DNA of 64,000 nucleotides from Ignavibacteriales bacterium (lineage in GTDB: Bacteria > Bacillota > Clostridia > Acetivibrionales > UBA4821): the NCBI GenBank assembly GCA_050260055.1, contig JBLNBO010000022.1, positions 207,365 through 271,364 of the forward strand, read 5' to 3'. Positions within the stretch are counted from its first letter, which is position 1. Each line of letters starts with the position of its first letter. This document shows, one piece after another, positions 1-64,000 of the stretch. A program made the translations under genes and the position numbers. The notes beneath the pieces are model-generated. The model was not told the origin of the DNA and made no database searches. It saw only the letters and a program-made list of their open reading frames with translations.

Positions 1-1608
1 AGTATAAATATTAAAGTCTTAAATGGTGTAACTATTTCTTATAAAATATCTATAGATTCAACCATAACTATTAAAATATTTGATAACCTGAAGAATCTTG
101 TCCGCATCATGGAAAAAGATATCGCTAAAAAGGCAGGAGCAAACTCCATTGTTTGGGATGGAAAAGATGACTCGGGAGTAGTTGTAGATAACGGTACTTA
201 CACATATAATATTACTGCAAAAAGTATATACGGAATTCTGTCTACTCCAGCTACAGGGATTATTGTGGTAGGAGATTGTCCCCAAATATCTTCAGTGAGC
301 GATTCTCCAGACCCATTTGATCCAAATACTCAAGATACAAGCGTTATTACCTTCAGATTGTCGGAAAAATCAATAGTGACGCTCCAGATATTTGACTCTT
401 CAGGTAACCTTGTTAAAACACTAATTGATAATGAACTTGAAGCTGGGATTAAAACAGCTTCATGGAATGGAAACGATCAAAACGGTCAGTGCGTGAGCAA
501 TGGTGCATATGTCTATTATATAAATGCAGTAAATGCTGAAGGCAAAAAAGCTCAACAGGTTTCTGGAACCATTAACATTGGAGAAGAATTGCCCTCATTA
601 TTCTCGTTGGGTTATAATCCTACTACATTGAATCCAAATAACTCTTATCTGCATATAAGCTATGTACTGACAAAATCAGGTAGAATTACAATAGATATAT
701 TTGACCCATCCAGCAATTTATTAGAAAGAATTGATGATCGCACTATAAAAGCTGCAGGACAAGATGAATCTACATGGGAGGGAAGGGATTCTTTAGGAGT
801 GCCGGTAAAAAGCGGGACATATAAGTTTGTGATTACTCTGGAAAGCTTATCTGGCCAAAAGATTGATACCAGAACTGTAAATTTTTCAGTAGTTAGCGAA
901 ACCGTTTTGCCTCCTACTATAACTAATGCAAAATTTGAACCAAACCCATTTAATCCTTCAACAAGCAGTAATGGTAAATTCACATTTACCCTCCCGAGAA
1001 TTGCTTATGTAACACTGCAAATATTCAATAGTTCAAATGAACTTGTGAGAACTGTTGCAGATAAAAAACAATCTCCTATAGCAAGTGAAATCTTCTGGGA
1101 TGGCAGTGATTCTTCTGGAAATATTGTCCCTGCCGGAGCGTACACTTATAAAATTGTTGCGGCTGATGAAACAGGATTATCAACTTCTCCTGTTACTGGC
1201 ATAATAACAGTTCTAGGGCCAATAATACCTGATGAGAAAAAACCTGTTGTGTCAAATATTAGTGCCAGCCCGAATCCGTTCAATCCTGATACCAATCAGC
1301 AAAGCAAGATTCAGTATTCGATTTCGATTGGAGCACCTGTTAAAATTACCATTTTAAATCAAAGTGGAAATTTGGTTGATACATTATTTGATGGCTCAGT
1401 AAATGCTGGGATTAATTCGGTAGTATGGGATGGTAAAAACAGTAGTGGGACAATTGTTAGCAGCGGCCAATATACATGTAAGATTCAGGCGTTTGATTCA
1501 TCAGGCCAGGCCGCAAGCGAGGTTTCGGGAACAATTCTAATTGATAAGGAACCTCCAAGTATAAATATTAATGATGTAGATCCAAATCCTTTTGCTCCAA
1601 TTGAATAG
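1..1608 (+). CDS. FlgD-type Ig-like repeat surface/secreted protein (5'-partial; frame is open from base 1)
   Basis: Repeated ~105-aa modules with P(N/D)PFNP...I.I(F/L)D..GNLV.TL...WDG.D..G..V..G.Y.Y.I.A; no stop in frame 1 upstream of ATG 109. Confidence 0.8.
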   Translation, partial: SINIKVLNGVTISYKISIDSTITIKIFDNLKNLVRIMEKDIAKKAGANSIVWDGKDDSGVVVDNGTYTYNITAKSIYGILSTPATGIIVVGDCPQISSVSDSPDPFDPNTQDTSVITFRLSEKSIVTLQIFDSSGNLVKTLIDNELEAGIKTASWNGNDQNGQCVSNGAYVYYINAVNAEGKKAQQVSGTINIGEELPSLFSLGYNPTTLNPNNSYLHISYVLTKSGRITIDIFDPSSNLLERIDDRTIKAAGQDESTWEGRDSLGVPVKSGTYKFVITLESLSGQKIDTRTVNFSVVSETVLPPTITNAKFEPNPFNPSTSSNGKFTFTLPRIAYVTLQIFNSSNELVRTVADKKQSPIASEIFWDGSDSSGNIVPAGAYTYKIVAADETGLSTSPVTGIITVLGPIIPDEKKPVVSNISASPNPFNPDTNQQSKIQYSISIGAPVKITILNQSGNLVDTLFDGSVNAGINSVVWDGKNSSGTIVSSGQYTCKIQAFDSSGQAASEVSGTILIDKEPPSININDVDPNPFAPIE

Positions 1609-1637
1609 ACACACTTGAGGGTATAATAACTTTAGAG

Positions 1638-1686
1638 CGTAAATAAGCAAAATTGCAGTTATAATTTTGCTTATTTACGCTTTTTT
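1638..1686 (+). terminator. Intrinsic terminator
   Basis: gcgtaaataagcaaaatt...aattttgcttatttacgc hairpin followed by a T-run. Confidence 0.7.
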
Positions 1687-1778
1687 ACACTTTTTTTACA
1701 CTTCAATCACAAATTTAAACAGATTTGTTGCTAAAATAAACTTATAGACCATAACCTACGAGAAAAGGAGGACCGGAA

Positions 1779-2276
1779 ATGAAAAGAAAGCTATTTCTAC
1801 TTATACTTTGTTGTTTGTTCATATTTTCATTTAGTTTAGTTTCTTTTGCATCTAATAACAAAAGCGACAAACGGGTAAAAGCCAGAGTTGAAATGCAAGA
1901 AGAAAATGTTCAGCCCCAAAGTGTTTGCCAAAGCGTTTATCAAAGTGTTTATGCAAGAGAAGGATTTATACGTTCCATAAGCGCAACTGAGATTGTAGTT
2001 GGCAAAAAGAATATGGCTGATGAGACGTTGAAAATTAACACACAAACTGTTTTTAAGAATGTAAAGGCGAAACAAAAAACAGCTGTGCTTGCAGAACTAA
2101 AAGTAGGTATGAAGGTTCTTGTTAAATTTGATGAGAACAGAAATGCAACATTGATTAAGATTTTGCCCCAAAAAACAGAAAAAATAAGTAAGGATACAAA
2201 GGGCAAAAAAGCCTTAAAACACGAAAAGGCTAAAGTAAAAAACCACGCAAAGAAGAGTGGAAAAAAGAATAAATAA
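1779..2276 (+). CDS. Secreted hypothetical protein with Lys-rich C-terminus
   Basis: RBS aggagg; N-terminal signal peptide MKRKLFLLILCCLFIFSFSLVSFAS; small beta-rich domain. Confidence 0.7.
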   Translation: MKRKLFLLILCCLFIFSFSLVSFASNNKSDKRVKARVEMQEENVQPQSVCQSVYQSVYAREGFIRSISATEIVVGKKNMADETLKINTQTVFKNVKAKQKTAVLAELKVGMKVLVKFDENRNATLIKILPQKTEKISKDTKGKKALKHEKAKVKNHAKKSGKKNK

Positions 2277-2282
2277 TTATAT

Positions 2283-2323
2283 AAAAAGAAAGCAGTGAAA
2301 TTATATTTCACTGCTTTCTTTTT
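2283..2323. terminator. Bidirectional intrinsic terminator
   Basis: aaaaagaaagcagtgaaa-ttata-tttcactgctttcttttt between convergent CDS and tRNAs. Confidence 0.8.
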
Positions 2324-2406
2324 GGTGGAGGGGGATGGATTTGAACCATCGAAGCTATCGCAACAGATTTACAGTCTGCCCCCTTTGGCCACTCGGGAAC
2401 CCCTCC
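2323..2406 (-). tRNA. tRNA-Tyr (GUA)
   Basis: Reverse complement GGAGGGGTTCCCGAGTGGCCAAAGGGGGCAGACTGTAAATCTG...GGTTCAAATCC...CCA; long variable arm. Confidence 0.95.
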
Positions 2407-2411
2407 ATTTT

Positions 2412-2487
2412 TGGTGGGCCCTTAGGGATTCGAACCCCAGACCAACCGGTTATGAGCCGGCCGCTCTACCAACTGAGCTAAAGGCCC
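2412..2487 (-). tRNA. tRNA with CAU anticodon, most likely tRNA-Ile2 (lysidine)
   Basis: Reverse complement GGGCCTTTAGCTCAGTTGGTAGAGCGGCCGGCTCATAACCGG...GGTTCGAATCCC...CCA; GGGCC acceptor stem typical of Ile tRNAs. Confidence 0.9.
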
Positions 2488-2506
2488 GTTTCGTGACGCA
2501 AGTTAT

Positions 2507-2535
2507 AGTATAAGACAAAAGTAAACTACTGTCAA
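2507..2535 (-). promoter_or_regulatory. Sigma-A promoter of the tRNA pair
   Basis: TTGACA-17 nt-TATACT on the minus strand just upstream of tRNA-Ile. Confidence 0.8.
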
Positions 2536-2596
2536 GGGATAAAACCTAAAAAAGTATAGTTAAAATGTTCCGATTCAATGTATAATTGCTTAGCAA

Positions 2597-3691
2597 TTAT
2601 ACATTGAATCGGAAAAGCACAACATCTCCATCTTGGAAAACATATTCCTTACCCTCTGAGCGAACCAATCCTTTTTCTTTTGCTGATGATATTGAACCCT
2701 GTTTTACAAGGTCATCAAATGAAATTACTTCAGCTCTGATGAAGCCCTTCTCAAAATCGCTGTGAATCTTTCCGGCTGCTTGAGGAGCTTTAGTTCCTTT
2801 TGTAATTGTCCAAGCTCTGACTTCTGGAGTACCTGCAGTAAGGTAGCTTATAAGTCCAAGAAGCTTATATCCTGCTTGAATAAGCTTGTCCAAACCTGAT
2901 TGAGATAATCCCAAATCTTCTAAAAAAGCTTTGCGGTCATCTTCATCAAGTGAAGCAATTTCTTCTTCTATGTTTGCACATATAGAAATTACTTCTGAGC
3001 CTTCTTGCTTAGCAAAATCAAGCAATTTATTATAGTGCTGGTTCTGTTCCGGCTTTGCAACATCATCTTCAGAGATATTGGCAACATATAATACGGGCTT
3101 TGAAGTCAGCAAAAATACCGATTCGACAATTTCCTTTTCCTCATCGTTCATTGACATGGTACGAACCGATTTTCCGCTTTCAAGAGTAGTTTTTACTTTT
3201 TCGAGAGTTTCAAGTTCTGCCAGAAACTTCTTATCTCCTGATTTCATAGCCTTTTTAGTTCTGTCGATTCTTCTTTCAAGGGTTTCCATGTCTGAGAATA
3301 TCAGTTCAAGGTTTATTGTTTCAATATCGCGGAGAGGGTCAACACTGCCGTCTACATGGACAATGTTTGAATTCTCAAAACAGCGGACAACGTGCACTAT
3401 TGCATCAACTTCCCTGATATGTGAAAGAAACTTATTTCCAAGACCTTCGCCTTTGCTGGCACCTTTAACAAGACCTGCAATATCTACAAACTCAACAACT
3501 GCAGGGGTTACTTTTTCAGGGTTATACATTTCCGACAGAATATTTAGCCTTTCATCAGGTACGCTAACTATTCCGACGTTTGGTTCTATTGTGCAAAAAG
3601 GATAATTGGCGCATTCAGCCCCAGCCTTTGTAATTGCATTAAATAAAGTACTTTTGCCGACATTCGGCAGTCCTACAATTCCTAATTTCAT
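2597..3691 (-). CDS. ychF: Redox-regulated Obg-family ATPase YchF
   Basis: GIVGLPNVGKST, NYPFCTIEPN, DIAGLVKGASKGEGLGNKFL, C-terminal TGS domain. Confidence 0.98.
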   Translation of the reverse strand: MKLGIVGLPNVGKSTLFNAITKAGAECANYPFCTIEPNVGIVSVPDERLNILSEMYNPEKVTPAVVEFVDIAGLVKGASKGEGLGNKFLSHIREVDAIVHVVRCFENSNIVHVDGSVDPLRDIETINLELIFSDMETLERRIDRTKKAMKSGDKKFLAELETLEKVKTTLESGKSVRTMSMNDEEKEIVESVFLLTSKPVLYVANISEDDVAKPEQNQHYNKLLDFAKQEGSEVISICANIEEEIASLDEDDRKAFLEDLGLSQSGLDKLIQAGYKLLGLISYLTAGTPEVRAWTITKGTKAPQAAGKIHSDFEKGFIRAEVISFDDLVKQGSISSAKEKGLVRSEGKEYVFQDGDVVLFRFNV

Positions 3692-3962
3692 AGTAATTAC
3701 CTCATATATTCAAAGTGAAATCATTATACATTAATTAGCTGGTTAAAAACAATATTTATTTAAAAGCAAATAAAATATACAGTTATAAAGTATCACATAA
3801 AAAAAGACAGTATTTGACAAAAAAATCTAATCAGCGTATAATCAAAGGTAAGGTAATAGTCAACAACGATTCTTGTACTGGCTCAAGTATTTAATTACAA
3901 GGGAAAAGACAATTTCATTTTAGCTGATAGAGTTCAGAATTTTGTAATGAGGGGTGAGTATA

Positions 3963-4937
3963 GTGGAGGAAGCTAAAAGATGTAATAGCGCTGCACCAAA
4001 GAAAGAGACTATAAAAGGCCCAGATGGTAAAGTATTATATAATTATATAGGTTATGATCCCCAAAAAGCAGAGAAGGCAGGACTTGTAGGGTCTCCAATT
4101 GAAATATTTGAAGTCAAAGGTCCCAATGACTTCAGAGTAAGCGAAGTTAGAGTTGTAAAAGATGGCCAGTCACTATCCCGTTCATCCGGTTATACTAGTT
4201 TAAGTGATGGGAATTTAAATATTACTATTAATAGCGATATTCTTAGACAATGTTATGGGATACAAACAGAATATGATACCTTATATGAGGGGAATAAAAT
4301 TACATTTGGTATGCTGAAATGGGGTACAAGACCTGAGGTCTCCGGGTTATATATAAAAGTTGAGGATGCAGCAGGAAATAAATCGCAAATAGCAACAGCT
4401 GATAAAAAAATTGATGAAGAATACCTAAGGGGCTGGGATGATAAAGTCTATACAGAAATATCCGGAGACAAAGCTGAAGAACATATAGAAGTAGTAAGAG
4501 CTATGTTAAAAAAATCACAAGGACAGGATGAAAGAATAAATATTCTCAGGGGAGTTTTTAATGTACTAGAAAATAAGGAAATGGACGGAATAGTATTCAA
4601 CAGAGGGTACGGCAGAAATACAGCTGCTAAAACTACTAATATGCAAAGATGCATTTTGGATAAGCTATCAGGCGATTTTGACAAAATCATTGGACCCACT
4701 ATGAAGAAATTTAATGGATTGCCTCGTACAAATATAGAAGAGGTGCACGATGAATTAAAGGGTATTAAACAAGCGGCACATAAATTTATTAAGAGTGGCA
4801 AACCTGAAAAGGCTCTTACTCTAGTTCCTGGAGCTATAGAAAATTCAGCGGATAAGCCAGTTGTGGAAGTTTCAAGGAATAAGCCGAAGAAGCCGACTGC
4901 GTATGGGCTAAAAAGAACGCTTAGAGATACTAGATAG
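3963..4937 (+). CDS. Hypothetical protein (accessory island)
   Basis: ~324-aa ORF; GTG start 6 nt after gaggggtg; TTGACA..TATAAT upstream; terminator downstream; no recognised motif. Confidence 0.65.
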   Translation: MEEAKRCNSAAPKKETIKGPDGKVLYNYIGYDPQKAEKAGLVGSPIEIFEVKGPNDFRVSEVRVVKDGQSLSRSSGYTSLSDGNLNITINSDILRQCYGIQTEYDTLYEGNKITFGMLKWGTRPEVSGLYIKVEDAAGNKSQIATADKKIDEEYLRGWDDKVYTEISGDKAEEHIEVVRAMLKKSQGQDERINILRGVFNVLENKEMDGIVFNRGYGRNTAAKTTNMQRCILDKLSGDFDKIIGPTMKKFNGLPRTNIEEVHDELKGIKQAAHKFIKSGKPEKALTLVPGAIENSADKPVVEVSRNKPKKPTAYGLKRTLRDTR

Positions 4938-5009
4938 CCTTGAATATAGCAGCGTTTCCCAAATATCAAAGCATCAAGTAAAAATATTTTATTATAAATG
5001 CGGTTAACA

Positions 5010-5037
5010 GGGAAAGGTTTAAACCTTTCCTTTTTTC
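5010..5037 (+). terminator. Intrinsic terminator
   Basis: ggaaaggttt-aaacctttcc followed by T-run. Confidence 0.65.
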
Positions 5038-5120
5038 TATTCCATTAAAAGCAAATAAAAGACTTTTACACAAGTAAGGAAATATATTTTTGTGCAACTT
5101 ATCAATAGAAGCAGATTGCT

Positions 5121-5285
5121 AAAGATGATATAATTAAATTATCAATCTCTTTTATTAATAATTGCTTTTATGTCACACTCTTATTTGAGTAGCCAGGTTA
5201 TGCTTTATGAGGATTATTTCTTCTTGCATGATTTTTGCTGCTCTTTTTGCTGCAATGGTTGTAATCAATTTTATTAAATTGAAAA
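5121..5285 (+). ncRNA. Putative structured 5' leader, copy A (with -10 box TATAAT)
   Basis: Clearly alignable with 5781-5935; long stem gagtagc-caggttatgc / gcatgatt-tt-gctgctc followed by T5. Confidence 0.55.
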
Positions 5286-5304
5286 TAAGAAAGGGGAAAA
5301 GAAA

Positions 5305-5640
5305 ATGGTTTTTACAGCGACACAATTTGAAGAGGAAGTTCAAAAGAATCCAGTTGTAATTGATGGGTTTACTCCTGCGATTGATGCAGCTCTTCAAGCA
5401 GCAGCTAAGAAAAGAGAAAAAGAAACTAAAGTTAAGGTTTGTTTTCCGGATAAAATAATGCATGATATTCTCGAAATAAAGGACAAGTTAAAAAAAGAAT
5501 ATGAGAATGCCGGATATACTGTATCTTGGGAAACTAAGCCTTATTACGACTATCATGATGGCCCTGGGCCGCATTATCCTGAAGTCAACTCGGATGAAGA
5601 AGGCTGGTTTGCAACTCTAATATTGCGAGTCAGAAATTGA
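5305..5640 (+). CDS. Hypothetical protein, 111 aa
   Basis: RBS aaagggga, own promoter, leader and terminator. Confidence 0.75.
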   Translation: MVFTATQFEEEVQKNPVVIDGFTPAIDAALQAAAKKREKETKVKVCFPDKIMHDILEIKDKLKKEYENAGYTVSWETKPYYDYHDGPGPHYPEVNSDEEGWFATLILRVRN

Positions 5641-5644
5641 AGTT

Positions 5645-5686
5645 AAAACAAATGAACCCCGGTTAAGCCGAGGTTCATTTGTTTTT
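5645..5686 (+). terminator. Intrinsic terminator
   Basis: aaaacaaatgaacc-ccggttaagccg-aggttcatttgttttt. Confidence 0.8.
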
Positions 5687-5780
5687 TAAGCCAAATTAAT
5701 ACTATTGATTATTAAAGTATCTTTATAATATTAACATTTCTAAAATCCTGAGCTCTGCCAATATATAGACATAAATGGGA

Positions 5781-5935
5781 AAAGATGATATAATAAAAAG
5801 AACGACACTCTCGTTTTTATCATGTTTTTATGTCTAGCTCCATAATTGAGCAGTCAGGTTGTGCCTTGTAAAGATTTTCTTTCTGCATAATTGGCTGTTT
5901 TTTCATGCAGTGGACTAGGCGCTCATTGAGTGTCA
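5781..5935 (+). ncRNA. Putative structured 5' leader, copy B
   Basis: Homologous to 5121-5285; stem gagcagtcaggttgtgc / gcataattggctgttt; outer stem gacactc/gagtgtc. Confidence 0.55.
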
Positions 5936-5967
5936 AAATTTCGGAAAAAGGAAAGGGGATTACACAA

Positions 5968-6588
5968 ATGAAGAATTTGGGTTGCAATTGGGAAAAAGGA
6001 TTTTATGCTCCGGAGGCTGTTGACACAAGCAGTGTCGTATTACCCGATGAACTTCTGCCATTGTGCAATGTGCTTGCGAAAAATTCACACGACATTTGGG
6101 CAGCCAAAAGACTGTCAGAGGGTGTGACCTATGGAAATGGAGAGAACCAAAACCCGTATCTGGTTCCTTTTGAACTCCTTGACGATGAGGAAAAGAAGGT
6201 TAACCTGATAACCATACAGGAACCCATTAAAATTCTTATGCTGATGGGATTCGATGTAACTCCGCCTGCGCAGCTGCCGGTGGCTGAACTCCAAACCATC
6301 GAAGCATTCAAGCCCGAACCCATTGATATTTCCGGCATTGTTATCGATGAAGCGCTGGAAGCGGCTGCTGATGCAATTGCATACAACGCACACGAAGTAT
6401 GGTCCATTGACCGGCTCCAAGCTGGCTGGATTTGGGCAGAAGTTAGGGATAATGATAAAAAGTTACATCCCTTGCTGAAGCCTTTTGAGGAGCTTACCGA
6501 AAACGATAAGTCCTACGATAAAGACTTAGCTTTCGGAAACCTCAAGGCAATTGTTGCTTTGGGAGGCTCGATTGTAAAGAGACAGTAG
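5968..6588 (+). CDS. Stand-alone tandem RyR (ryanodine receptor repeat) domain protein
   Basis: Two repeats: LAKNSHDIWAAKRLSEGVTYG..NPYLVPFELL.EEK and IAYNAHEVWSIDRLQAGW.W...DNDKKLHPLLKPFEEL.E.DKSYD; RBS aaagggga before ATG 5968. Confidence 0.85.
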   Translation: MKNLGCNWEKGFYAPEAVDTSSVVLPDELLPLCNVLAKNSHDIWAAKRLSEGVTYGNGENQNPYLVPFELLDDEEKKVNLITIQEPIKILMLMGFDVTPPAQLPVAELQTIEAFKPEPIDISGIVIDEALEAAADAIAYNAHEVWSIDRLQAGWIWAEVRDNDKKLHPLLKPFEELTENDKSYDKDLAFGNLKAIVALGGSIVKRQ

Positions 6589-6601
6589 TAAAAATAAGCA
6601 G

Positions 6602-6640
6602 TAAATAACAAGACCGCCCATAGGGCGGTCTTGTTATTTA
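6602..6640. terminator. Bidirectional terminator
   Basis: taaataacaagaccgccc-ata-gggcggtcttgttattta between convergent RyR and Nudix genes. Confidence 0.85.
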
Positions 6641-7158
6641 CAACATAATTCATTTAGCAGTAACAATTCTTCCTTTGCAGTCCCATCAAAACTATTCTGT
6701 AGGAAATTTTCAAAATAAGCTGTAATGCTGCTGCCCATTTTTTGAAGGAAACAGCCTCCAACCTCAGCTGGAAAATGCAGCGCATTATATGAGCCTTTTA
6801 AAATTTCAAGCAATTCCTCCCAGGTTACTTCATAGGCAAAAGAATGAATATTAGCTTGCTGGTCTGAGAATGTCGCCAGCGGATTCATACGTTCAGGCCT
6901 AATTTCGTATCCGATTTCTTCATAAGCCTCGCGAATTACACCATCCATGATTTCTTCATCTGATTCAATATTTCCGCCAATAAAACCAATTTTACCATTG
7001 TAACGCATACACATTAATGTCATTGGCAGTACTAAAGATCTATTATCTTCTTCTTTATCAAGATAGTTCTCAAATGGTTTTCCATGCTTTGTGTAAATGC
7101 ATACAAATCCATGCTGCTTTTTTTCTTTTTCGCGTTTGCCTAGAAAATCTCTTTCCAT
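6634..7158 (-). CDS. Nudix hydrolase, NUDT16 (U8 snoRNA-decapping / IDP phosphatase)-like
   Basis: Nudix box GGNIESDEEIMDGVIREAYEEIG; LMCMRYNGKIGFIGG and FLQNSFDGTAKEELL resemble NUDT16 motifs. Confidence 0.8.
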   Translation of the reverse strand: MERDFLGKREKEKKQHGFVCIYTKHGKPFENYLDKEEDNRSLVLPMTLMCMRYNGKIGFIGGNIESDEEIMDGVIREAYEEIGYEIRPERMNPLATFSDQQANIHSFAYEVTWEELLEILKGSYNALHFPAEVGGCFLQKMGSSITAYFENFLQNSFDGTAKEELLLLNELCCK

Positions 7159-7319
7159 TTTTACATCCCCTTTCTTAAACTTTCCCGTATTTTAAAGCCA
7201 TCCTTTGATTTACTGTACATGTTTGGACGTGATTATCACTCCTAGCTTTTCAATAATTACAAACACAATTTAGTGCTGTATTAATTTGTATGTTATATGA
7301 AGGTTTATAAAACACTTTG

Positions 7320-10300
7320 TTATTTTTCATAAGCTGGGACAGAAGGGTTTCTTTGTTCGGTTTTATCTTTAGTGTCTTTTGCTTTTTCAATATATAAAGA
7401 CTTTGCTACTTCACTCAAACTTGAAAAGCTTTTGCCGCCTTTCTCTTCTACTATAGCTGCTATTTCTTGATAGGAAGTTTTTTGTTCTTCGGTTAGAGGC
7501 CTATCGCTTAAATAACAGAAGAGTGTCCGATCGGGTCTTTTACAAGCATCATCTATAACCTCTGCATACGAATAATATCCTTGAGCCTTCTCGGTAACGG
7601 CATATAAAACATTACTGCAAACTTCCCGCTGTTTTATTTCTTCTTGCATACATTCTGGTGTCCAATCAGCAACAACAGGATTATAGTATTCAATATTTAC
7701 ACCAAGATACTCGCTGATTTTTCCTAGCATCGGGGTAAAATCTTCTTCTCTCCACATATCATTATTACATGTTCCGCCAAGGAATAATCGGTTCTCTTTT
7801 TGAACAGATTTTTGTGCCCTTAGATGCATATCTGTCGGCGGATTTGGATTTTCTAATATGTATTGTTCTTTTTTCTGCTCAGAAGAAAAAGCTTTGCCCC
7901 CATTACTTTCAATCATTTTTGCAACTTGTTTTATTGATTTTAATATATGTGGTTCTTTGCCTGCATAGCTTTCTTCATCGAAATAAAATATAGTATTATC
8001 AGGGTTTTCATTGCTTGACCTTACTGCATTAACAACCGCCATAATTGCTTCGTGCTCACCCATACTGCTGTTAAGTGAGAAGGTGCTATAGGGCTGAAGG
8101 GCCTGCTTACCTATATTGGGCAAATATTCTTTAATCTTTTCGGAAAATATCTCTGGGTGCTTGTCATATAATTTTACAAGTAATTCTTCAGCTGTTCCAA
8201 AGTCATATCCTTCCCCAGCTAATATCTCAGATTTATCAGTTGATGCACCTGCAGGGCCGTTCATAAGGCTTATTCCTATATCATTCATATTATGTGCACG
8301 TTGAATCATGTCTCTTACAACGCCGCCACCACCGATTGCTACCATTTCGCCATCTCTTTCCTGTACAAAGGATAGAACTGCATCCGGCAAATCATACCAG
8401 GTGTTAGCAATACGGCCGTCTAGGGTCAATATTTGCGCATGTGTAATTGTATCTTTTTCAACATCATTTGTTGCATCATTCGCAGCTTCTTGTGTAAAAG
8501 TACCTAGAACAACCAATTGATTATTTGAAGATTTATTTCTTTCGTTAGCTGCTTGATGTAATTCTTTCTCAACTCCATGGTTAGTTCCGCCTGTTACAAA
8601 GTATGCTTTTTCCGGATTAACCACATCAACCAATACACGCATCAATTCTGTAATTTGCTGTTGATGTTCTGTAGAAATATTGGGCCAGCTGCTTTTTGAT
8701 GCCCCTGTTATTAAAATCGGTAGTTTATCATGTATTGCTTCTTCAATCTTATATGGTTCTGTAATAGCGTTTGTATGTTCAATTTTCGATGCTAAGTAAC
8801 GATGCAATTCTTCCAATTCTTTTTTATGCATTTGCTCAACTTCTTGCGTATAAACAGGATTTCCATTTTTATATACTGTAGAACTAAAGACATCTCTTAA
8901 TGTTTTACCTTGGGAAAGTTCATTTTGTAATGACGCTTCTTTTTCTGAGAATCTTTTGTCTGCAAGCGCAATAATTTCTTGCTCTTTTTTATCAATTGCT
9001 CCAAAATCACTAACGCCTGCGGTATTTGCTAATAAGGCTTCAACTTCTCCAGAAGTACCATATATGCCAAATCCGTCTGAGCCTAGTACAACGTCTACTC
9101 CTGTTTCCAAATATTTTTGTATAGGAACATCCTGAATATTATTTATATTGTTTAAGCTTAGATTTGAACTCATATTGAATTCAATGACTGCTCCAAGTTC
9201 ACCGGCTAATGCTAGTGTTTCTTCATCTACTCCGTAAAGGCCATGCCCGATTCGAATACGAGGAATCTTTACTGAATCGTTTGTTTTCTTCTTCTCTTCA
9301 TAAGCCTGTTTAATGGTTAATAATGTTGTTTTAACATTATCCTGAAATATTGGGTTTTCTCCAGCATGAACTCTGATTACGAAATCTGGGTCATTTTCCA
9401 TAGCCCATTCAGCTAAACTGGTAATTTCGCCTGCAAAACTTTCTGTTGGATTGGTCTCGTGGCCCATAAAATCACAGCCAACAACATAAGGACTTTGAGC
9501 AACAGTTTTTATTCTATCTACTTCATCAGCATTCCATTCCTTGTCTGAATGCCTCCATAAAGCTGCTAAAAAACGTACTTTAACTCCTATTTGAGCTTCA
9601 ATTTCCGGCATTTTTTTATGAATCGTTTCTAAATAGTCTAAATCACTTATTATTGCAGAATGTGATAGCTCGACGTATTTCGTCCCATTTTCTGCATAAG
9701 CCTTTGCAATCTCCATTAAAGAGTCTTCAAACAGTTCTTTATTTTTTGTGAACGGACCTCTTGCCGTATATACCTCTTCCATTTTATTAAATGTTTCTTG
9801 TTTACAGGTTGATATTGATAACCTTTCAGTTAATATTCTTTTTGCCTCTTCATCTTCCATTAATTCAGATAAAGGAATCTTTTCATCTCCTGTTTTACTA
9901 AATTTACTTATATCAATACCAAACTTCTGTAAATCTCTTGCAGGATAATTGATATTATGTTTTAATCCTAATTCAATTAATTTATCAGTTGGTAATACGC
10001 CTGCAAAGTGGGTGTGCAAATCGGTTTGTGGTACAAAAGAAGGCTTTTGGCTGCGGTCAAACGGTACTCCGTTTGTATTTTTCCCTTGGGCAAGTAATCT
10101 GGTCTCAAAAGATGTCAACTTATTAACACTTGACCAACTTCTCTCATCTGGAGAAATTCTGGCAAATAGCTGAGAACCAATATAGAAACCATAAAGGCCG
10201 GGCTGGTCTAATTTCTCAATATGTATAATCTTTTTTAAGTTAGACTGCAGATTTTCTGCTCTCGCACTTTTTTCTAAAGATTCAAGTACATAACTTATTT

Positions 10301-10370
10301 GTCCTTCGGAGGAAAAATTAAAATCAAGCATTAAATTTTTTGCATAATCTAAAAAACTGTTTTCATCCAT
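7320..10370 (-). CDS. Multidomain protein: adenosine/AMP deaminase + SLOG + degenerate and intact nucleoside 2-deoxyribosyltransferase-like domains
   Basis: DLHTH, GHE, HAGE, RIGHG, SN, GSDG (ADA metal/catalytic set); ITGAS, VTGGTNHGV, IGGGG (SLOG); LFLGGTCN..WRE, YYNPVVADW, YSYAE (NDT-like); RBS ggagg before ATG 10370. Confidence 0.8.
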   Translation of the reverse strand: MDENSFLDYAKNLMLDFNFSSEGQISYVLESLEKSARAENLQSNLKKIIHIEKLDQPGLYGFYIGSQLFARISPDERSWSSVNKLTSFETRLLAQGKNTNGVPFDRSQKPSFVPQTDLHTHFAGVLPTDKLIELGLKHNINYPARDLQKFGIDISKFSKTGDEKIPLSELMEDEEAKRILTERLSISTCKQETFNKMEEVYTARGPFTKNKELFEDSLMEIAKAYAENGTKYVELSHSAIISDLDYLETIHKKMPEIEAQIGVKVRFLAALWRHSDKEWNADEVDRIKTVAQSPYVVGCDFMGHETNPTESFAGEITSLAEWAMENDPDFVIRVHAGENPIFQDNVKTTLLTIKQAYEEKKKTNDSVKIPRIRIGHGLYGVDEETLALAGELGAVIEFNMSSNLSLNNINNIQDVPIQKYLETGVDVVLGSDGFGIYGTSGEVEALLANTAGVSDFGAIDKKEQEIIALADKRFSEKEASLQNELSQGKTLRDVFSSTVYKNGNPVYTQEVEQMHKKELEELHRYLASKIEHTNAITEPYKIEEAIHDKLPILITGASKSSWPNISTEHQQQITELMRVLVDVVNPEKAYFVTGGTNHGVEKELHQAANERNKSSNNQLVVLGTFTQEAANDATNDVEKDTITHAQILTLDGRIANTWYDLPDAVLSFVQERDGEMVAIGGGGVVRDMIQRAHNMNDIGISLMNGPAGASTDKSEILAGEGYDFGTAEELLVKLYDKHPEIFSEKIKEYLPNIGKQALQPYSTFSLNSSMGEHEAIMAVVNAVRSSNENPDNTIFYFDEESYAGKEPHILKSIKQVAKMIESNGGKAFSSEQKKEQYILENPNPPTDMHLRAQKSVQKENRLFLGGTCNNDMWREEDFTPMLGKISEYLGVNIEYYNPVVADWTPECMQEEIKQREVCSNVLYAVTEKAQGYYSYAEVIDDACKRPDRTLFCYLSDRPLTEEQKTSYQEIAAIVEEKGGKSFSSLSEVAKSLYIEKAKDTKDKTEQRNPSVPAYEK

Positions 10371-10620
10371 AACTGCGCCTCCAATTAATATGTTTCTTAT
10401 CATGAACAAATAATTAGTTTAGTATTTATCTAATTGCTTATGTAATTGAGTTATTTTTTATAAATGCTTTTCAATAATAATTATATCATATTTTTGGAGA
10501 AACTACTATTTATTGAAAAATACAGGTAGTTTGTTGACAGGCAACTGCTTGTGAAAATTGACAAAATATGATAAAATAATAATAAAGTATGAACCTGTAA
10601 ATTATAAGGGGGTCGTGACA

Positions 10621-11289
10621 ATGGCAAATGATTTTAAAAAGGTTGATAATATTTTAGGGTATGTTTCTGAAGGCATTAGTAATGGAACATTTACAGTTGA
10701 TGAAGTCGCAAAATTTGCTAGAATAAGTGCTGTACAAGGTGAGGTAGGGCAGGAAGTTGTCACAAAAATGGCAAATGGGTTAGAAGAAACCAGAAACACG
10801 GTAAAACTTGATGAAAAAACAGGACAGCCTGGTTGGATTGTAACCAATCCTGGTGGAGAACAGTATATTGTTGAGGATTCAGTCTTTGCCAAAAAATATG
10901 AATTAGACCCCGAAAATAATAGTCAATATAAGCCCAAGGGAGGACCTGCGTTAGCAACACAAATAAACGAGGATATAACTTTTGAGGCTCCTTGGGGTGG
11001 AGATATGAATATAGCTGCTGGCGGATACTTAGTTCTTGGGGGAAAAAATGATATTTATGGGATTCAAGAACAGGAATTTAACGATACATATAAGCCAACA
11101 GGTAAATCTAATCAGCAGTCATTAGAAGAAGCAAAAAAATTATTGGGAATTGAACAGGATAAAATTAAAGTTGCAGATATTCAAGAAGCAGTAGAGGGCG
11201 TTAAGCCAGGTAAGACTATGAGTCAACTGCTTGACAATGCTGAGAAGAAGGAAAAGCAAGCTGGGAAGGATGAAATTGGTGACCGATAG
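10621..11289 (+). CDS. PGDYG-domain-like protein with charged C-terminal tail
   Basis: Duplicated motif GWIVTNPGGEQYIV....FAKKYE / APWGG.M...AGGYLV.....DIYGI....FNDTY; RBS aaggggg before ATG 10621. Confidence 0.65.
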   Translation: MANDFKKVDNILGYVSEGISNGTFTVDEVAKFARISAVQGEVGQEVVTKMANGLEETRNTVKLDEKTGQPGWIVTNPGGEQYIVEDSVFAKKYELDPENNSQYKPKGGPALATQINEDITFEAPWGGDMNIAAGGYLVLGGKNDIYGIQEQEFNDTYKPTGKSNQQSLEEAKKLLGIEQDKIKVADIQEAVEGVKPGKTMSQLLDNAEKKEKQAGKDEIGDR

Positions 11290-11303
11290 GGGAGGCAGCT
11301 TTT

Positions 11304-11546
11304 ATGAATAATGATTACAAGGAAGCTGTTAGTGAAGTTAATCAAATAATTATGCTTATGTCAGAAGAAGACAGAGAAAAGATTCCTCTCAGTTTTAGAG
11401 AATTCATTAAATCTGAGGCTAAGCCTTACTATGGCAAAAAAATAGTAGCCAATATTCCTCTAAAAGATCAAAATATTTCTGAGGGAGCAAAGGAAATATT
11501 ATATTTTATCTCCAAGAAGTTTTTTGGTCAAAATAATAAAAAATAA
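11304..11546 (+). CDS. Small helical hypothetical protein, closely coupled to the PGDYG gene
   Basis: RBS ggggagg 14 nt after upstream stop; 80 aa. Confidence 0.75.
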   Translation: MNNDYKEAVSEVNQIIMLMSEEDREKIPLSFREFIKSEAKPYYGKKIVANIPLKDQNISEGAKEILYFISKKFFGQNNKK

Positions 11547-11585
11547 TTATCATCATATATCTTTAAAAAGATTATATTTATAAAG

Positions 11586-11621
11586 AAGGCTGAAAACAAC
11601 AAAAATGGTTTTCAGCCTTTT
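11586..11621 (+). terminator. Intrinsic terminator
   Basis: aaggctgaaaac...gttttcagcctttt. Confidence 0.7.
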
Positions 11622-12015
11622 ATTCATATAAATAAATATTAAAATATCAAATAAGTTAGAAATAGCTTATGAAATATTTCGATTAATTATTGATGTTATT
11701 ATAAACTAAACAATAGATTTCATTATCATGATAGGCTTTGCAAGTATATTCAAAAATGATGGTTCAAATTATATGTATTCAACCCCGCTTTTCTGTGGTA
11801 TACTATTAACTGTTGAGGCAGATATGGATTATAAATCCATATTACGGGTAGAATAATTACTATTGAAACTTGTTCGGAAAACATTAATAGTAATTTAAAC
11901 AGAGAAAATGAAAAGGCTTTTGTTTTTGTACCTAAAAATAGGCCAAAAAGCTTTATTTGCGTGTTTTTATTTACTTATGCCTTGAAACCCAAAAAATAAT
12001 ATTGGAGGTATAAAA

Positions 12016-13683
12016 GTGGTTTCAAAGAAAAACAAACTAAAGATAATTCCTATTGGTGGACTAAATGAAATAGGAAAGAATATGACTGTATTTGAGTATG
12101 GAAATGACATAATTGTAGTTGATTGCGGGTTAGCTTTCCCCGAAGACGATATGCTTGGAATTGATTTGGTTATTCCTGATACGGCATATCTAGAAAAGAA
12201 TATTGCTAAAATTCGTGGGATAATTATTACCCATGGACATGAGGATCATATTGGTGCACTTCCTTATATACTGAAAAACCTAAACGTACCTGTTTACGGT
12301 ACAAGACTTACCATGGGACTAATAGAATATAAGCTGGAAGAGCACGCTATGATATCAACCGTTAAGCTTAATACTATAAAACCAGGAGATATCGTAGACT
12401 TAGGGGTATTTAAGGTTGAATTCATTCGCTCGAATCATAGTATTGCAGATGCTGTCGCATTAGCAATTAACACACCTATGGGTGTGGTTATTCATACGGG
12501 AGATTTTAAGATTGATTACACCCCGATAGATGGAGATGTAATTGATTTGGCACGTTTTGCTGAACTGGGGAGTGAAGGGGTTCTTGCCATGCTTGCAGAT
12601 AGTACCAATGTTGAGAGGCCTGGCTATACAATGTCTGAAAGTACTGTGGGTGATTCGTTTGATGAGCTGTTTATAAATTGTGATAAACGAATAATAGTTG
12701 CTACCTTTGCGACCAATATTCATAGGGTTCAGCAGATTATAAATTCAGCAGAAAAATTTGATAGGAAGATTGCAATTTGCGGCAGGAGCATGGTAAATGT
12801 TGTTAATGTTGCCATGAGGCTGGGATATATGAATATTCCTGAAGGTATGCTTATTGATGTAGATGCTATTGATAGATATAAACCCAACCAGCTTGTCATT
12901 ATTACAACTGGAAGTCAGGGTGAGCCAATGTCTGCGCTTTCAAGGATTGCGTCTTCAGACCATAAAAAGATTGAGATAATGCCTGGAGATAGAGTAATAA
13001 TCTCTGCTTCGCCCATACCAGGAAATGAGAAGCTTATCTCAAGAGTAATCAATGAATTGTTCAAAAGGGGAGCAGATGTAATATATCACGGAATTATGGA
13101 TATCCATGTATCTGGGCACGCATGTCAGGAAGAACTTAAGCTAATACACACACTTGTAAAGCCTAAATATTTTATTCCTGTTCACGGAGAATACAGGCAC
13201 CTAAGACAGCATGCATTGCTTGCAGAAAAGCTTGGAATGGATTCGGAAAACATCTTCTTAATGAACAATGGGAAAGTTCTTGAATTAGGATTGGATAAAG
13301 CCCGCATAAATGGAAGCGTAACGGCGGGAAGGGTTCTTGTAGACGGATTAGGAGTCGGTGATGTTGGGAATATTGTGCTTAGAGACAGAAAGCACCTTGC
13401 ACAAGATGGACTGATAGTTATTGTTGTAACAATAGATAAAGAAAAAGGTGTAGTTATTGCTGGACCTGATATAATCTCAAGAGGTTTTGTATATGTTAGA
13501 GAATCAGAAAACCTTATTGAAGAAATAAGGGTTGTAGTAAAAGCTAAGCTCAGAGAATGTGAAGCTAAAAAGGTTACTGATTGGACTACTATCAAGAATG
13601 CAGTTAAAGAGGGGCTTAGAAACTTCCTTTATGAAAAGACTAAGAGGAGTCCGATGATACTACCCATAATAATGGAGATATAG
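12016..13683 (+). CDS. rnj: Ribonuclease J
   Basis: GGLNEIGKNM, THGHEDHIG metallo-beta-lactamase motif, HVSGH, PVHGE. Confidence 0.97.
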   Translation: MVSKKNKLKIIPIGGLNEIGKNMTVFEYGNDIIVVDCGLAFPEDDMLGIDLVIPDTAYLEKNIAKIRGIIITHGHEDHIGALPYILKNLNVPVYGTRLTMGLIEYKLEEHAMISTVKLNTIKPGDIVDLGVFKVEFIRSNHSIADAVALAINTPMGVVIHTGDFKIDYTPIDGDVIDLARFAELGSEGVLAMLADSTNVERPGYTMSESTVGDSFDELFINCDKRIIVATFATNIHRVQQIINSAEKFDRKIAICGRSMVNVVNVAMRLGYMNIPEGMLIDVDAIDRYKPNQLVIITTGSQGEPMSALSRIASSDHKKIEIMPGDRVIISASPIPGNEKLISRVINELFKRGADVIYHGIMDIHVSGHACQEELKLIHTLVKPKYFIPVHGEYRHLRQHALLAEKLGMDSENIFLMNNGKVLELGLDKARINGSVTAGRVLVDGLGVGDVGNIVLRDRKHLAQDGLIVIVVTIDKEKGVVIAGPDIISRGFVYVRESENLIEEIRVVVKAKLRECEAKKVTDWTTIKNAVKEGLRNFLYEKTKRSPMILPIIMEI

Positions 13684-13689
13684 GTCATA

Positions 13690-13725
13690 GAAATCCGATT
13701 TTGATTAATCAAAATCGGATTTTTT
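13690..13725 (+). terminator. Intrinsic terminator
   Basis: aaatccgattttgat-ta-atcaaaatcggattttt. Confidence 0.8.
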
Positions 13726-13748
13726 GTATGTATAACTCATTATTTTCG

Positions 13749-14317
13749 GGTTGCGCTAAAGTTATATCTCAAAAGAGGTAACCTAAGGTTCCTCTTTTGG
13801 AATCTCCTCCTCTAGCCCCCAAATTCTTATCAAATAGCTTCTATGATTTTGCTACATTCATTCTCGCCGTCGTATCAGGACTCCCATCCATGATCGCTGA
13901 TACTAGATTTTGCATCGTGCAAAATCTACGGCTTCATTCACTCCGCTAATCAAAAAGCTCTAATGCCAAGAATTTAATCAGGGCTGAAAACCAAAAATCT
14001 TCTTGCTCGCTTATGTAACTGTTGTGAAAAATATTCGTGATGCTCTCGATGAAGATAACTGACGACGCGGGAAAATGAACATGGATGTTCATTTTAGGCG
14101 CAATGAGTCATGGATGCGAATCTTGTGCCGACCGCCAAAGGAAGTTTTAGAATCGTTAAGAGTATAGAACATTTTTCAGTAAACCGATAACAGCCACCAC
14201 GGCGAGTGGCGACTTTTCCGCCGGTTTTGGTCGTTCAAAAGCGGTAAATAAGTTTTTTTGTTTAAGAAGAGGAATTTGTTCGAGGCTCATTTTTTGAAAA
14301 GTAACTTTAGAGCAACC
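13749..14317. mobile_element. MITE/BIME-like non-coding composite element with 16-bp terminal inverted repeats
   Basis: ggttgcgctaaagtta (13749-13764) and taactttagagcaacc (14302-14317), 1 mismatch; internal large hairpins; module shared with 33461-33520. Confidence 0.6.
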
Positions 14318-14739
14318 TAATTGTATTTTGTAAAAATGCACTTTTCACAACGTGTAAAACGTTACACCGATAAAGTCATTCAACTTTTTAAAACTAGTTT
14401 AATATAATGATTGCAAGAAAACTTTTATAGGATTATTGTAAATGGCTGAAATAAATAACTCTATCTTTGGGGATAAATGCAAAAACTTAAGTGCACTTGT
14501 TGAATTAAATTGGGAAGATGAATGTGGAAGAGTAATCTGCTTTGATTTTCCAATAAGTCTTGATGTCTTTGTAATAGCACTTATTCTTGCTGAAGTTGAG
14601 AGGCAGGACAAAGGAGGATAACCCTCAAGTGCCAAATATTGCTCTTTGTTTTTTAGTGTGTTATAATGCATTCCATAAGTTTTGGAATGCATTAACTTTT
14701 TTATAATATAAATCAATTTGATGAGAGGTGTTGTTCGCT

Positions 14740-17199
14740 ATGCAATATAATCCACATAGTATTGAAAAAAAGTGGAGGACTTTTTGGGAAGAAAATCACA
14801 TAAATGAAACCTTAGTAGAAACAAGCAAGCCTAAGTATTACTGCCTGGACATGTTTCCATATCCTTCTGGAGAAGGCCTTCATGTAGGTCACTGGAGAGG
14901 TTATGTACTTTCTGATGTGTGGTCAAGATATAAAAGGCTTCAAGGTTTTAATGTACTTCATCCAATGGGATGGGATGCTTTTGGACTTCCAGCAGAGAAT
15001 GCAGCTATTAAGAAAAACATTCACCCAAAGATAAATACAAAGAGCAATATTGACAACATGAAGAGACAGCTTAAGGAAATTGGTGCAATGTATGATTGGA
15101 CTAGGGAGATTGATACTACTGACCCTGCTTATTACAAATGGACTCAATGGATTTTTGTCCAGATGTATAAAAGAGGGCTGGCTTATAGAAAAAAGATGCC
15201 AATAAATTGGTGCCCAAGCTGTAAGACTGGTTTGGCAAACGAAGAAGTTGTTGATGGTAAATGTGATAGATGTAGTGCAGAAGTTGAAAAAAGAGAAATG
15301 CTTCAATGGATGCTTAAAATTACTGCATATGCTGATAGACTTATAGATGACCTTGATAAGCTTAATTGGCCGGAAAAAGTTAAGACCATGCAGAAAAACT
15401 GGATAGGCCGTAGTGAGGGAGCTGAAGTAATATTCAAGATAAAAGCTGAGAATGGTAGCGAATATGACCTTCCAGTGTTCACAACCAGACCGGATACACT
15501 ATTTGGAGCAACATATGTTGTTATGGCACCAGAGCATCAATTAGTAGATAAGATTACATCGAAAGAATGCAAAAAAGCTGTTGAGGAATATGTTAATCAA
15601 GCAAAATCTATGTCCGAAATAGAAAGAACCGACACGGCAAAGGATAAGACCGGAGCATTTACAGGTGCTTATGCAGTAAACCCTGTTAATGGCAAAGAGA
15701 TTCCTGTTTGGATAAGCGATTATGTGCTAGCGCATTATGGGTCTGGGGCAATAATGGCAGTTCCTGCGCATGACCAAAGAGACTTTGATTTTGCGAAGAA
15801 GTTTGGATTAAATATTATAGAAGTAATTTTTTCAGAAAACGCAAAGAGAGATGAAAAAGGTCAGCTTACTGAGGCATATACAGAAGATGGCATATTAATT
15901 AACTCCTGCGACTTTATGAATGGTAAGAATGTTGCTGATGCTAAAGCAAATGTTGTTGAGTGGCTTGCAGGAAAAGGTCTCGGAAAGAAGACCATAGCTT
16001 ATAAACTTAGAGATTGGGTCTTCGCAAGACAGAGATACTGGGGAGAGCCAATTCCGATTATCTATTGCGATAAGTGTGGAGAAATGGCAGTTGACGAAAA
16101 GGATTTGCCTGTATTACTTCCAGAAGTAGAGAACTACAAACCAAGCGGAACAGGAAAATCGCCTCTTGCTGTAATACCTGAATTTGTTCATACAACCTGC
16201 CCAAAATGCGGTGGGCATGCTGAAAGAGAAACTGATACAATGCCGCAGTGGGCGGGTTCATCATGGTACTTCTTAAGATATATCAATCCAGAGCTTGACA
16301 CAGCAGCTTTTGATAAGAAGGATGCGAATACTTGGCTTCCGGTTGATTGCTATGTAGGAGGGATTGAGCATGCTGTTTTACATTTGCTTTATGCAAGATT
16401 TTTTACAAAAGTGTTGTTTGACTGCGGATGTATAGATTTTGATGAGCCTTTTGACAGATTGTTCAATCAGGGCATGGTTTGCAAATTCAGCGAAAAATCA
16501 GGCAAGCTTGAGAAAATGTCAAAATCAAAGGGGAATGTAGTAAACCCTGACCCGCTTGTTGAAAAATATGGAACAGATACCGTAAGACTTTATGAACTGT
16601 TTATCGGTGCGCCGGAGATGGATTCTGAATGGACTGATACCGGAATAGAAGGGTGTTTCAGATTCCTCAAAAAATCTTGGGATTGGGTTATAGAAAGCAG
16701 TAAAAACTATTCTGCAAATGATAGCAGGGAAGTTTTAGCAAAGCTTCACGGCTTAATATTCAAAGTGGTAAGCAGATTGGAGAGCTTTAAGTTCAATACG
16801 GCAATAAGTGCATTTATGGAATTTATTAATTTTGTTTCTAAGCCGGAAGTTAAAAAGCTAGGAGTAACTAAAGAGTGTGTTGAGAAATTTATAATAATAC
16901 TTGCGCCGTTTGCTCCTCACATGTGCGAAGAGCTATGGCAAATTACAGGGCATAAAGGAACAATATTTGAAGCAAAACTTCCAGAGTATGATGAGGCATT
17001 AATTGATGAAGAAATTATTGAAATAGCAATTCAGGTTAATGGAAAGCTTAGAGGGACAGTTAAGGTTGAGAAAGATGCAGAAGAAAAGAAGGTTTCGGAA
17101 GATGCATTAAAAGAGGTTGAAAGATTGGTTGATCCTGATAAGGTGGTAAAGACCATCTATGTACCGAATAAGATAATTAATTTCATTATTAAAGGGTAG
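14740..17199 (+). CDS. leuS: Leucine--tRNA ligase
   Basis: MFPYPSG.GLHVGH, KMSKS, editing domain, C-terminal QVNGKLRG. Confidence 0.98.
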   Translation: MQYNPHSIEKKWRTFWEENHINETLVETSKPKYYCLDMFPYPSGEGLHVGHWRGYVLSDVWSRYKRLQGFNVLHPMGWDAFGLPAENAAIKKNIHPKINTKSNIDNMKRQLKEIGAMYDWTREIDTTDPAYYKWTQWIFVQMYKRGLAYRKKMPINWCPSCKTGLANEEVVDGKCDRCSAEVEKREMLQWMLKITAYADRLIDDLDKLNWPEKVKTMQKNWIGRSEGAEVIFKIKAENGSEYDLPVFTTRPDTLFGATYVVMAPEHQLVDKITSKECKKAVEEYVNQAKSMSEIERTDTAKDKTGAFTGAYAVNPVNGKEIPVWISDYVLAHYGSGAIMAVPAHDQRDFDFAKKFGLNIIEVIFSENAKRDEKGQLTEAYTEDGILINSCDFMNGKNVADAKANVVEWLAGKGLGKKTIAYKLRDWVFARQRYWGEPIPIIYCDKCGEMAVDEKDLPVLLPEVENYKPSGTGKSPLAVIPEFVHTTCPKCGGHAERETDTMPQWAGSSWYFLRYINPELDTAAFDKKDANTWLPVDCYVGGIEHAVLHLLYARFFTKVLFDCGCIDFDEPFDRLFNQGMVCKFSEKSGKLEKMSKSKGNVVNPDPLVEKYGTDTVRLYELFIGAPEMDSEWTDTGIEGCFRFLKKSWDWVIESSKNYSANDSREVLAKLHGLIFKVVSRLESFKFNTAISAFMEFINFVSKPEVKKLGVTKECVEKFIIILAPFAPHMCEELWQITGHKGTIFEAKLPEYDEALIDEEIIEIAIQVNGKLRGTVKVEKDAEEKKVSEDALKEVERLVDPDKVVKTIYVPNKIINFIIKG

Positions 17200-17245
17200 A
17201 TAAAAAAATAGGGAGTGTGCGTTAGCACACTCCCTATTTTTTTAT
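17200..17245. terminator. Bidirectional terminator
   Basis: aaaaaaatagggagtgtgc-gtta-gcacactccctattttttt. Confidence 0.85.
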
Positions 17246-17253
17246 CTTTATTT

Positions 17254-18501
17254 CTATACCCACCCTCTTAACTTCATTGCTTCAACTACACGATTTACAG
17301 CAACAACATAAGCGGCTTTCCTCATATTAATATGATATTCTTTAGCTGCTTTTAGAACATTGTGATAGGCCAAAGTCATTTTCTTATTTAATTTTTCGTG
17401 AACTTCTTCTTCGTCCCAGTAATACATATAGAAATTCTGAACCATTTCAAAGTATGATACTGTTACTCCTCCGGAATTGCAGAGAAAATCAGGTATAATA
17501 TGTATGCCTTTTTTATCAAGTATTTCATCAGCTTCGGGAGTAGTAGGACCATTTGCAAGTTCAGCAACAATTCTTGCTTTAATATTAGATGCATTTTTAA
17601 GTGTTATAACATTTTCTAATGCAGAAGGAATAAGGATATCTACGTCAAGCTCCAGAAGTGCTTCGTTTGAGATATTCTGTGTTCCAGGATATCCAACTAC
17701 TGAACCTGTTGAAGACTTGTAATCATTTACCTTGTTTGCATCAAGTCCATTTTGGTCGTATATACCGCCTTTACTGTCACTTACTGCAACGACTTTACAA
17801 CCATATATTGTTGATGCAAGAAGAGCGGCATAGTATCCGGCATTTCCGAAGCCCTGTATTGCAACCTTTGCATTTTTTAGATTAATACCGCATTCTACCG
17901 CAGCTTCTCTAATAGCATATAGGCCGCCTCTAGCTGTTGCATCGCCTCTTCCGGCAGAGCCTCCTAATGCTAAAGGCTTACCTGTGATAACGCCAAATTG
18001 GTTTTTGCCGCTGAGCTTAGAATACTCATCCATCATCCAAGCCATTATTTGCGGAGTAGTATATACATCTGGGGCAGGAACATCCATTTCGGGACCGATT
18101 AACTGCCAAATCTGTTGTATGTAACTACGGCTCAAACGCTCAAGTTCGCCTTGAGACATTTTTTTAGGGTCGCATATTACTCCACCTTTTGCTCCGCCTA
18201 GAGGAATGTCTACAACTGAACATTTCCATGTCATCCATGCGGAAAGAGCTCTAACGGTATCAATTGTTTCTTCAGGATGAAAACGTATGCCTCCTTTTGT
18301 TGGCCCGCGTGAATCATTGTACTGAACTCTATATCCCTGAAAAACTTTTGTTGTGCCGTCATCCATTTTTACTGGAATATTTAAATGGATTTCTCTTTTT
18401 GGTACTCTGAGTATTTGATGTATAGAAGAATCAAGATTAATTATTGCAGCGCATTCGTCAAGCTGTTTCTGTGCATTTAAGAAAGGATTTTGTTTTTGCA
18501 C
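17254..18501 (-). CDS. gdhA: Glutamate dehydrogenase (Glu/Leu/Phe/Val family)
   Basis: [45 protein letters not shown]. Confidence 0.93.
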
Positions 18502-18605
18502 TAATTATTCCTCCGTTTTCTATTAAGATTTTTATTAAGAAAAAGCCACTATATTACAGTGGCTAATAAAAATATAGATGTTTTTTGTTAAAAATTCAAG
18601 AAGAT

Positions 18606-19703
18606 TTAAGATTTTTTGAGTATTTTTTCAAGAACTTTTCTTCTAAGGTTTTCTATACTTTCAAAATTCATATTCGGAACGTAATAGGTTTCAAGTTTAT
18701 CGTGAAGTGCTTTTGCCTGACTTATTTTTTCAACTGCTTTACTAAATAAGTTGTCAAATTCAGTTGTATCAAATTCTAATACTTCACTGTATTTATCAAG
18801 AATGCTTGTGTTTAGACATTTATCCAAATCGGTTACTCCGATGGAGGATGAAATATCAACAGGGTGATATTTTCTGCTTGTTACAATTGCAGTTTTAAGC
18901 TCAGGAATTACGATGTGTTCGACAATATCGGGGTTGAAAGCACAGTGGTAGCATTCAATGTTTAATCCTTTTACTTCAGCCGATTCCATGATTTTAGAGA
19001 ATATCTTTTTATGGCCTTTACCATATGGACCTTTAACAATATAGACATTTCTCTGAGCTTCGATAAGATTTGATAAGTAATTTTTTGGCCCTTCGGGAGT
19101 TATGGCGCTTATAAAGAGATGCCTTTCTTTTGATAGCTTATCTAGAGGTTCGATTTCTTCAAAGATTTTTGACGAAAGTAATTGAGCTTCTTTAACAACC
19201 ATTCTCATGTTAATTGCTTCATCATAAATTTTTTCAATATCATTGTATATATATTTCCCTGCACCTAGATATTTGTATGCTCTGGCAAAAAGACCGCTTA
19301 TTTCAGAAGTAATCAGAAGAATATCATCCTTGCTTTTCCTTAGTCCTTCTTCATTCCAAAAATCGCCCAGATGAATGATTTCATCAATTGCTCCAGGATG
19401 CTTTGGGTCTACAATATGGGGAGCTGTACCATCAATCATAGCAATTTTTAAATCAGTGATAACAATTCCGTCAAGAGAATTATTATCGCTTGAACAATGC
19501 ATGAATTCCACATTGTGTCCCATTGAACTCATTTCAAGGCCTATTCTTCTCATAAAGGTTGATTTGCCAACGCCCGGCCCGCCTTTTAGCACGAATATCC
19601 TGTTGGCTTCATTTTGAGGTAGTATGTAGTCATAGAAAGAATGAAACCCATTGCAAGTATTTCCACCTGGGAAAGCATGCATGATTTTGCCTTCCTGTTC
19701 CAT
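18606..19703 (-). CDS. PRK06851-family P-loop protein
   Basis: FPGGNT..GF.SFY, KGGPGVGKST, HCSSD..SLDG, DGTAPH; second degenerate P-loop half. Confidence 0.85.
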   Translation of the reverse strand: MEQEGKIMHAFPGGNTCNGFHSFYDYILPQNEANRIFVLKGGPGVGKSTFMRRIGLEMSSMGHNVEFMHCSSDNNSLDGIVITDLKIAMIDGTAPHIVDPKHPGAIDEIIHLGDFWNEEGLRKSKDDILLITSEISGLFARAYKYLGAGKYIYNDIEKIYDEAINMRMVVKEAQLLSSKIFEEIEPLDKLSKERHLFISAITPEGPKNYLSNLIEAQRNVYIVKGPYGKGHKKIFSKIMESAEVKGLNIECYHCAFNPDIVEHIVIPELKTAIVTSRKYHPVDISSSIGVTDLDKCLNTSILDKYSEVLEFDTTEFDNLFSKAVEKISQAKALHDKLETYYVPNMNFESIENLRRKVLEKILKKS

Positions 19704-19797
19704 TATTATACTTCCTTTCTTGCACGTTATATTTAACTTATATTATTGAGGAGTTGTCAAATATGTTACAAAAAAAAGAACCCTTGCGATGCAAGGG

Positions 19798-20970
19798 TTA
19801 GATTTCTTTTAACTGCTTTATATCATCTTTAAATGTAATTAACTGCAGTGACTTATCTTTATCACCGTTAATGTAATTACGGTATAATGCAAGATATTCT
19901 CTAAGGAGAATGACATTATCTTTATAGTCTTCATCTGACTGCCTTTTAAGTTTTTTCTGACAGTAGACTTTGGATATCAGCCATATGAATTTCAAATCAG
20001 GTGTCAAGTCATAAACTTTCAACCGGTCAAGAGATTCATTGGCTTCATCAAGATTCCCGAGTTTGGTCTGTACAAAGCAGTACTGTACCGTAGCACTTAC
20101 ATAAGCTGAGGTGGAGCTGGAATTGCTTTGTAACTGGAGAAGTTTTTCGGTTGCTTCTTCATATTTTCCGCGGCGGGAGTTCTGAACCTGCATCCATACA
20201 TCTGCATTTTCAACCAGCTCGATAATCCAATCAGGCGACTTTACCCTTTCCCTGGCGCTTTCCACAAGAACCTCAAATTCTTTCAACAATGAGTCGAAAG
20301 CGCCTGCATCTTCTTCTTCAGCCAGGCCATACTTATATGTCTGAGCGTATACATACAGCCAATAAGCAAAAACGTACTGATGCTCCCATGGCGGCCTTTC
20401 TGGATTGGCTGTGATTTCTTCGGCTTTGTTTATATACGGTCTGAAATACTTCTTAGCTTTATCCTTCTTTTTCATTGCTTTAAGCGTAATGCCATATGGA
20501 GCAAGCAAGCTTTGCAGAACTTGTTTCAGGATATTTCTGCTGTGTCTGATGCTGGAGACTGTGCCTTCCAATAAAACAACCTGAGCTTGAAACAGCTGAG
20601 TCTTATAAAGCTCTTGTTCTGCAGATATGATTTCAATTTTAAGGTCCTTCTCATTTTTCGTAGGCTTTTTCCCTTTGCGGCTTAAGACAGCCTTATTATG
20701 CTTGCTGTTAAGGCCCTTAATAAAGTCTTCCTGACTTTTTGCAGAAGCTTTCAAATATTCTTCGCATGTAAAGAAATTAGAGCTGTCATACAAAACCATT
20801 TGCCCTGAAAGTTTTAAAATCCTTGCCTGATCATCTGCCGGTATTCGCGAAAAATACAAGTAATCTGAAATAATTGCAAGAATGTCATTGCTGAATTTTG
20901 ATAAGCCTAAATGTTTTTCCGCGTCCAATGCCTCTTCTAAAGTTTGCTTATACTTGCGCGGTGTACCCAC
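19798..20970 (-). CDS. Hypothetical alpha-helical protein (TPR-like C-terminal half)
   Basis: 390-aa ORF, RBS gaaaggggg before GTG; helical repeat-like pattern. Confidence 0.65.
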   Translation of the reverse strand: MGTPRKYKQTLEEALDAEKHLGLSKFSNDILAIISDYLYFSRIPADDQARILKLSGQMVLYDSSNFFTCEEYLKASAKSQEDFIKGLNSKHNKAVLSRKGKKPTKNEKDLKIEIISAEQELYKTQLFQAQVVLLEGTVSSIRHSRNILKQVLQSLLAPYGITLKAMKKKDKAKKYFRPYINKAEEITANPERPPWEHQYVFAYWLYVYAQTYKYGLAEEEDAGAFDSLLKEFEVLVESARERVKSPDWIIELVENADVWMQVQNSRRGKYEEATEKLLQLQSNSSSTSAYVSATVQYCFVQTKLGNLDEANESLDRLKVYDLTPDLKFIWLISKVYCQKKLKRQSDEDYKDNVILLREYLALYRNYINGDKDKSLQLITFKDDIKQLKEI

Positions 20971-21172
20971 TTATACGTCCCCCTTTCAAAATTTTGCCGA
21001 AAGGAATAAATCTATATTTTACCTGCGTTATTGAACAGGTGTTGAAAGGATATATAATTTTTATAGAACAATAGTGTTTTTATTATAATATAATTTCCAG
21101 AAAAATGCACGAAAAAAATAAAAGCTGATTAAGGCTTTTATTAGTATGGTATATTTTTTAATTATCTTTAGG

Positions 21173-22918
21173 TTAACTGGCTTCTGTATTTTGGTCAGTA
21201 GCGCTATTAATATCCGAGCTGGATTGTTGAATTTCCAATGGAAGTTTTACTGTAAAATCAGAACCTTTATTGTGTTCTGATTTTACTTCTATGCATCCAT
21301 TATGCTTTTGGACGATATTATATGTTATTGCCAAGCCTAACCCTGTGCCTACGCCTACTCCTTTAGTAGTAAAGCCAGGATTGAAAATTTTATTTATATG
21401 TTCCGGTTTGATTCCAATTCCAGTATCTTTAATACTTATACATACCCAGTTCTCTTCCACATATGTGGAAATAGAAATTATGCCTGAACCATTTATTGCA
21501 TCAAGTGCGTTAACCAAAAGGTTCATAATAACCTGATTTATTTGGCTCCCGATACAGCTTACTATTGGAATATCACTGAAATCCCTAATTATTTTAACAT
21601 TTTCAGTAATTCTGCTGTTAAGGAGGATTAAGGAGTTCTCTATGTCTTTATTTAGATCGGTTTCAGTCAGCCAATCTTCATCATCAAGACGTGCAAAACT
21701 TTTTAAGCTTTTTACAATTTTAACAATTCTTTGACATGCCATTATATTAACCTGATTAAGGTCTTCTAGCTTTATGAGAAGATTATATATTTCTGGAAAG
21801 TCAGTTTCAGAAATTTGCGATTTTATTTGGCTGATAATATTCTTAGAGATATCAACATTACAAGCAATTGCACCCATCGGAGTATTGATTTCATGCGCTA
21901 GGCCTGCCGAAAGCTGGCCTAATGAAGCCATTTTTTCCTGCTGAACAAGCTGTGTTTCTGCCTGTCTTAATTCGTTATAAGCTTTTTCAAGGTTTTGATT
22001 TGATTCAGTGAGACCCTGATTAAGGCTTATTATTTCCTTCTGCTTTAAGCTAAGTTCATTGATTGCCCTTCTCATTGCTTCATTTGTTGCCATCAATTCC
22101 TGGTTTAATGCTGTCATTTCTTCTTGTTGAAGATTTAATTCTGAATAAGCAGTTTCAAGCTTGGTATTTGAATCTAAAAGGCCTTGGTTTAAAGCAACTA
22201 TTTCTTGCTGTTTTATAGTAAGTTCATTGAATGCATCCAGCAGAACTTTATTATTATCAATTAACTCATTATTAAGCTTGTCTACTTTTTGTTGTTCGAA
22301 TTCCAGCTTATCATATGCTGATTGGATTTCCTCGTTTTTTTCTATTAACTTTTGTTCATGTTGTTTCAAAGAGGATACTATGTTTGTAAGTCTGCGTAAA
22401 TAACCTGTAAGTATGTAAAAGAGAAATAAAAATATAACTAAATAAAAGTAAGTGCTAAAGTTCTGAATTAGTATAATTTTGTTTATAAGAATAAATAAAA
22501 GTAATGCTAGTGAATTAATAAAAATTGTAAAATATATGATGGGTATCTGATAGTATAGTATTGCTACCATTATATTTGTTATTATTATCTCTGGAGCCAT
22601 TGAAGCATGAGAAAGAATTAAGATGGAGTTTAGATTGAAAGTGAAACTAAATATTACTAAATACTTTAATATAGGAAGGGTCTTATTTTTTTTCTTAGCC
22701 AAAAAATATAAGAATTCAAGTGCAAGGTTAATAAAAATTGAAATGCAAACAATAACAAAAAGTATTGTATGCGTAAAATTTACCTGCCCATAAACTGCAG
22801 ATAAATACATAATAAAATAGCCAATAACAATTATTGCCCAACAGCTGTTTATTAGCAATCTATTAGTTTTATGCTCATTATGATTAAAAAAATCATTCAT
22901 TATAGTAGAACCATCCAA
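21173..22918 (-). CDS. Membrane-bound sensor histidine kinase (NtrB-type) with long coiled coil
   Basis: N-terminal TM helices; LAHEINTP H-box, NLLVNA, DTGIG, GFTTK, GTGLGL. Confidence 0.92.
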   Translation of the reverse strand: MDGSTIMNDFFNHNEHKTNRLLINSCWAIIVIGYFIMYLSAVYGQVNFTHTILFVIVCISIFINLALEFLYFLAKKKNKTLPILKYLVIFSFTFNLNSILILSHASMAPEIIITNIMVAILYYQIPIIYFTIFINSLALLLFILINKIILIQNFSTYFYLVIFLFLFYILTGYLRRLTNIVSSLKQHEQKLIEKNEEIQSAYDKLEFEQQKVDKLNNELIDNNKVLLDAFNELTIKQQEIVALNQGLLDSNTKLETAYSELNLQQEEMTALNQELMATNEAMRRAINELSLKQKEIISLNQGLTESNQNLEKAYNELRQAETQLVQQEKMASLGQLSAGLAHEINTPMGAIACNVDISKNIISQIKSQISETDFPEIYNLLIKLEDLNQVNIMACQRIVKIVKSLKSFARLDDEDWLTETDLNKDIENSLILLNSRITENVKIIRDFSDIPIVSCIGSQINQVIMNLLVNALDAINGSGIISISTYVEENWVCISIKDTGIGIKPEHINKIFNPGFTTKGVGVGTGLGLAITYNIVQKHNGCIEVKSEHNKGSDFTVKLPLEIQQSSSDINSATDQNTEAS

Positions 22919-23073
22919 ATAAATAGACTTATTAAATATACAAGAATAACATTAAAAAAAGAAAAGCTGAATTTTTAATAGATAAATCAGATTATAAATA
23001 TTCTATCATTTCTAGCTTACTAGTGCAATATTCGATAAATAGCAATACTTGATGTTAATAGACTAAAGAAAGA

Positions 23074-23802
23074 TTAATGATTCATGCCTAAAAATATTAC
23101 AAGAATGACGCCAGACATAAATGAAAAAATAGTACTGTGGTTTGATAATTTAAAGCTCGAAGCAGGTATAAGTTCATCAGTACAGATATATATCATGAAA
23201 CCTGCAGTTGCTGCGATAATAACTCCTAAGAATTGAAAAGGCATATTCTGAAAGAAAAAGTAAGAAACAGCAAACCCTATTAGAGTGGGAAGAGCAGTTA
23301 AACTAGAAAATAAAAAAGATTTAAATCTGTTTCCATTACAATGGAATAATGGAGCTGAGGTGGATATTCCTTCAGGTATATCATGAATTGCTATTGCCAA
23401 AGCAATACTAAAGCTCATATGAATATCTGATATACTGCCGACCCCCATAGCCATCCCTTCTGGGAAATGATGGATAAACATTCCTAATAAAAGAAATACA
23501 GAAGTTTTTTCTAAAGAACAGCCTTGTTCTTGGGAAAAATCCTGATGTATATGAGGTATGAATTTATCAAGGCAATAACAGACTACAAGTCCAATTACAA
23601 TCCCGATAATACAGCCATTAACAGAAGAAAGTTTTATGCTTTCTGGGATAAGTTCTAAAAATGAAATTGAAAGCATTGCGCCTGCAGCGAAGGAAAGCAG
23701 GTTAAATATGAAAGTTTCAGAAGGCTTTTTTAATACCCCTATCAAGGAACCTATAATTGGTCCTATAACAGAAATAATAACTATTATTAGTATTGGATTC
23801 AT
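23074..23802 (-). CDS. ZIP-family divalent metal transporter (ZupT-like)
   Basis: FAAGAML, HHFPEG, IAIHDIPEG, ELIP. Confidence 0.9.
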   Translation of the reverse strand: MNPILIIVIISVIGPIIGSLIGVLKKPSETFIFNLLSFAAGAMLSISFLELIPESIKLSSVNGCIIGIVIGLVVCYCLDKFIPHIHQDFSQEQGCSLEKTSVFLLLGMFIHHFPEGMAMGVGSISDIHMSFSIALAIAIHDIPEGISTSAPLFHCNGNRFKSFLFSSLTALPTLIGFAVSYFFFQNMPFQFLGVIIAATAGFMIYICTDELIPASSFKLSNHSTIFSFMSGVILVIFLGMNH

Positions 23803-24028
23803 GGTTCTAGGTTCTCCTTAATATTCGAGTATTACTGCTTTAATATTAATCGTGAAAAATTAGCTTGTCAACTTACAGCCTAATAATTTTAATATAGTAA
23901 CGCACATCTATATTGCATAGTTTTTTTTTGTAAGATATAATCGATTTTTAGAAAGGTAAACTGTGTAACTTAAGAAATTTAACAAAATAATATCCAATAT
24001 TTAAAATTAAAACTTATAGGAGAATAAA

Positions 24029-24895
24029 ATGGACATGAGCAGCATTAAAGAAAAACTTGTATCGTGGTTATTTGAAACAAAAGCTGTCAGGGTTTGCCCT
24101 GAAAACAACCCGTTTTGGTATACCTCCGGAACTATAGGCCCATATTACATTAATACTCATTTCCTTATAGGAAGCGAAGGAAAAGCAAATGAAGTATTAG
24201 AATTTATCAATAAAGAAAAAAGTGACAGGCTTTCAATATCCGGAAAACTCCTTGATGTATTTTCAGATATATACTCATCCAACGGTCTTTATAAATCTTT
24301 GGTTGATTTAATGTATGATTTCATTAAAGAAAAAGTTGATGTTAATAAGATTGAATATGTTTCAGGAGGGGAAAGACGGGATTGGTTTTTCTCTATTATC
24401 ATTGCAAAGCTTTTAGACAAACCTCATATTGCAATCTTTAAAGACCTTGATACTGTAGTATTCGATGGTAAAAAATCCGAGAAAAAAACGGATCTAAATA
24501 ATGCGAAAGTACTGCATGTAGCTGATTTGATTTTAGAGGCATCAAGCTTTGAAAGAGCTTGGATTCCTGCGCTTGATGCGATTAATGCTAAGATTGAAAC
24601 AAGTATGGTTGTGGTTGATAGAAAACAGGGAGGGACAGAGTTTTTTAACTCCAGAGGAATTAATTCTTACTCAATGATTGATATTGATAAAGGATTTTTT
24701 AAAGAAGCATGTGCAAAGAAATATATAAATCAAGAGCAGTATGCTATGATTTCTGACTATGTTGATAATCCAAAGGACTCTATGAGAGCATTTCTTAAAA
24801 ATAATCCGAATTTTCTTCAAAAAGCACTTTCATCAGATGAAAAAACTATTGAGAGAGCAAAGCTTTGTTTGGACAAAAATATTTACGAGATATAA
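24029..24895 (+). CDS. Orotate phosphoribosyltransferase-like protein
   Basis: FWYTSG..GPYYIN, PRPP-loop-like VLHVADLI, VVDRKQGG. Confidence 0.7.
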   Translation: MDMSSIKEKLVSWLFETKAVRVCPENNPFWYTSGTIGPYYINTHFLIGSEGKANEVLEFINKEKSDRLSISGKLLDVFSDIYSSNGLYKSLVDLMYDFIKEKVDVNKIEYVSGGERRDWFFSIIIAKLLDKPHIAIFKDLDTVVFDGKKSEKKTDLNNAKVLHVADLILEASSFERAWIPALDAINAKIETSMVVVDRKQGGTEFFNSRGINSYSMIDIDKGFFKEACAKKYINQEQYAMISDYVDNPKDSMRAFLKNNPNFLQKALSSDEKTIERAKLCLDKNIYEI

Positions 24896-25129
24896 TTATT
24901 ATGAAATAAAACACCCTCTGGTGAATATACTGCATCAGGGGGTGTTTTGTTGTGAAAAAGGACAAATATAACTTATTTGATCATTTCTATTATTGTACGC
25001 TGGTTTTAGTTGTAGTCTTGGTAATGATTTTTATGCAGTGCTTAAGTCATATAAAAGTCTCAGGAGTAAATCAAAATCCGGTAAATACTATGACTAATCA
25101 GCTGCCGTAATGAACTAGCTTTGTTTATC

Positions 25130-25765
25130 TCAACTGCTCAAATCCTCCAAGGTTTGAGCCAGGTCTTGTACTGACTCGATTTTTATGCCCTCTTTTAAGC
25201 GGCTTTTTTCCTTTTGGGGGAGATTTTCAACAGATATAGAGGTTACTTCTTTTAAAGATATTCCATTAATTGATTCCTGATAATAAACTGCGATAAAGCC
25301 ATCTTTTTCTTTTAAAATAAAATGATTCATGCATTTTGTCTGTATTTCTTTTGACAAAATTACTTTTTCGGGAGAAAACAGGCTGACATTCCAATTTTTA
25401 AATACTAATTTAAATTGAGATTCATTAAGATTAACCATATCTTCAGGGGCATCAATTTGGGTCGAGCTTACATGTCCGCATTTAGTGTACTTCTTCTCAA
25501 TAATTATTATTGCACCAGGCCTGATGATGTTATCTTCAGGACGATTGCCTTGTACTTCAGTATTGAAAGATTGTGGCGATACAGTTTTAGGCGTTGTATC
25601 TTTCTGTAGGTTTTGAGGCAAGGCTTTTCCTTTATACTGTAATTGATAGTTATTTGATTGATGCTCTTTAGAATATAGTTCAAAAGAAAAATATGCAGCC
25701 ATTGCAAGCAGAACGACTAGTATGCTGAGCATTCGGTTCGGAGGGTATCTCCTAATCATAATCAT
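25130..25765 (-). CDS. BofC C-terminal-domain sporulation protein
   Basis: N-terminal TM/signal; KYTKCGH, DG.IAVY, LP..EK..LKEGI....LEDL. Confidence 0.75.
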   Translation of the reverse strand: MIMIRRYPPNRMLSILVVLLAMAAYFSFELYSKEHQSNNYQLQYKGKALPQNLQKDTTPKTVSPQSFNTEVQGNRPEDNIIRPGAIIIIEKKYTKCGHVSSTQIDAPEDMVNLNESQFKLVFKNWNVSLFSPEKVILSKEIQTKCMNHFILKEKDGFIAVYYQESINGISLKEVTSISVENLPQKEKSRLKEGIKIESVQDLAQTLEDLSS

Positions 25766-25792
25766 CTCTTCCCTTTAAATAGTATTTGGATA

Positions 25793-25822
25793 TATATTTT
25801 CCAGGAAGATTAATTTTTATTC
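25793..25822 (-). promoter_or_regulatory. Putative sigma-F/G forespore promoter
   Basis: GAATA-15 nt-GGAAAATATA upstream of the bofC-like gene. Confidence 0.5.
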
Positions 25823-25900
25823 ATATTATTAAAGGAGAAAGGGGTATATATTATTCCCCAATAATAAAATGAAGAGTCTCAAAATGGTGTATATTGACAA

Positions 25901-28249
25901 TTAATTTTTAATAGTCGGAATTATTGAATAACCTTTATTATATATTTCAATTGTTATACAGCCGCTTTTATCTGTTCTGAATACTTTAATATTATTCTGT
26001 TTCAACATTTGCAAAACTGAATCAGCCGGATGGCCAAAATTATTTCTTCCAACACTTATTACTGCTGAAGATGGTGAAACCTTTTTCAAGAAATTTTGCG
26101 TGGTAGAATAAGGGGAACCATGGTGGGCAATTTTCAAAATATCGGCATGTATATTTTTATCAGACTCAAGAATTTTGCTTTCAGCTTCAGATTGTATGTC
26201 GCCGGTTAGAAGAATGTCGATTTTGTTATAAACCAGCTTTAAAACTAAAGAATTGTTATTTAAAGGTGAATCCTGATATGAAACTGTTTGGTTAGAAGGG
26301 TGTATAACCAAAAATTCTGCATTTCCGAAATGTATATGGTCTCCTTGCTTAACCTCAATTATTTTAATATTTTTTTCATGACAGATTTTTAATAGGGTAT
26401 CTAAATCTTTATTTTTCTCATTCTGTAAGCCAATAACCAGACTTTTTATATTAATATTTTCTGCAGTTTTAATTAATCCTTGTATGTGGTCTCCATGTGG
26501 ATGGGAGAGAATTGCCATATCAAGAGTTCCTGATTGGTTATCAAGTAAAAAAGGAATTACAGTATCCTCAGGTTTAAAACTGCTGAAACTTCCCGGATAA
26601 GTTCCTCCTGCATCAATTAGGCAGGTTTGTCCTGTATTGCTTTTGATAAAGATACTGTCACCTTGTCCAATGTCCAGGAAAAAAACCTTAAATGGCTTGG
26701 GGAGCAGCATAAGCAATATACTTATTAAAGCTATTACAGCACAAATCTTAGGTATATAATTAAAATATTTATTAGTTTTATCCCGATTAGGAATATACCA
26801 TAAAAGAGAAAAGGATATTCCATAAAAAATTATTAAAAAAGCGGTACTGGGAGTTGGAACCAGAATAGATGCATAGGGGATTCCTGCAGAAATTTCAGCG
26901 CTCTTAAGAACAAAAGATAAGAGAATATAGTTTAGCCATGCAATAGCCTTTGCAATAAAAAGGTTAAATTGGCCTAACAGCACAGTGACAAATCCAATAA
27001 AGGTTATAAGGCCTGTTGCCGGAATGACCAAAACATTTATCAAGAGGGCAATAAGAGAAAGCTTATTGAAATACAATGCTATGATTGGACATACAGTAAT
27101 CTGTGCCGCTAAAGTTGCGCAGAGGGCTTGGTTAATATATTTAGGCAGAAAATGAAAAATCTCTGATAAGGTTTTATAATATAGAACAATTCCGATTGTG
27201 CCCGCAAAAGAGAGTTGAAATCCTATATCGTAAAAGGTGAGAGGATTATATAAAAGTACAATAAGGCAGGCAGTTGAAATACTTGTGTAAATATCGGTTT
27301 TCCGTGCAAATACTTCGGCTAGGAGAATCAGGAGTCCCATTATGGATGCCCGAACTACAGAAGGAGAACAGCCAGTTATAAACATAAAAATTAAGACGAC
27401 AAAAATAGTTATTATATTAGAAAAAGGTTTTTTGACTCCTATTAACCCTAGAATAAAAACACATGAAAAAATTATATATGCAATGTTTGCGCCAGAAACG
27501 CAGACAATATGGGTTAGGCCGCTGATGTTAAAATCATTCTTTATTGATTCCGGGAGCCCATTTCTATCTCCAATCAGCATTCCTTTCAAAAGACCAGCCT
27601 GATTTGGGGGCAAAGACTTATCTATTATAACCTCAATCCGTTTTTTAATAAACAGACTTGCTTTAATTATTGGGTTAGAATCTGTCTCCCCAGTATCAAT
27701 AATATTTCCTTGAAAACAGATGATTGAGGAGTATATGCCCTGCGAATTGAGATACTGTTTATAGTCAAACCCGCCTGGATTTCTTGCATGTGAGGGAAGT
27801 ACAACTTTTCCTTCTCCAACTATAATGCTTCCATAAGGTAAAATTGGGTTTTGGCTATCAGTTTGATACTGTGTTAAAAGGACTTTTGTCTTGTCTGTTT
27901 TTACGCAATTAATTTCTAAAAGTGTTATTACATAGTTGATCTTTTTATCTCTAATATCCGGTTCGGAGGAAATCTTAGCTCTGAATTCTATTTGTAAACC
28001 GCTTTGTTTTTCAAGATTGGATTTATTAAACTTGTTTATTGTATAAAAAGAGTAGATAGCGCCAAAAAGAATAGCAGCAGCGATGATAGAATACGATAGG
28101 TAATTAACTGATTTGCTTGTAGTGAAAACAAGGAACAAAAGTATGAGTGTAAGGGAAAGAGAGGCAAACAGCCAAATATTCATAAAAGGTCCAATTGTAA
28201 TTCCTAAGGTAAATGCAATAGTAAACACCATTAGCGGCCGAATATTCAT
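25901..28249 (-). CDS. comEC: DNA uptake channel ComEC/Rec2
   Basis: RNPGGFDY, GLTHIVCVSG, SVVRASIM, GFQLSF, DIGQGD, SHPHGDH, HHGS. Confidence 0.95.
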   Translation of the reverse strand: MNIRPLMVFTIAFTLGITIGPFMNIWLFASLSLTLILLFLVFTTSKSVNYLSYSIIAAAILFGAIYSFYTINKFNKSNLEKQSGLQIEFRAKISSEPDIRDKKINYVITLLEINCVKTDKTKVLLTQYQTDSQNPILPYGSIIVGEGKVVLPSHARNPGGFDYKQYLNSQGIYSSIICFQGNIIDTGETDSNPIIKASLFIKKRIEVIIDKSLPPNQAGLLKGMLIGDRNGLPESIKNDFNISGLTHIVCVSGANIAYIIFSCVFILGLIGVKKPFSNIITIFVVLIFMFITGCSPSVVRASIMGLLILLAEVFARKTDIYTSISTACLIVLLYNPLTFYDIGFQLSFAGTIGIVLYYKTLSEIFHFLPKYINQALCATLAAQITVCPIIALYFNKLSLIALLINVLVIPATGLITFIGFVTVLLGQFNLFIAKAIAWLNYILLSFVLKSAEISAGIPYASILVPTPSTAFLIIFYGISFSLLWYIPNRDKTNKYFNYIPKICAVIALISILLMLLPKPFKVFFLDIGQGDSIFIKSNTGQTCLIDAGGTYPGSFSSFKPEDTVIPFLLDNQSGTLDMAILSHPHGDHIQGLIKTAENINIKSLVIGLQNEKNKDLDTLLKICHEKNIKIIEVKQGDHIHFGNAEFLVIHPSNQTVSYQDSPLNNNSLVLKLVYNKIDILLTGDIQSEAESKILESDKNIHADILKIAHHGSPYSTTQNFLKKVSPSSAVISVGRNNFGHPADSVLQMLKQNNIKVFRTDKSGCITIEIYNKGYSIIPTIKN

Positions 28250-28319
28250 TATATCTCCAAAAAAATAGAAACATCGTATCCCGATGTTTCTATATCTCTA
28301 TATTTTATTCATTGAAATT

Positions 28320-29717
28320 TTATTTCATAAAGGTTCTTCCTGTTACATAAGCTTTTGAATAAAAATTTTCATTTAGACTGCTTATGGTAACCTTTCTCTT
28401 GCTTTTGCCGGAAGATGCATGAATGAATTTGCTATTTCCTATATATATTCCTGCGTGGGTTACTGGCTTTTTGGAATTATCAGTTTTGAAAAATACCAAA
28501 TCTCCAGGGCGCAGCTTGCTTTTTGAAACATATTTACCTTGTCTTGATTGAGCGGTTGCAGTTCTTTCAATATTGATTCCGAATTTCTTATATACATAGG
28601 AAGTGAAACCAGAACAATCAAATCCCCTAGGTGTGCTTCCACCGTAAACATACCTTGTTCCTAAAAATCCTCTTGAAAATAGGATTAACCTATTTCTTAA
28701 GCTGGTTGCTTTTCTATCAACTGCAACAAGTTTTGAAGAAGTGCTTCCTCCAGATACAGATACACAATCCTTTGAGATCCAACCGGTTGTATTACCACAT
28801 GAAATCTTATACCAATCGCCTGAATCAGCAATTATAGAAACCTTCTTTTTTGAGAGTTTTGTTATAATTTTTGCTGATTTTGAAGGTTTTGATCTTATAT
28901 TTACATTGGTTTTGTTAATTGTACCGCTTAAAGCTTCATCCGCTTCTTCAGCTTTCTTGTTACTTGCTGATGTAGTAGATGTTGATACAAAGTCAGAAGA
29001 AACCCAACCAGTTAAACCATCGTATGAAACCTTATACCAAGCTCCAGACTTGGAAAGTATTTTAACCTTCTTGTTGGAAATTTTGCCGACAATCTTAGCG
29101 GTTTTAGTTGGTTTGGACCTAAGATTAATATCTTTGCCTTTTATTAAACCACTTGTTGAACTACTGGCTGTATTAGTTTCTGATTGAAGTTGTCTGGAAG
29201 AGAGGGTGCTTTCAGTAATAAAGCTCTTTTTTACCCAACCTTCTTTACCATTTACCGAAATCTTATACCATTCTCCGGCTGAAGATATAATCTGTACTTT
29301 CTTATTTGATACTGTTGCAATTATCTTAGAATTTGTGTTGCTGCTGCTTCTAATATTTACATTACTCCCTTTAATTACTGCATATTTAACAGTAGAAGTA
29401 GTTTTCTTGGAAGCAGTTGGGTTTTGCTTTTTTTGTGCAGATGAAGCTGTTAGATAATCATTCTTAACCCATCCGGTAATTTTTCCAAATGATATTTTAG
29501 ACCAGTTTCCCTTTTTTTCAGTAACGATAACATTTGAATAAGACAACTTGGCAGTTATTTTTGCTGATGAGGATGGGGCTTCCCGTATGTTTACGCTTGT
29601 TCCATTAATACTGCTGTAATAACTTGCCGATACTTCAAAACCTGATGCACAAAATACAAGACCGAAAAATAATAAACTAACTAACTTAACAGCATTTTTT
29701 CTTATGCAGTACATCAT
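28320..29717 (-). CDS. Secreted SH3b(x4)-NlpC/P60 peptidoglycan endopeptidase
   Basis: Signal peptide; four N(I/L)R...W.K...GW SH3b repeats; FDCSG...PGDLVFF...HAGIY. Confidence 0.93.
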   Translation of the reverse strand: MMYCIRKNAVKLVSLLFFGLVFCASGFEVSASYYSSINGTSVNIREAPSSSAKITAKLSYSNVIVTEKKGNWSKISFGKITGWVKNDYLTASSAQKKQNPTASKKTTSTVKYAVIKGSNVNIRSSSNTNSKIIATVSNKKVQIISSAGEWYKISVNGKEGWVKKSFITESTLSSRQLQSETNTASSSTSGLIKGKDINLRSKPTKTAKIVGKISNKKVKILSKSGAWYKVSYDGLTGWVSSDFVSTSTTSASNKKAEEADEALSGTINKTNVNIRSKPSKSAKIITKLSKKKVSIIADSGDWYKISCGNTTGWISKDCVSVSGGSTSSKLVAVDRKATSLRNRLILFSRGFLGTRYVYGGSTPRGFDCSGFTSYVYKKFGINIERTATAQSRQGKYVSKSKLRPGDLVFFKTDNSKKPVTHAGIYIGNSKFIHASSGKSKRKVTISSLNENFYSKAYVTGRTFMK

Positions 29718-29730
29718 TACCTCCTATTTT

Positions 29731-29843
29731 TAGCTTCCGGAGTTAGCTGACGGATTCGGGAAAGTTGGTCTGTACCCTACCACAAACGTGGATTCACCCC
29801 AATAATGGTTCCCCCGTACCTTCGATAAGAAGGATTCAGCTTT
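29731..29843 (-). promoter_or_regulatory. c-di-AMP riboswitch (ydaO/yuaA class)
   Basis: Reverse complement GCTGAATCC...GGTACGGGGGAACC...GGGGTGAATCC...GGTAGGG...CCCGAATCCGTCAGCTAACTCCGGAAGC upstream of a cell-wall hydrolase. Confidence 0.93.
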
Positions 29844-30117
29844 TAGTGTGGACAAACCACCTTTATTACAATTTTATTACATATATATTACACTTGAATT
29901 ATAGTGTGAAAAAAATTGAATGTCAAATATTGATTAATGTAGGAAAATAGAATTATAAGGAGTTTTTTTAAGAAAACTCCCTCATTTTGTTGGTTAAGGC
30001 GTATATTGTACAAAAATGGATACCTACAGCCCATAAGTAAAGATTATCCATATAAGTTTTCAAAAATACAGTAATATTATATAATATTTTTAAGAATTTA
30101 TTAAAGGAAGAAAATAT

Positions 30118-31233
30118 ATGCGTATTGATTTTAGAAACTTGTTTATTAAACTGATAATTGGGTCTATATTAATTATTCTTGTTGTAAGTGTCGCAGACAA
30201 CATTCTAAGACAGCATGATTTATATATTAAGTCAAATCAAGGTAATAAAAACAATCAAATTCAAAATAGACATAATGATGTAAATATTAATAAGAAAGGA
30301 ATAACTATAAGCTTTGTTGGAGATATTTTGCTTGCTTCAAGAATAGGACGCAAAATTGATTCTGAAGGGGCAAATTATCCTTTTGAAAAGGTAAAAGACT
30401 ATCTCTCGTCAAGTGATTTAGCTGTAGGTAATCTTGAGTCATCAATTGCTGTTACAGGAACACCTGTGCAAGGAAAAGAATATACTTTCAGGGCCGATCC
30501 AAAAGTTATAGGGGGATTAAAATACTCAGGGCTTGATATACTTAGTCTCGCAAACAATCATGTTTTAGACTTCGGAAAAGAAGCATTGGTTGAAACATTG
30601 GGGCATATTGAAGATGGCGGGCTTAGTTACATTGGAGCAGGAGAAGATATTGATGAAGCTTTTAAACCTGTAATTGTTGAAATAAAAAAGAAAAAAATTG
30701 CAGTATTTGGGGCAAGCAGGGTTATACCCGCGGTTTCATGGTATGCAGGCGAAAATGCGCCTGGCGTTGCTGGAGTCTATAATCCGGATAGGCTTATTGA
30801 GGAGATAAAAACTGTAAAAAGCAATGTTGATTATATTATAGTATATATGCATTGGGGAACTGAAAAGGAAACAGTCAGCAACAAGATTCAAAGAAGCCTT
30901 GCAAGAAAAGTGATAGATAATGGTGCAGATGTTGTTGTTGGAACTCACCCGCATGTTCTTCAAGGATTTGAATTCTACAAAGGTAAAATTATTGCCTACA
31001 GCCTTGGAAATTTTATTTTTACCAACTATAATAATCCAACAATGATTTTAAATATTGTTCTTGACCAGAATGTACAATCTGCTGAAGTTGTTCCTTGCAT
31101 GATACGCAGCTTTACTCCAGAGCCAACATATGATGAAAATGAAAAGCAGGAAATCTTTCAGATGCTTGAAGACAGATCTGTAAATGCTAAGATAGTTGAT
31201 GGTAATGTATTTGAGTTTAATGCTGAGAATTGA
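30118..31233 (+). CDS. CapA/PGA_cap-family metallophosphoesterase, membrane-anchored
   Basis: VGDI, GNLE, LANNH..DFG, HWG.E, GTHPHVLQ, YSLGNF. Confidence 0.9.
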   Translation: MRIDFRNLFIKLIIGSILIILVVSVADNILRQHDLYIKSNQGNKNNQIQNRHNDVNINKKGITISFVGDILLASRIGRKIDSEGANYPFEKVKDYLSSSDLAVGNLESSIAVTGTPVQGKEYTFRADPKVIGGLKYSGLDILSLANNHVLDFGKEALVETLGHIEDGGLSYIGAGEDIDEAFKPVIVEIKKKKIAVFGASRVIPAVSWYAGENAPGVAGVYNPDRLIEEIKTVKSNVDYIIVYMHWGTEKETVSNKIQRSLARKVIDNGADVVVGTHPHVLQGFEFYKGKIIAYSLGNFIFTNYNNPTMILNIVLDQNVQSAEVVPCMIRSFTPEPTYDENEKQEIFQMLEDRSVNAKIVDGNVFEFNAEN

Positions 31234-31328
31234 CCGATAAGATTATTTTTGTTAACATTTAATTATCATTTCTGATTAATCAACTAAATTAAGCAATTAA
31301 AAATAATCAAGAGAAGAAGGTAGAAAGA

Positions 31329-32081
31329 ATGAACGAATTTGCATCTAATCCGGGTAAGAATCTGAATATTGAGGTAGATGGCCTTATGTATTCAAGAAAC
31401 CCAATTAAAACTCATGTGGTTATGTCATCAGACAAGATTGAAGAAGTTGTTGAAAAGTATGCAAAACCTTATTTACAAGAAGGGGATATGGTTTTTATAA
31501 GTGAAAAGATTGTTGCTATATCCCAGGGACGAGCATTCCCGATTAAAGATATAAAGCCTTCACCATTAGCAAAGTTTCTTGTGAAGTTTGTACATAAATC
31601 TCCTCATGGAATAGGTCTAGGCAGTCCATGGACCATGGAGCTTGCAATAAGAGATGCAGGTGCTTTAAAGATAATTTTTGCTGCTGGGATTTCTGCAATA
31701 ACAAAGCTTTTCGGTATAAGAGGAGTCTTTTATATGGTGTGCGGAAAAAGAATTGCAGCTATTGACGGGCCATGTGCATATACGCTTCCACCTTATAACG
31801 AGTATGCAAAATTAGGGCCTGAGAATCCTGATAAAGTAGCAAGAATGTTGAAAGATAAATTTGGCTGCGAATTTATAGTTATTGATGCTAATGATTTGGG
31901 TGTTGTAATCTTAGGTAAGTCAAGCAAGAGCATTTCGGACAAGTTTTGTAAAGCTATGTTTAGGGACAACCCTCTTGGTCAGACTAAAGAGCAGACTCCT
32001 ATTGCAATTATAAGGAAAGCAGAAACAGTAGAAAGTGGGCAAGCGCCAGTAGAAAGTGAAAACTTAACCGTGGTAGGTTAA
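31329..32081 (+). CDS. Coenzyme F420-0:gamma-glutamyl ligase (CofE)-like protein
   Basis: IKTH.V...D, ISEKIVAISQGR, IDANDLG, DNPLGQ..EQTPIAIIR. Confidence 0.75.
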   Translation: MNEFASNPGKNLNIEVDGLMYSRNPIKTHVVMSSDKIEEVVEKYAKPYLQEGDMVFISEKIVAISQGRAFPIKDIKPSPLAKFLVKFVHKSPHGIGLGSPWTMELAIRDAGALKIIFAAGISAITKLFGIRGVFYMVCGKRIAAIDGPCAYTLPPYNEYAKLGPENPDKVARMLKDKFGCEFIVIDANDLGVVILGKSSKSISDKFCKAMFRDNPLGQTKEQTPIAIIRKAETVESGQAPVESENLTVVG

Positions 32082-32133
32082 CGATAAATAAAAAAGGTTT
32101 TCGAAAAACGAAAACCTTTTTTAGATTTTTTAA

Positions 32134-32763
32134 CTATCCCTCATTCAAAAGCTTTTTCTCAACTTTCAGTATTCTTGAAATGAGAGCTTCATCTCTGACT
32201 ACTTCATATTGTCTTTTACCTGCGCCGTCAATTGTTATTATGCAGCAAAGATTGGCATCCTTTTTATATTCATTTCTGTCGGTTGGATGCATTATACAGC
32301 AAATTAAGTCATCAACTTGGAAATCCTTCATCCCAATAAAGAACTCGGGGTTTCCATCTTTATTTATCAACTCAACCTTTTCGGATTCTTTGTAAGCTTC
32401 AAAGCCGAGAGCTAGCTCATAGAATTGGTGAGACCACTGCAAAAACAATCTGGAGTAAGCGCCTTCAGAAGGATTTAGATGCTCATTCCAAGCATCTTCA
32501 ACAAGAAGGAGCTCCTTGTTTTTTAAGGTTGCAAATAGCTCGATATATTTTTCATCACCATTTTCGTAACTTACAAAAAGTATAATCGGTTTATCGCTTT
32601 CAGATGAAATATCAACCGGATCTACAACTACAAAGTTCTTTTCGCCGATAGAAGCCTTTGCTTTAATTAGATACTTTCTGTTTAGATACGATATAATTTG
32701 GTTGTTATCGAGTATTAATTCCATGAATACCTTTGGTTCGGCCATATTCCGCTTACGTGACAT
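32134..32763 (-). CDS. Hypothetical protein
   Basis: 209-aa ORF with aggagg RBS; convergent terminator at ~32090-32122. Confidence 0.65.
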   Translation of the reverse strand: MSRKRNMAEPKVFMELILDNNQIISYLNRKYLIKAKASIGEKNFVVVDPVDISSESDKPIILFVSYENGDEKYIELFATLKNKELLLVEDAWNEHLNPSEGAYSRLFLQWSHQFYELALGFEAYKESEKVELINKDGNPEFFIGMKDFQVDDLICCIMHPTDRNEYKKDANLCCIITIDGAGKRQYEVVRDEALISRILKVEKKLLNEG

Positions 32764-33002
32764 CCTATAACCTCCTTTTTAACTTCTTTTTTATTCTTCA
32801 AAGTGTTTTAGACTCCTTATCAAATATTTTGATGAGGACCGATTATAATATACTAATTGTATAAATATGGAATATAAAAATATTATCATAACTAATTTAT
32901 TAAAGCAATTAATAAAGCATTTTAGAAATTTAGTATAAATGTTCTGCAAATTATTGACGGTTAAATTAATATAAAGTATAATTCAACATAATTAAATAAT
33001 TA

Positions 33003-33226
33003 AAAGCTATGAAAGGGAAGAGTAAGCTTGTGCAAAAGCCTAAAGAGAGCCGGGACAGGTGAAAGCCGGCGGCAGAGCGAAGAAGAAAATCACCCTGGAG
33101 CTGCTAACTGAAATGAGTAGGTCTAGACGTTAATCGCGTTAAGATTAATCAAGTGAGCAAAGTTTCTTTGCTAATTTGGGTGGTACCGCGCTTAACCTGC
33201 GTCCCTATTTGGGACACAGGTTTTTT
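33003..33226 (+). promoter_or_regulatory. T-box riboswitch (Ile specifier AUC)
   Basis: AGAGA and GGTGAAA stem-I motifs, GAAAATC specifier loop, T-box GGGTGGTACCGCG, terminator aacctgcgtccc-tattt-gggacacaggtttttt; TTGACG/TATAAT promoter upstream. Confidence 0.93.
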
Positions 33227-33235
33227 GTTATCCAT

Positions 33236-33359
33236 TGAAAACGGTGATAAGCGTCGCATAACTGTGTCAGTCTTCACCAGTAAAATGCTCACATATTAAA
33301 TATATGCTCCGCTTTTACTGGCTTGACTTCCTTGTTTTGCTCGCTTCTGACCATTTTCA
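33236..33359 (+). repeat. Palindromic ~120-nt repeat family, copy 1
   Basis: TGA...gtgataagc...tgctcacatat..atatgctccgc...gcttctga...TCA long hairpin. Confidence 0.8.
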
Positions 33360-33460
33360 TTAAATGGAATGATAATTTTCGTGCTGATATGTAAATAAGC
33401 TTCGGAGTCTCTATGACTAGTTTTGAAAAAACTCGGAAAAGTTTTTTCTTGTACCATTAA

Positions 33461-33522
33461 AGCCGCCACGGCAATTGAGTGGCGACTTTTCCGCCGATTT
33501 TGGTCGGTCAAAAGCGGCATAA
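33461..33522 (+). repeat. Palindromic module shared with the MITE-like element (14192-14247)
   Basis: agccgccacggcaattgagtggcgacttttccgccgattttggtcggtcaaaagcgg vs agccaccacggcgagtggcgacttttccgccggttttggtcgttcaaaagcgg. Confidence 0.8.
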
Positions 33523-33595
33523 AAGAAAAGCTTCAAAGACACTATAAATACTATCCAGATATTTAATTTAAATAGAAAAAGAGAGGAAGAAAACT

Positions 33596-36361
33596 ATGGA
33601 CTACAGCAACACTTTAAATCTACCAAAAACCGATTTCCCAATGAGGGCGAATCTGCCGGAGAGAGAGCCGGAGATATTAAAACAATGGCAAGAAAAAGAT
33701 ATTTATAAAATGCAGATGGAAAAGAATAAGGACAAACCAACCTACATTCTGCATGATGGGCCTCCTTATGCAAATGGAGATATCCACATCGGGCATGCAT
33801 TAAACAAAATTCTTAAAGATATCGTTATTAAATACAAAGCACTCCGCGGATTCCGTACACCGTATGTTCCAGGATGGGACACTCATGGGCTTCCGACTGA
33901 ATTGAGAGCTATTAAAATGTTGAATATAAACAGGCAGGAAATAAGCCCGGTTGAGCTTAGACGGTTATGCAGGGATTTTGCGCTGGGGTTTGTTGATAAG
34001 CAAAGAGAACAGTTTAAGAGACTTGGAATTGTTGGAGATTGGGATCATCCCTATATTACTCTTGACCCGAAATTTGAAGCTAAGCAGATTGAAGTTTTCG
34101 GCGAAATGGCTAAAAAAGGTTATATTTATAAAGGCTTAAGGCCTGTTTATTGGTGCGCTGACTGTGAAACTGCTTTGGCTGAAGCTGAAATTGAATACGC
34201 AGAAGACAAGAATAAATCTATATTTGTTAAATTTGAAGTCAAAAACGATAAGGGACTTTTTGCAGGAATCAAAGAAAAAATATATTTCGTAATCTGGACC
34301 ACAACCACCTGGACTTTGCCAGGAAACATGGCTGTTTGCCTTAATGCAGACTTTAACTATGCATTGATAAAAATAGATAATGAAGTATATGTTATGGCTG
34401 AAGACCTTGTTGAAAGTGTGATGAAGCAGGCAGGGATTTCCTCCTATGAAATAGTAAAGAAAATTAAGGGAAACCAACTAGAAGGCATTATTTGCAAACA
34501 TCCATTTTTCGATAGAGATTCGGTAGTTATAAATGGAGATCACGTTACTCTTGAAGCCGGCACCGGATGTGTTCACACTGCACCCGGACATGGGCAGGAA
34601 GACTTCCAGGTTTGTCAGAAATACAATATTGAAGTTGTTGTGCCTGTTGATGATAAGGGTTGTATGAATGAATTGGCAGGGCAATTCAAAGGATTATTTT
34701 ATAAAAAAGCAAATAAGGCTATTTATGAAGAGTTAAAATCAAGTGGACACCTTTTTGCTGAAGCAGAAGTAACCCACCAATATCCGCATTGTTGGAGGTG
34801 TAAAGAGCCAATACTATTCAGGGCAACTAAACAGTGGTTTGCTTCAGTTGATGGTTTCAGGGAGGAAGCCCTAAAAGCAATAAAAAGTGTTAAATGGGTT
34901 CCGGAATGGGGCGAAGAAAGAATAACCAGCATGGTTAGAGACAGAAACGATTGGTGTATATCCAGACAGAGATACTGGGGTGTGCCGATTCCGATATTCT
35001 ACTGCAAGGACTGTGATGAAGTTCTTGTAAATGATACAACTATTAATGCTGTAAAAGAGCTTTTTGCTGAAAAAGGCTCGGATGCATGGTATCAGATGGA
35101 AGCAAAAGATATTCTTCCTGCAGGAACAAAATGTAAATGCGGGTGCACTAACTTCACAAAAGAAAAAGACATAATGGATGTTTGGTTCGATTCTGGTTCT
35201 ACACATGAAACCGTTTTGGAAACAAGACCGGACTTGAGTTGGCCTGCAGATATGTATCTTGAAGGGAGCGATCAGCATAGAGGCTGGTTCCAATCGTCGC
35301 TTCTTACAGCTGTTGCAACAAGAGGCTTAGCACCTTATAAGACAGTATTGACACATGGATATACTGTTGATGGCGAAGGGAAAAAGATGTCAAAATCGCT
35401 GGGAAATGGAATTGACCCGCTGGAAATTATAAAAGAATTTGGAGCAGATGTATTGAGACTTTGGGTTGCATCTGCTGATTATCAAAACGATGTAAGGGTT
35501 TCAAAAGAAATCATCAAACAGATGTCCGAAGTTTATAGAAAAATCAGAAATACAGCGAGATTTATACTTGGAAATATCTCTGATTTTGAGCCTGATGCTC
35601 ACGGTGTGCAGTATTCAGAGCTTCAGGAAATAGACAAATGGGCGCTTATGAAGCTTATGAAGCTTATCAACAGAGTTACCCAAGCCTTTGAAGATTATGA
35701 GTATCATGTAGTATATCATTCTATTCATAATTTCTGTGTTGTTGATATGAGCAACTTTTATCTTGATATTATAAAAGATAGGCTTTACACCTCAAAAGCT
35801 GATTCTGTAGAAAGAAGATCAGCTCAGACGGCTATGTATGAAATTCTCGATGCACTGGTAAGAATGCTTACGCCTATGCTTGCGTTCACAACCGAAGAAA
35901 TCTGGCAGTATATGCCTCATAGAAAATCACATGATAAGGAAAGCATATTGCTGAACGAGTGGCCGACAGTTAATGAAAAATATATTGATGAAAAGCTCGA
36001 AGAAAAATGGAACAAAATCCTTGATATTAGAAGCGATGTATCAAAAGCATTAGAAGTAGCTAGAACTGAGAAAGTTATCGGACATTCATTGAATGCAAAG
36101 GTTACATTATATGCTGACGAAAAGAACCTTGCTTTCTTAAGCGGAATAAAAGATGATTTGGTAACAATCTTCATTGTTTCGGCTGTTGAACTTGCAAAGG
36201 GTTCAGCAGGGTTGGCTAAAGGCGAATTGACAGGGCTTGAAATCAAGGTTGAAAGTGCCCATGGAGATAAGTGCGAAAGATGCTGGATGTACAGCGAGTC
36301 AGTAGGAAAAGATGCGGAGCATCCGACATTATGTGGACGCTGCAGCAGTGTAGTTAAATAG
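33596..36361 (+). CDS. ileS: Isoleucine--tRNA ligase (type 1)
   Basis: HDGPPYANG.IHIGH, WCISRQR, KMSKS, C-terminal Zn finger CERCW..CGRC. Confidence 0.98.
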   Translation: MDYSNTLNLPKTDFPMRANLPEREPEILKQWQEKDIYKMQMEKNKDKPTYILHDGPPYANGDIHIGHALNKILKDIVIKYKALRGFRTPYVPGWDTHGLPTELRAIKMLNINRQEISPVELRRLCRDFALGFVDKQREQFKRLGIVGDWDHPYITLDPKFEAKQIEVFGEMAKKGYIYKGLRPVYWCADCETALAEAEIEYAEDKNKSIFVKFEVKNDKGLFAGIKEKIYFVIWTTTTWTLPGNMAVCLNADFNYALIKIDNEVYVMAEDLVESVMKQAGISSYEIVKKIKGNQLEGIICKHPFFDRDSVVINGDHVTLEAGTGCVHTAPGHGQEDFQVCQKYNIEVVVPVDDKGCMNELAGQFKGLFYKKANKAIYEELKSSGHLFAEAEVTHQYPHCWRCKEPILFRATKQWFASVDGFREEALKAIKSVKWVPEWGEERITSMVRDRNDWCISRQRYWGVPIPIFYCKDCDEVLVNDTTINAVKELFAEKGSDAWYQMEAKDILPAGTKCKCGCTNFTKEKDIMDVWFDSGSTHETVLETRPDLSWPADMYLEGSDQHRGWFQSSLLTAVATRGLAPYKTVLTHGYTVDGEGKKMSKSLGNGIDPLEIIKEFGADVLRLWVASADYQNDVRVSKEIIKQMSEVYRKIRNTARFILGNISDFEPDAHGVQYSELQEIDKWALMKLMKLINRVTQAFEDYEYHVVYHSIHNFCVVDMSNFYLDIIKDRLYTSKADSVERRSAQTAMYEILDALVRMLTPMLAFTTEEIWQYMPHRKSHDKESILLNEWPTVNEKYIDEKLEEKWNKILDIRSDVSKALEVARTEKVIGHSLNAKVTLYADEKNLAFLSGIKDDLVTIFIVSAVELAKGSAGLAKGELTGLEIKVESAHGDKCERCWMYSESVGKDAEHPTLCGRCSSVVK

Positions 36362-36503
36362 GTTGCAAAAAGTGACGAAATAAGCTCAGAGGAGATTACT
36401 CTAAATAAATAAAGATTACCAGTAGATATTTACTGGTAATTTTTCTTTATTTAGAGTAACTTTTAAAGTATAATATCACTATCAAAACTTAAGGAGTAAT
36501 TTT

Positions 36504-37580
36504 ATGCCAATAGTTTATGTTCCACTTGGTGAACGTAGTTATAACATACATATATTTGACAGTTTTATCAATCTTGCAGAATCTGCGCTAGCCCCATATA
36601 AAAATTGTAAAATATTAATTGTTGTTGACTCTAATGTAGATAAAGTTTTTTCTGCTCAGTGCATTAAAGAAATTGAAAAAATAGGTGCGTTCCCTTTTAA
36701 GTATGTTTTTCCTGCAGGAGAGGAAAATAAAAATTTAGGGACTGTAAATAATATATTTAAATACTGTTTAAAAAACAAATTTGAGCGTGGAGATGCAATT
36801 ATTGCTCTTGGCGGAGGCGTTACAGGAGATGTTGCAGGTTTTGCCGCAGCTACATATATGAGAGGGATTAATTTTATCCAGATTCCAACAAGCGTTTTGG
36901 CACAATGCGACAGCAGTATTGGCGGTAAGGTTGGAGTCGATTTTGAAGGCGTGAAAAATGTCATAGGTGCTTTCTATCAGCCGAAAGTGGTATATATTAA
37001 TGTATCTGCCTTAAAAACCTTGCCGGAAAGAGAATATTTATCTGGTTTTGGCGAAATTGTTAAACATGCAATAATTAAGGATGAATTATTTTTTAAGTAC
37101 CTTGAAGATAATGTTGATGCACTATATGCAAGAGATACACAGGTCTTATCAACAGTAATTGAAAAAAACTGCAAGATTAAAGCGGAGATAGTTTCAGTTG
37201 ACGAAAGAGAAGATGGGTTAAGAGAGATTTTAAATTTTGGGCATACAATAGGACATGCTATTGAAAGTGAAGGAGATTTTTCTATGCTTCACGGAGAGTG
37301 TGTTTCTGTAGGAATAGTTGCTATATCTAATATTGCAGTAAGGATGGGAATACTCTCAGTAAATGATTTTAATCGAATAGTTAAGCTTCTTCAAAAGCTA
37401 AAACTACCTGTTATATGTAAGGGACTTGATGTTGAGGATATATATTCTCTAATGAAGTTGGATAAAAAAGTTAAAAAGGGAAGAATAAACTTCATAGTTC
37501 CAGTAAAAATTGGAGAAGTGCGAATAACGTCAAATATTGATGAGAATATTATAAAAGAAGCTATACACGATGTCTTGTAG
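36504..37580 (+). CDS. aroB: 3-dehydroquinate synthase
   Basis: GGGVTGD, DSSIGGK, KN.IGAF.QP, LNFGHTIGHAIE, HGE. Confidence 0.96.
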   Translation: MPIVYVPLGERSYNIHIFDSFINLAESALAPYKNCKILIVVDSNVDKVFSAQCIKEIEKIGAFPFKYVFPAGEENKNLGTVNNIFKYCLKNKFERGDAIIALGGGVTGDVAGFAAATYMRGINFIQIPTSVLAQCDSSIGGKVGVDFEGVKNVIGAFYQPKVVYINVSALKTLPEREYLSGFGEIVKHAIIKDELFFKYLEDNVDALYARDTQVLSTVIEKNCKIKAEIVSVDEREDGLREILNFGHTIGHAIESEGDFSMLHGECVSVGIVAISNIAVRMGILSVNDFNRIVKLLQKLKLPVICKGLDVEDIYSLMKLDKKVKKGRINFIVPVKIGEVRITSNIDENIIKEAIHDVL

Positions 37581-37685
37581 ACATTGACAAAGAAATATTA
37601 AAATGATAGTTTTTTTGTACAACTCACCTCTAGCACCTCTCTAGATAGAGAAGCTAGGAGAAGACAATGAGTAAAAAATATAATA

Positions 37686-37804
37686 AAAAAACGGCAGAAG
37701 CGAGGAGAACAAGGAAGATTAGGAAAGAGCAGCGGAGCGTATTTTTATACGTGAGCAGCGAAAGACGAAATCTGACACAGTAATCCGACGCTTATTGCGT
37801 TTTT
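37686..37804 (-). repeat. Palindromic ~120-nt repeat family, copy 2 (inverted)
   Basis: Reverse complement ataagcgtcgg..actgtgtcag...tgctcacgtata..atacgctccgc...ccttgttct.ctcgcttctg. Confidence 0.75.
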
Positions 37805-37822
37805 GTTAAGGAGATGATACTA

Positions 37823-39010
37823 ATGGACAAGTTTATATACATGGATCATTCTGCTACAACGCCGGTTAAAAAAGAAGTATTGGATGAAATGCTGCCTTAT
37901 TTTAGCGAGAAATTTGGCAATCCTTCTTCTATATATTCAATTGGTAGAGAAAGCAAGAAAGCCATTGAGGAAGCTAGGGAAAAAACAGCAAAATCCCTTG
38001 GGGCGAATCCAAGCGAAATCTATTTTACTTCCGGGGGAAGTGAATCAGATAACTGGGCAATTAAAGGTGTTGCTTATGCAAATAAATCTAAAGGTAATCA
38101 TATAATAACTTCCTGCATTGAGCACCATGCTGTTCTAAATACATGTAAGTTCCTTGAAAATGATGGTTTTGAGGTTACTTATTTGCCGGTTGATTCTGAG
38201 GGATTGATTTCAATTGAAGATTTAAAGAGGGCAATCAAACCTGAAACCATCCTCGTTTCAATAATGTTTGCGAATAATGAGATAGGTACAATTCAACCTA
38301 TTAAAGAAATTGGTGAAATCACAAGAGAGAAAGGAATATATTTTCATACTGATGCGGTTCAAGCCATTGGAAATGTAAGAATTGATGTTCAAGATATGAA
38401 AATTGACTTACTTTCGCTCTCTGCACATAAATTCTACGGACCTAAAGGAATAGGAGCTTTATATATAAAAAAGAATGTCAAGATTTCTTCATTTATTCAA
38501 GGAGGAGGTCAAGAAAGAGGAAGAAGGGCAAGTACTGAAAATGTAGCTGGTATTGTAGGTTTAGGTAAAGCAATTGAGATTGCATCAAACAATGTTGAAA
38601 ACTATAATGCTAAACTTCTTAAACTTAGAAAAATGCTTATTGATGGTATCATTGGAACAGTACCTTTTGTAAGAATAAATGGACATCCGGAAAAAAGGCT
38701 TCCAGGAAACGCAAACTTTTCATTTCAATTTATTGAAGGAGAATCATTACTCTTAATGCTTGATATGAAAGGAATTGCAGGTTCAAGCGGTTCAGCTTGT
38801 TCATCCGGTTCACTTGACCCATCACATGTTTTATTAGGAATAGGGTTAACCCATGAAATTGCGCATGGCTCGCTAAGGCTTACTTTAGGAGAGTGCAATA
38901 CCGAAGAAGATATAAATTATGTTTTACAAACTATACCTCCAATAGTTGAGAGGTTGCGTGAAATGTCCCCATTATATGAAAAAATATTAAGAGGTGAAAA
39001 AAATGTATAG
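37823..39010 (+). CDS. iscS: Cysteine desulfurase IscS/NifS
   Basis: DHSATTP, GNPSS, HTDAVQ, SAHK, SGSACSS. Confidence 0.96.
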   Translation: MDKFIYMDHSATTPVKKEVLDEMLPYFSEKFGNPSSIYSIGRESKKAIEEAREKTAKSLGANPSEIYFTSGGSESDNWAIKGVAYANKSKGNHIITSCIEHHAVLNTCKFLENDGFEVTYLPVDSEGLISIEDLKRAIKPETILVSIMFANNEIGTIQPIKEIGEITREKGIYFHTDAVQAIGNVRIDVQDMKIDLLSLSAHKFYGPKGIGALYIKKNVKISSFIQGGGQERGRRASTENVAGIVGLGKAIEIASNNVENYNAKLLKLRKMLIDGIIGTVPFVRINGHPEKRLPGNANFSFQFIEGESLLLMLDMKGIAGSSGSACSSGSLDPSHVLLGIGLTHEIAHGSLRLTLGECNTEEDINYVLQTIPPIVERLREMSPLYEKILRGEKNV

Positions 39011-39440
39011 TCAAAAAGTAATGGACCATTTTTCAAACCCTAGAAATGTAGGGGAAATTGAAAATGCAGATGGAATAGGTGAAGTTGGGAATGCAAAATG
39101 TGGAGATATAATGAAAATGTATCTTAAAATAGAGAATGACATAATCGTTGATGCAAAATTCAAAACCTTTGGATGCGGCGCAGCTGTGGCAACAAGCAGT
39201 ATGGCTACTGAATTAGTAAAAGGGAAAACTATTGAAGAGGCATTAAAGCTTACAAATCAAGCAGTTGCTGAGGCTTTGGATGGGCTTCCTCCAGTTAAAA
39301 TGCATTGCTCGAATCTTGCAGAAGAAGCAATTAAGACAGCGATAGATGATTATCTTGTAAAATCAGGGCGCAAGCCGCTTACTTCTGGCTGCCCAGGCTG
39401 TTGTAATAAGTGCCATTGTGATGATGAAGGGTGCGAATAA
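39003..39440 (+). CDS. nifU: Fe-S scaffold NifU/IscU with Cys-rich tail
   Basis: YS.KVMDHF.NPRNVG, CGD, FGCG, KMHCS. Confidence 0.95.
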   Translation: MYSQKVMDHFSNPRNVGEIENADGIGEVGNAKCGDIMKMYLKIENDIIVDAKFKTFGCGAAVATSSMATELVKGKTIEEALKLTNQAVAEALDGLPPVKMHCSNLAEEAIKTAIDDYLVKSGRKPLTSGCPGCCNKCHCDDEGCE

Positions 39441-39493
39441 CATGGTAAGGGAAGCTCGGTAAACCTCCATAAATTGAAGAAAGGATTTCAATT

Positions 39494-40561
39494 TTGAATA
39501 AATCAGTTATGATTGGGATGAGCGGAGGCGTAGATAGTTCGGTTGCAGCCGCTCTTTTGGTACAAAAAGGGTATAATGTTGTTGGTGTAACAATGAAACT
39601 TTGGGACGATGACAAGCAGGTTTCAGATTCCATGTGCTGTTCTCTTGATGCAGTTAATGATGCAAAAAGAGTTGCAGATATGATTGGTATTCCTCATTAT
39701 GTTCTTAATCTGAAAGATGAGTTTCAAACACATGTAATTAATTATTTTATGGACGAATATGCTTTGGGCCATACTCCAAATCCATGTATTGCATGCAATA
39801 AGAAAATAAAATTTGATTTATTTCTTAAGAAAGCAAATGCAATGGGAATTGATTATATAGCAACAGGACATTATGCAAAGGCAGAATATAATGAAAAAAT
39901 AAAAAGGTGGATTCTAAAAAAGTCTAAGGAAAAATCAAAAGATCAGACATATGTTTTATATGGACTAACTCAAGAGCAATTAGAGCATACTCTTTTTCCG
40001 TTAAGTGAATTTGACTCAAAAGAAGAGGTTAGAAAAATTGCAGAGAAACTGGGTCTAAGGGTTGCAAATAAACCTGAGAGCCAAGAAATTTGTTTTGTTG
40101 AAGGAAACTACGGAGATTTTATTGAGAGTAAACGCCCGGGAATTTCCAAATCGGGTGATTTTGTAGATGTTACTGGCAGGGTTCTAGGAAGGCATAAAGG
40201 ATTAATACACTATACTATAGGGCAAAGAAAAGGACTTGGAATAGCTTTGGGAAAACCAATGTTTGTTACTGCAATTGATACTGAAAAAAATCAGGTTATT
40301 TTGGGCGACGAAAGCAGAATTTTCTCTGATGAGTTGATTGCTGCAGATATTAATTTAATAGCTGTAGATAAAATTGAGAAAGAGATGGAAGTAAAAGCAA
40401 AAGTTAGGTATCTGGCAAAAGAATCTTGCGCTTGTATTAGCCCGTTGGAAAACGGGCAAATCAAAGTTAAATTTGAAGAAAAACAGAGGGCTATTACGCC
40501 AGGGCAGGCAGTGGTATTTTATAAGGATGATGTAGTAATCGGCGGCGGCACTATAATATGA
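39494..40561 (+). CDS. mnmA: tRNA 2-thiouridylase
   Basis: SGGVDS, NPCIACN, ATGHY, KDQTY, ESQEICF, TPGQ. Confidence 0.97.
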   Translation: MNKSVMIGMSGGVDSSVAAALLVQKGYNVVGVTMKLWDDDKQVSDSMCCSLDAVNDAKRVADMIGIPHYVLNLKDEFQTHVINYFMDEYALGHTPNPCIACNKKIKFDLFLKKANAMGIDYIATGHYAKAEYNEKIKRWILKKSKEKSKDQTYVLYGLTQEQLEHTLFPLSEFDSKEEVRKIAEKLGLRVANKPESQEICFVEGNYGDFIESKRPGISKSGDFVDVTGRVLGRHKGLIHYTIGQRKGLGIALGKPMFVTAIDTEKNQVILGDESRIFSDELIAADINLIAVDKIEKEMEVKAKVRYLAKESCACISPLENGQIKVKFEEKQRAITPGQAVVFYKDDVVIGGGTII

Positions 40562-40680
40562 TAATGTGATAAGCTGCGCATTGCTGTGTTGCTCATCGGT
40601 CTCGATGTTCTCACATATCGGATATATGCTCCGAGCATCTCGCCTTGAGCGCCTTGCACTACTAGCTTCTGACATTATCA
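40559..40680 (+). repeat. Palindromic ~120-nt repeat family, copy 3 (starts at the mnmA TGA stop)
   Basis: tgataatgtgataagc...ctcacatat..atatgctccg...gcttctgacattatca. Confidence 0.8.
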
Positions 40681-40689
40681 TCAAGTTAT

Positions 40690-40907
40690 TGACGTGATAA
40701 GCTTCGCATAACTGTGTTACTCATCGGTCTCGATGTTTTCACGTATAGAATGTATGCTCCGCGCACCAGTTACCTCAAACACTAACGCGTAACGCTTTAG
40801 AGGAAAGCATTAGAAGGGGGTGACAGGATGCAAAGCATCCGTCATGTAGGGGGAATGCCCCCTATGAAAGACCAAGTGCCTTGTTCTGCTTGCTTCTAAC
40901 ACTTTCA
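40690..40907 (+). repeat. Palindromic repeat family, copy 4, interrupted by a ~100-nt insert
   Basis: tgacgtgataagcttcgcataactgtgtt...tatgctccgc [insert ~40766-40866] ...gccttgttctgcttgcttctaacactttca. Confidence 0.7.
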
Positions 40908-40979
40908 TGGTAATTTCGATTATTATTGCAAGCGTATTATGCTTTAATTTGTAATATGTAAAAAGAGAAGAGGGATTTT

Positions 40980-41741
40980 ATGGGGCTTATTAAAGGGATT
41001 AAAGATAGAGATCCTGCTGCCAGGAATGCACTTGAAGTAATTCTCTTGTATCCTGGATTTCATGCAGTAATTTTACATAGACCTGCCCATTTCTTCTATA
41101 AAATAAAATGTTTCTTTTTAGCAAGGCTGATTTCTCAATTATCCAGATTCTTAACAGGTATTGAGATTCATCCGGGTGCTAAAATAGGTAAAAATCTTTT
41201 TATAGATCATGGATCAGGTGTTGTTATTGGAGAAACTACAGAGATAGGGGATAATGTTACTATTTATCAGGGGGCAACTCTTGGAGGAACCGGAAAAGAT
41301 AAAGGAAAGAGACATCCTACCATCGGAAATAATGTTCTTATTAGTACCGGTGCTAAAGTTTTAGGGCCGTTCAAGGTTGGAGATAATGCTAAAGTAGGAG
41401 CAAATGCGGTTATATTGGCAGAGGTCCCGCCAAATACTACTGTTGTAGGTGTCTGGAAAGGCGAAAATATAAAGAAATCGTTGGATTTTGACTGTTTAAA
41501 ATGCAAACACTTTGTTGTTTCAACAGATAAATTTGACTTAAATGTAAAAGATAAAAAGATGAATGTATATACAAGTGAAACTGATGAAAAGGTCACAATT
41601 AATTTGGTTATTGATAAGGGTGAAGAGCCTGCGAAGGAGATTTGCAAAGAGGTTCTAAGAGATTTGCATATAGACTGTCCACAGGATTGTGATGGATGTC
41701 CATCGTGTAAAGAAGGATTGCATTTTAACCCGAATGATTAA
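40980..41741 (+). CDS. cysE: Serine O-acetyltransferase with Cys-rich C-terminal extension
   Basis: [26 protein letters not shown]...RHPT hexapeptide repeats. Confidence 0.92.
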
Positions 41742-41754
41742 AGGAGATAAAATT

Positions 41755-43134
41755 ATGAAATTATATAATACATTTACAAAACAAAAAGAAGAATTCAAAC
41801 CATTATCCGGTAATCAAGTACGCATGTATTCCTGCGGTCCAACAGTTTATTTATTTGCGCATATAGGTAATCTAAGAGCATTCATTTTTGCTGATATTCT
41901 AAGAAGGGTATTGAAGTATAATGGCTATGATATAAAACATGTTATGAATATAACCGATGTTGGTCATCTGCGTTCTGATGCAGACGAAGGCGAAGATAAA
42001 ATGCTCAAATCTGCTAGGGAGCAAAAAAAGACTCCTTGGGAAATTGCTGAATATTATACTGAGGCTTTCCTGGGAGATACGAAAAAGCTCAATATTGAAA
42101 GGCCGGAGGTTGTATGCAAAGCAACCGAGCATATTCCGGAGATGATTGAATTTGTAGAAGGTTTGGTTAAAAAGGGTTATGGATATGAGATAAACGATGG
42201 AATATACTATGATATTTCCAAGTTCAAGGAGTATGGAAAATTATCAGGGGCTTCTCTAGAAGACCAGCTTGCCGGAGCAAGGGTTGAAGTTAATGATGAA
42301 AAGAGAAACCCAGCTGATTTTGCATTATGGAAGAAGGCTGAGAAAGAGCATATTATGCAATGGGCAAGTCCTTGGGGACAAGGCTTTCCAGGGTGGCACA
42401 TAGAATGCTCTGCAATGAGCAGAAAATACCTTGGTGAACAATTTGATATTCATACTGGCGGTGTTGACCATATTCCGATTCATCATGAAAATGAAATTGC
42501 TCAATCACAAGGATTAACAGGGAAAAATCCAGCTAATTTCTGGGCACACAACGAGTTCCTTTTAGTTGATGGCGGGAAAATGTCAAAGAGCCTTGGAAAT
42601 ACATATACTATTTCTGAGTTAGAAGAAAAGGGGTTCGACCCTCTTGCTTTCAGGATGCTTAACTTTAATGCACATTACAGAAATAAATTAAATTTTACCT
42701 GGGAGAGCTTAAAATCAGCGCAAAATTCTCTTGAAAAAATAAGAGAAGGAATTATTGCTCATCAGAATGGAACTGAAAAGATTAATGAAAAGGAAATAGA
42801 GGAGCTTAGGCAGGAGTTCATTAATGAAATAAACGATGACTTGAATATTCCAAATGCTATGGCAGTTGTCTGGAAAATTATAAAGGATTCCAGAAAATCA
42901 AAACAATTCAGGGAGCTCCTTGTTGATTTTGATAAAGTTCTTGGGCTCAAGCTGGATGAGGTTAAGGCTAAAGAGGAGGAAGTTCCTCTAGAGGTTTCAA
43001 AATTGGTGGAAGAGAGACAACAGGCAAGGAGTCAGAAAAATTGGAAGTTGTCTGATGAATTAAGGGATAAGATAAAAGACCTTGGTTATGTGGTAGAGGA
43101 TACTGCTCAGGGCGTAAAGGTAAAAAGGAGCTAA
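41755..43134 (+). CDS. cysS: Cysteine--tRNA ligase
   Basis: CGPTVY..HIGN, PGWHIECS, HHENE, KMSKS; RBS aaggag before ATG 41755. Confidence 0.97.
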   Translation: MKLYNTFTKQKEEFKPLSGNQVRMYSCGPTVYLFAHIGNLRAFIFADILRRVLKYNGYDIKHVMNITDVGHLRSDADEGEDKMLKSAREQKKTPWEIAEYYTEAFLGDTKKLNIERPEVVCKATEHIPEMIEFVEGLVKKGYGYEINDGIYYDISKFKEYGKLSGASLEDQLAGARVEVNDEKRNPADFALWKKAEKEHIMQWASPWGQGFPGWHIECSAMSRKYLGEQFDIHTGGVDHIPIHHENEIAQSQGLTGKNPANFWAHNEFLLVDGGKMSKSLGNTYTISELEEKGFDPLAFRMLNFNAHYRNKLNFTWESLKSAQNSLEKIREGIIAHQNGTEKINEKEIEELRQEFINEINDDLNIPNAMAVVWKIIKDSRKSKQFRELLVDFDKVLGLKLDEVKAKEEEVPLEVSKLVEERQQARSQKNWKLSDELRDKIKDLGYVVEDTAQGVKVKRS

Positions 43135-43221
43135 AAAGCTCCTTTTTACGTGAGAATTAAGTACTTCTAATCTTTTCGCTTTTCAAAGTTCTTTCCTCTC
43201 TCCCAAAATATTAATTCTACA

Positions 43222-43268
43222 TTGACACGAATATTATTATATTATAATATAGTAATATAATAATATTC
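43222..43268 (+). promoter_or_regulatory. Sigma-A promoter overlapped by a 16-bp inverted-repeat operator (probable ArsR site)
   Basis: TTGACA at 43222; gaatattattatatta-8 nt-taatataataatattc. Confidence 0.55.
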
Positions 43269-43280
43269 TCGGAGGTTAAT

Positions 43281-43568
43281 ATGAGATCAATCAAAGAAAG
43301 TTTTGAAGAAAAAGCAGAAATCTTCAGCTTACTTTCAAACCCAATAAGAATATGTATTGCATTCAGCCTTTTTATGAAGGGGCCTAGTACCGTAAGTGAA
43401 ATTCAAGGTTGTGCAAATGTTCCTCAATCCAGTGTTTCACAGCATTTAGCAAAACTAAAATCAGGCGGCATTGTGAAAGCTAAAAGACATGGAAATGAAA
43501 TGCATTATGAATTAGTTAATGAGGATGTTAAAGCATTATTAAAGCTGATTTTTGCTGAACATTTATAA
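43281..43568 (+). CDS. ArsR/SmtB-family transcriptional regulator
   Basis: LSNPIRI, V.EI, QSSVSQHLAKLK..GIV...R.G...Y. Confidence 0.92.
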   Translation: MRSIKESFEEKAEIFSLLSNPIRICIAFSLFMKGPSTVSEIQGCANVPQSSVSQHLAKLKSGGIVKAKRHGNEMHYELVNEDVKALLKLIFAEHL

Positions 43569-43593
43569 TATCAAAAAGAAAGGAAGATAGTGA

Positions 43594-43788
43594 ATGAAAG
43601 AATTAACGGTAATGAATGAAAGGTGCCCTCAAAACCATCCTTGCCCTTCAATAAAAGTTTGCCCTGTTGGAGCACTTAAACAAAAAGGCTTTAATGCTCC
43701 CACGGTTGATAATGAAGCCTGTATCAAGTGCGGGAAATGTGCTCTATACTGTCCTATGAGGGCATTGCAGATGAAAGAGCAATCATAG
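43594..43788 (+). CDS. Small 4Fe-4S ferredoxin-like protein
   Basis: CPQNHPC....VCPVGAL and CIKCGKC...CP motifs. Confidence 0.88.
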   Translation: MKELTVMNERCPQNHPCPSIKVCPVGALKQKGFNAPTVDNEACIKCGKCALYCPMRALQMKEQS

Positions 43789-43864
43789 ATTTGAAACCAT
43801 TAAGTTAAAATGATAGAATTTTAATTAAATCAAGCTGCAAATAATTTTTTCGGAAAGGATAATT

Positions 43865-44716
43865 ATGAACGAAATAACCATTTCTAATTCTGCAAAGATT
43901 AATCTTTACCTTGATGTAGTTGGCAAGAGGCCGGATGGCTATCATGAGCTGCAAATGGTTATGCAAAAGATAAGCCTTTATGATGAAATTTATGTTTCAA
44001 AAGTTAAGTCAGGAATTGAAGTAACTTGCGACAAGGAGCATATACCAACAGGTGAAAAAAATATTGCGTATAAAGCAGCAAAAATGTTTAAAGATAAGCT
44101 TGATATTAAAGACGGAGTGAAGATTCATATCAATAAGAAGATTCCAGATGGTGCTGGATTAGGAGGTGGAAGCTCGGATGCTTCTGCTGTTTTGATGGCC
44201 ATGAATGAACTTTTTGAAATGTATCTTCAAAAAGAAGAATTGATTGACATTGGTAAAGCAGTTGGGGCGGATGTTCCATTTGGATTGTTTTACGGGACAG
44301 CTCTTGCAGAAGGAATAGGGGAGAAACTTACAAGAATTAAAATGAATGCAAGACCTTATGTTGTTTTAGTTAAGCCTGAGTTTAGTGTTTCAACTGCCAA
44401 TGTTTACAGCCGATATAAGGTTCATAAAAGGCCGGAGCAGTTTAGTGTTGAAGGTATAATTAAAGCACTGGATACTGGGGATATTAATGATATTGGAAAG
44501 AATCTTTACAATTCGCTAGAAACAGTTACTTGTATAGATTTTCCTGAAATAAATGATATAAAGCAAAAACTTATTGAGCAAGGAGCAAAAGGTTCATTAA
44601 TGTCTGGAAGCGGCTCGGCGGTTTTCGGAATTTTTGATGACCGTCAGTTTGCTGAAATAAGCTGCTCAGTATTTAAAGAAAAAAACAAGCAAGTATTCTT
44701 AGTAGAGCTAGTTTAA
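43865..44716 (+). CDS. ispE: 4-diphosphocytidyl-2-C-methyl-D-erythritol kinase
   Basis: AKINLYL, DGYH, IPDGAGLGGGSSD, GADVPF, MSGSGS. Confidence 0.96.
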   Translation: MNEITISNSAKINLYLDVVGKRPDGYHELQMVMQKISLYDEIYVSKVKSGIEVTCDKEHIPTGEKNIAYKAAKMFKDKLDIKDGVKIHINKKIPDGAGLGGGSSDASAVLMAMNELFEMYLQKEELIDIGKAVGADVPFGLFYGTALAEGIGEKLTRIKMNARPYVVLVKPEFSVSTANVYSRYKVHKRPEQFSVEGIIKALDTGDINDIGKNLYNSLETVTCIDFPEINDIKQKLIEQGAKGSLMSGSGSAVFGIFDDRQFAEISCSVFKEKNKQVFLVELV

Positions 44717-44775
44717 ATTTATTCAAATATTTAATAATAGAAAGTTGATAGTATTATTTAAATCAAATTATTTAT

Positions 44776-44923
44776 AAAAGAAAAAATGATTCGCGAGTAT
44801 AAATTCACAGCCATAAAAGAATACATCTAAGCTGGATGTTTCGAGTCTTACTATTTAGAAAGGACCTCAGAAATATTCAGCGATGCTGTCTGAATTTATA
44901 TGAGTAAATTTGTTTTTTCTTTT
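44776..44923. repeat. Long imperfect intergenic hairpin element
   Basis: aaaagaaaaaa/ttttttctttt and tataaattca.cagc/gctg..tgaatttata arms. Confidence 0.4.
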
Positions 44924-44969
44924 AATTTTCTTATTAAATCTATTGGAATCCCGCTCTTTTTTGTTGTAC

Positions 44970-44998
44970 TCATAGACTCAATATCCCCAGCATAAAAT
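44970..44998 (+). promoter_or_regulatory. Putative mother-cell (sigma-E-type) promoter
   Basis: TCATA, then 16 nt, then CATAAAAT, upstream of a CotS-family gene. Confidence 0.45.
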
Positions 44999-45022
44999 TA
45001 ATTATGAACTGGGGGTATGTGA

Positions 45023-46021
45023 ATGATTATATCTGATGCAGTGCAGCTTAGTGAGCGTTTTGGATTTCAAGGTGATGCAAGTGTCGTTAGAGATATGTGT
45101 AGAGTTCTGACATCAAAAGGGCAGATATGTATAAAAAAGGTAGGATACGGCATTGATAGGCTGATTTTTATACATAATGCTAAAGAATATCTGGTTAGAA
45201 ATGGATTCAATCTGATTGATAGATTCTATTCTTCTCCTGATGGCAATCCATATATTGTTTTAAATGAAGAAGTATTTGTTGCTGTCGATTGGATAAATGG
45301 AAGAGAATGCGACTTTAAGAAACAGGAAGATGTCAGAATTGCAGCCCAAACACTTGCAAATTTCCATAATGGAGTTGAAGGATATATTCCTGCGACAGGC
45401 ACTAAATCGCGCGATGAACTGGGATTACTCCCAGCTACTCTTAAAAAGAGAAGCGAAGAATTAATAAGGTTAAAGAAAGTAGCACAAAAAAGCAGAAATA
45501 GATTTGATTTTTTATTTATTGATAATGTGGATTTTTTTATTGAAAAGAGTCTTTCATCAATAGAAGTAATGTATTCTCCAGCTTATTCAAGAATTGTTGA
45601 AAAAGCAAAAGAAAATAAAGAATACTGCCATAGGGATTATTCATTTCATAATCTCGCGTTCGACAGCAATGAAAATCTTCATTTGCAAAACTTTGATTAT
45701 TTTTGTGCTGAAGTAAAGATATATGATGTTGCAAGCTTTCTACGAAAAATCATGGGTGAATATAATTGGAATGTTGATGTTGCATTACGGGTTGTAAATT
45801 GGTATGATACAATCAGCAAAATTGATAAGGATGAAATAGCTGCACTTGTTGCATTGATGGAGTTTCCACAGAAATTCTGGAGAATTGCAAATCGCTATTA
45901 TAACAGCAGAAGAACGCGCCCAGAAAACGGTTTTTATAATAAGCTAATGGACGTAATTCGAGAAAAAGAAGTTTACAGGGATTTTACTACAAAGTTTAAG
46001 AACCAGTTAGGAATGCATTAA
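45023..46021 (+). CDS. CotS-family spore coat protein (kinase-like fold)
   Basis: WINGRECDF, LANFH, CHRD...HN, FD, FPQKFWRI..RYY. Confidence 0.88.
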   Translation: MIISDAVQLSERFGFQGDASVVRDMCRVLTSKGQICIKKVGYGIDRLIFIHNAKEYLVRNGFNLIDRFYSSPDGNPYIVLNEEVFVAVDWINGRECDFKKQEDVRIAAQTLANFHNGVEGYIPATGTKSRDELGLLPATLKKRSEELIRLKKVAQKSRNRFDFLFIDNVDFFIEKSLSSIEVMYSPAYSRIVEKAKENKEYCHRDYSFHNLAFDSNENLHLQNFDYFCAEVKIYDVASFLRKIMGEYNWNVDVALRVVNWYDTISKIDKDEIAALVALMEFPQKFWRIANRYYNSRRTRPENGFYNKLMDVIREKEVYRDFTTKFKNQLGMH

Positions 46022-46037
46022 AAAACTAAGGAGTGAC

Positions 46038-47159
46038 TTGAGAGTGGACAATTTATTAAAAACACCTTTATTTGAGCTTTATGAGGAGTACGGAGGAAAG
46101 GTTGTAGACTTTGCAGGATGGGCACTTCCAGTTCAGTTTTCTGGAATAATTGAGGAACACAAGGCTGTTAGAACCAATGCAGGATTATTTGATGTTTCTC
46201 ATATGGGTGAAATCCTGGTTTTTGGTGAAGGGGCAACCGAATTTCTTGATTTTCTTTTGGCGAATGATATCTCTTCGCTAAAAAACGGAAAAATAAGATA
46301 TGCTCATATGTGCAATAATAATGGCGGTGTAGTTGATGACATTTTAGTATACAAGCTTAGTTTTGATGAGTATTTACTTGTTGTAAATGCTTCTAACATT
46401 GAAAAAGATTTTAAATGGATTAAAAGTAAAGCACCTAATGAAGTTTTTATAGAAAATGTATCACAACAATTTGCCCAATTAGCTCTACAAGGTCCTAAAG
46501 CTGTGGAAATTCTGTCGAAGCTGACTGATTCTGGCCTATCTTCCATGAAATATTATTCTTTTGAAAGAGATGTATTTGTATCTGGCTTTAAATGTATTAT
46601 TTCGAGAACAGGTTATACAGGGGAAGACGGTTTCGAGATTTATTGCGCTCCAAAAGATGCTCCAAATTTATGGCGAAAAATTTTAGAAACTGGTAATGAT
46701 TTCGGGGCTGTTCCTGTAGGGTTAGGAGCAAGAGATACACTAAGGTTTGAAGCATGTATGCCATTATATGGTCATGAACTTGATGAAGATATTACACCTT
46801 TGGAAGCAGGACTTGAAAGATATGTAAAACTGGACAAGCCGGATTTCATTGGAAAGAAAGCACTTAAAGAGCAAAGGCAGAATGGTATACCTCGTATACT
46901 AATTGGAATAGAAATGATTGAAAGGGGAATACCAAGAGGAGGATATTCAGTAATTCTAAATCAAAAAGCAATTGGAAAAGTTACCACTGGCTCGTATTGC
47001 CCAACGGCTAATAAGAATCTTGCGCTAGCTTTTGTTGATGTGAAAAGAGTTTCAGTTGGAGATAATGGCAAGCCGCTTGAAGGACAAGAATTATATATTG
47101 AAATACGAGAAAAGAATGTTATGGCCAAAACTGTTATAACACCATTTTACAGGAGGTAG
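46038..47159 (+). CDS. gcvT: Glycine cleavage aminomethyltransferase
   Basis: KTPL, FAGW.LPVQF, FDVSHMG, RTGYTGEDGFE, GLGARDTLRFEA. Confidence 0.97.
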   Translation: MRVDNLLKTPLFELYEEYGGKVVDFAGWALPVQFSGIIEEHKAVRTNAGLFDVSHMGEILVFGEGATEFLDFLLANDISSLKNGKIRYAHMCNNNGGVVDDILVYKLSFDEYLLVVNASNIEKDFKWIKSKAPNEVFIENVSQQFAQLALQGPKAVEILSKLTDSGLSSMKYYSFERDVFVSGFKCIISRTGYTGEDGFEIYCAPKDAPNLWRKILETGNDFGAVPVGLGARDTLRFEACMPLYGHELDEDITPLEAGLERYVKLDKPDFIGKKALKEQRQNGIPRILIGIEMIERGIPRGGYSVILNQKAIGKVTTGSYCPTANKNLALAFVDVKRVSVGDNGKPLEGQELYIEIREKNVMAKTVITPFYRR

Positions 47160-47163
47160 AAAA

Positions 47164-47970
47164 GTGGTTATAGATGCGCATACTCACATATTCAATCAAG
47201 ATAGTCTAAATGAGTATCTTGGGAAATACCCATCCGATGTTTTTGTTTGTATAAGATTTATAAAGGATTTTTGTGGAGGAGCATTTGAAGGTAGGGATGA
47301 AGAACTTGATCATTTTGTAGAGTCTAATCCTAATGCTTTTCTGGTTGAGAGTATAGATTTTGAAGTTAATATTCTTAGCCAGATTGAAGAGCTAACAGCT
47401 AAAATGGAAAGTAGTAATAACATTAAGGGGATAAAGCTTTATCCTGGATATCAACATTTCTTTCCTTATAATGAAAGATTATTACCTGCTTATGTATTTG
47501 CACATGAGCAGAATATCCCAGTAATTTTACATTCAGGAGCAGTATATCAATATGAAAACAGCCAAGCACAGCTTCAATATGTAAATCCAATCTATGTTGA
47601 TGAGGCAGCTACAAGATATCCAGATACAAAATTCATAATTACTCATTTCGGATTTCCATATATTATGGAGACTGCAATGGTTCTAAACAAGAATAATAAT
47701 GTATATGCCGATATTTCAGGTATGCTGGATGAAGATACATATGAAATATTTAAACAAGATATAAAAAGAGCGTTGAAATATTACCCTGGAATTACAAATC
47801 AGATTCTTTTTGGGACAGATTTTATTGGCAATGATACATATCTTAATGAGGTTGAGTTATATGTAAAACTGGTTGAAGAACTTTTTGAAAATGTAGAAGA
47901 ACGTGAAGCGGTATTTTTTAAAAATGCACAGAAGGTGTTTAATTTAGCTGACAATTCACAAGAGGGTTAA
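47164..47970 (+). CDS. Amidohydrolase_2-family metal-dependent hydrolase
   Basis: IDAHTH, GIKLYPG, ILHSG, THFG.P, VYADIS, FGTD. Confidence 0.85.
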   Translation: MVIDAHTHIFNQDSLNEYLGKYPSDVFVCIRFIKDFCGGAFEGRDEELDHFVESNPNAFLVESIDFEVNILSQIEELTAKMESSNNIKGIKLYPGYQHFFPYNERLLPAYVFAHEQNIPVILHSGAVYQYENSQAQLQYVNPIYVDEAATRYPDTKFIITHFGFPYIMETAMVLNKNNNVYADISGMLDEDTYEIFKQDIKRALKYYPGITNQILFGTDFIGNDTYLNEVELYVKLVEELFENVEEREAVFFKNAQKVFNLADNSQEG

Positions 47971-48011
47971 TTATCATTTACAACTTGTTACTATTTTATT
48001 AGGAGGGTTTT

Positions 48012-48377
48012 ATGGATATTAAATTTGCAAGCACACATGAATGGGCTAAAGTTGAAGAGAGAAAAGCCTATATAGGAATTTCCGACCATGCACAGCATTC
48101 AATGGGAGATATTGTTTTTGTTGAAATGCCTGAGAAGGGAAAACTAATAAAAGCAGGTGATTCAATTGGAGTAGTTGAATCTGTTAAGGCAGTATCTGAT
48201 GTTTATACTCCGCTTAGCGGCAAAGTCTTAGAAATAAATGAAGGACTGTTGGATGAACCTGAAAAGATTAATCAGGCACCATATGAAAGCTGGCTGATTG
48301 CAATTGAAATGAGTGAACCAACCGAATTCGAAAAAATGTTGACAAAAGAACAGTATGAAGATTTGTGCAAGGAATAA
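48012..48377 (+). CDS. gcvH: Glycine cleavage H protein
   Basis: HEW, GISDHAQ..GDIVFVE, ESVKA lipoyl site. Confidence 0.96.
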   Translation: MDIKFASTHEWAKVEERKAYIGISDHAQHSMGDIVFVEMPEKGKLIKAGDSIGVVESVKAVSDVYTPLSGKVLEINEGLLDEPEKINQAPYESWLIAIEMSEPTEFEKMLTKEQYEDLCKE

Positions 48378-48422
48378 AATTTCAAAATGGCAAATGGTAC
48401 TATTTAAAAGGGGTATTTATTT

Positions 48423-49784
48423 ATGAATTCTTATATTCCAATAACAGATAATGATAAAAAAGAAATGCTTAGAGAGATAGGAATAAATGAAGTCGAGGAA
48501 CTTTTTAAAGATATTCCAGAAGAAATCAAATTAAACAGAAATCTTAAACTTCCGCCTAAAAAATCAGAAATGGATACTAAAAGATATTTTAAAGATCTGA
48601 GTGCAAAAAATGCCTCGGACTTTTTATGCTTCAGGGGAGCTGGAGCATATAACCACTTTATACCGGCTGCAGTAAAACATGTTATAACACGTTCCGAATT
48701 TTATACTGCATACACGCCATATCAGCCTGAAATTAGTCAGGGGACCCTTCAGACCATATTTGAATACCAAACAATGATTTGTGAGCTTACAGGAATGGAT
48801 GCTTCAAATGCTTCTGTTTATGATGGCGCAACAGCTGCGGCAGAAGCTGCTTTTATGTGTGCTGATATAACCGGCAGGAGCAAGATTCTTGTTTCTTCAA
48901 CTGTTAATCCTGAAACTAGAAAGGTACTTGATACTTATTGTAAAGCACACGGCCTTGAAATTGTTAAATTAAATTATAGAGATGGGATAACTGATATTGA
49001 GGAATTAAAAGAGAAAGCAAACAATGACACTGCCGGGGTTATTATTCAAAGCCCGAATTTCTTCGGATGTATAGAACCATGCAAAGATATGTTTGAATTT
49101 GTTCATAATAGTGGCGGAATATCAGTTATGAGTGTTAATCCTATTTCCATGGGCATACTAAAGACACCTGGCGAGCTAGGTGCGGATATTGCGGTTGGAG
49201 ATGGTCAGCCTTTGGGAAATCCGCTTTCATTTGGAGGACCATATGTTGGGTTTATGGCAGTAAAAGAGAAGTTTGTAAGAAAACTGCCTGGAAGAATTGT
49301 TGGTCAAACTGTTGATTTAGAAGGTAAAAGAGGGTTCGTATTAACCCTGCAGGCAAGAGAACAGCATATAAGGAGAGAAAAAGCAAGCTCGAATATATGC
49401 TCAAATCAAGCATTGAATGCACTTGCAGTTGGAGTATATCTAAGTTCGATAGGTAAAAAAGGGTTAAAACAAATTGCAGAAATTTGTGCGCAAAAAGCCA
49501 GATACATGGCTGAAAAGATATCAAAACTTAAAGGATTTTCAGTAGTATTTTCTAAATCATACTTTCATGAGTTTGTTATAAAAAGTGAAAAGCCGGTAAA
49601 TGAGATTAATAAAATACTAGCTGATAAAGGTATTATTGGCGGGTATGAATTGGAAAAGGATTATCCTGAACTCAAAAATTGCGTTTTGTATTGTGTTACT
49701 GAGATGAATTCAAAGGAAGACATCGAAAAACTAGTTGACAGTTTAAAGTTGACAGTTGACAGTAAAACTACTTCATTATTTTGA
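48423..49784 (+). CDS. gcvPA: Glycine dehydrogenase subunit 1
   Basis: F.GAGAY.H, YTPYQPEISQG, REQHIRREKA.SNIC. Confidence 0.96.
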   Translation: MNSYIPITDNDKKEMLREIGINEVEELFKDIPEEIKLNRNLKLPPKKSEMDTKRYFKDLSAKNASDFLCFRGAGAYNHFIPAAVKHVITRSEFYTAYTPYQPEISQGTLQTIFEYQTMICELTGMDASNASVYDGATAAAEAAFMCADITGRSKILVSSTVNPETRKVLDTYCKAHGLEIVKLNYRDGITDIEELKEKANNDTAGVIIQSPNFFGCIEPCKDMFEFVHNSGGISVMSVNPISMGILKTPGELGADIAVGDGQPLGNPLSFGGPYVGFMAVKEKFVRKLPGRIVGQTVDLEGKRGFVLTLQAREQHIRREKASSNICSNQALNALAVGVYLSSIGKKGLKQIAEICAQKARYMAEKISKLKGFSVVFSKSYFHEFVIKSEKPVNEINKILADKGIIGGYELEKDYPELKNCVLYCVTEMNSKEDIEKLVDSLKLTVDSKTTSLF

Positions 49785-49794
49785 GAGGTGAGTT

Positions 49795-51237
49795 ATGGAG
49801 CTTATTTTTGAACTTAGTAAGGAAGGCAAGATTGGAACCAATCTTCCGGAATTTGATATAGAAGCGCAGCAGCTTAATATGCCTCTTTCCTATTGGAGGC
49901 AGGAAGAGCCAGCGCTTCCAGAGGTAAGTGAGGTTGATGTCGTAAGGCATTATACTGCGCTTTCATTAAGGAACCATGGCGTTGATAACGGTTTTTATCC
50001 TTTGGGTTCTTGTACAATGAAATACAATCCAAAGATTAATGAGGATATCGCGCAGCTGGATGGATTTACAAATATACATCCTTATGCACCAGAGACTCTT
50101 TCTCAGGGTGCGCTTGAGGTTATGTATAACATGGATAAAATCCTAAGCGAAATTACAGGTATGGACAGAGTCTCCCTTCAGCCAGCGGCTGGAGCACATG
50201 GTGAGCTTACAGGAGTTATGATTATTAAGGCATATCATGAAGCAAGAGGAGATTATAAAAGAAAAAAGATAATAGTACCTGATTCTGCTCATGGAACTAA
50301 TCCTGCAACGGCTTCGATGGTAGAATATGAAATCATTGAGGTTAAGTCAAATGAAAATGGCGGAGTTGATATAGAAAGCCTAAAGCAGGTTGTTGGTGCG
50401 GATACAGCCGGATTAATGCTTACAAATCCAAATACTTTAGGGCTTTTCGATGAAAATATAGTAGAAATCAGCAAAATTATTCATGAAGCTGGCGGACTTG
50501 TATATTATGATGGCGCAAACCTGAATGCAGTAATGGGAATAACAAGGCCTGGGGATATGGGATTTGATGTTGTGCATATAAACCTGCATAAAACATTTTC
50601 TACGCCACATGGCGGAGGAGGGCCGGGAAGCGGCCCGGTTGGAGTCAAAAAGCATCTTGAGCCGTTTTTGCCTTTGCCTTTAGTTGACAAGAAAGATGAT
50701 AAATATATTTTTGATTATGATAGACCGCAGTCAATAGGAAAAGTAAAATCCTTTTATGGAAATTTCAATGTTATATTAAAAGCTTATGCGTATATACTTA
50801 CGATGGGTCCGGATGGCTTGAGAGAAGTAAGCGAAACTGCTGTCTTAAATGCGAATTATCTTATGGCTAAATTAAAAGACAAATATAATCTTCCGTATTC
50901 AAGATTTTGCAAGCATGAATTTGTACTAGCAGGGTTAAAAGAGAAAAATGAGGGACTTTCAACTATTGACACTGCAAAAAGGCTTATAGATTATGGAATT
51001 CATCCTCCGACAATCTATTTCCCGCTTATTGTTAAAGAGGCAATGATGATTGAGCCAACCGAAACAGAGTCTAAAGAGACATTAGATGAATTCGTTGAGA
51101 TTATGAATAAAATTGCAGATGAAGCTGTCAATTCTCCGGAGTTACTAAAAGAAGCACCGCACAATACTCCGGTAAGAAGGTTAAATGAAACACAAGCAGC
51201 AAGACAGCCTATATTGAGATGGAAAAAAGAAGATTAA
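49795..51237 (+). CDS. gcvPB: Glycine dehydrogenase subunit 2
   Basis: [34 protein letters not shown]. Confidence 0.96.
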
Positions 51238-51270
51238 AAAAACTGACTTATGTCAGTTTTTTTAATCTTC
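51232..51270. terminator. Bidirectional terminator
   Basis: aagattaaaaaaactgac-ttat-gtcagtttttttaatctt. Confidence 0.7.
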
Positions 51271-51271
51271 T

Positions 51272-51475
51272 TCAATTAACTTCATATCCTGCTTTTCGTA
51301 TTACTTTTTTTATTTCTTCAGGGTTAGTTCTCTGATTATCATAAGTTACACTTGCATTTCGTGTTTTAAAGTCAAAAGAAACATCTGTTACTCCAACAGT
51401 AGTTAAGGCACTTTTTATCTTGCCTGCACATGATTCGCATGTCATTCCCGGGATGTTGAATTCTAAAATATCCAT
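51272..51475 (-). CDS. HMA-domain copper chaperone (CopZ-like)
   Basis: GMTCESC motif, AGY C-terminus; ggagg RBS. Confidence 0.9.
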   Translation of the reverse strand: MDILEFNIPGMTCESCAGKIKSALTTVGVTDVSFDFKTRNASVTYDNQRTNPEEIKKVIRKAGYEVN

Positions 51476-51744
51476 AAAATCCTCCACATCAGCAAATTGA
51501 AAATTTATTATTGGTAACTGATAATTATAAGACCAAAAACTTATAGCTTAGGATTTGTAGTTTCTTTTTTTTTATGTACGAATTTTGGTGCTCATTAGAA
51601 AGAACTTTAGAAAATAATCAAGTTGCAGTTTTGCATTTAAAAAGCTTATAATTAATTTGACGGAATTAGATGAAGTACAGATTCTGAAATAATTAAATTT
51701 ATGATTTTAACTGTCAAATTTACACTATTTTTTGGAGGGTTTCT

Positions 51745-53370
51745 ATGTGGTTTGATGAATTTTTAAACAAATATAAAGCCGGAATTTCCCACGAATTCAT
51801 TTTTCACTTTAATGTCCGCGATTATGTAGATAACACCAGACTTATTGACAAATATCTTTATGATGAATTTATGAAGCAAAGAAATTTTGGAATTATTGCT
51901 TTTTATGATATATCTTCCGGGCTTCGATTCCTAGAGCCGGGTATGGCAAGAGAATTTTCGAAAATAGCCGGTATAGACGTTGATGCTGTAACATATTCGC
52001 TTCCATCAAAGCTTTTTCCTTTTATAGATATGGCATTAAAAAATACCAAAATGGCTTTTTTCGTTAATCATGCAGAAAAGATTACACCTTCAAGCGATAT
52101 TGCCTCAATGTCTCTTGAAGAAAGAAATGCTCTTATTTGGTTTGTAGAGTGGTCGGTAAATGGAAAAATTTCAAACGTAGGAAGCTCAATATTTCTTTTG
52201 GCAGATAATGTTGCTGACATGAATAAGGAACTGCTTAGGTCTTCCTACAGGATTGAGCCAATAATGGTTGAACTGCCGAATGAAGTTCAACGCAAGGAAT
52301 ATATAGAGAATATTTTGAAGGATAAGCAAATAAAAATGGATTTGAGTGCTGATGAATTTGCAAAGCTTTCTTCAGGCTTATCCAAAAAAGCAATAAAAGA
52401 TATAACACTAAAGGCAGAAGCAGAAAATCTTGCAGTTAGTTTTGATTTTATTAAGGAAAAGAAGCATTCGGTCTTACAAAAGGAATATGGAGATGTACTG
52501 GAATTCATTTATCCAGAGATAGGCTTTGATAACATTGGCGGTATGGAAAAAGCTAAAAGCTATTTGATTAAGAATGTTGTTCAGCCAATTAAGCAGGGAG
52601 ATTTAAGAAGAGTACCAATGGGAATTCTATTATGCGGTCCATCTGGAACAGGAAAGACTCTTCTTGTTAATGCACTTGCAAGAGAAAGCGGATTTAACTG
52701 CGTAAAGATAGACATGTCTAGAATTCTCGGGCAATATGTCGGGGAAAGCGAAAAGAACTTTAAAAAATGCCTGCTTGGAGCACAGTCTCAACAACCTGTA
52801 ATTGTATTTGTCGATGAGATAGATACTGCTTTCAGAAGAGGTGACGGGAATGACAGCGGTGTTAGTAGAAACATTTTCAGCGAATTTCTTCAATTCACTT
52901 CCAATACTAAAAACAGAGGCAAGGTAATTTTCATCGCTGCTACAAACAGGCCTGATTTACTTGATCCTGCATTAAAAAGGGCAGGAAGATTTGATAAAAA
53001 AATACCTGTACTTCTTCCAGATAATTCGGAAAGGGCTAATATATTTAAAATAATGATGAAAAGGTATGCTTTTGAGACTGATATTACAGACTTTATGCCA
53101 TATGCAGATAAAGCAGAAAATTTTACCGGAGCTGAGATTGAGCTTGTTGTAAGAAAAGCATATGAGATTGCAAACGAGGATGATACGCCAGGAGAAATTT
53201 TATCCGGAGAAATCCTTGACAGGGCAATTTCAAAATGCAGGCCGAGTACACAACAGGTTGAACTAATGACAATGCTTGCATTGAATGAATGCGACGATAA
53301 AGACCTGATTGCAGAAAAATATCATAAATACATTGATGACAGGTCTTTGCTTGAACAGCAGTTAAAATAA
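51745..53370 (+). CDS. AAA+ ATPase (CDC48/Vps4/FtsH classical clade), degenerate N-terminal module plus active C-terminal module
   Basis: Walker A GPSGTGKT, pore loop YVGE, Walker B VFVDEID, SRH AATNRPDLLDPALKRAGRFD. Confidence 0.9.
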   Translation: MWFDEFLNKYKAGISHEFIFHFNVRDYVDNTRLIDKYLYDEFMKQRNFGIIAFYDISSGLRFLEPGMAREFSKIAGIDVDAVTYSLPSKLFPFIDMALKNTKMAFFVNHAEKITPSSDIASMSLEERNALIWFVEWSVNGKISNVGSSIFLLADNVADMNKELLRSSYRIEPIMVELPNEVQRKEYIENILKDKQIKMDLSADEFAKLSSGLSKKAIKDITLKAEAENLAVSFDFIKEKKHSVLQKEYGDVLEFIYPEIGFDNIGGMEKAKSYLIKNVVQPIKQGDLRRVPMGILLCGPSGTGKTLLVNALARESGFNCVKIDMSRILGQYVGESEKNFKKCLLGAQSQQPVIVFVDEIDTAFRRGDGNDSGVSRNIFSEFLQFTSNTKNRGKVIFIAATNRPDLLDPALKRAGRFDKKIPVLLPDNSERANIFKIMMKRYAFETDITDFMPYADKAENFTGAEIELVVRKAYEIANEDDTPGEILSGEILDRAISKCRPSTQQVELMTMLALNECDDKDLIAEKYHKYIDDRSLLEQQLK

Positions 53371-53464
53371 AGCATTATATGGATAAAAAAATAATAAGTT
53401 GAAAATATAAATAAATTAAAATAAAATAATAGTGTTAGACATTAATCAAGGGGGTAACCGTAAT

Positions 53465-54193
53465 ATGGGTTTATTTAGCAGATTGGGAAGTATTATAAGA
53501 GGCTTTTTCGGACTTTTCGTGGATAATTTAGAAAAGCAGAATCCGGATGCGTTATTCGCAGATATCAAAAACCAGGTTGATAAGGCGAGAAAACAAGCAG
53601 AAGAGCAGATTGTCGAAATTCAAACAAATGCAGAACTGATTAAGATTGAAATGAAAAATGCTGAGAAAACTTTAGAAGCTGTTAAGGCTAGAATCGAAAC
53701 TGCAAAAAATCAGGGAGATAAAGATATTCTTGTTGAACTTTTGATGCAGGAAGAAGAAGCACAGGCAGCTTACGAATCTAAGAAAGCAACATATGATACT
53801 GCAAGCCAGGATGTTGCAAAAATTCGTGAAGATTTCAAAGTGTTTGAATCTGAAATGACACAGAAATTGAATGAAATTAAATCTCTTAAATCTCAGGCTA
53901 AAATGGCTCAGCTTAAAGAAAATATCAATTCAATCAATGCCAAGTATGCAGGAGCAGGAAATAGCGTTGGCAAGATTAATGACCAGCTTGATAGGGCACG
54001 TGATATGGTTAACCAGAAAACTGCAAGGGCAAATGCGATAGGAAGCTTAAGCGAAAACAATACAGAGCTTAAATTGAAAAAGATAGATTTGGATTCTGCT
54101 AGAGAAAGAGCAAAAGCGAGAGCTGAAGCTATGATGAGTGGTTCAGAAGGTTTTGAAGTAAAAGAAAAGACTGAAAATAAGACAAATGCGTAA
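53465..54193 (+). CDS. PspA/IM30 (Vipp1; ESCRT-III-like) family protein
   Basis: N-terminal amphipathic MGLFSRL..II.G...D.LE..NP, long coiled coil, K.....LK...KMA. Confidence 0.85.
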   Translation: MGLFSRLGSIIRGFFGLFVDNLEKQNPDALFADIKNQVDKARKQAEEQIVEIQTNAELIKIEMKNAEKTLEAVKARIETAKNQGDKDILVELLMQEEEAQAAYESKKATYDTASQDVAKIREDFKVFESEMTQKLNEIKSLKSQAKMAQLKENINSINAKYAGAGNSVGKINDQLDRARDMVNQKTARANAIGSLSENNTELKLKKIDLDSARERAKARAEAMMSGSEGFEVKEKTENKTNA

Positions 54194-54259
54194 TAATATA
54201 CTATAATCATTATCCGCCGGCTGAAAAAGCCGGCGTAGGTTTAAGTTTAGGGTGACAAA

Positions 54260-55093
54260 ATGGCTCTTAGAACTATTTTCAAATCATTAACAGATATTAA
54301 AAGCCTAGGTGTACTATCTGCGGTTCTCATTGGATATTTTGTTTTTAAATGGGAGCCGCTTATTATTATTGGTCTTTTAGGATATTTGGCGGCATCAAGT
54401 ATTCTTCTAATTAACCCAAACTATAGGCAGAAATGTTTTGAAGAGGATAAAATAAATAAGCTAAGAAAGATGAACAATAAATCTACCAGTTTATATTTTC
54501 GCGTTAAAGCCAAGGTTGGGAAGAGCTTAACAACCAAAATAATCGAAAGGATTTTCGTAATACTAGGAAAAACTACATTTGTTGATTTGGAATCACGCGT
54601 TGATGAAATGTTTAAAACAAAGGCTGAAATTGCAAATGCCTTTTTTAATAAAGAATATTCTTCTATCAGGGAGAAGATTGCATTAAAATCACTAGAGTTA
54701 TCAATTATTTATTTTAAACTTATGGAAATTTATGTTTCAAGGCTTTTTGATGTCAGCAATAGAAATTTAACGGCAATTGAAGAACGGATTAGCATTAACC
54801 GCAGAAAGAAGATTACTGCAATTAATCAAGCAAGTATTTATGATTTGGATAGAGCAATTGAAGCCGATGAGAAACTATTGGGGGTACTTAAGGAAGCTAG
54901 AAAAGAAGTAGGGAAAATGTCAGCTAAGCTAAACCTTATTGAAAGTACAATGGCGCTTCTTAAACAGCAGATTTATACCGAATTTCATACTGATGATATT
55001 TTTGAAAATGTTGAAAATACAATTAATGAAGCTCAGGCATTAGAAAGTGCATTAAGTCAGCATAGCACAATGAAGAAGAAAAATCAGGCATAA
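54260..55093 (+). CDS. 2-TM membrane-anchored coiled-coil protein
   Basis: Two N-terminal hydrophobic segments followed by a helical region. Confidence 0.75.
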   Translation: MALRTIFKSLTDIKSLGVLSAVLIGYFVFKWEPLIIIGLLGYLAASSILLINPNYRQKCFEEDKINKLRKMNNKSTSLYFRVKAKVGKSLTTKIIERIFVILGKTTFVDLESRVDEMFKTKAEIANAFFNKEYSSIREKIALKSLELSIIYFKLMEIYVSRLFDVSNRNLTAIEERISINRRKKITAINQASIYDLDRAIEADEKLLGVLKEARKEVGKMSAKLNLIESTMALLKQQIYTEFHTDDIFENVENTINEAQALESALSQHSTMKKKNQA

Positions 55094-55125
55094 TACTTAG
55101 AGAATTTTTAAAGGGGTGAACGAAA

Positions 55126-55515
55126 GTGAATTTGGCTTGCGGGGTTGATATCATAGAAATTGAACGGGTAAAAAAGGCAATAGAAAAAGATAATGGCCGA
55201 TTTCTTGATAAAGTGTTTACTCAAGAAGAAATAAATTATTGTTCAAAAGCGTTTTCCGCTAAATATCAGCATTACGCAGCTCGATTTGCTGCAAAAGAAG
55301 CCGTATCAAAGGCTTTAGGCCTTGGACTTGCCGGAGGAGTAAGACTTAACGAAATCGAAGTTATAAAGGATGACATGGGCAAGCCTGGTATTATACTGCA
55401 TGGTTCGACTAAAAAAATAGCTGATGATATGGGAATTGCTTCATTAAGTTTGAGCCTTTCTCATTGCCAGACTTATGCAGTGGCGAATGTTGTGTGCTTT
55501 GTTGATAATACTTAA
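55126..55515 (+). CDS. acpS: Holo-[acyl-carrier-protein] synthase
   Basis: GVDIIEI.R, ARFAAKEAVSKALG, GKP, SLSH. Confidence 0.95.
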   Translation: MNLACGVDIIEIERVKKAIEKDNGRFLDKVFTQEEINYCSKAFSAKYQHYAARFAAKEAVSKALGLGLAGGVRLNEIEVIKDDMGKPGIILHGSTKKIADDMGIASLSLSLSHCQTYAVANVVCFVDNT

Positions 55516-55526
55516 GGAGAAAAATA

Positions 55527-55946
55527 ATGAATCCAAACGTGATTGCTATAATAATTATTATTGTATGGGGAGCATGGGCTGCAGTAGATAAGAATCTAGT
55601 TATGAATATACATCCGATATATGCTGAAATGTATCTGGCAATTGCCGGACTTTTACTTATACCTCTGTATTTTTTCTTGGGCAGGTATTTTGGAATTGAA
55701 TTGGAGTTTAACAAAGCGGCTGCATTCTGGACTATTATATCAGCTGCGCTTGCGGCAACTGGGGGGTTATTATTTCTATTCCTTCTGATGTCAAAAACAT
55801 CATCATGGACTGTGGCAGTAACTGCTGCGTATCCAATTGTAACACTCATAATTGGCAGTATATTTCTGAAAGAACGAGTATCTTTAGCAGGATGTATTGG
55901 CATTCTGTTAGTAGTTTCCGGATTAATTGTGCTAGGATTTGAATAA
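55527..55946 (+). CDS. EamA/DMT-family small membrane transporter
   Basis: Multiple TM helices; AYPIVT......FLKE.....GI.LVV.G. Confidence 0.8.
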   Translation: MNPNVIAIIIIIVWGAWAAVDKNLVMNIHPIYAEMYLAIAGLLLIPLYFFLGRYFGIELEFNKAAAFWTIISAALAATGGLLFLFLLMSKTSSWTVAVTAAYPIVTLIIGSIFLKERVSLAGCIGILLVVSGLIVLGFE

Positions 55947-56089
55947 AGTATAGACAATCCAAATAAAAAAAAGTAAAATAGTGAAAATTGGATGAAGTAT
56001 TACTTTATAAATATATAATATTTCCTCTAAAGAATTTAGATTTTAGCGGCGGTAGTCATCGGAATAAACTATTTAAAGGGGTGTCACAT

Positions 56090-56971
56090 ATGGAAGAAAG
56101 ATTGATTTACATTGATGGAAAGTACTATCCAAAGTCTGAAGCAAAGGTATCTGTTTTGGATCATGGATTTTTATATGGAGACGGAGTGTTTGAAGGCATA
56201 CGTGCTTACAACGGCCGAATTTTCAAATGCAAAGAACATATTGATAGATTATATAATGCAGCAAAAGCAATTGATATGACTATTCCTCTTTCGAAGGAAG
56301 AAATGACAACTGCTTTGTTAGATACCTGTGCAAAAAACAACATCAAAGACGGATACATAAGACTAGTAGTTTCAAGAGGAATGGGCGATCTCGGACTTAG
56401 TCCTACTAAGTGTCCAAAGCCTTGTGTTGTAATAATTGCTGATACTATTCAGTTATATCCTGAGGAAATGTATGAAAAGGGAATGAGTGTAATAACTGCT
56501 TCCACTAGAAGAAATAATCCAGGTTCCCTTGACCCGCAGATAAAATCATTAAATTATCTGAACAACATTCTGGCCAAGATTGAGGCAAACAGAGCTGGAG
56601 TACCTGAAGCAATTATGCTTAATCCTATGGGCGTTGTTTGCGAATGTACCGGAGATAATATTTTTGTTATAAAAGACGGAATAATTTATACTCCGCCTGT
56701 TTATGTAGGAGCACTTGATGGTATAACCAGAGCTACTGTAATTGAATTGGCAGAAAAAGCAGGCTACAAGGTTATTGAGAGAGAATTCACTATGTTTAAT
56801 GTTTATTCAGCTGATGAATGCTTCTTTACCGGAACTGCAGCTGAAGTAATAAGCGTAACAAATGTTGATGGCAGAACAATTGGTTCGGGTGTTACCGGGC
56901 CTATAACGAAGAAATTGATGGGAATATTTTCAGAATATGCATGCAGTCAAGGCGAGCCAATCTATAGATAG
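56090..56971 (+). CDS. ilvE: Branched-chain amino acid aminotransferase
   Basis: DHGFLYGDGVFEG, KSLNY, E.TGDN.F, LDGITR, GTAAEV. Confidence 0.94.
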   Translation: MEERLIYIDGKYYPKSEAKVSVLDHGFLYGDGVFEGIRAYNGRIFKCKEHIDRLYNAAKAIDMTIPLSKEEMTTALLDTCAKNNIKDGYIRLVVSRGMGDLGLSPTKCPKPCVVIIADTIQLYPEEMYEKGMSVITASTRRNNPGSLDPQIKSLNYLNNILAKIEANRAGVPEAIMLNPMGVVCECTGDNIFVIKDGIIYTPPVYVGALDGITRATVIELAEKAGYKVIEREFTMFNVYSADECFFTGTAAEVISVTNVDGRTIGSGVTGPITKKLMGIFSEYACSQGEPIYR

Positions 56972-57299
56972 AATTTTGAAAAAGTATATCTAGTAAGTCT
57001 GAATGAATAATAATCAATAAAATAAAAACGAATCCTTTGGGTTCGTTTTTTTGTTGTCCTATATAAGGTTTTAAGGCAAGCTTTACATATTGTAATATTT
57101 TTAAAATAGTGTCGAAATAGAACGAATATTGTAAATTTTTAATATTAATGATAAAATAATATACATAAAGATAATATGCAGAATCTAGTTTCACTTCTAT
57201 TCAAAGATTTAATTATTCAAAAGCTTCTTAAAAAGTTATTTCCACACTTTTACTAAAAATCAAGTTATAAATAACTAAAAATTTTTTTGAGGTGAGAAA

Positions 57300-59369
57300 A
57301 TGAAAAGCTTAAAACAAATGTTTTTTATTGGATTAGGGAGTTTTTTGCTATTTGTTTGCATCGGAATGTCGATTGCGTCATATTTCGGCGGGAAAAATGC
57401 GCTGGATGACACTGTCCATGATAGTATGCTCCATTTAGCTAGAGAGGGGAAAAACACTTTGGAAGCGAGGATTAAGGCCAATTATGAGACCCTTCAGGCT
57501 TTAACCTTAAGAATGGATGAAACCAGCAAGAAAGATATAGCCGGAATTTTAAAGGAAGTAACAGAAGAGATGGAATACATCACTATGGGAGTTGTAGACA
57601 AAAACGGTGATGGAATACTAGCAAACGGGCAAAAAGTGAATATAGCTGGTAAGGATTATTTCAAGCGAGCATTAAAAGGACAAGAAGTAATAACTGATCC
57701 GGAAATTAGCAAAGATAAAAAAACGGCAATCATTACTTTTGCAGTCCCTATAAAAGACGATGACGGCAATATTATAGGAGTATTGGTTGCAACGAAGGAT
57801 GGTTTATCAATAAGTAAAATTATAGATAGCATAACTTTCGGCAAAAGCGGGAAAGCCTTTTTGATTAACAAACAAGGAGTTATAATTGGGCATTCAGATA
57901 GAAATCTTGTTCTTAATAAAAGTAATGACTTTGAAAATATAAAGAATGATTCAAAGCTCAAGAAATTGGTCGAATTAGAAGAAAAGGCTGCAGCAGGAGA
58001 AGAAGGATTTGGAGATTATAGCTATAAGGGAGAATTAAGGTATGCAGCATATGCGCCAATTAATGTGAACGGCTGGTCTATAATGTTGGAGGCACCTCAC
58101 AAAGAAGTAATGGAAAATCTTAGATATATTCAAATATTTACTGCAATTACTGGTCTCACTTTTCTTATCATTGCTTTAATTTTCATATATATTATAGTAA
58201 GCAAAATATCTCTAGATATGAATACAATAAGAAAACACCTGATTGATATATCAAACGGGACATTCAAGAACAAGATGCCTATTTCTTTTACTGCACGAAA
58301 GGATGAAATGGGAGATATCGCAAAAGCTATAGATATTGTGAATGAATCGATAAGGGCTTTAATAAGCGATATCAAGAATTCTGCTAACAGCGTTGCGGTA
58401 GCGTCGGAAGAAACTAGTGCAATATCTGAACAGATAGCATCAAGCAGTCAAAACCAATCAGCATCTACCGAGCAAACATTAAGTTCTATGGAAGAGTTGG
58501 ATGCTTCTATACAGGATATTGAAAAAAATATACAGGAAGTTACTGAAAATATATCAAGTGTTACAAATCTCATTAAAGAAATGGACACTTCAGTAAAAAA
58601 TGTTGCTAATAGTATGGAGCATGTAGGACAAGGTGCGGAAACTGTTGCAAGTGCAACCGAGATTGGCAAGGATTCTGTAGAAAAAACAATGAAAGGTATG
58701 GAACGTATTAACGAAGCTATGGGCAGTTTGGTATCAGTCATAAAAGGACTAGGGACCTCTGCAGTTGATATAGGTGAAATTGTTGATGTAATTGATGATA
58801 TTGCTGAACAGACTAATTTGCTCGCATTGAATGCAGCAATAGAGGCAGCAAGAGCGGGAGAACACGGAAAAGGATTTGCTGTTGTAGCAGAAGCCATTAG
58901 AAATTTGGCAGAAAAGAGTGCTGATGCAACAAAAGAAATAACAAAGCTTATAAGGCATATACAGGATGAAGTAGGTATAGCAGTCAACACAGTTAAAACC
59001 GGTGCTGAAGAAGTTGAAAAGGGAGTTCAGCTTGCAAAAGAAACACAAGTATCTTTAGTCAACATAGAAGAATCAGTAGTTGTAACAGCTAATGAACTGA
59101 ATAAGTCAGTTATTCTGACGCAAGAGCAGAAAAAAGCTATAAAGATAATAGTTAATGATGCAGAAAGTATCAACAGTCTTGCGCAGACTATGGCAGCAAC
59201 AGTTGAAGAACAAACAGCAGCAAGCAGTGAAGTTGTAAAAGCCGTAGAGAATATTAGCCAATCGGCAGGTCAAATTGCTGCAGGTAATGGAGAAATTGCA
59301 AAATCGACAGATTCTTTAGCAAGAGAAGCTCAGAATTTATCAAATGTAGTAAGTAAGTATACAGTATAA
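57300..59369 (+). CDS. Methyl-accepting chemotaxis protein (dCache sensor, HAMP)
   Basis: Two TMs, dCache motifs, [30 protein letters not shown]. Confidence 0.95.
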
Positions 59370-59386
59370 AATGTTATTGTAATTAT

Positions 59387-59418
59387 GAGAATGTCCCGCT
59401 AAGGGACATTCTCTTTTT
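59387..59418 (+). terminator. Intrinsic terminator
   Basis: gagaatgtccc-gctaa-gggacattctctttt. Confidence 0.8.
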
Positions 59419-59586
59419 GTTTAATACAATACAATAACTCTTGAAAATTGGGTAAAATATGGGTATAGTATTCTAAATAGTTGACAGTTGATAGTTAAAA
59501 CCAAAATACAACAAACAGATAGGTTTTTTCTGAATTCTGACTTCTGACTCCTAGATTCTAATTAAATATCCGAAAGGAATGATATT

Positions 59587-61506
59587 ATGACAGAAAGAAA
59601 AACATTCTATATTACTACTCCAATTTATTATCCCAGCGACAAGCTGCATATAGGGCATTCGTACTGTTCAGTTGCTTGTGATGCTATGGCTAGATATAAA
59701 AGGCTTAGAGGCTATGACGTGATGTTTCTCACTGGCACAGACGAACATGGACAGAAGATAGAAAGAAAATCACATGAAAAAGGTCTAACTCCGCAAGCAT
59801 ATGTTGATGGAATTGTTGCAGGAATAAAAGATTTGTGGAAGCTTATGGATATTACTAATGATGACTTTATACGGACAACGGAGGAGAGGCACAGGAAGGT
59901 TGTACAAAAAATATTTAAAAAGCTTTATGAGCAAGGCGATATTTATAAAGGCGAATATGAAGGTTGGTATTGTACACCTTGCGAATCTTTTTGGACAGAA
60001 ACCCAGCTGGTTGATGGAAAATGTCCTGATTGCAACAGGGATGTAGAGCTGGTCAAAGAAGAAAGTTATTTTTTCAAGATGTCTAAATATGCAGACAGAC
60101 TTATTAAGCATATAGAAGACAATCCCGAATTTATTCAACCGGTTTCAAGAGCAAATGAGATGATAAATAACTTTTTAAAGCCGGGACTTGAAGACCTTTG
60201 CGTCTCAAGGACTTCTTTCAAGTGGGGAATTCCGGTTGATTTTGATGACAAGCACGTTATATATGTTTGGCTTGATGCGCTTTCAAACTACATAACTGCA
60301 TTGGGGTATATGACAGAGAATGATGAAAAGTTTAAAAAATACTGGCCGGCGGATTTTCACGTTGTGGGCAAGGAAATTACCCGATTTCACACTATTACAT
60401 GGCCTATTATGCTTATGGCTCTTGGATTGGAACTGCCCAAACAGGTTTTTGGCCATGGATGGCTTGTAATTGATGGTGGCAAGATGTCCAAATCTAAAGG
60501 AAATGTTGTTGACCCTGTTGTTCTTATTGAGAGATATGGACTCGATGCAGTAAGGTATTATTTACTTCGTGAAATTCCTTTTGGTTCTGATGCTAATTTT
60601 TCTGAAGAATTACTTGTAAATAGAATGAATTCTGATTTAGCAAATGATTTAGGAAATTTAGTTAGTAGAACTACTGCTATGATAGAAAAATATTTCGAAG
60701 GTATTCTTCCTGCTGATGGAGTCAGAGGCGATTTTGATGATGAGTTAAAAGCAATGGTATTGGCTACTCCCGAAAAAGTCGAAGGATACATGGAAAAAAT
60801 GCAGTCATATCTTGCTCTGACTGAAATATGGAAAACTATTTCAAGAATAAACAAGTATATTGATGAGACCACACCATGGACATTGGGAAAAGACCCGGCA
60901 AATAAACCAAGATTGGGCACAGTAATGTATAATCTTGCTGAGAGTGTAAGAATAATATCTATATTAATTAGGCCTTTCCTGACAAGGACACCAGCAAAAA
61001 TTTGGGAGCAGATAGGTATTGAGGAAGGACCACTTACGGATTGGGATTCTTCGAAAAAGTGGGGTATGATAAAAGCTGGTACTAAGGTAAAAAAGGCGGA
61101 TGCAATATTTCCTCGTATTGAATTTAAGCAGGAAGTGAATGCTCCAGAGCCAAAGGTAGAAGTATCTGTCAAAAAGGAAGATAACTACATTACAATAGAT
61201 GACTTTGCAAAACTTGATTTGAGAGTAGCAAAGGTTTTAAAGGCAGAAAAAGTAGAGGGAGCAGACAAGCTCTTAAAGCTTACAGTTGATGCCGGAGATG
61301 GCGAAAGGACGGTTGTTTCAGGAATAGCAAAGCATTATGCGGCAGAAGATATGATAGGAAAATCAGTAATACTTGTTGCAAATTTGAAGCCTGTAAAACT
61401 TCGTGGAATAGAGTCACATGGCATGATACTTGCAGCAAGCAATGAAGATAAGTTAGTATTGGCTTGCACTGACCGTGAGATATCTCACGGTTCAAAGGTA
61501 AAGTGA
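59587..61506 (+). CDS. metG: Methionine--tRNA ligase with C-terminal tRNA-binding domain
   Basis: HIGH, GTDEHG, YVWLDAL, KMSKS, C-terminal OB domain. Confidence 0.98.
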   Translation: MTERKTFYITTPIYYPSDKLHIGHSYCSVACDAMARYKRLRGYDVMFLTGTDEHGQKIERKSHEKGLTPQAYVDGIVAGIKDLWKLMDITNDDFIRTTEERHRKVVQKIFKKLYEQGDIYKGEYEGWYCTPCESFWTETQLVDGKCPDCNRDVELVKEESYFFKMSKYADRLIKHIEDNPEFIQPVSRANEMINNFLKPGLEDLCVSRTSFKWGIPVDFDDKHVIYVWLDALSNYITALGYMTENDEKFKKYWPADFHVVGKEITRFHTITWPIMLMALGLELPKQVFGHGWLVIDGGKMSKSKGNVVDPVVLIERYGLDAVRYYLLREIPFGSDANFSEELLVNRMNSDLANDLGNLVSRTTAMIEKYFEGILPADGVRGDFDDELKAMVLATPEKVEGYMEKMQSYLALTEIWKTISRINKYIDETTPWTLGKDPANKPRLGTVMYNLAESVRIISILIRPFLTRTPAKIWEQIGIEEGPLTDWDSSKKWGMIKAGTKVKKADAIFPRIEFKQEVNAPEPKVEVSVKKEDNYITIDDFAKLDLRVAKVLKAEKVEGADKLLKLTVDAGDGERTVVSGIAKHYAAEDMIGKSVILVANLKPVKLRGIESHGMILAASNEDKLVLACTDREISHGSKVK

Positions 61507-61629
61507 AAACTGTGATAAGCAGCGTCTGGCGTTGTCAGGAACAGATTCCAAAATGCTCACATATATCTAGATATGCTCCGCTTCTGAAATTTGTTCCTTT
61601 CTAGCCATACTTGCTTCTGACAGTTTTCA
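61504..61629 (+). repeat. Palindromic ~120-nt repeat family, copy 5 (starts at the metG TGA stop)
   Basis: tgaaaactgtgataagc...tgctcacatat..atatgctccgc...gcttctgacagttttca. Confidence 0.8.
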
Positions 61630-61689
61630 ATAAAAGATTTGTTGATAAATAGTTTCCTTCTATCTTGAGAGAAGGGAGAGGGGTGAGTT

Positions 61690-62460
61690 ATGGAACTATT
61701 TGATTCACATGCACATTATGATGATAAACGTTTTGCAGAGGATTACGATGAAGTAATCCTTAATGCATTTAACAGCGGAGTAAAATATATACTCAATGCC
61801 GGTTCGGATATTGCTACATCAAAAAAAAGCATAATGCTGGCAGAAAAATATGATTTTGTTTATGCTGCTGTTGGAGTTCATCCTCACGAAGCTGAAAAAC
61901 TTAGCGAGGATGGCTTTAATGAAATAAAAAAAATGGGCAGTCATCAGAAGGTTGTGGCCATTGGAGAGATTGGGCTGGATTATTATTATGACCATTCGCC
62001 GAGAGATGTTCAAAGGTATTGGTTTGAAAAACAGATTAATCTTGGCAAAGAGCTTAATCTTCCGTTGATAATCCACAATAGAGATTCTCATGAGGACATG
62101 ATGGATATAATCCGGAAAAATGCACCATACTCAAATTCGGGTGTGCTTCACTGCTTTACAGGCAGCTGGGAAATGGCAAAGCAGCTTTTGGATTTGGGCT
62201 TATATTTATCTTTTGGAGGGCCAATAACCTTTAAAAATGCGAAGAAAGCAATTGATATAATAGGAAAGATGCCTATAGATAGAATCTTAATAGAAACTGA
62301 TTGCCCTTACCTCACTCCAGAGCCCTTTAGAGGGAAGAGAAACCATTCCGGTTATGTTAATCTTGTTGCCGAAAAAATATCTGAAATTCGAGGAATTTCA
62401 ATGCAGGAAGCAGCAAATTTGACAACAATGAATACGAAAAGGCTTTTTGGAATAGAATAA
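61690..62460 (+). CDS. tatD: TatD-family DNase
   Basis: DSHAH, GVHPH, GEIGLDY, IIHNR, HCF, ETDCPY. Confidence 0.94.
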   Translation: MELFDSHAHYDDKRFAEDYDEVILNAFNSGVKYILNAGSDIATSKKSIMLAEKYDFVYAAVGVHPHEAEKLSEDGFNEIKKMGSHQKVVAIGEIGLDYYYDHSPRDVQRYWFEKQINLGKELNLPLIIHNRDSHEDMMDIIRKNAPYSNSGVLHCFTGSWEMAKQLLDLGLYLSFGGPITFKNAKKAIDIIGKMPIDRILIETDCPYLTPEPFRGKRNHSGYVNLVAEKISEIRGISMQEAANLTTMNTKRLFGIE

Positions 62461-62686
62461 TAATTAGCAACATTTAACATAATAAGTAATATTATAATAT
62501 TAGAACAGCAGGCTTTTGGGTGCAGAATTTGACAAAAACTTAAAAAAGTAATAAAATTGACCTGACCCTTAGCAAGAACAGGCTGAAAAAAGCCTTGTTC
62601 GAACTTGGGAATTGTGCTTTTAAAAATGAATATATTAAGTTGAGCATAGTTTCCTATTAATATAAAGTAGGAGGTAATGGCAGTAG

Positions 62687-63694
62687 ATGCACTGTAAAAA
62701 TGGTAATAAGCAGTTTAAAACAAAACAAGTGCTTCTCCTGGCTTTTACACTTTGTTTTGCGATGTTTGCAAGCGTGGCCGTTTATGCAGCTCAGGTTAAG
62801 GAAGTTAGAATTGACAACAAAGGTAATGTAATTTGTGTAAAAACCATGGCGAAGTCCGTGAATGAACTGTTGAAAGAAAAAGGAATTAAAGTAGGTTATG
62901 CTGATGTAGTACAACCGGGATTGTACGCTAGGCTAGATCCAAAACTTACAATTGTAATTAGAAAGGATACGGTCGTTCAAATTGAAGAAACAAAAGAAGC
63001 AAATGAAGCAGTAGTTAAAACAGCAGCTTCTGCAGTTGTGATAAATCCACCCAAACAAAAAGTAGAACCAAAGGAATTAATTAGAAAAGAAAAAGTTATT
63101 ACGAAAGAAAAAGTAATTACTGTTAAAGGTAAGTTGGCATATAAAACAGAGAGTAAAGAGAATGATAAGCTCCTTAATGGAGAAAAAAGGGTCATAAAAC
63201 AAGGGAAACCTGGTTTGGTTGTTAAACAATATAAAGTTATTTATAGAAATGGAAAGGAAGTTAGCAGAAAACTCTTGTCTGCAAAAGTTGCGGTAAAACC
63301 AGTTAATGAAGTAGTGCAGAAAGGAACCCGCAGGTTCTTGGTCACTTCCAGAGGAGAAACCTTAAGATTCAAAAGGGTAATCGAAATGAAAGCGACAGCA
63401 TACTACAATAGTTTTTCTGAAACAGGCAAAAAGCCTGGAAGCGCAGGTTTTGGTGTAACTGCTTCGGGTATGAAAACCAAAAAGGGAGTTGTTGCTGTTG
63501 ATCCCCATGTAATCTCTCTTGGTACAAGACTTTATATTGAAAGTATGCAAAAAGGAGTATCAAATTACGGATATTCAATTGCCGCAGATACTGGAGGGGC
63601 TATTAAGGGAAACAAAATCGATTTATTCTTCCCAACAAGGCAAGAAGTTTACAATTGGGGAGTACGTAAGGTCAAGGTATACGTTCTAGAGTAG
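62687..63694 (+). CDS. YabE-like ubiquitin-like/G5/3D-domain cell-wall protein
   Basis: N-terminal TM, G5 domain (QGKPG...Y.NGKEV), 3D domain ATAY...AVDP..I.LG...DTGGAIKGNKID. Confidence 0.88.
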   Translation: MHCKNGNKQFKTKQVLLLAFTLCFAMFASVAVYAAQVKEVRIDNKGNVICVKTMAKSVNELLKEKGIKVGYADVVQPGLYARLDPKLTIVIRKDTVVQIEETKEANEAVVKTAASAVVINPPKQKVEPKELIRKEKVITKEKVITVKGKLAYKTESKENDKLLNGEKRVIKQGKPGLVVKQYKVIYRNGKEVSRKLLSAKVAVKPVNEVVQKGTRRFLVTSRGETLRFKRVIEMKATAYYNSFSETGKKPGSAGFGVTASGMKTKKGVVAVDPHVISLGTRLYIESMQKGVSNYGYSIAADTGGAIKGNKIDLFFPTRQEVYNWGVRKVKVYVLE

Positions 63695-63792
63695 GATACA
63701 TAAGATAAAGATTGATGAGTAAAATAAATTAACTGATAGGCCGAAAATTCCTTTAGGAGTTATTCGGCCTTTTAAAATCACAGGAGAAAGCT

Positions 63793-64000
63793 ATGAATGA
63801 TTTAATTTTAAAAACTAAAGGAATAATGCAAAAGTATAATATAAATGCCAATAAAAGATTTGGACAGAATTTTCTGATAGACCAGCATGTTTTAGATTCT
63901 ATAATAAAAGCTGGAGAAGTATCAAAGGATGATTTGGTAATAGAAGTTGGGCCCGGTCTAGGCATTTTAACCAGTGAACTATGCAAAAATGCTGATAAAG
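63793..64000 (+). CDS. rsmA: 16S rRNA dimethyltransferase (3'-partial)
   Basis: Translation from ATG 63793 gives ...KRFGQNFLID...VIEVGPGLGILT; standard metG-tatD-yabE-rsmA synteny. Confidence 0.92.
   Translation, partial: MNDLILKTKGIMQKYNINANKRFGQNFLIDQHVLDSIIKAGEVSKDDLVIEVGPGLGILTSELCKNADK

Follow-up and report, generated by a model that had tools for sequence, protein, structure and literature searches.

Cad1/CAAD, the adenosine deaminase (ADA) of type III CRISPR-Cas systems that is fused to CARF, converts ATP to ITP. To our knowledge, ATP deamination gated by a sensor has until now been described for such CARF-ADA proteins and for RADAR. As for SLOG domains, LOG phosphoribohydrolases possess the catalytic motif PGGxGTxxE, and the MHR1/2 region of TRPM2, which is of the TRPM/LSDAT type, binds ADP-ribose. 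NDT and DNPH1, which serve nucleotide salvage and catabolism, use a catalytic Glu nucleophile that sits where the helix following strand 3 begins. The accessible text of a study of TaqCad1, which is ATP-specific, places Gly264 and Asn549 at the positions of Asp19 and Asp296 of canonical ADA (PMC12669630), and CAAD/Cad1 is described, in the available part of another report, as paired with a Nudix hydrolase (PMC12993439). RADAR RdrB and Kongming KomA are likewise ADA-fold family enzymes that act on adenine nucleotides, and the accessible portions of the respective reports have them making (d)ITP or dIMP as parts of systems directed against phages (PMC9994260; bioRxiv 10.1101/2024.12.20.629578).

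The gene described here lies at 7320..10370 on the minus strand of the window, i.e., the whole 64,000-nucleotide stretch of DNA that was analysed, and encodes a product of 1016 aa. The ORF scan of the window gave one reading frame covering the whole feature (7320..10409, minus strand), and the start was assigned to the ATG at 10370, since a GGAGG stands 8 nt upstream and it is here that the homologues, like the database record P0002, begin; the extent proposed in the earlier note is exactly the span from this ATG. From N- to C-terminus, the protein consists of an N-terminal domain, an ADA barrel, a helical linker, a SLOG domain, a truncated PF15891-like half-domain and an intact PF15891 domain. 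The earlier note had read the chain as deaminase, SLOG, inactive NDT and intact NDT; all four identities hold up in profile, fold and homology searches, and every motif that it quoted was located at its given place in the translation. Two parts of the chain had gone unmentioned there, a conserved N-terminal domain of ~110 residues and a helical linker of 85 residues. The former (10035..10370, minus strand; residues 1 to ~112) was delimited by alignment invariants, with L85, T86, F88, E89, R91 and R106 conserved in all homologues of the family alignment, and it has no match in Pfam, NCBIfam or PHROG and none from Atlas either. The linker (8730..8984, minus strand; ~residues 463–547, between ADA and SLOG) was taken from the AF2 model m938700f6a00a, in which model residues 2–18 and 28–35 form helices with a pLDDT of ~90. 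That the architecture might already be characterised as a salvage enzyme had also been considered; our literature search, whose reach did not extend to the SLOG survey of Burroughs et al. 2015, found no paper on this architecture.

For the ADA-fold catalytic domain (8985..10034, minus strand; ~residues 113–462), the match to Pfam PF00962 scores 68.2 bits, well over the cut-off, which is 27 (E 8.6e-19). It shows the motifs DLHTH (10008–10022), HAGE (9357–9368), RIGHG (9240–9254) and GSDG (9072–9083), all on the minus strand, and its metal and catalytic set, H119/H121, H335, E338, H376 and D432, is complete, which together confirm the deaminase assignment. Across 40 aligned sequences, each of these residues is either invariant or conserved to at least 90%, and in alignments with PDB ADA sequences they fall on the TDLHRH, RIGHG and NTDD motifs of ADA 6n91. 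At the position of mouse ADA Asp19, however, the protein has Ala123 (at least 90% conserved in the 40 sequences), and at that of Asp296 it has Gly433 (invariant among them). These replacements set the protein apart from a canonical nucleoside-specific Add/ADA1, Asp19 being the residue that contacts the ribose hydroxyls. All NCBIfam equivalogs scored far under their cut-offs, e.g., 62 vs. 216. The site thus resembles, as judged from aligned residues, that of ATP-specific Cad1 rather than that of a nucleoside deaminase. Of the two activities suggested earlier for this protein, nucleotide depletion and signal making, the former agrees with the present evidence.

The comparison with Cad1/CAAD can be drawn further. 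Both unite an ADA-fold effector with a Rossmann-like nucleotide-sensor domain, both deviate in their ADA site at the same two positions (although the residues themselves differ), and in both cases a NUDIX gene is adjacent. The PADLOC model CARF_ADA is the sole match of our protein in that collection at E ≤ 0.1 (E 1.3e-11), and it is matched at model positions 249–552, the ADA part, only; no PADLOC model covers the whole protein. We note, on the other side, three differences. First, the SLOG domain is C-terminal to the ADA barrel here, whereas Cad1 has an N-terminal CARF, and no CARF family of Pfam matches our protein. Second, the present chain has in addition a domain at its N-terminus and a cassette of NDT-like type. 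Third, the gene lies on an island without CRISPR-Cas genes. The sequence similarity of the ADA domain to solved Cad1 chains is under significance (E 0.37–1).

The same domain could instead belong to regulated purine interconversion or salvage, an explanation that we consider possible but rather doubtful. The ADA barrel would then be an AMP or adenosine deaminase feeding IMP and guanine-nucleotide synthesis, the SLOG domain would either bind a purine or alarmone as an allosteric site or work as a LOG-like nucleotide phosphoribohydrolase, base recycling and cleaning of the pool would fall to the NDT-like domain and the NUDIX, and the island would represent useful metabolic capacity. Such a role is favoured by the gene being the sole PF00962 gene of its own genome. 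However, PF00962 genes are altogether absent from the relatives G001, G002 and G004, showing that the lineage does not need one, and the lack of the nucleoside-binding Asp19 and Asp296, shared with ATP-specific Cad1, also speaks against it.

The SLOG domain (8100..8729, minus strand; ~residues 548–757) was identified as TRPM/LSDAT-like from an AF2 model (pLDDT 91, pTM 0.85) and fold searches. Its glycine-rich loops, which follow strands 1, 2 and 5 of the Rossmann-like fold, ITGAS (8697–8711; residues 554–558), TGGTNHG (8574–8594; 593–599) and GGGG (8322–8333; 680–683), are read on the minus strand and conserved in the family. The best Foldseek matches are MHR1/2 of TRPM2, TRPM8 and TRPM4 (E 8e-8). 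In a VIA search of 48,161 chains, the best 24 all belong to the SLOG superfamily (TRPM, TM1055, MCP, LOG, DprA, ThsA and YpsA; Z 11.2–15.8), with the first unrelated fold at Z 8.0, which bears out the SLOG call. TRPM chains reach Z 13.5–15.8 and the ThsA SLOG Z 12.2–12.3. The LSDAT families PF18139 and PF18171 score 17.7 and 16.8 bits, under their cut-offs of 25.7 and 25.4 (E 2–4e-3), and the modelled domain is LSDAT-like by fold only. The putative equivalent of the LOG motif is the loop IGGGGVVRD, in which D687 is conserved to at least 90%. Since SLOG domains of the TRPM/LSDAT kind bind ligands, a sensing role is likelier for this one than that of a second hydrolase. LOG-family enzymes are nevertheless among its fold matches, as is the YgdH structure 9us2 (Z 13.2), which we take to be PpnN, a ppGpp-regulated nucleotide nucleosidase; both would fit the purine-metabolic role. 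The joining of SLOG and effector in one chain is shared with ThsA (type I Thoeris, SIR2-SLOG) and TRPM2 MHR1/2, although the effector is an ADA domain here and a SIR2 domain or an ion channel there. Thoeris ThsA itself was excluded, as the protein has no SIR2 domain and the genome no match to PF13676 (ThsB/TIR).

The N-terminal-domain-ADA-SLOG core is a large uncharacterised family: 154 matches were found, mostly of ~800 aa, in gut and rumen bacteria of several phyla. Many of its hosts have small genomes, and they include Saccharibacteria, Gastranaerophilales, uncultured Alphaproteobacteria, Bacilli and Clostridia. This concentration in small-genome gut and rumen lineages fits a metabolic role and argues against use in conflict.

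The core of our protein is followed by two related modules, an internal repeat with 34% identity over 53 residues (E 3e-6). Module 1 (7812..8057, minus strand; ~residues 772–853), recognised by the family HMM and by this repeat, is a truncated, degenerate PF15891-like half-domain with the motif NPDNTIFYF (7980–8006, minus strand). It lacks the FLGGT..W..NP half, so that the family HMM covers positions 86–163 only (38.9 bits, E 1.7e-13 in a five-sequence search), and Asn781 replaces the conserved Glu of the family, in agreement with its earlier description as degenerate; AF2 models it as helices only, with pLDDT 52–80. Module 2 (7359..7796, minus strand; ~residues 859–1004) is an intact NDT-like/DrHyd domain of the PF15891 family by homology, AF2 model (pLDDT >93) and fold search, as the earlier reading had it. 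Its motifs LFLGGTC (7767–7787), YSYAE (7560–7574) and RPDRTLFCYL (7509–7538) are on the minus strand, and the family residues FLGGT (863–867), W873, P898, E911, E937 and D941 are present. Against PF15891, it obtains 25.6 bits in Pfam and 27.1 bits in the genome search, the cut-off being 30. With phmmer, 1060 relatives reach E ≤ 1e-3, the best at 1e-29, and all 34 of those sampled match PF15891 at E ≤ 1e-3, most of them above the cut-off. While no sequence similarity to any solved PDB chain was detectable, the VIA search returned YtoQ (8of6, Z 13.3) and 4mcj (Z 12.6), followed by NDTs and the SPARTA TIR (Z ~10.5 each) and DNPH1 (Z 9.8); the N-glycosidases of the NDT/DNPH1 (PF05014) type span Z 9–10.5. 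The module shares with the PF15891/DrHyd superfamily (NDT, DNPH1/Rcl, YtoQ, BDI_0649) a five-stranded Rossmann-like fold and the family-wide Glu at the start of helix 3; it differs in that a degenerate-plus-intact tandem here ends a deaminase. This Glu, E937, sits in the first turn of model helix 172–183 and is conserved to at least 90%; it is from this conservation and helix position that we propose it as the putative catalytic Glu.

The PF15891 subfamily sits in conflict-type settings. Among the fusion partners of its members are TIR arrays combined with WD40, TPR or LRR repeats, as well as NUDIX and a phiKZ internal head protein, and recurrent neighbours in 78 loci include patatin (16 loci), nSTAND1 (15), SLATT_1 (7), SIR2 with TIR (3) and TIR-CD225 (2); NAMPT and PRPP-synthetase genes also adjoin members. 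A PF15891-type domain was found in 21 phage records. The degenerate-plus-intact tandem recurs in three of 150 relatives among the matches listed (P0142, P0148 and P0186), in the latter two of which it precedes TIR domains. Salvage-type NDT and DNPH1 structures do match module 2, as a purine-metabolic role would have it, but the genes that accompany this subfamily are TIR, SIR2, SLATT, patatin and STAND genes, not salvage genes. Fusion to PF15891 was seen in this protein only, and in none of the 119 core homologues among the matches listed. Stand-alone PF15891 genes flank the core in three of 42 loci (L012, L016 and L017), and their products share no more than 27–29% identity with module 2, against the 45–57% attained by other members of the family; the link between core and PF15891 thus recurs independently.

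These relationships also bear on an immune circuit contained in one chain, in which a TIR-like PF15891 domain would make an ADP-ribose-type messenger from NAD+, the SLOG domain would read it, the ADA effector would convert ATP to ITP, and the NUDIX would remove the signal or the ITP as a reset. We regard this arrangement as unlikely. Module 2 fits TIR about as well as NDT, its subfamily is fused to TIR arrays and adjoins SLATT, SIR2-TIR and NAMPT/PRPP-synthetase genes, and the SLOG domain is nearest the ADP-ribose-binding TRPM2 MHR1/2 and also like that of ThsA. In addition, the own genome, which is 100% complete by markers, gave no match to TIR_2 (PF13676), i.e., no signal-making enzyme was found by this search that could supply the signal in trans. 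The Aravind group, in the accessible parts of two papers (PMC9503650; bioRxiv 10.64898/2026.01.15.699771), treats the DrHyd superfamily as likely NAD+-directed. However, we found no NAD+ activity of any PF15891 protein in the literature, and the best fold matches of module 2 are YtoQ and 4mcj. Moreover, with all 119 listed homologues lacking PF15891 and a copy nearby in just the three loci, the core must work without it.

The genomic context, which the earlier note had left aside, is an accessory island of 8.04 kb (3736..11773) between ychF and the RNase J gene, delimited by blastn. The same-genus genome G001 has 26 bp in its place (blastn of window positions 1–14000 against L044), and among 41 related genomes, the gene was found in its own only. 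This accessory location is a further point against purine salvage. The island has no integrase, recognisable mobility gene or clear flanking repeat, and its GC content is similar to that of the flanks; no cas genes occur among its genes or in the scanned flanks, nor does it contain, in contrast to RADAR and Kongming, an RdrA ATPase or KomB/KomC (HAM1-like, SIR2). Besides the main gene, it comprises NUDIX, RyR and PGDYG genes and three unknowns. The Nudt16-like NUDIX hydrolase (6634..7158, minus strand; PF22327 E 6.9e-16, NUDIX E 3.2e-7) lies 161 bp downstream of the main gene with no terminator-like site in between, and a terminator-like hairpin with a 19-bp stem (6601..6641) stands between it and the convergent gene for a two-RyR-domain protein (5905..6588, plus strand; PF02026 in two stretches, E 1.9e-50). 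From this layout, the NUDIX is probably in the same operon as the main gene. It is closest to the phage family phrog_9999 (E 6.2e-33), which does not favour a salvage function. Human NUDT16 is a (deoxy)inosine diphosphatase, according to the available text of PMC2919730. Divergent from the main gene is a PGDYG-domain protein (10621..11289, plus strand; PF14083 E 3.4e-6), whose start at ORF residue 22 follows the Atlas record; a PGDYG domain is fused to the core in five of the 119 homologues among the matches listed, and in four of the 42 loci. An 80-aa ORF without a Pfam match (11304..11546, plus strand) resembles, by tblastn and clustering, the N-terminal half of a ~150-aa family that adjoins the core in seven of the 42 loci. 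At none of the 42 other loci did tblastn (E ≤ 1e-3) detect the NUDIX or the RyR gene next to the core.

Of 137 ORFs lying no more than two genes from the core, 11, which belong to 10 of the 42 loci, match defence models (E ≤ 1e-8), as a raw count without a baseline rate; the matches include Cas9 with Cas1, MADS mad2/mad3, SoFic and an R-M methyltransferase, and those at L002, L003 and L005, which are kin, are not independent. No defence-model neighbour occurs within two ORFs per side in 31 loci, in line with a purine-metabolic role, and at one further locus no neighbour was scanned. A different use of the same parts would be as counter-defence cargo, with the SLOG domain binding host immune nucleotides (cyclic ADP-ribose isomers, oligoadenylates), which would then be inactivated by deamination of the adenine, cleavage of the glycosidic bond and, with the NUDIX, cleavage of the pyrophosphate. 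Relatives of PF15891, NUDIX, RyR and PGDYG are all found in phages, and phage SLOG, Macro, NADAR and Nudix domains have been proposed as signal degraders in the accessible text of PMC9503650. However, the core is chromosomal in 42 of 42 loci, searches of viral contigs, phage records and plasmids did not return it, it has no PHROG match, and the island is without phage structural or integration genes, all of which make this explanation very improbable.

The reading that we prefer, and to which we give an even chance, is a SLOG-gated adenine-nucleotide deaminase and N-glycosidase used in conflict, i.e., a CARF-less analogue of Cad1/CAAD with a NUDIX partner. The protein probably destroys adenine nucleotides on a signal, much like the CRISPR-linked deaminase. 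What we infer on substrates, gating, order of steps and biological role, beyond the observed domain identities, intact catalytic residues, island and recurring gene links, is as follows. The SLOG domain, as the counterpart of CARF, would be the allosteric sensor that switches the barrel on, and the barrel would convert ATP/dATP or AMP/dAMP to inosine nucleotides. The co-transcribed NUDIX, probably acting between deamination and deglycosylation, would convert ITP/IDP to IMP, and module 2 would cleave the N-glycosidic bond of (d)IMP, another nucleotide or possibly NAD+, which would make the loss irreversible. Module 1 would be non-catalytic, a relic or scaffold, and the PGDYG protein may be a dissociable regulatory or ligand-binding subunit. 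The system would act in conflict with phages or other mobile elements, via abortive infection or growth arrest.

Use in conflict is supported by the complete and invariant ADA set with its Cad1-like Ala123 and Gly433, the CARF_ADA match, the clear SLOG fold nearest TRPM MHR1/2, a NUDIX as in CAAD/Cad1, the recurring PF15891 link with the conflict-type neighbours of that subfamily, the accessory gene on its island and the defence-model neighbours of the core. It is weakened by the loci without such neighbours, the absence of the core from the viral contigs, phage records and plasmids searched, the lack of a whole-protein PADLOC model, of a signal-making enzyme and of an island mobility gene, the flank-like GC content, the score of module 2 under the PF15891 cut-off, and the lack of NUDIX and RyR genes beside the core elsewhere.

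If the preferred reading is true, a large family of SLOG-coupled deaminases would be added to sensor-gated ATP deamination, and SLOG, like CARF, could drive nucleotide-pool effectors, which would point to an as yet undiscovered ligand in gut bacteria lacking a CRISPR or TIR partner for it. Should the protein act in purine metabolism instead, the family would be an unrecognised regulated AMP/ATP deaminase of gut bacteria, and a circuit contained in one chain would, if real, be without precedent as a fusion of generator, sensor and effector and would give PF15891 its first assigned activity. The present copy is the most informative member, as it connects the core with PF15891, a domain widespread in phages and defence, and its island unites deaminase, NUDIX and N-glycosidase, enzymes that would complete a predicted route from ATP via ITP and IMP to the base.

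The window holds one uninterrupted long ORF at 7320..10409 (-), whose start is placed at the ATG at 10370 because a GGAGG lies 8 nt upstream, all homologues align from the Met encoded there, and the database record P0002 begins at the same Met. The resulting product (7320..10370) has 1016 residues, numbered here from this ATG. An earlier note proposed that it combines a deaminase, a SLOG domain, an inactive NDT and an intact NDT, and all the motifs it quoted were found where it had placed them. The deaminase is secure: the domain matches Pfam PF00962 above the cut-off (E 8.6e-19) with a complete set of catalytic residues, H119/H121, H335, E338, H376 and D432 being invariant or nearly so across 40 family members (core alignment A1) and aligning with the motifs TDLHRH, RIGHG and NTDD in a bacterial ADA of known structure. 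Two positions differ from canonical ADA, i.e., the residue after HxH-x (mouse Asp19) is Ala123, and the residue after the metal-binding Asp (mouse Asp296) is Gly433. The ATP-specific TaqCad1, a CARF-fused adenosine deaminase, is described as departing from canonical ADA at the same two positions, with Gly264 and Asn549 (EMBO J 2025, PMC12669630). The sole PADLOC model matched by the main protein is CARF_ADA, and this match covers the ADA part.

For the SLOG domain, the proposed fold stood, whereas the Pfam LSDAT models gave matches below their cut-offs only. A confident model of residues 512-787 (pLDDT 91, pTM 0.85) was folded from 51 sequences, and Foldseek returned 187 matches at E<=0.001, with MHR1/2 of TRPM2, TRPM8 and TRPM4 ranking best (E 8e-8). 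In a second, independent structural search against 48,161 chains, all of the top 24 belonged to the SLOG superfamily (Z 11.2-15.8), including TRPM5/2/7/8, TM1055, MCP, LOG, YgdH, DprA, ThsA and YpsA, and the first unrelated fold appeared at Z 8.0. A Thoeris-like system, with TIR as the partner, was rejected for the organism's own genome, where PF13676 had 0 matches; neither a TIR_2 gene nor a further PF00962 or PF15891 gene occurs there.

The C-terminal 255 residues matched 1060 proteins at E<=1e-3 in an exhaustive HMMER search, all via module 2, the second NDT-like copy, and all 34 sampled relatives of this module matched PF15891. Module 2 proved intact, as had been claimed: it keeps all family-conserved residues (FLGGT, W873, P898, E911, E937 and D941), and its AF2 model (pLDDT >93) shows a five-stranded Rossmann-like fold. 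The best structural match is YtoQ (8of6; Z 13.3, rmsd 2.4, 124 aligned residues), for which the papers found give no function, followed by 4mcj (Z 12.6), NDTs and SPARTA TIR (Z about 10.5) and DNPH1 (Z 9.8). Searched as a profile against PDB sequences, the PF15891 alignment (A2) had no meaningful match. Module 1 is degenerate, also as claimed: it aligns with the family profile over the second half alone, the FLGGT/W/NP half is missing, Asn781 occupies the family Glu position, and the module folded alone gives helices at moderate confidence (AF2). Judged from its residues, module 1 is a truncated, inactive copy. Among the matches listed, the degenerate-plus-intact tandem also occurs in the proteins P0142, P0148 and P0186, preceding TIR domains in the latter two. 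In two loci of the wider family (L062:528-4317 and L066), the PF15891 gene is clustered with genes of the PRPP-synthetase-like, NAMPT-like and DUF4291 kinds, which hints that PF15891 proteins may handle NAD+ or its precursors.

The core, i.e., the N-terminal domain, ADA and SLOG, gave 154 matches at E<=0.001. The 119 listed non-self proteins are 775-983 aa long and 43-51% identical; none aligns past residue 782, and family HMMs found a PF15891 domain in 0 of them. The four-module fusion was seen in the main protein alone and in none of these 119 listed core homologues, in agreement with the unusual architecture first proposed. The same HMMs found a C-terminal PGDYG domain in 5 of the 119, and across 42 genome loci PGDYG is fused to the core in 4 and adjacent in 6; in the window, by contrast, it is encoded by a separate, divergent gene (10621..11289). 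The PGDYG alignment (A4) had no meaningful match in a profile search of PDB sequences, and in the Atlas the leads for PGDYG all stayed below threshold, while the N-terminal domain had none. In a Saccharibacteria locus (L010:5403-8004), a 430-aa zeta-toxin/AAA_33-type P-loop kinase-like gene sits between the PGDYG gene and the core, and a further PGDYG paralogue lies upstream, as in L006 and L011.

Stand-alone PF15891 genes, all exceeding the Pfam cut-off, lie beside the core in 3 of the 42 loci (L012, L016 and L017). They share no more than 27-29% identity with module 2, whereas unrelated family members reach 45-57%; therefore, the link between core and PF15891 arose more than once. A family of about 150 aa was found at 7 of the 42 loci, often translationally coupled to the core and without a match in Pfam, PHROG or PADLOC. 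Its genes start at or a few bases from the ADA-SLOG stop in several Clostridia loci (examples are L008:10445-10882, L014:10501-10956, L016:6207-6662 and L031:10460-10906), whereas the window has only an ORF of 80 aa (11304..11546 (+)), resembling the N-terminal half of the family and sited 3' of the PGDYG gene.

In the window, 8,038 bp (3736..11773) separate the ychF and RNase J genes, compared with 26 bp in a same-genus genome, where these two flanking genes show 91% protein identity; among 41 related genomes the core was found in the own genome only. This island carries two genes without a significant match in Pfam, NCBIfam, PADLOC or PHROGs (3954..4937 (+), 327 aa; 5305..5640 (+), 111 aa), both missing from the syntenic loci of relatives, then a gene for a 227-aa two-RyR-domain protein (5905..6588 (+), E 1.9e-50), a NUDIX gene, the main gene, the PGDYG gene and the 80-aa ORF. 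Weak matches link the RyR protein to three phage families of unknown function. Among phage families, the Nudt16-like NUDIX (E 6.9e-16) is nearest to the NUDIX family phrog_9999 (E 6.2e-33). Its gene follows the main gene after 161 bp that hold no terminator-like site; a strong hairpin with a 19-bp stem (6601..6641) follows on its 3' side, between the convergent NUDIX and RyR genes. Promoter-like sites showed no excess (30 vs. 32.3 in shuffles), and no promoter is claimed. The search for repeats at the island ends turned up only one direct match (10-mer) and one inverted match (12-mer) in AT-rich DNA, which were taken as chance. Elsewhere in the window, the stretch 18606..20970 (-) holds a 365-aa P-loop protein with weak STAND-type N-terminal matches (NPHP3_N, nSTAND3) and, adjoining it, a 390-aa ORF without a Pfam match; the two may form a further accessory or defence pair. 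In the product of the gene at 109..1608 (+), five FlgD Ig-like repeats are joined by a sorting domain for type IX secretion (CHU_C).

On the most economical reading, the main protein would be a CARF-less analogue of Cad1/CAAD, namely an adenine-nucleotide deaminase under the control of a sensor and partnered by a NUDIX. Cad1 itself is a hexamer. The ADA barrel would deaminate adenine nucleotides under sensor gating, where we infer the substrates, the gating and the order of steps alike. The NUDIX would act as the partner enzyme, as in CAAD, which reportedly has a Nudix hydrolase as its partner (PMC12993439); NUDT16 is described as a (deoxy)inosine diphosphatase (PMC2919730). The PF15891 domain may add an N-glycosidic cut, and the PGDYG protein presumably has a role in the system. 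No relatives of the window NUDIX or RyR genes were found at the 42 core loci. NUDIX domains are fused to PF15891 in P0153 and P0208, but they are distant from the window NUDIX (best E 0.73), and this link holds at the superfamily level only.

A role in conflict is supported from three sides, namely the island, the company of the PF15891 subfamily and the defence-model neighbours of the core. Subfamily members are fused to TIR arrays, NUDIX and a phiKZ head protein, and their neighbours at 78 loci, one representative scanned per cluster with many Chitinophagaceae kin included, comprise patatin (16), nSTAND1 (15), SLATT_1 (7), SIR2+TIR (3) and TIR-CD225 (2). Module 2 alone was matched in 2 plasmids and in 21 phage records, Lak megaphages and phiCD418 among them; the core itself was found in none of the IMG/VR contigs, phage records or plasmids. 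Near the core, defence models matched 11 of 137 ORFs in 10 of the 42 loci (raw counts without a baseline), including Cas9 and Cas1, MADS genes, SoFic and a methyltransferase. In an uncultured alphaproteobacterial MAG (L004:5378-9540), Cas9 and Cas1 lie directly 3' of the core, and in its kin (L002, L003 and L005) mad3-like MADS genes adjoin it. However, 31 of the 42 loci lack a defence-model neighbour within two ORFs per side (one more had no scanned neighbour), the island has ordinary GC content and no mobility gene, and we know of no signal generator for the system, all of which count against this role. The family could instead be a metabolic enzyme, which its spread among small-genome gut bacteria suits; we consider this possible but less likely than the conflict role. 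In the organism's own genome, the gene is clearly accessory.

No paper was found on an ADA-SLOG protein, on PGDYG or on PF15891 activity, although the 2015 survey by Burroughs et al. (NAR 43:10633), which reportedly defined SLOG and DrHyd, may already depict ADA-SLOG.
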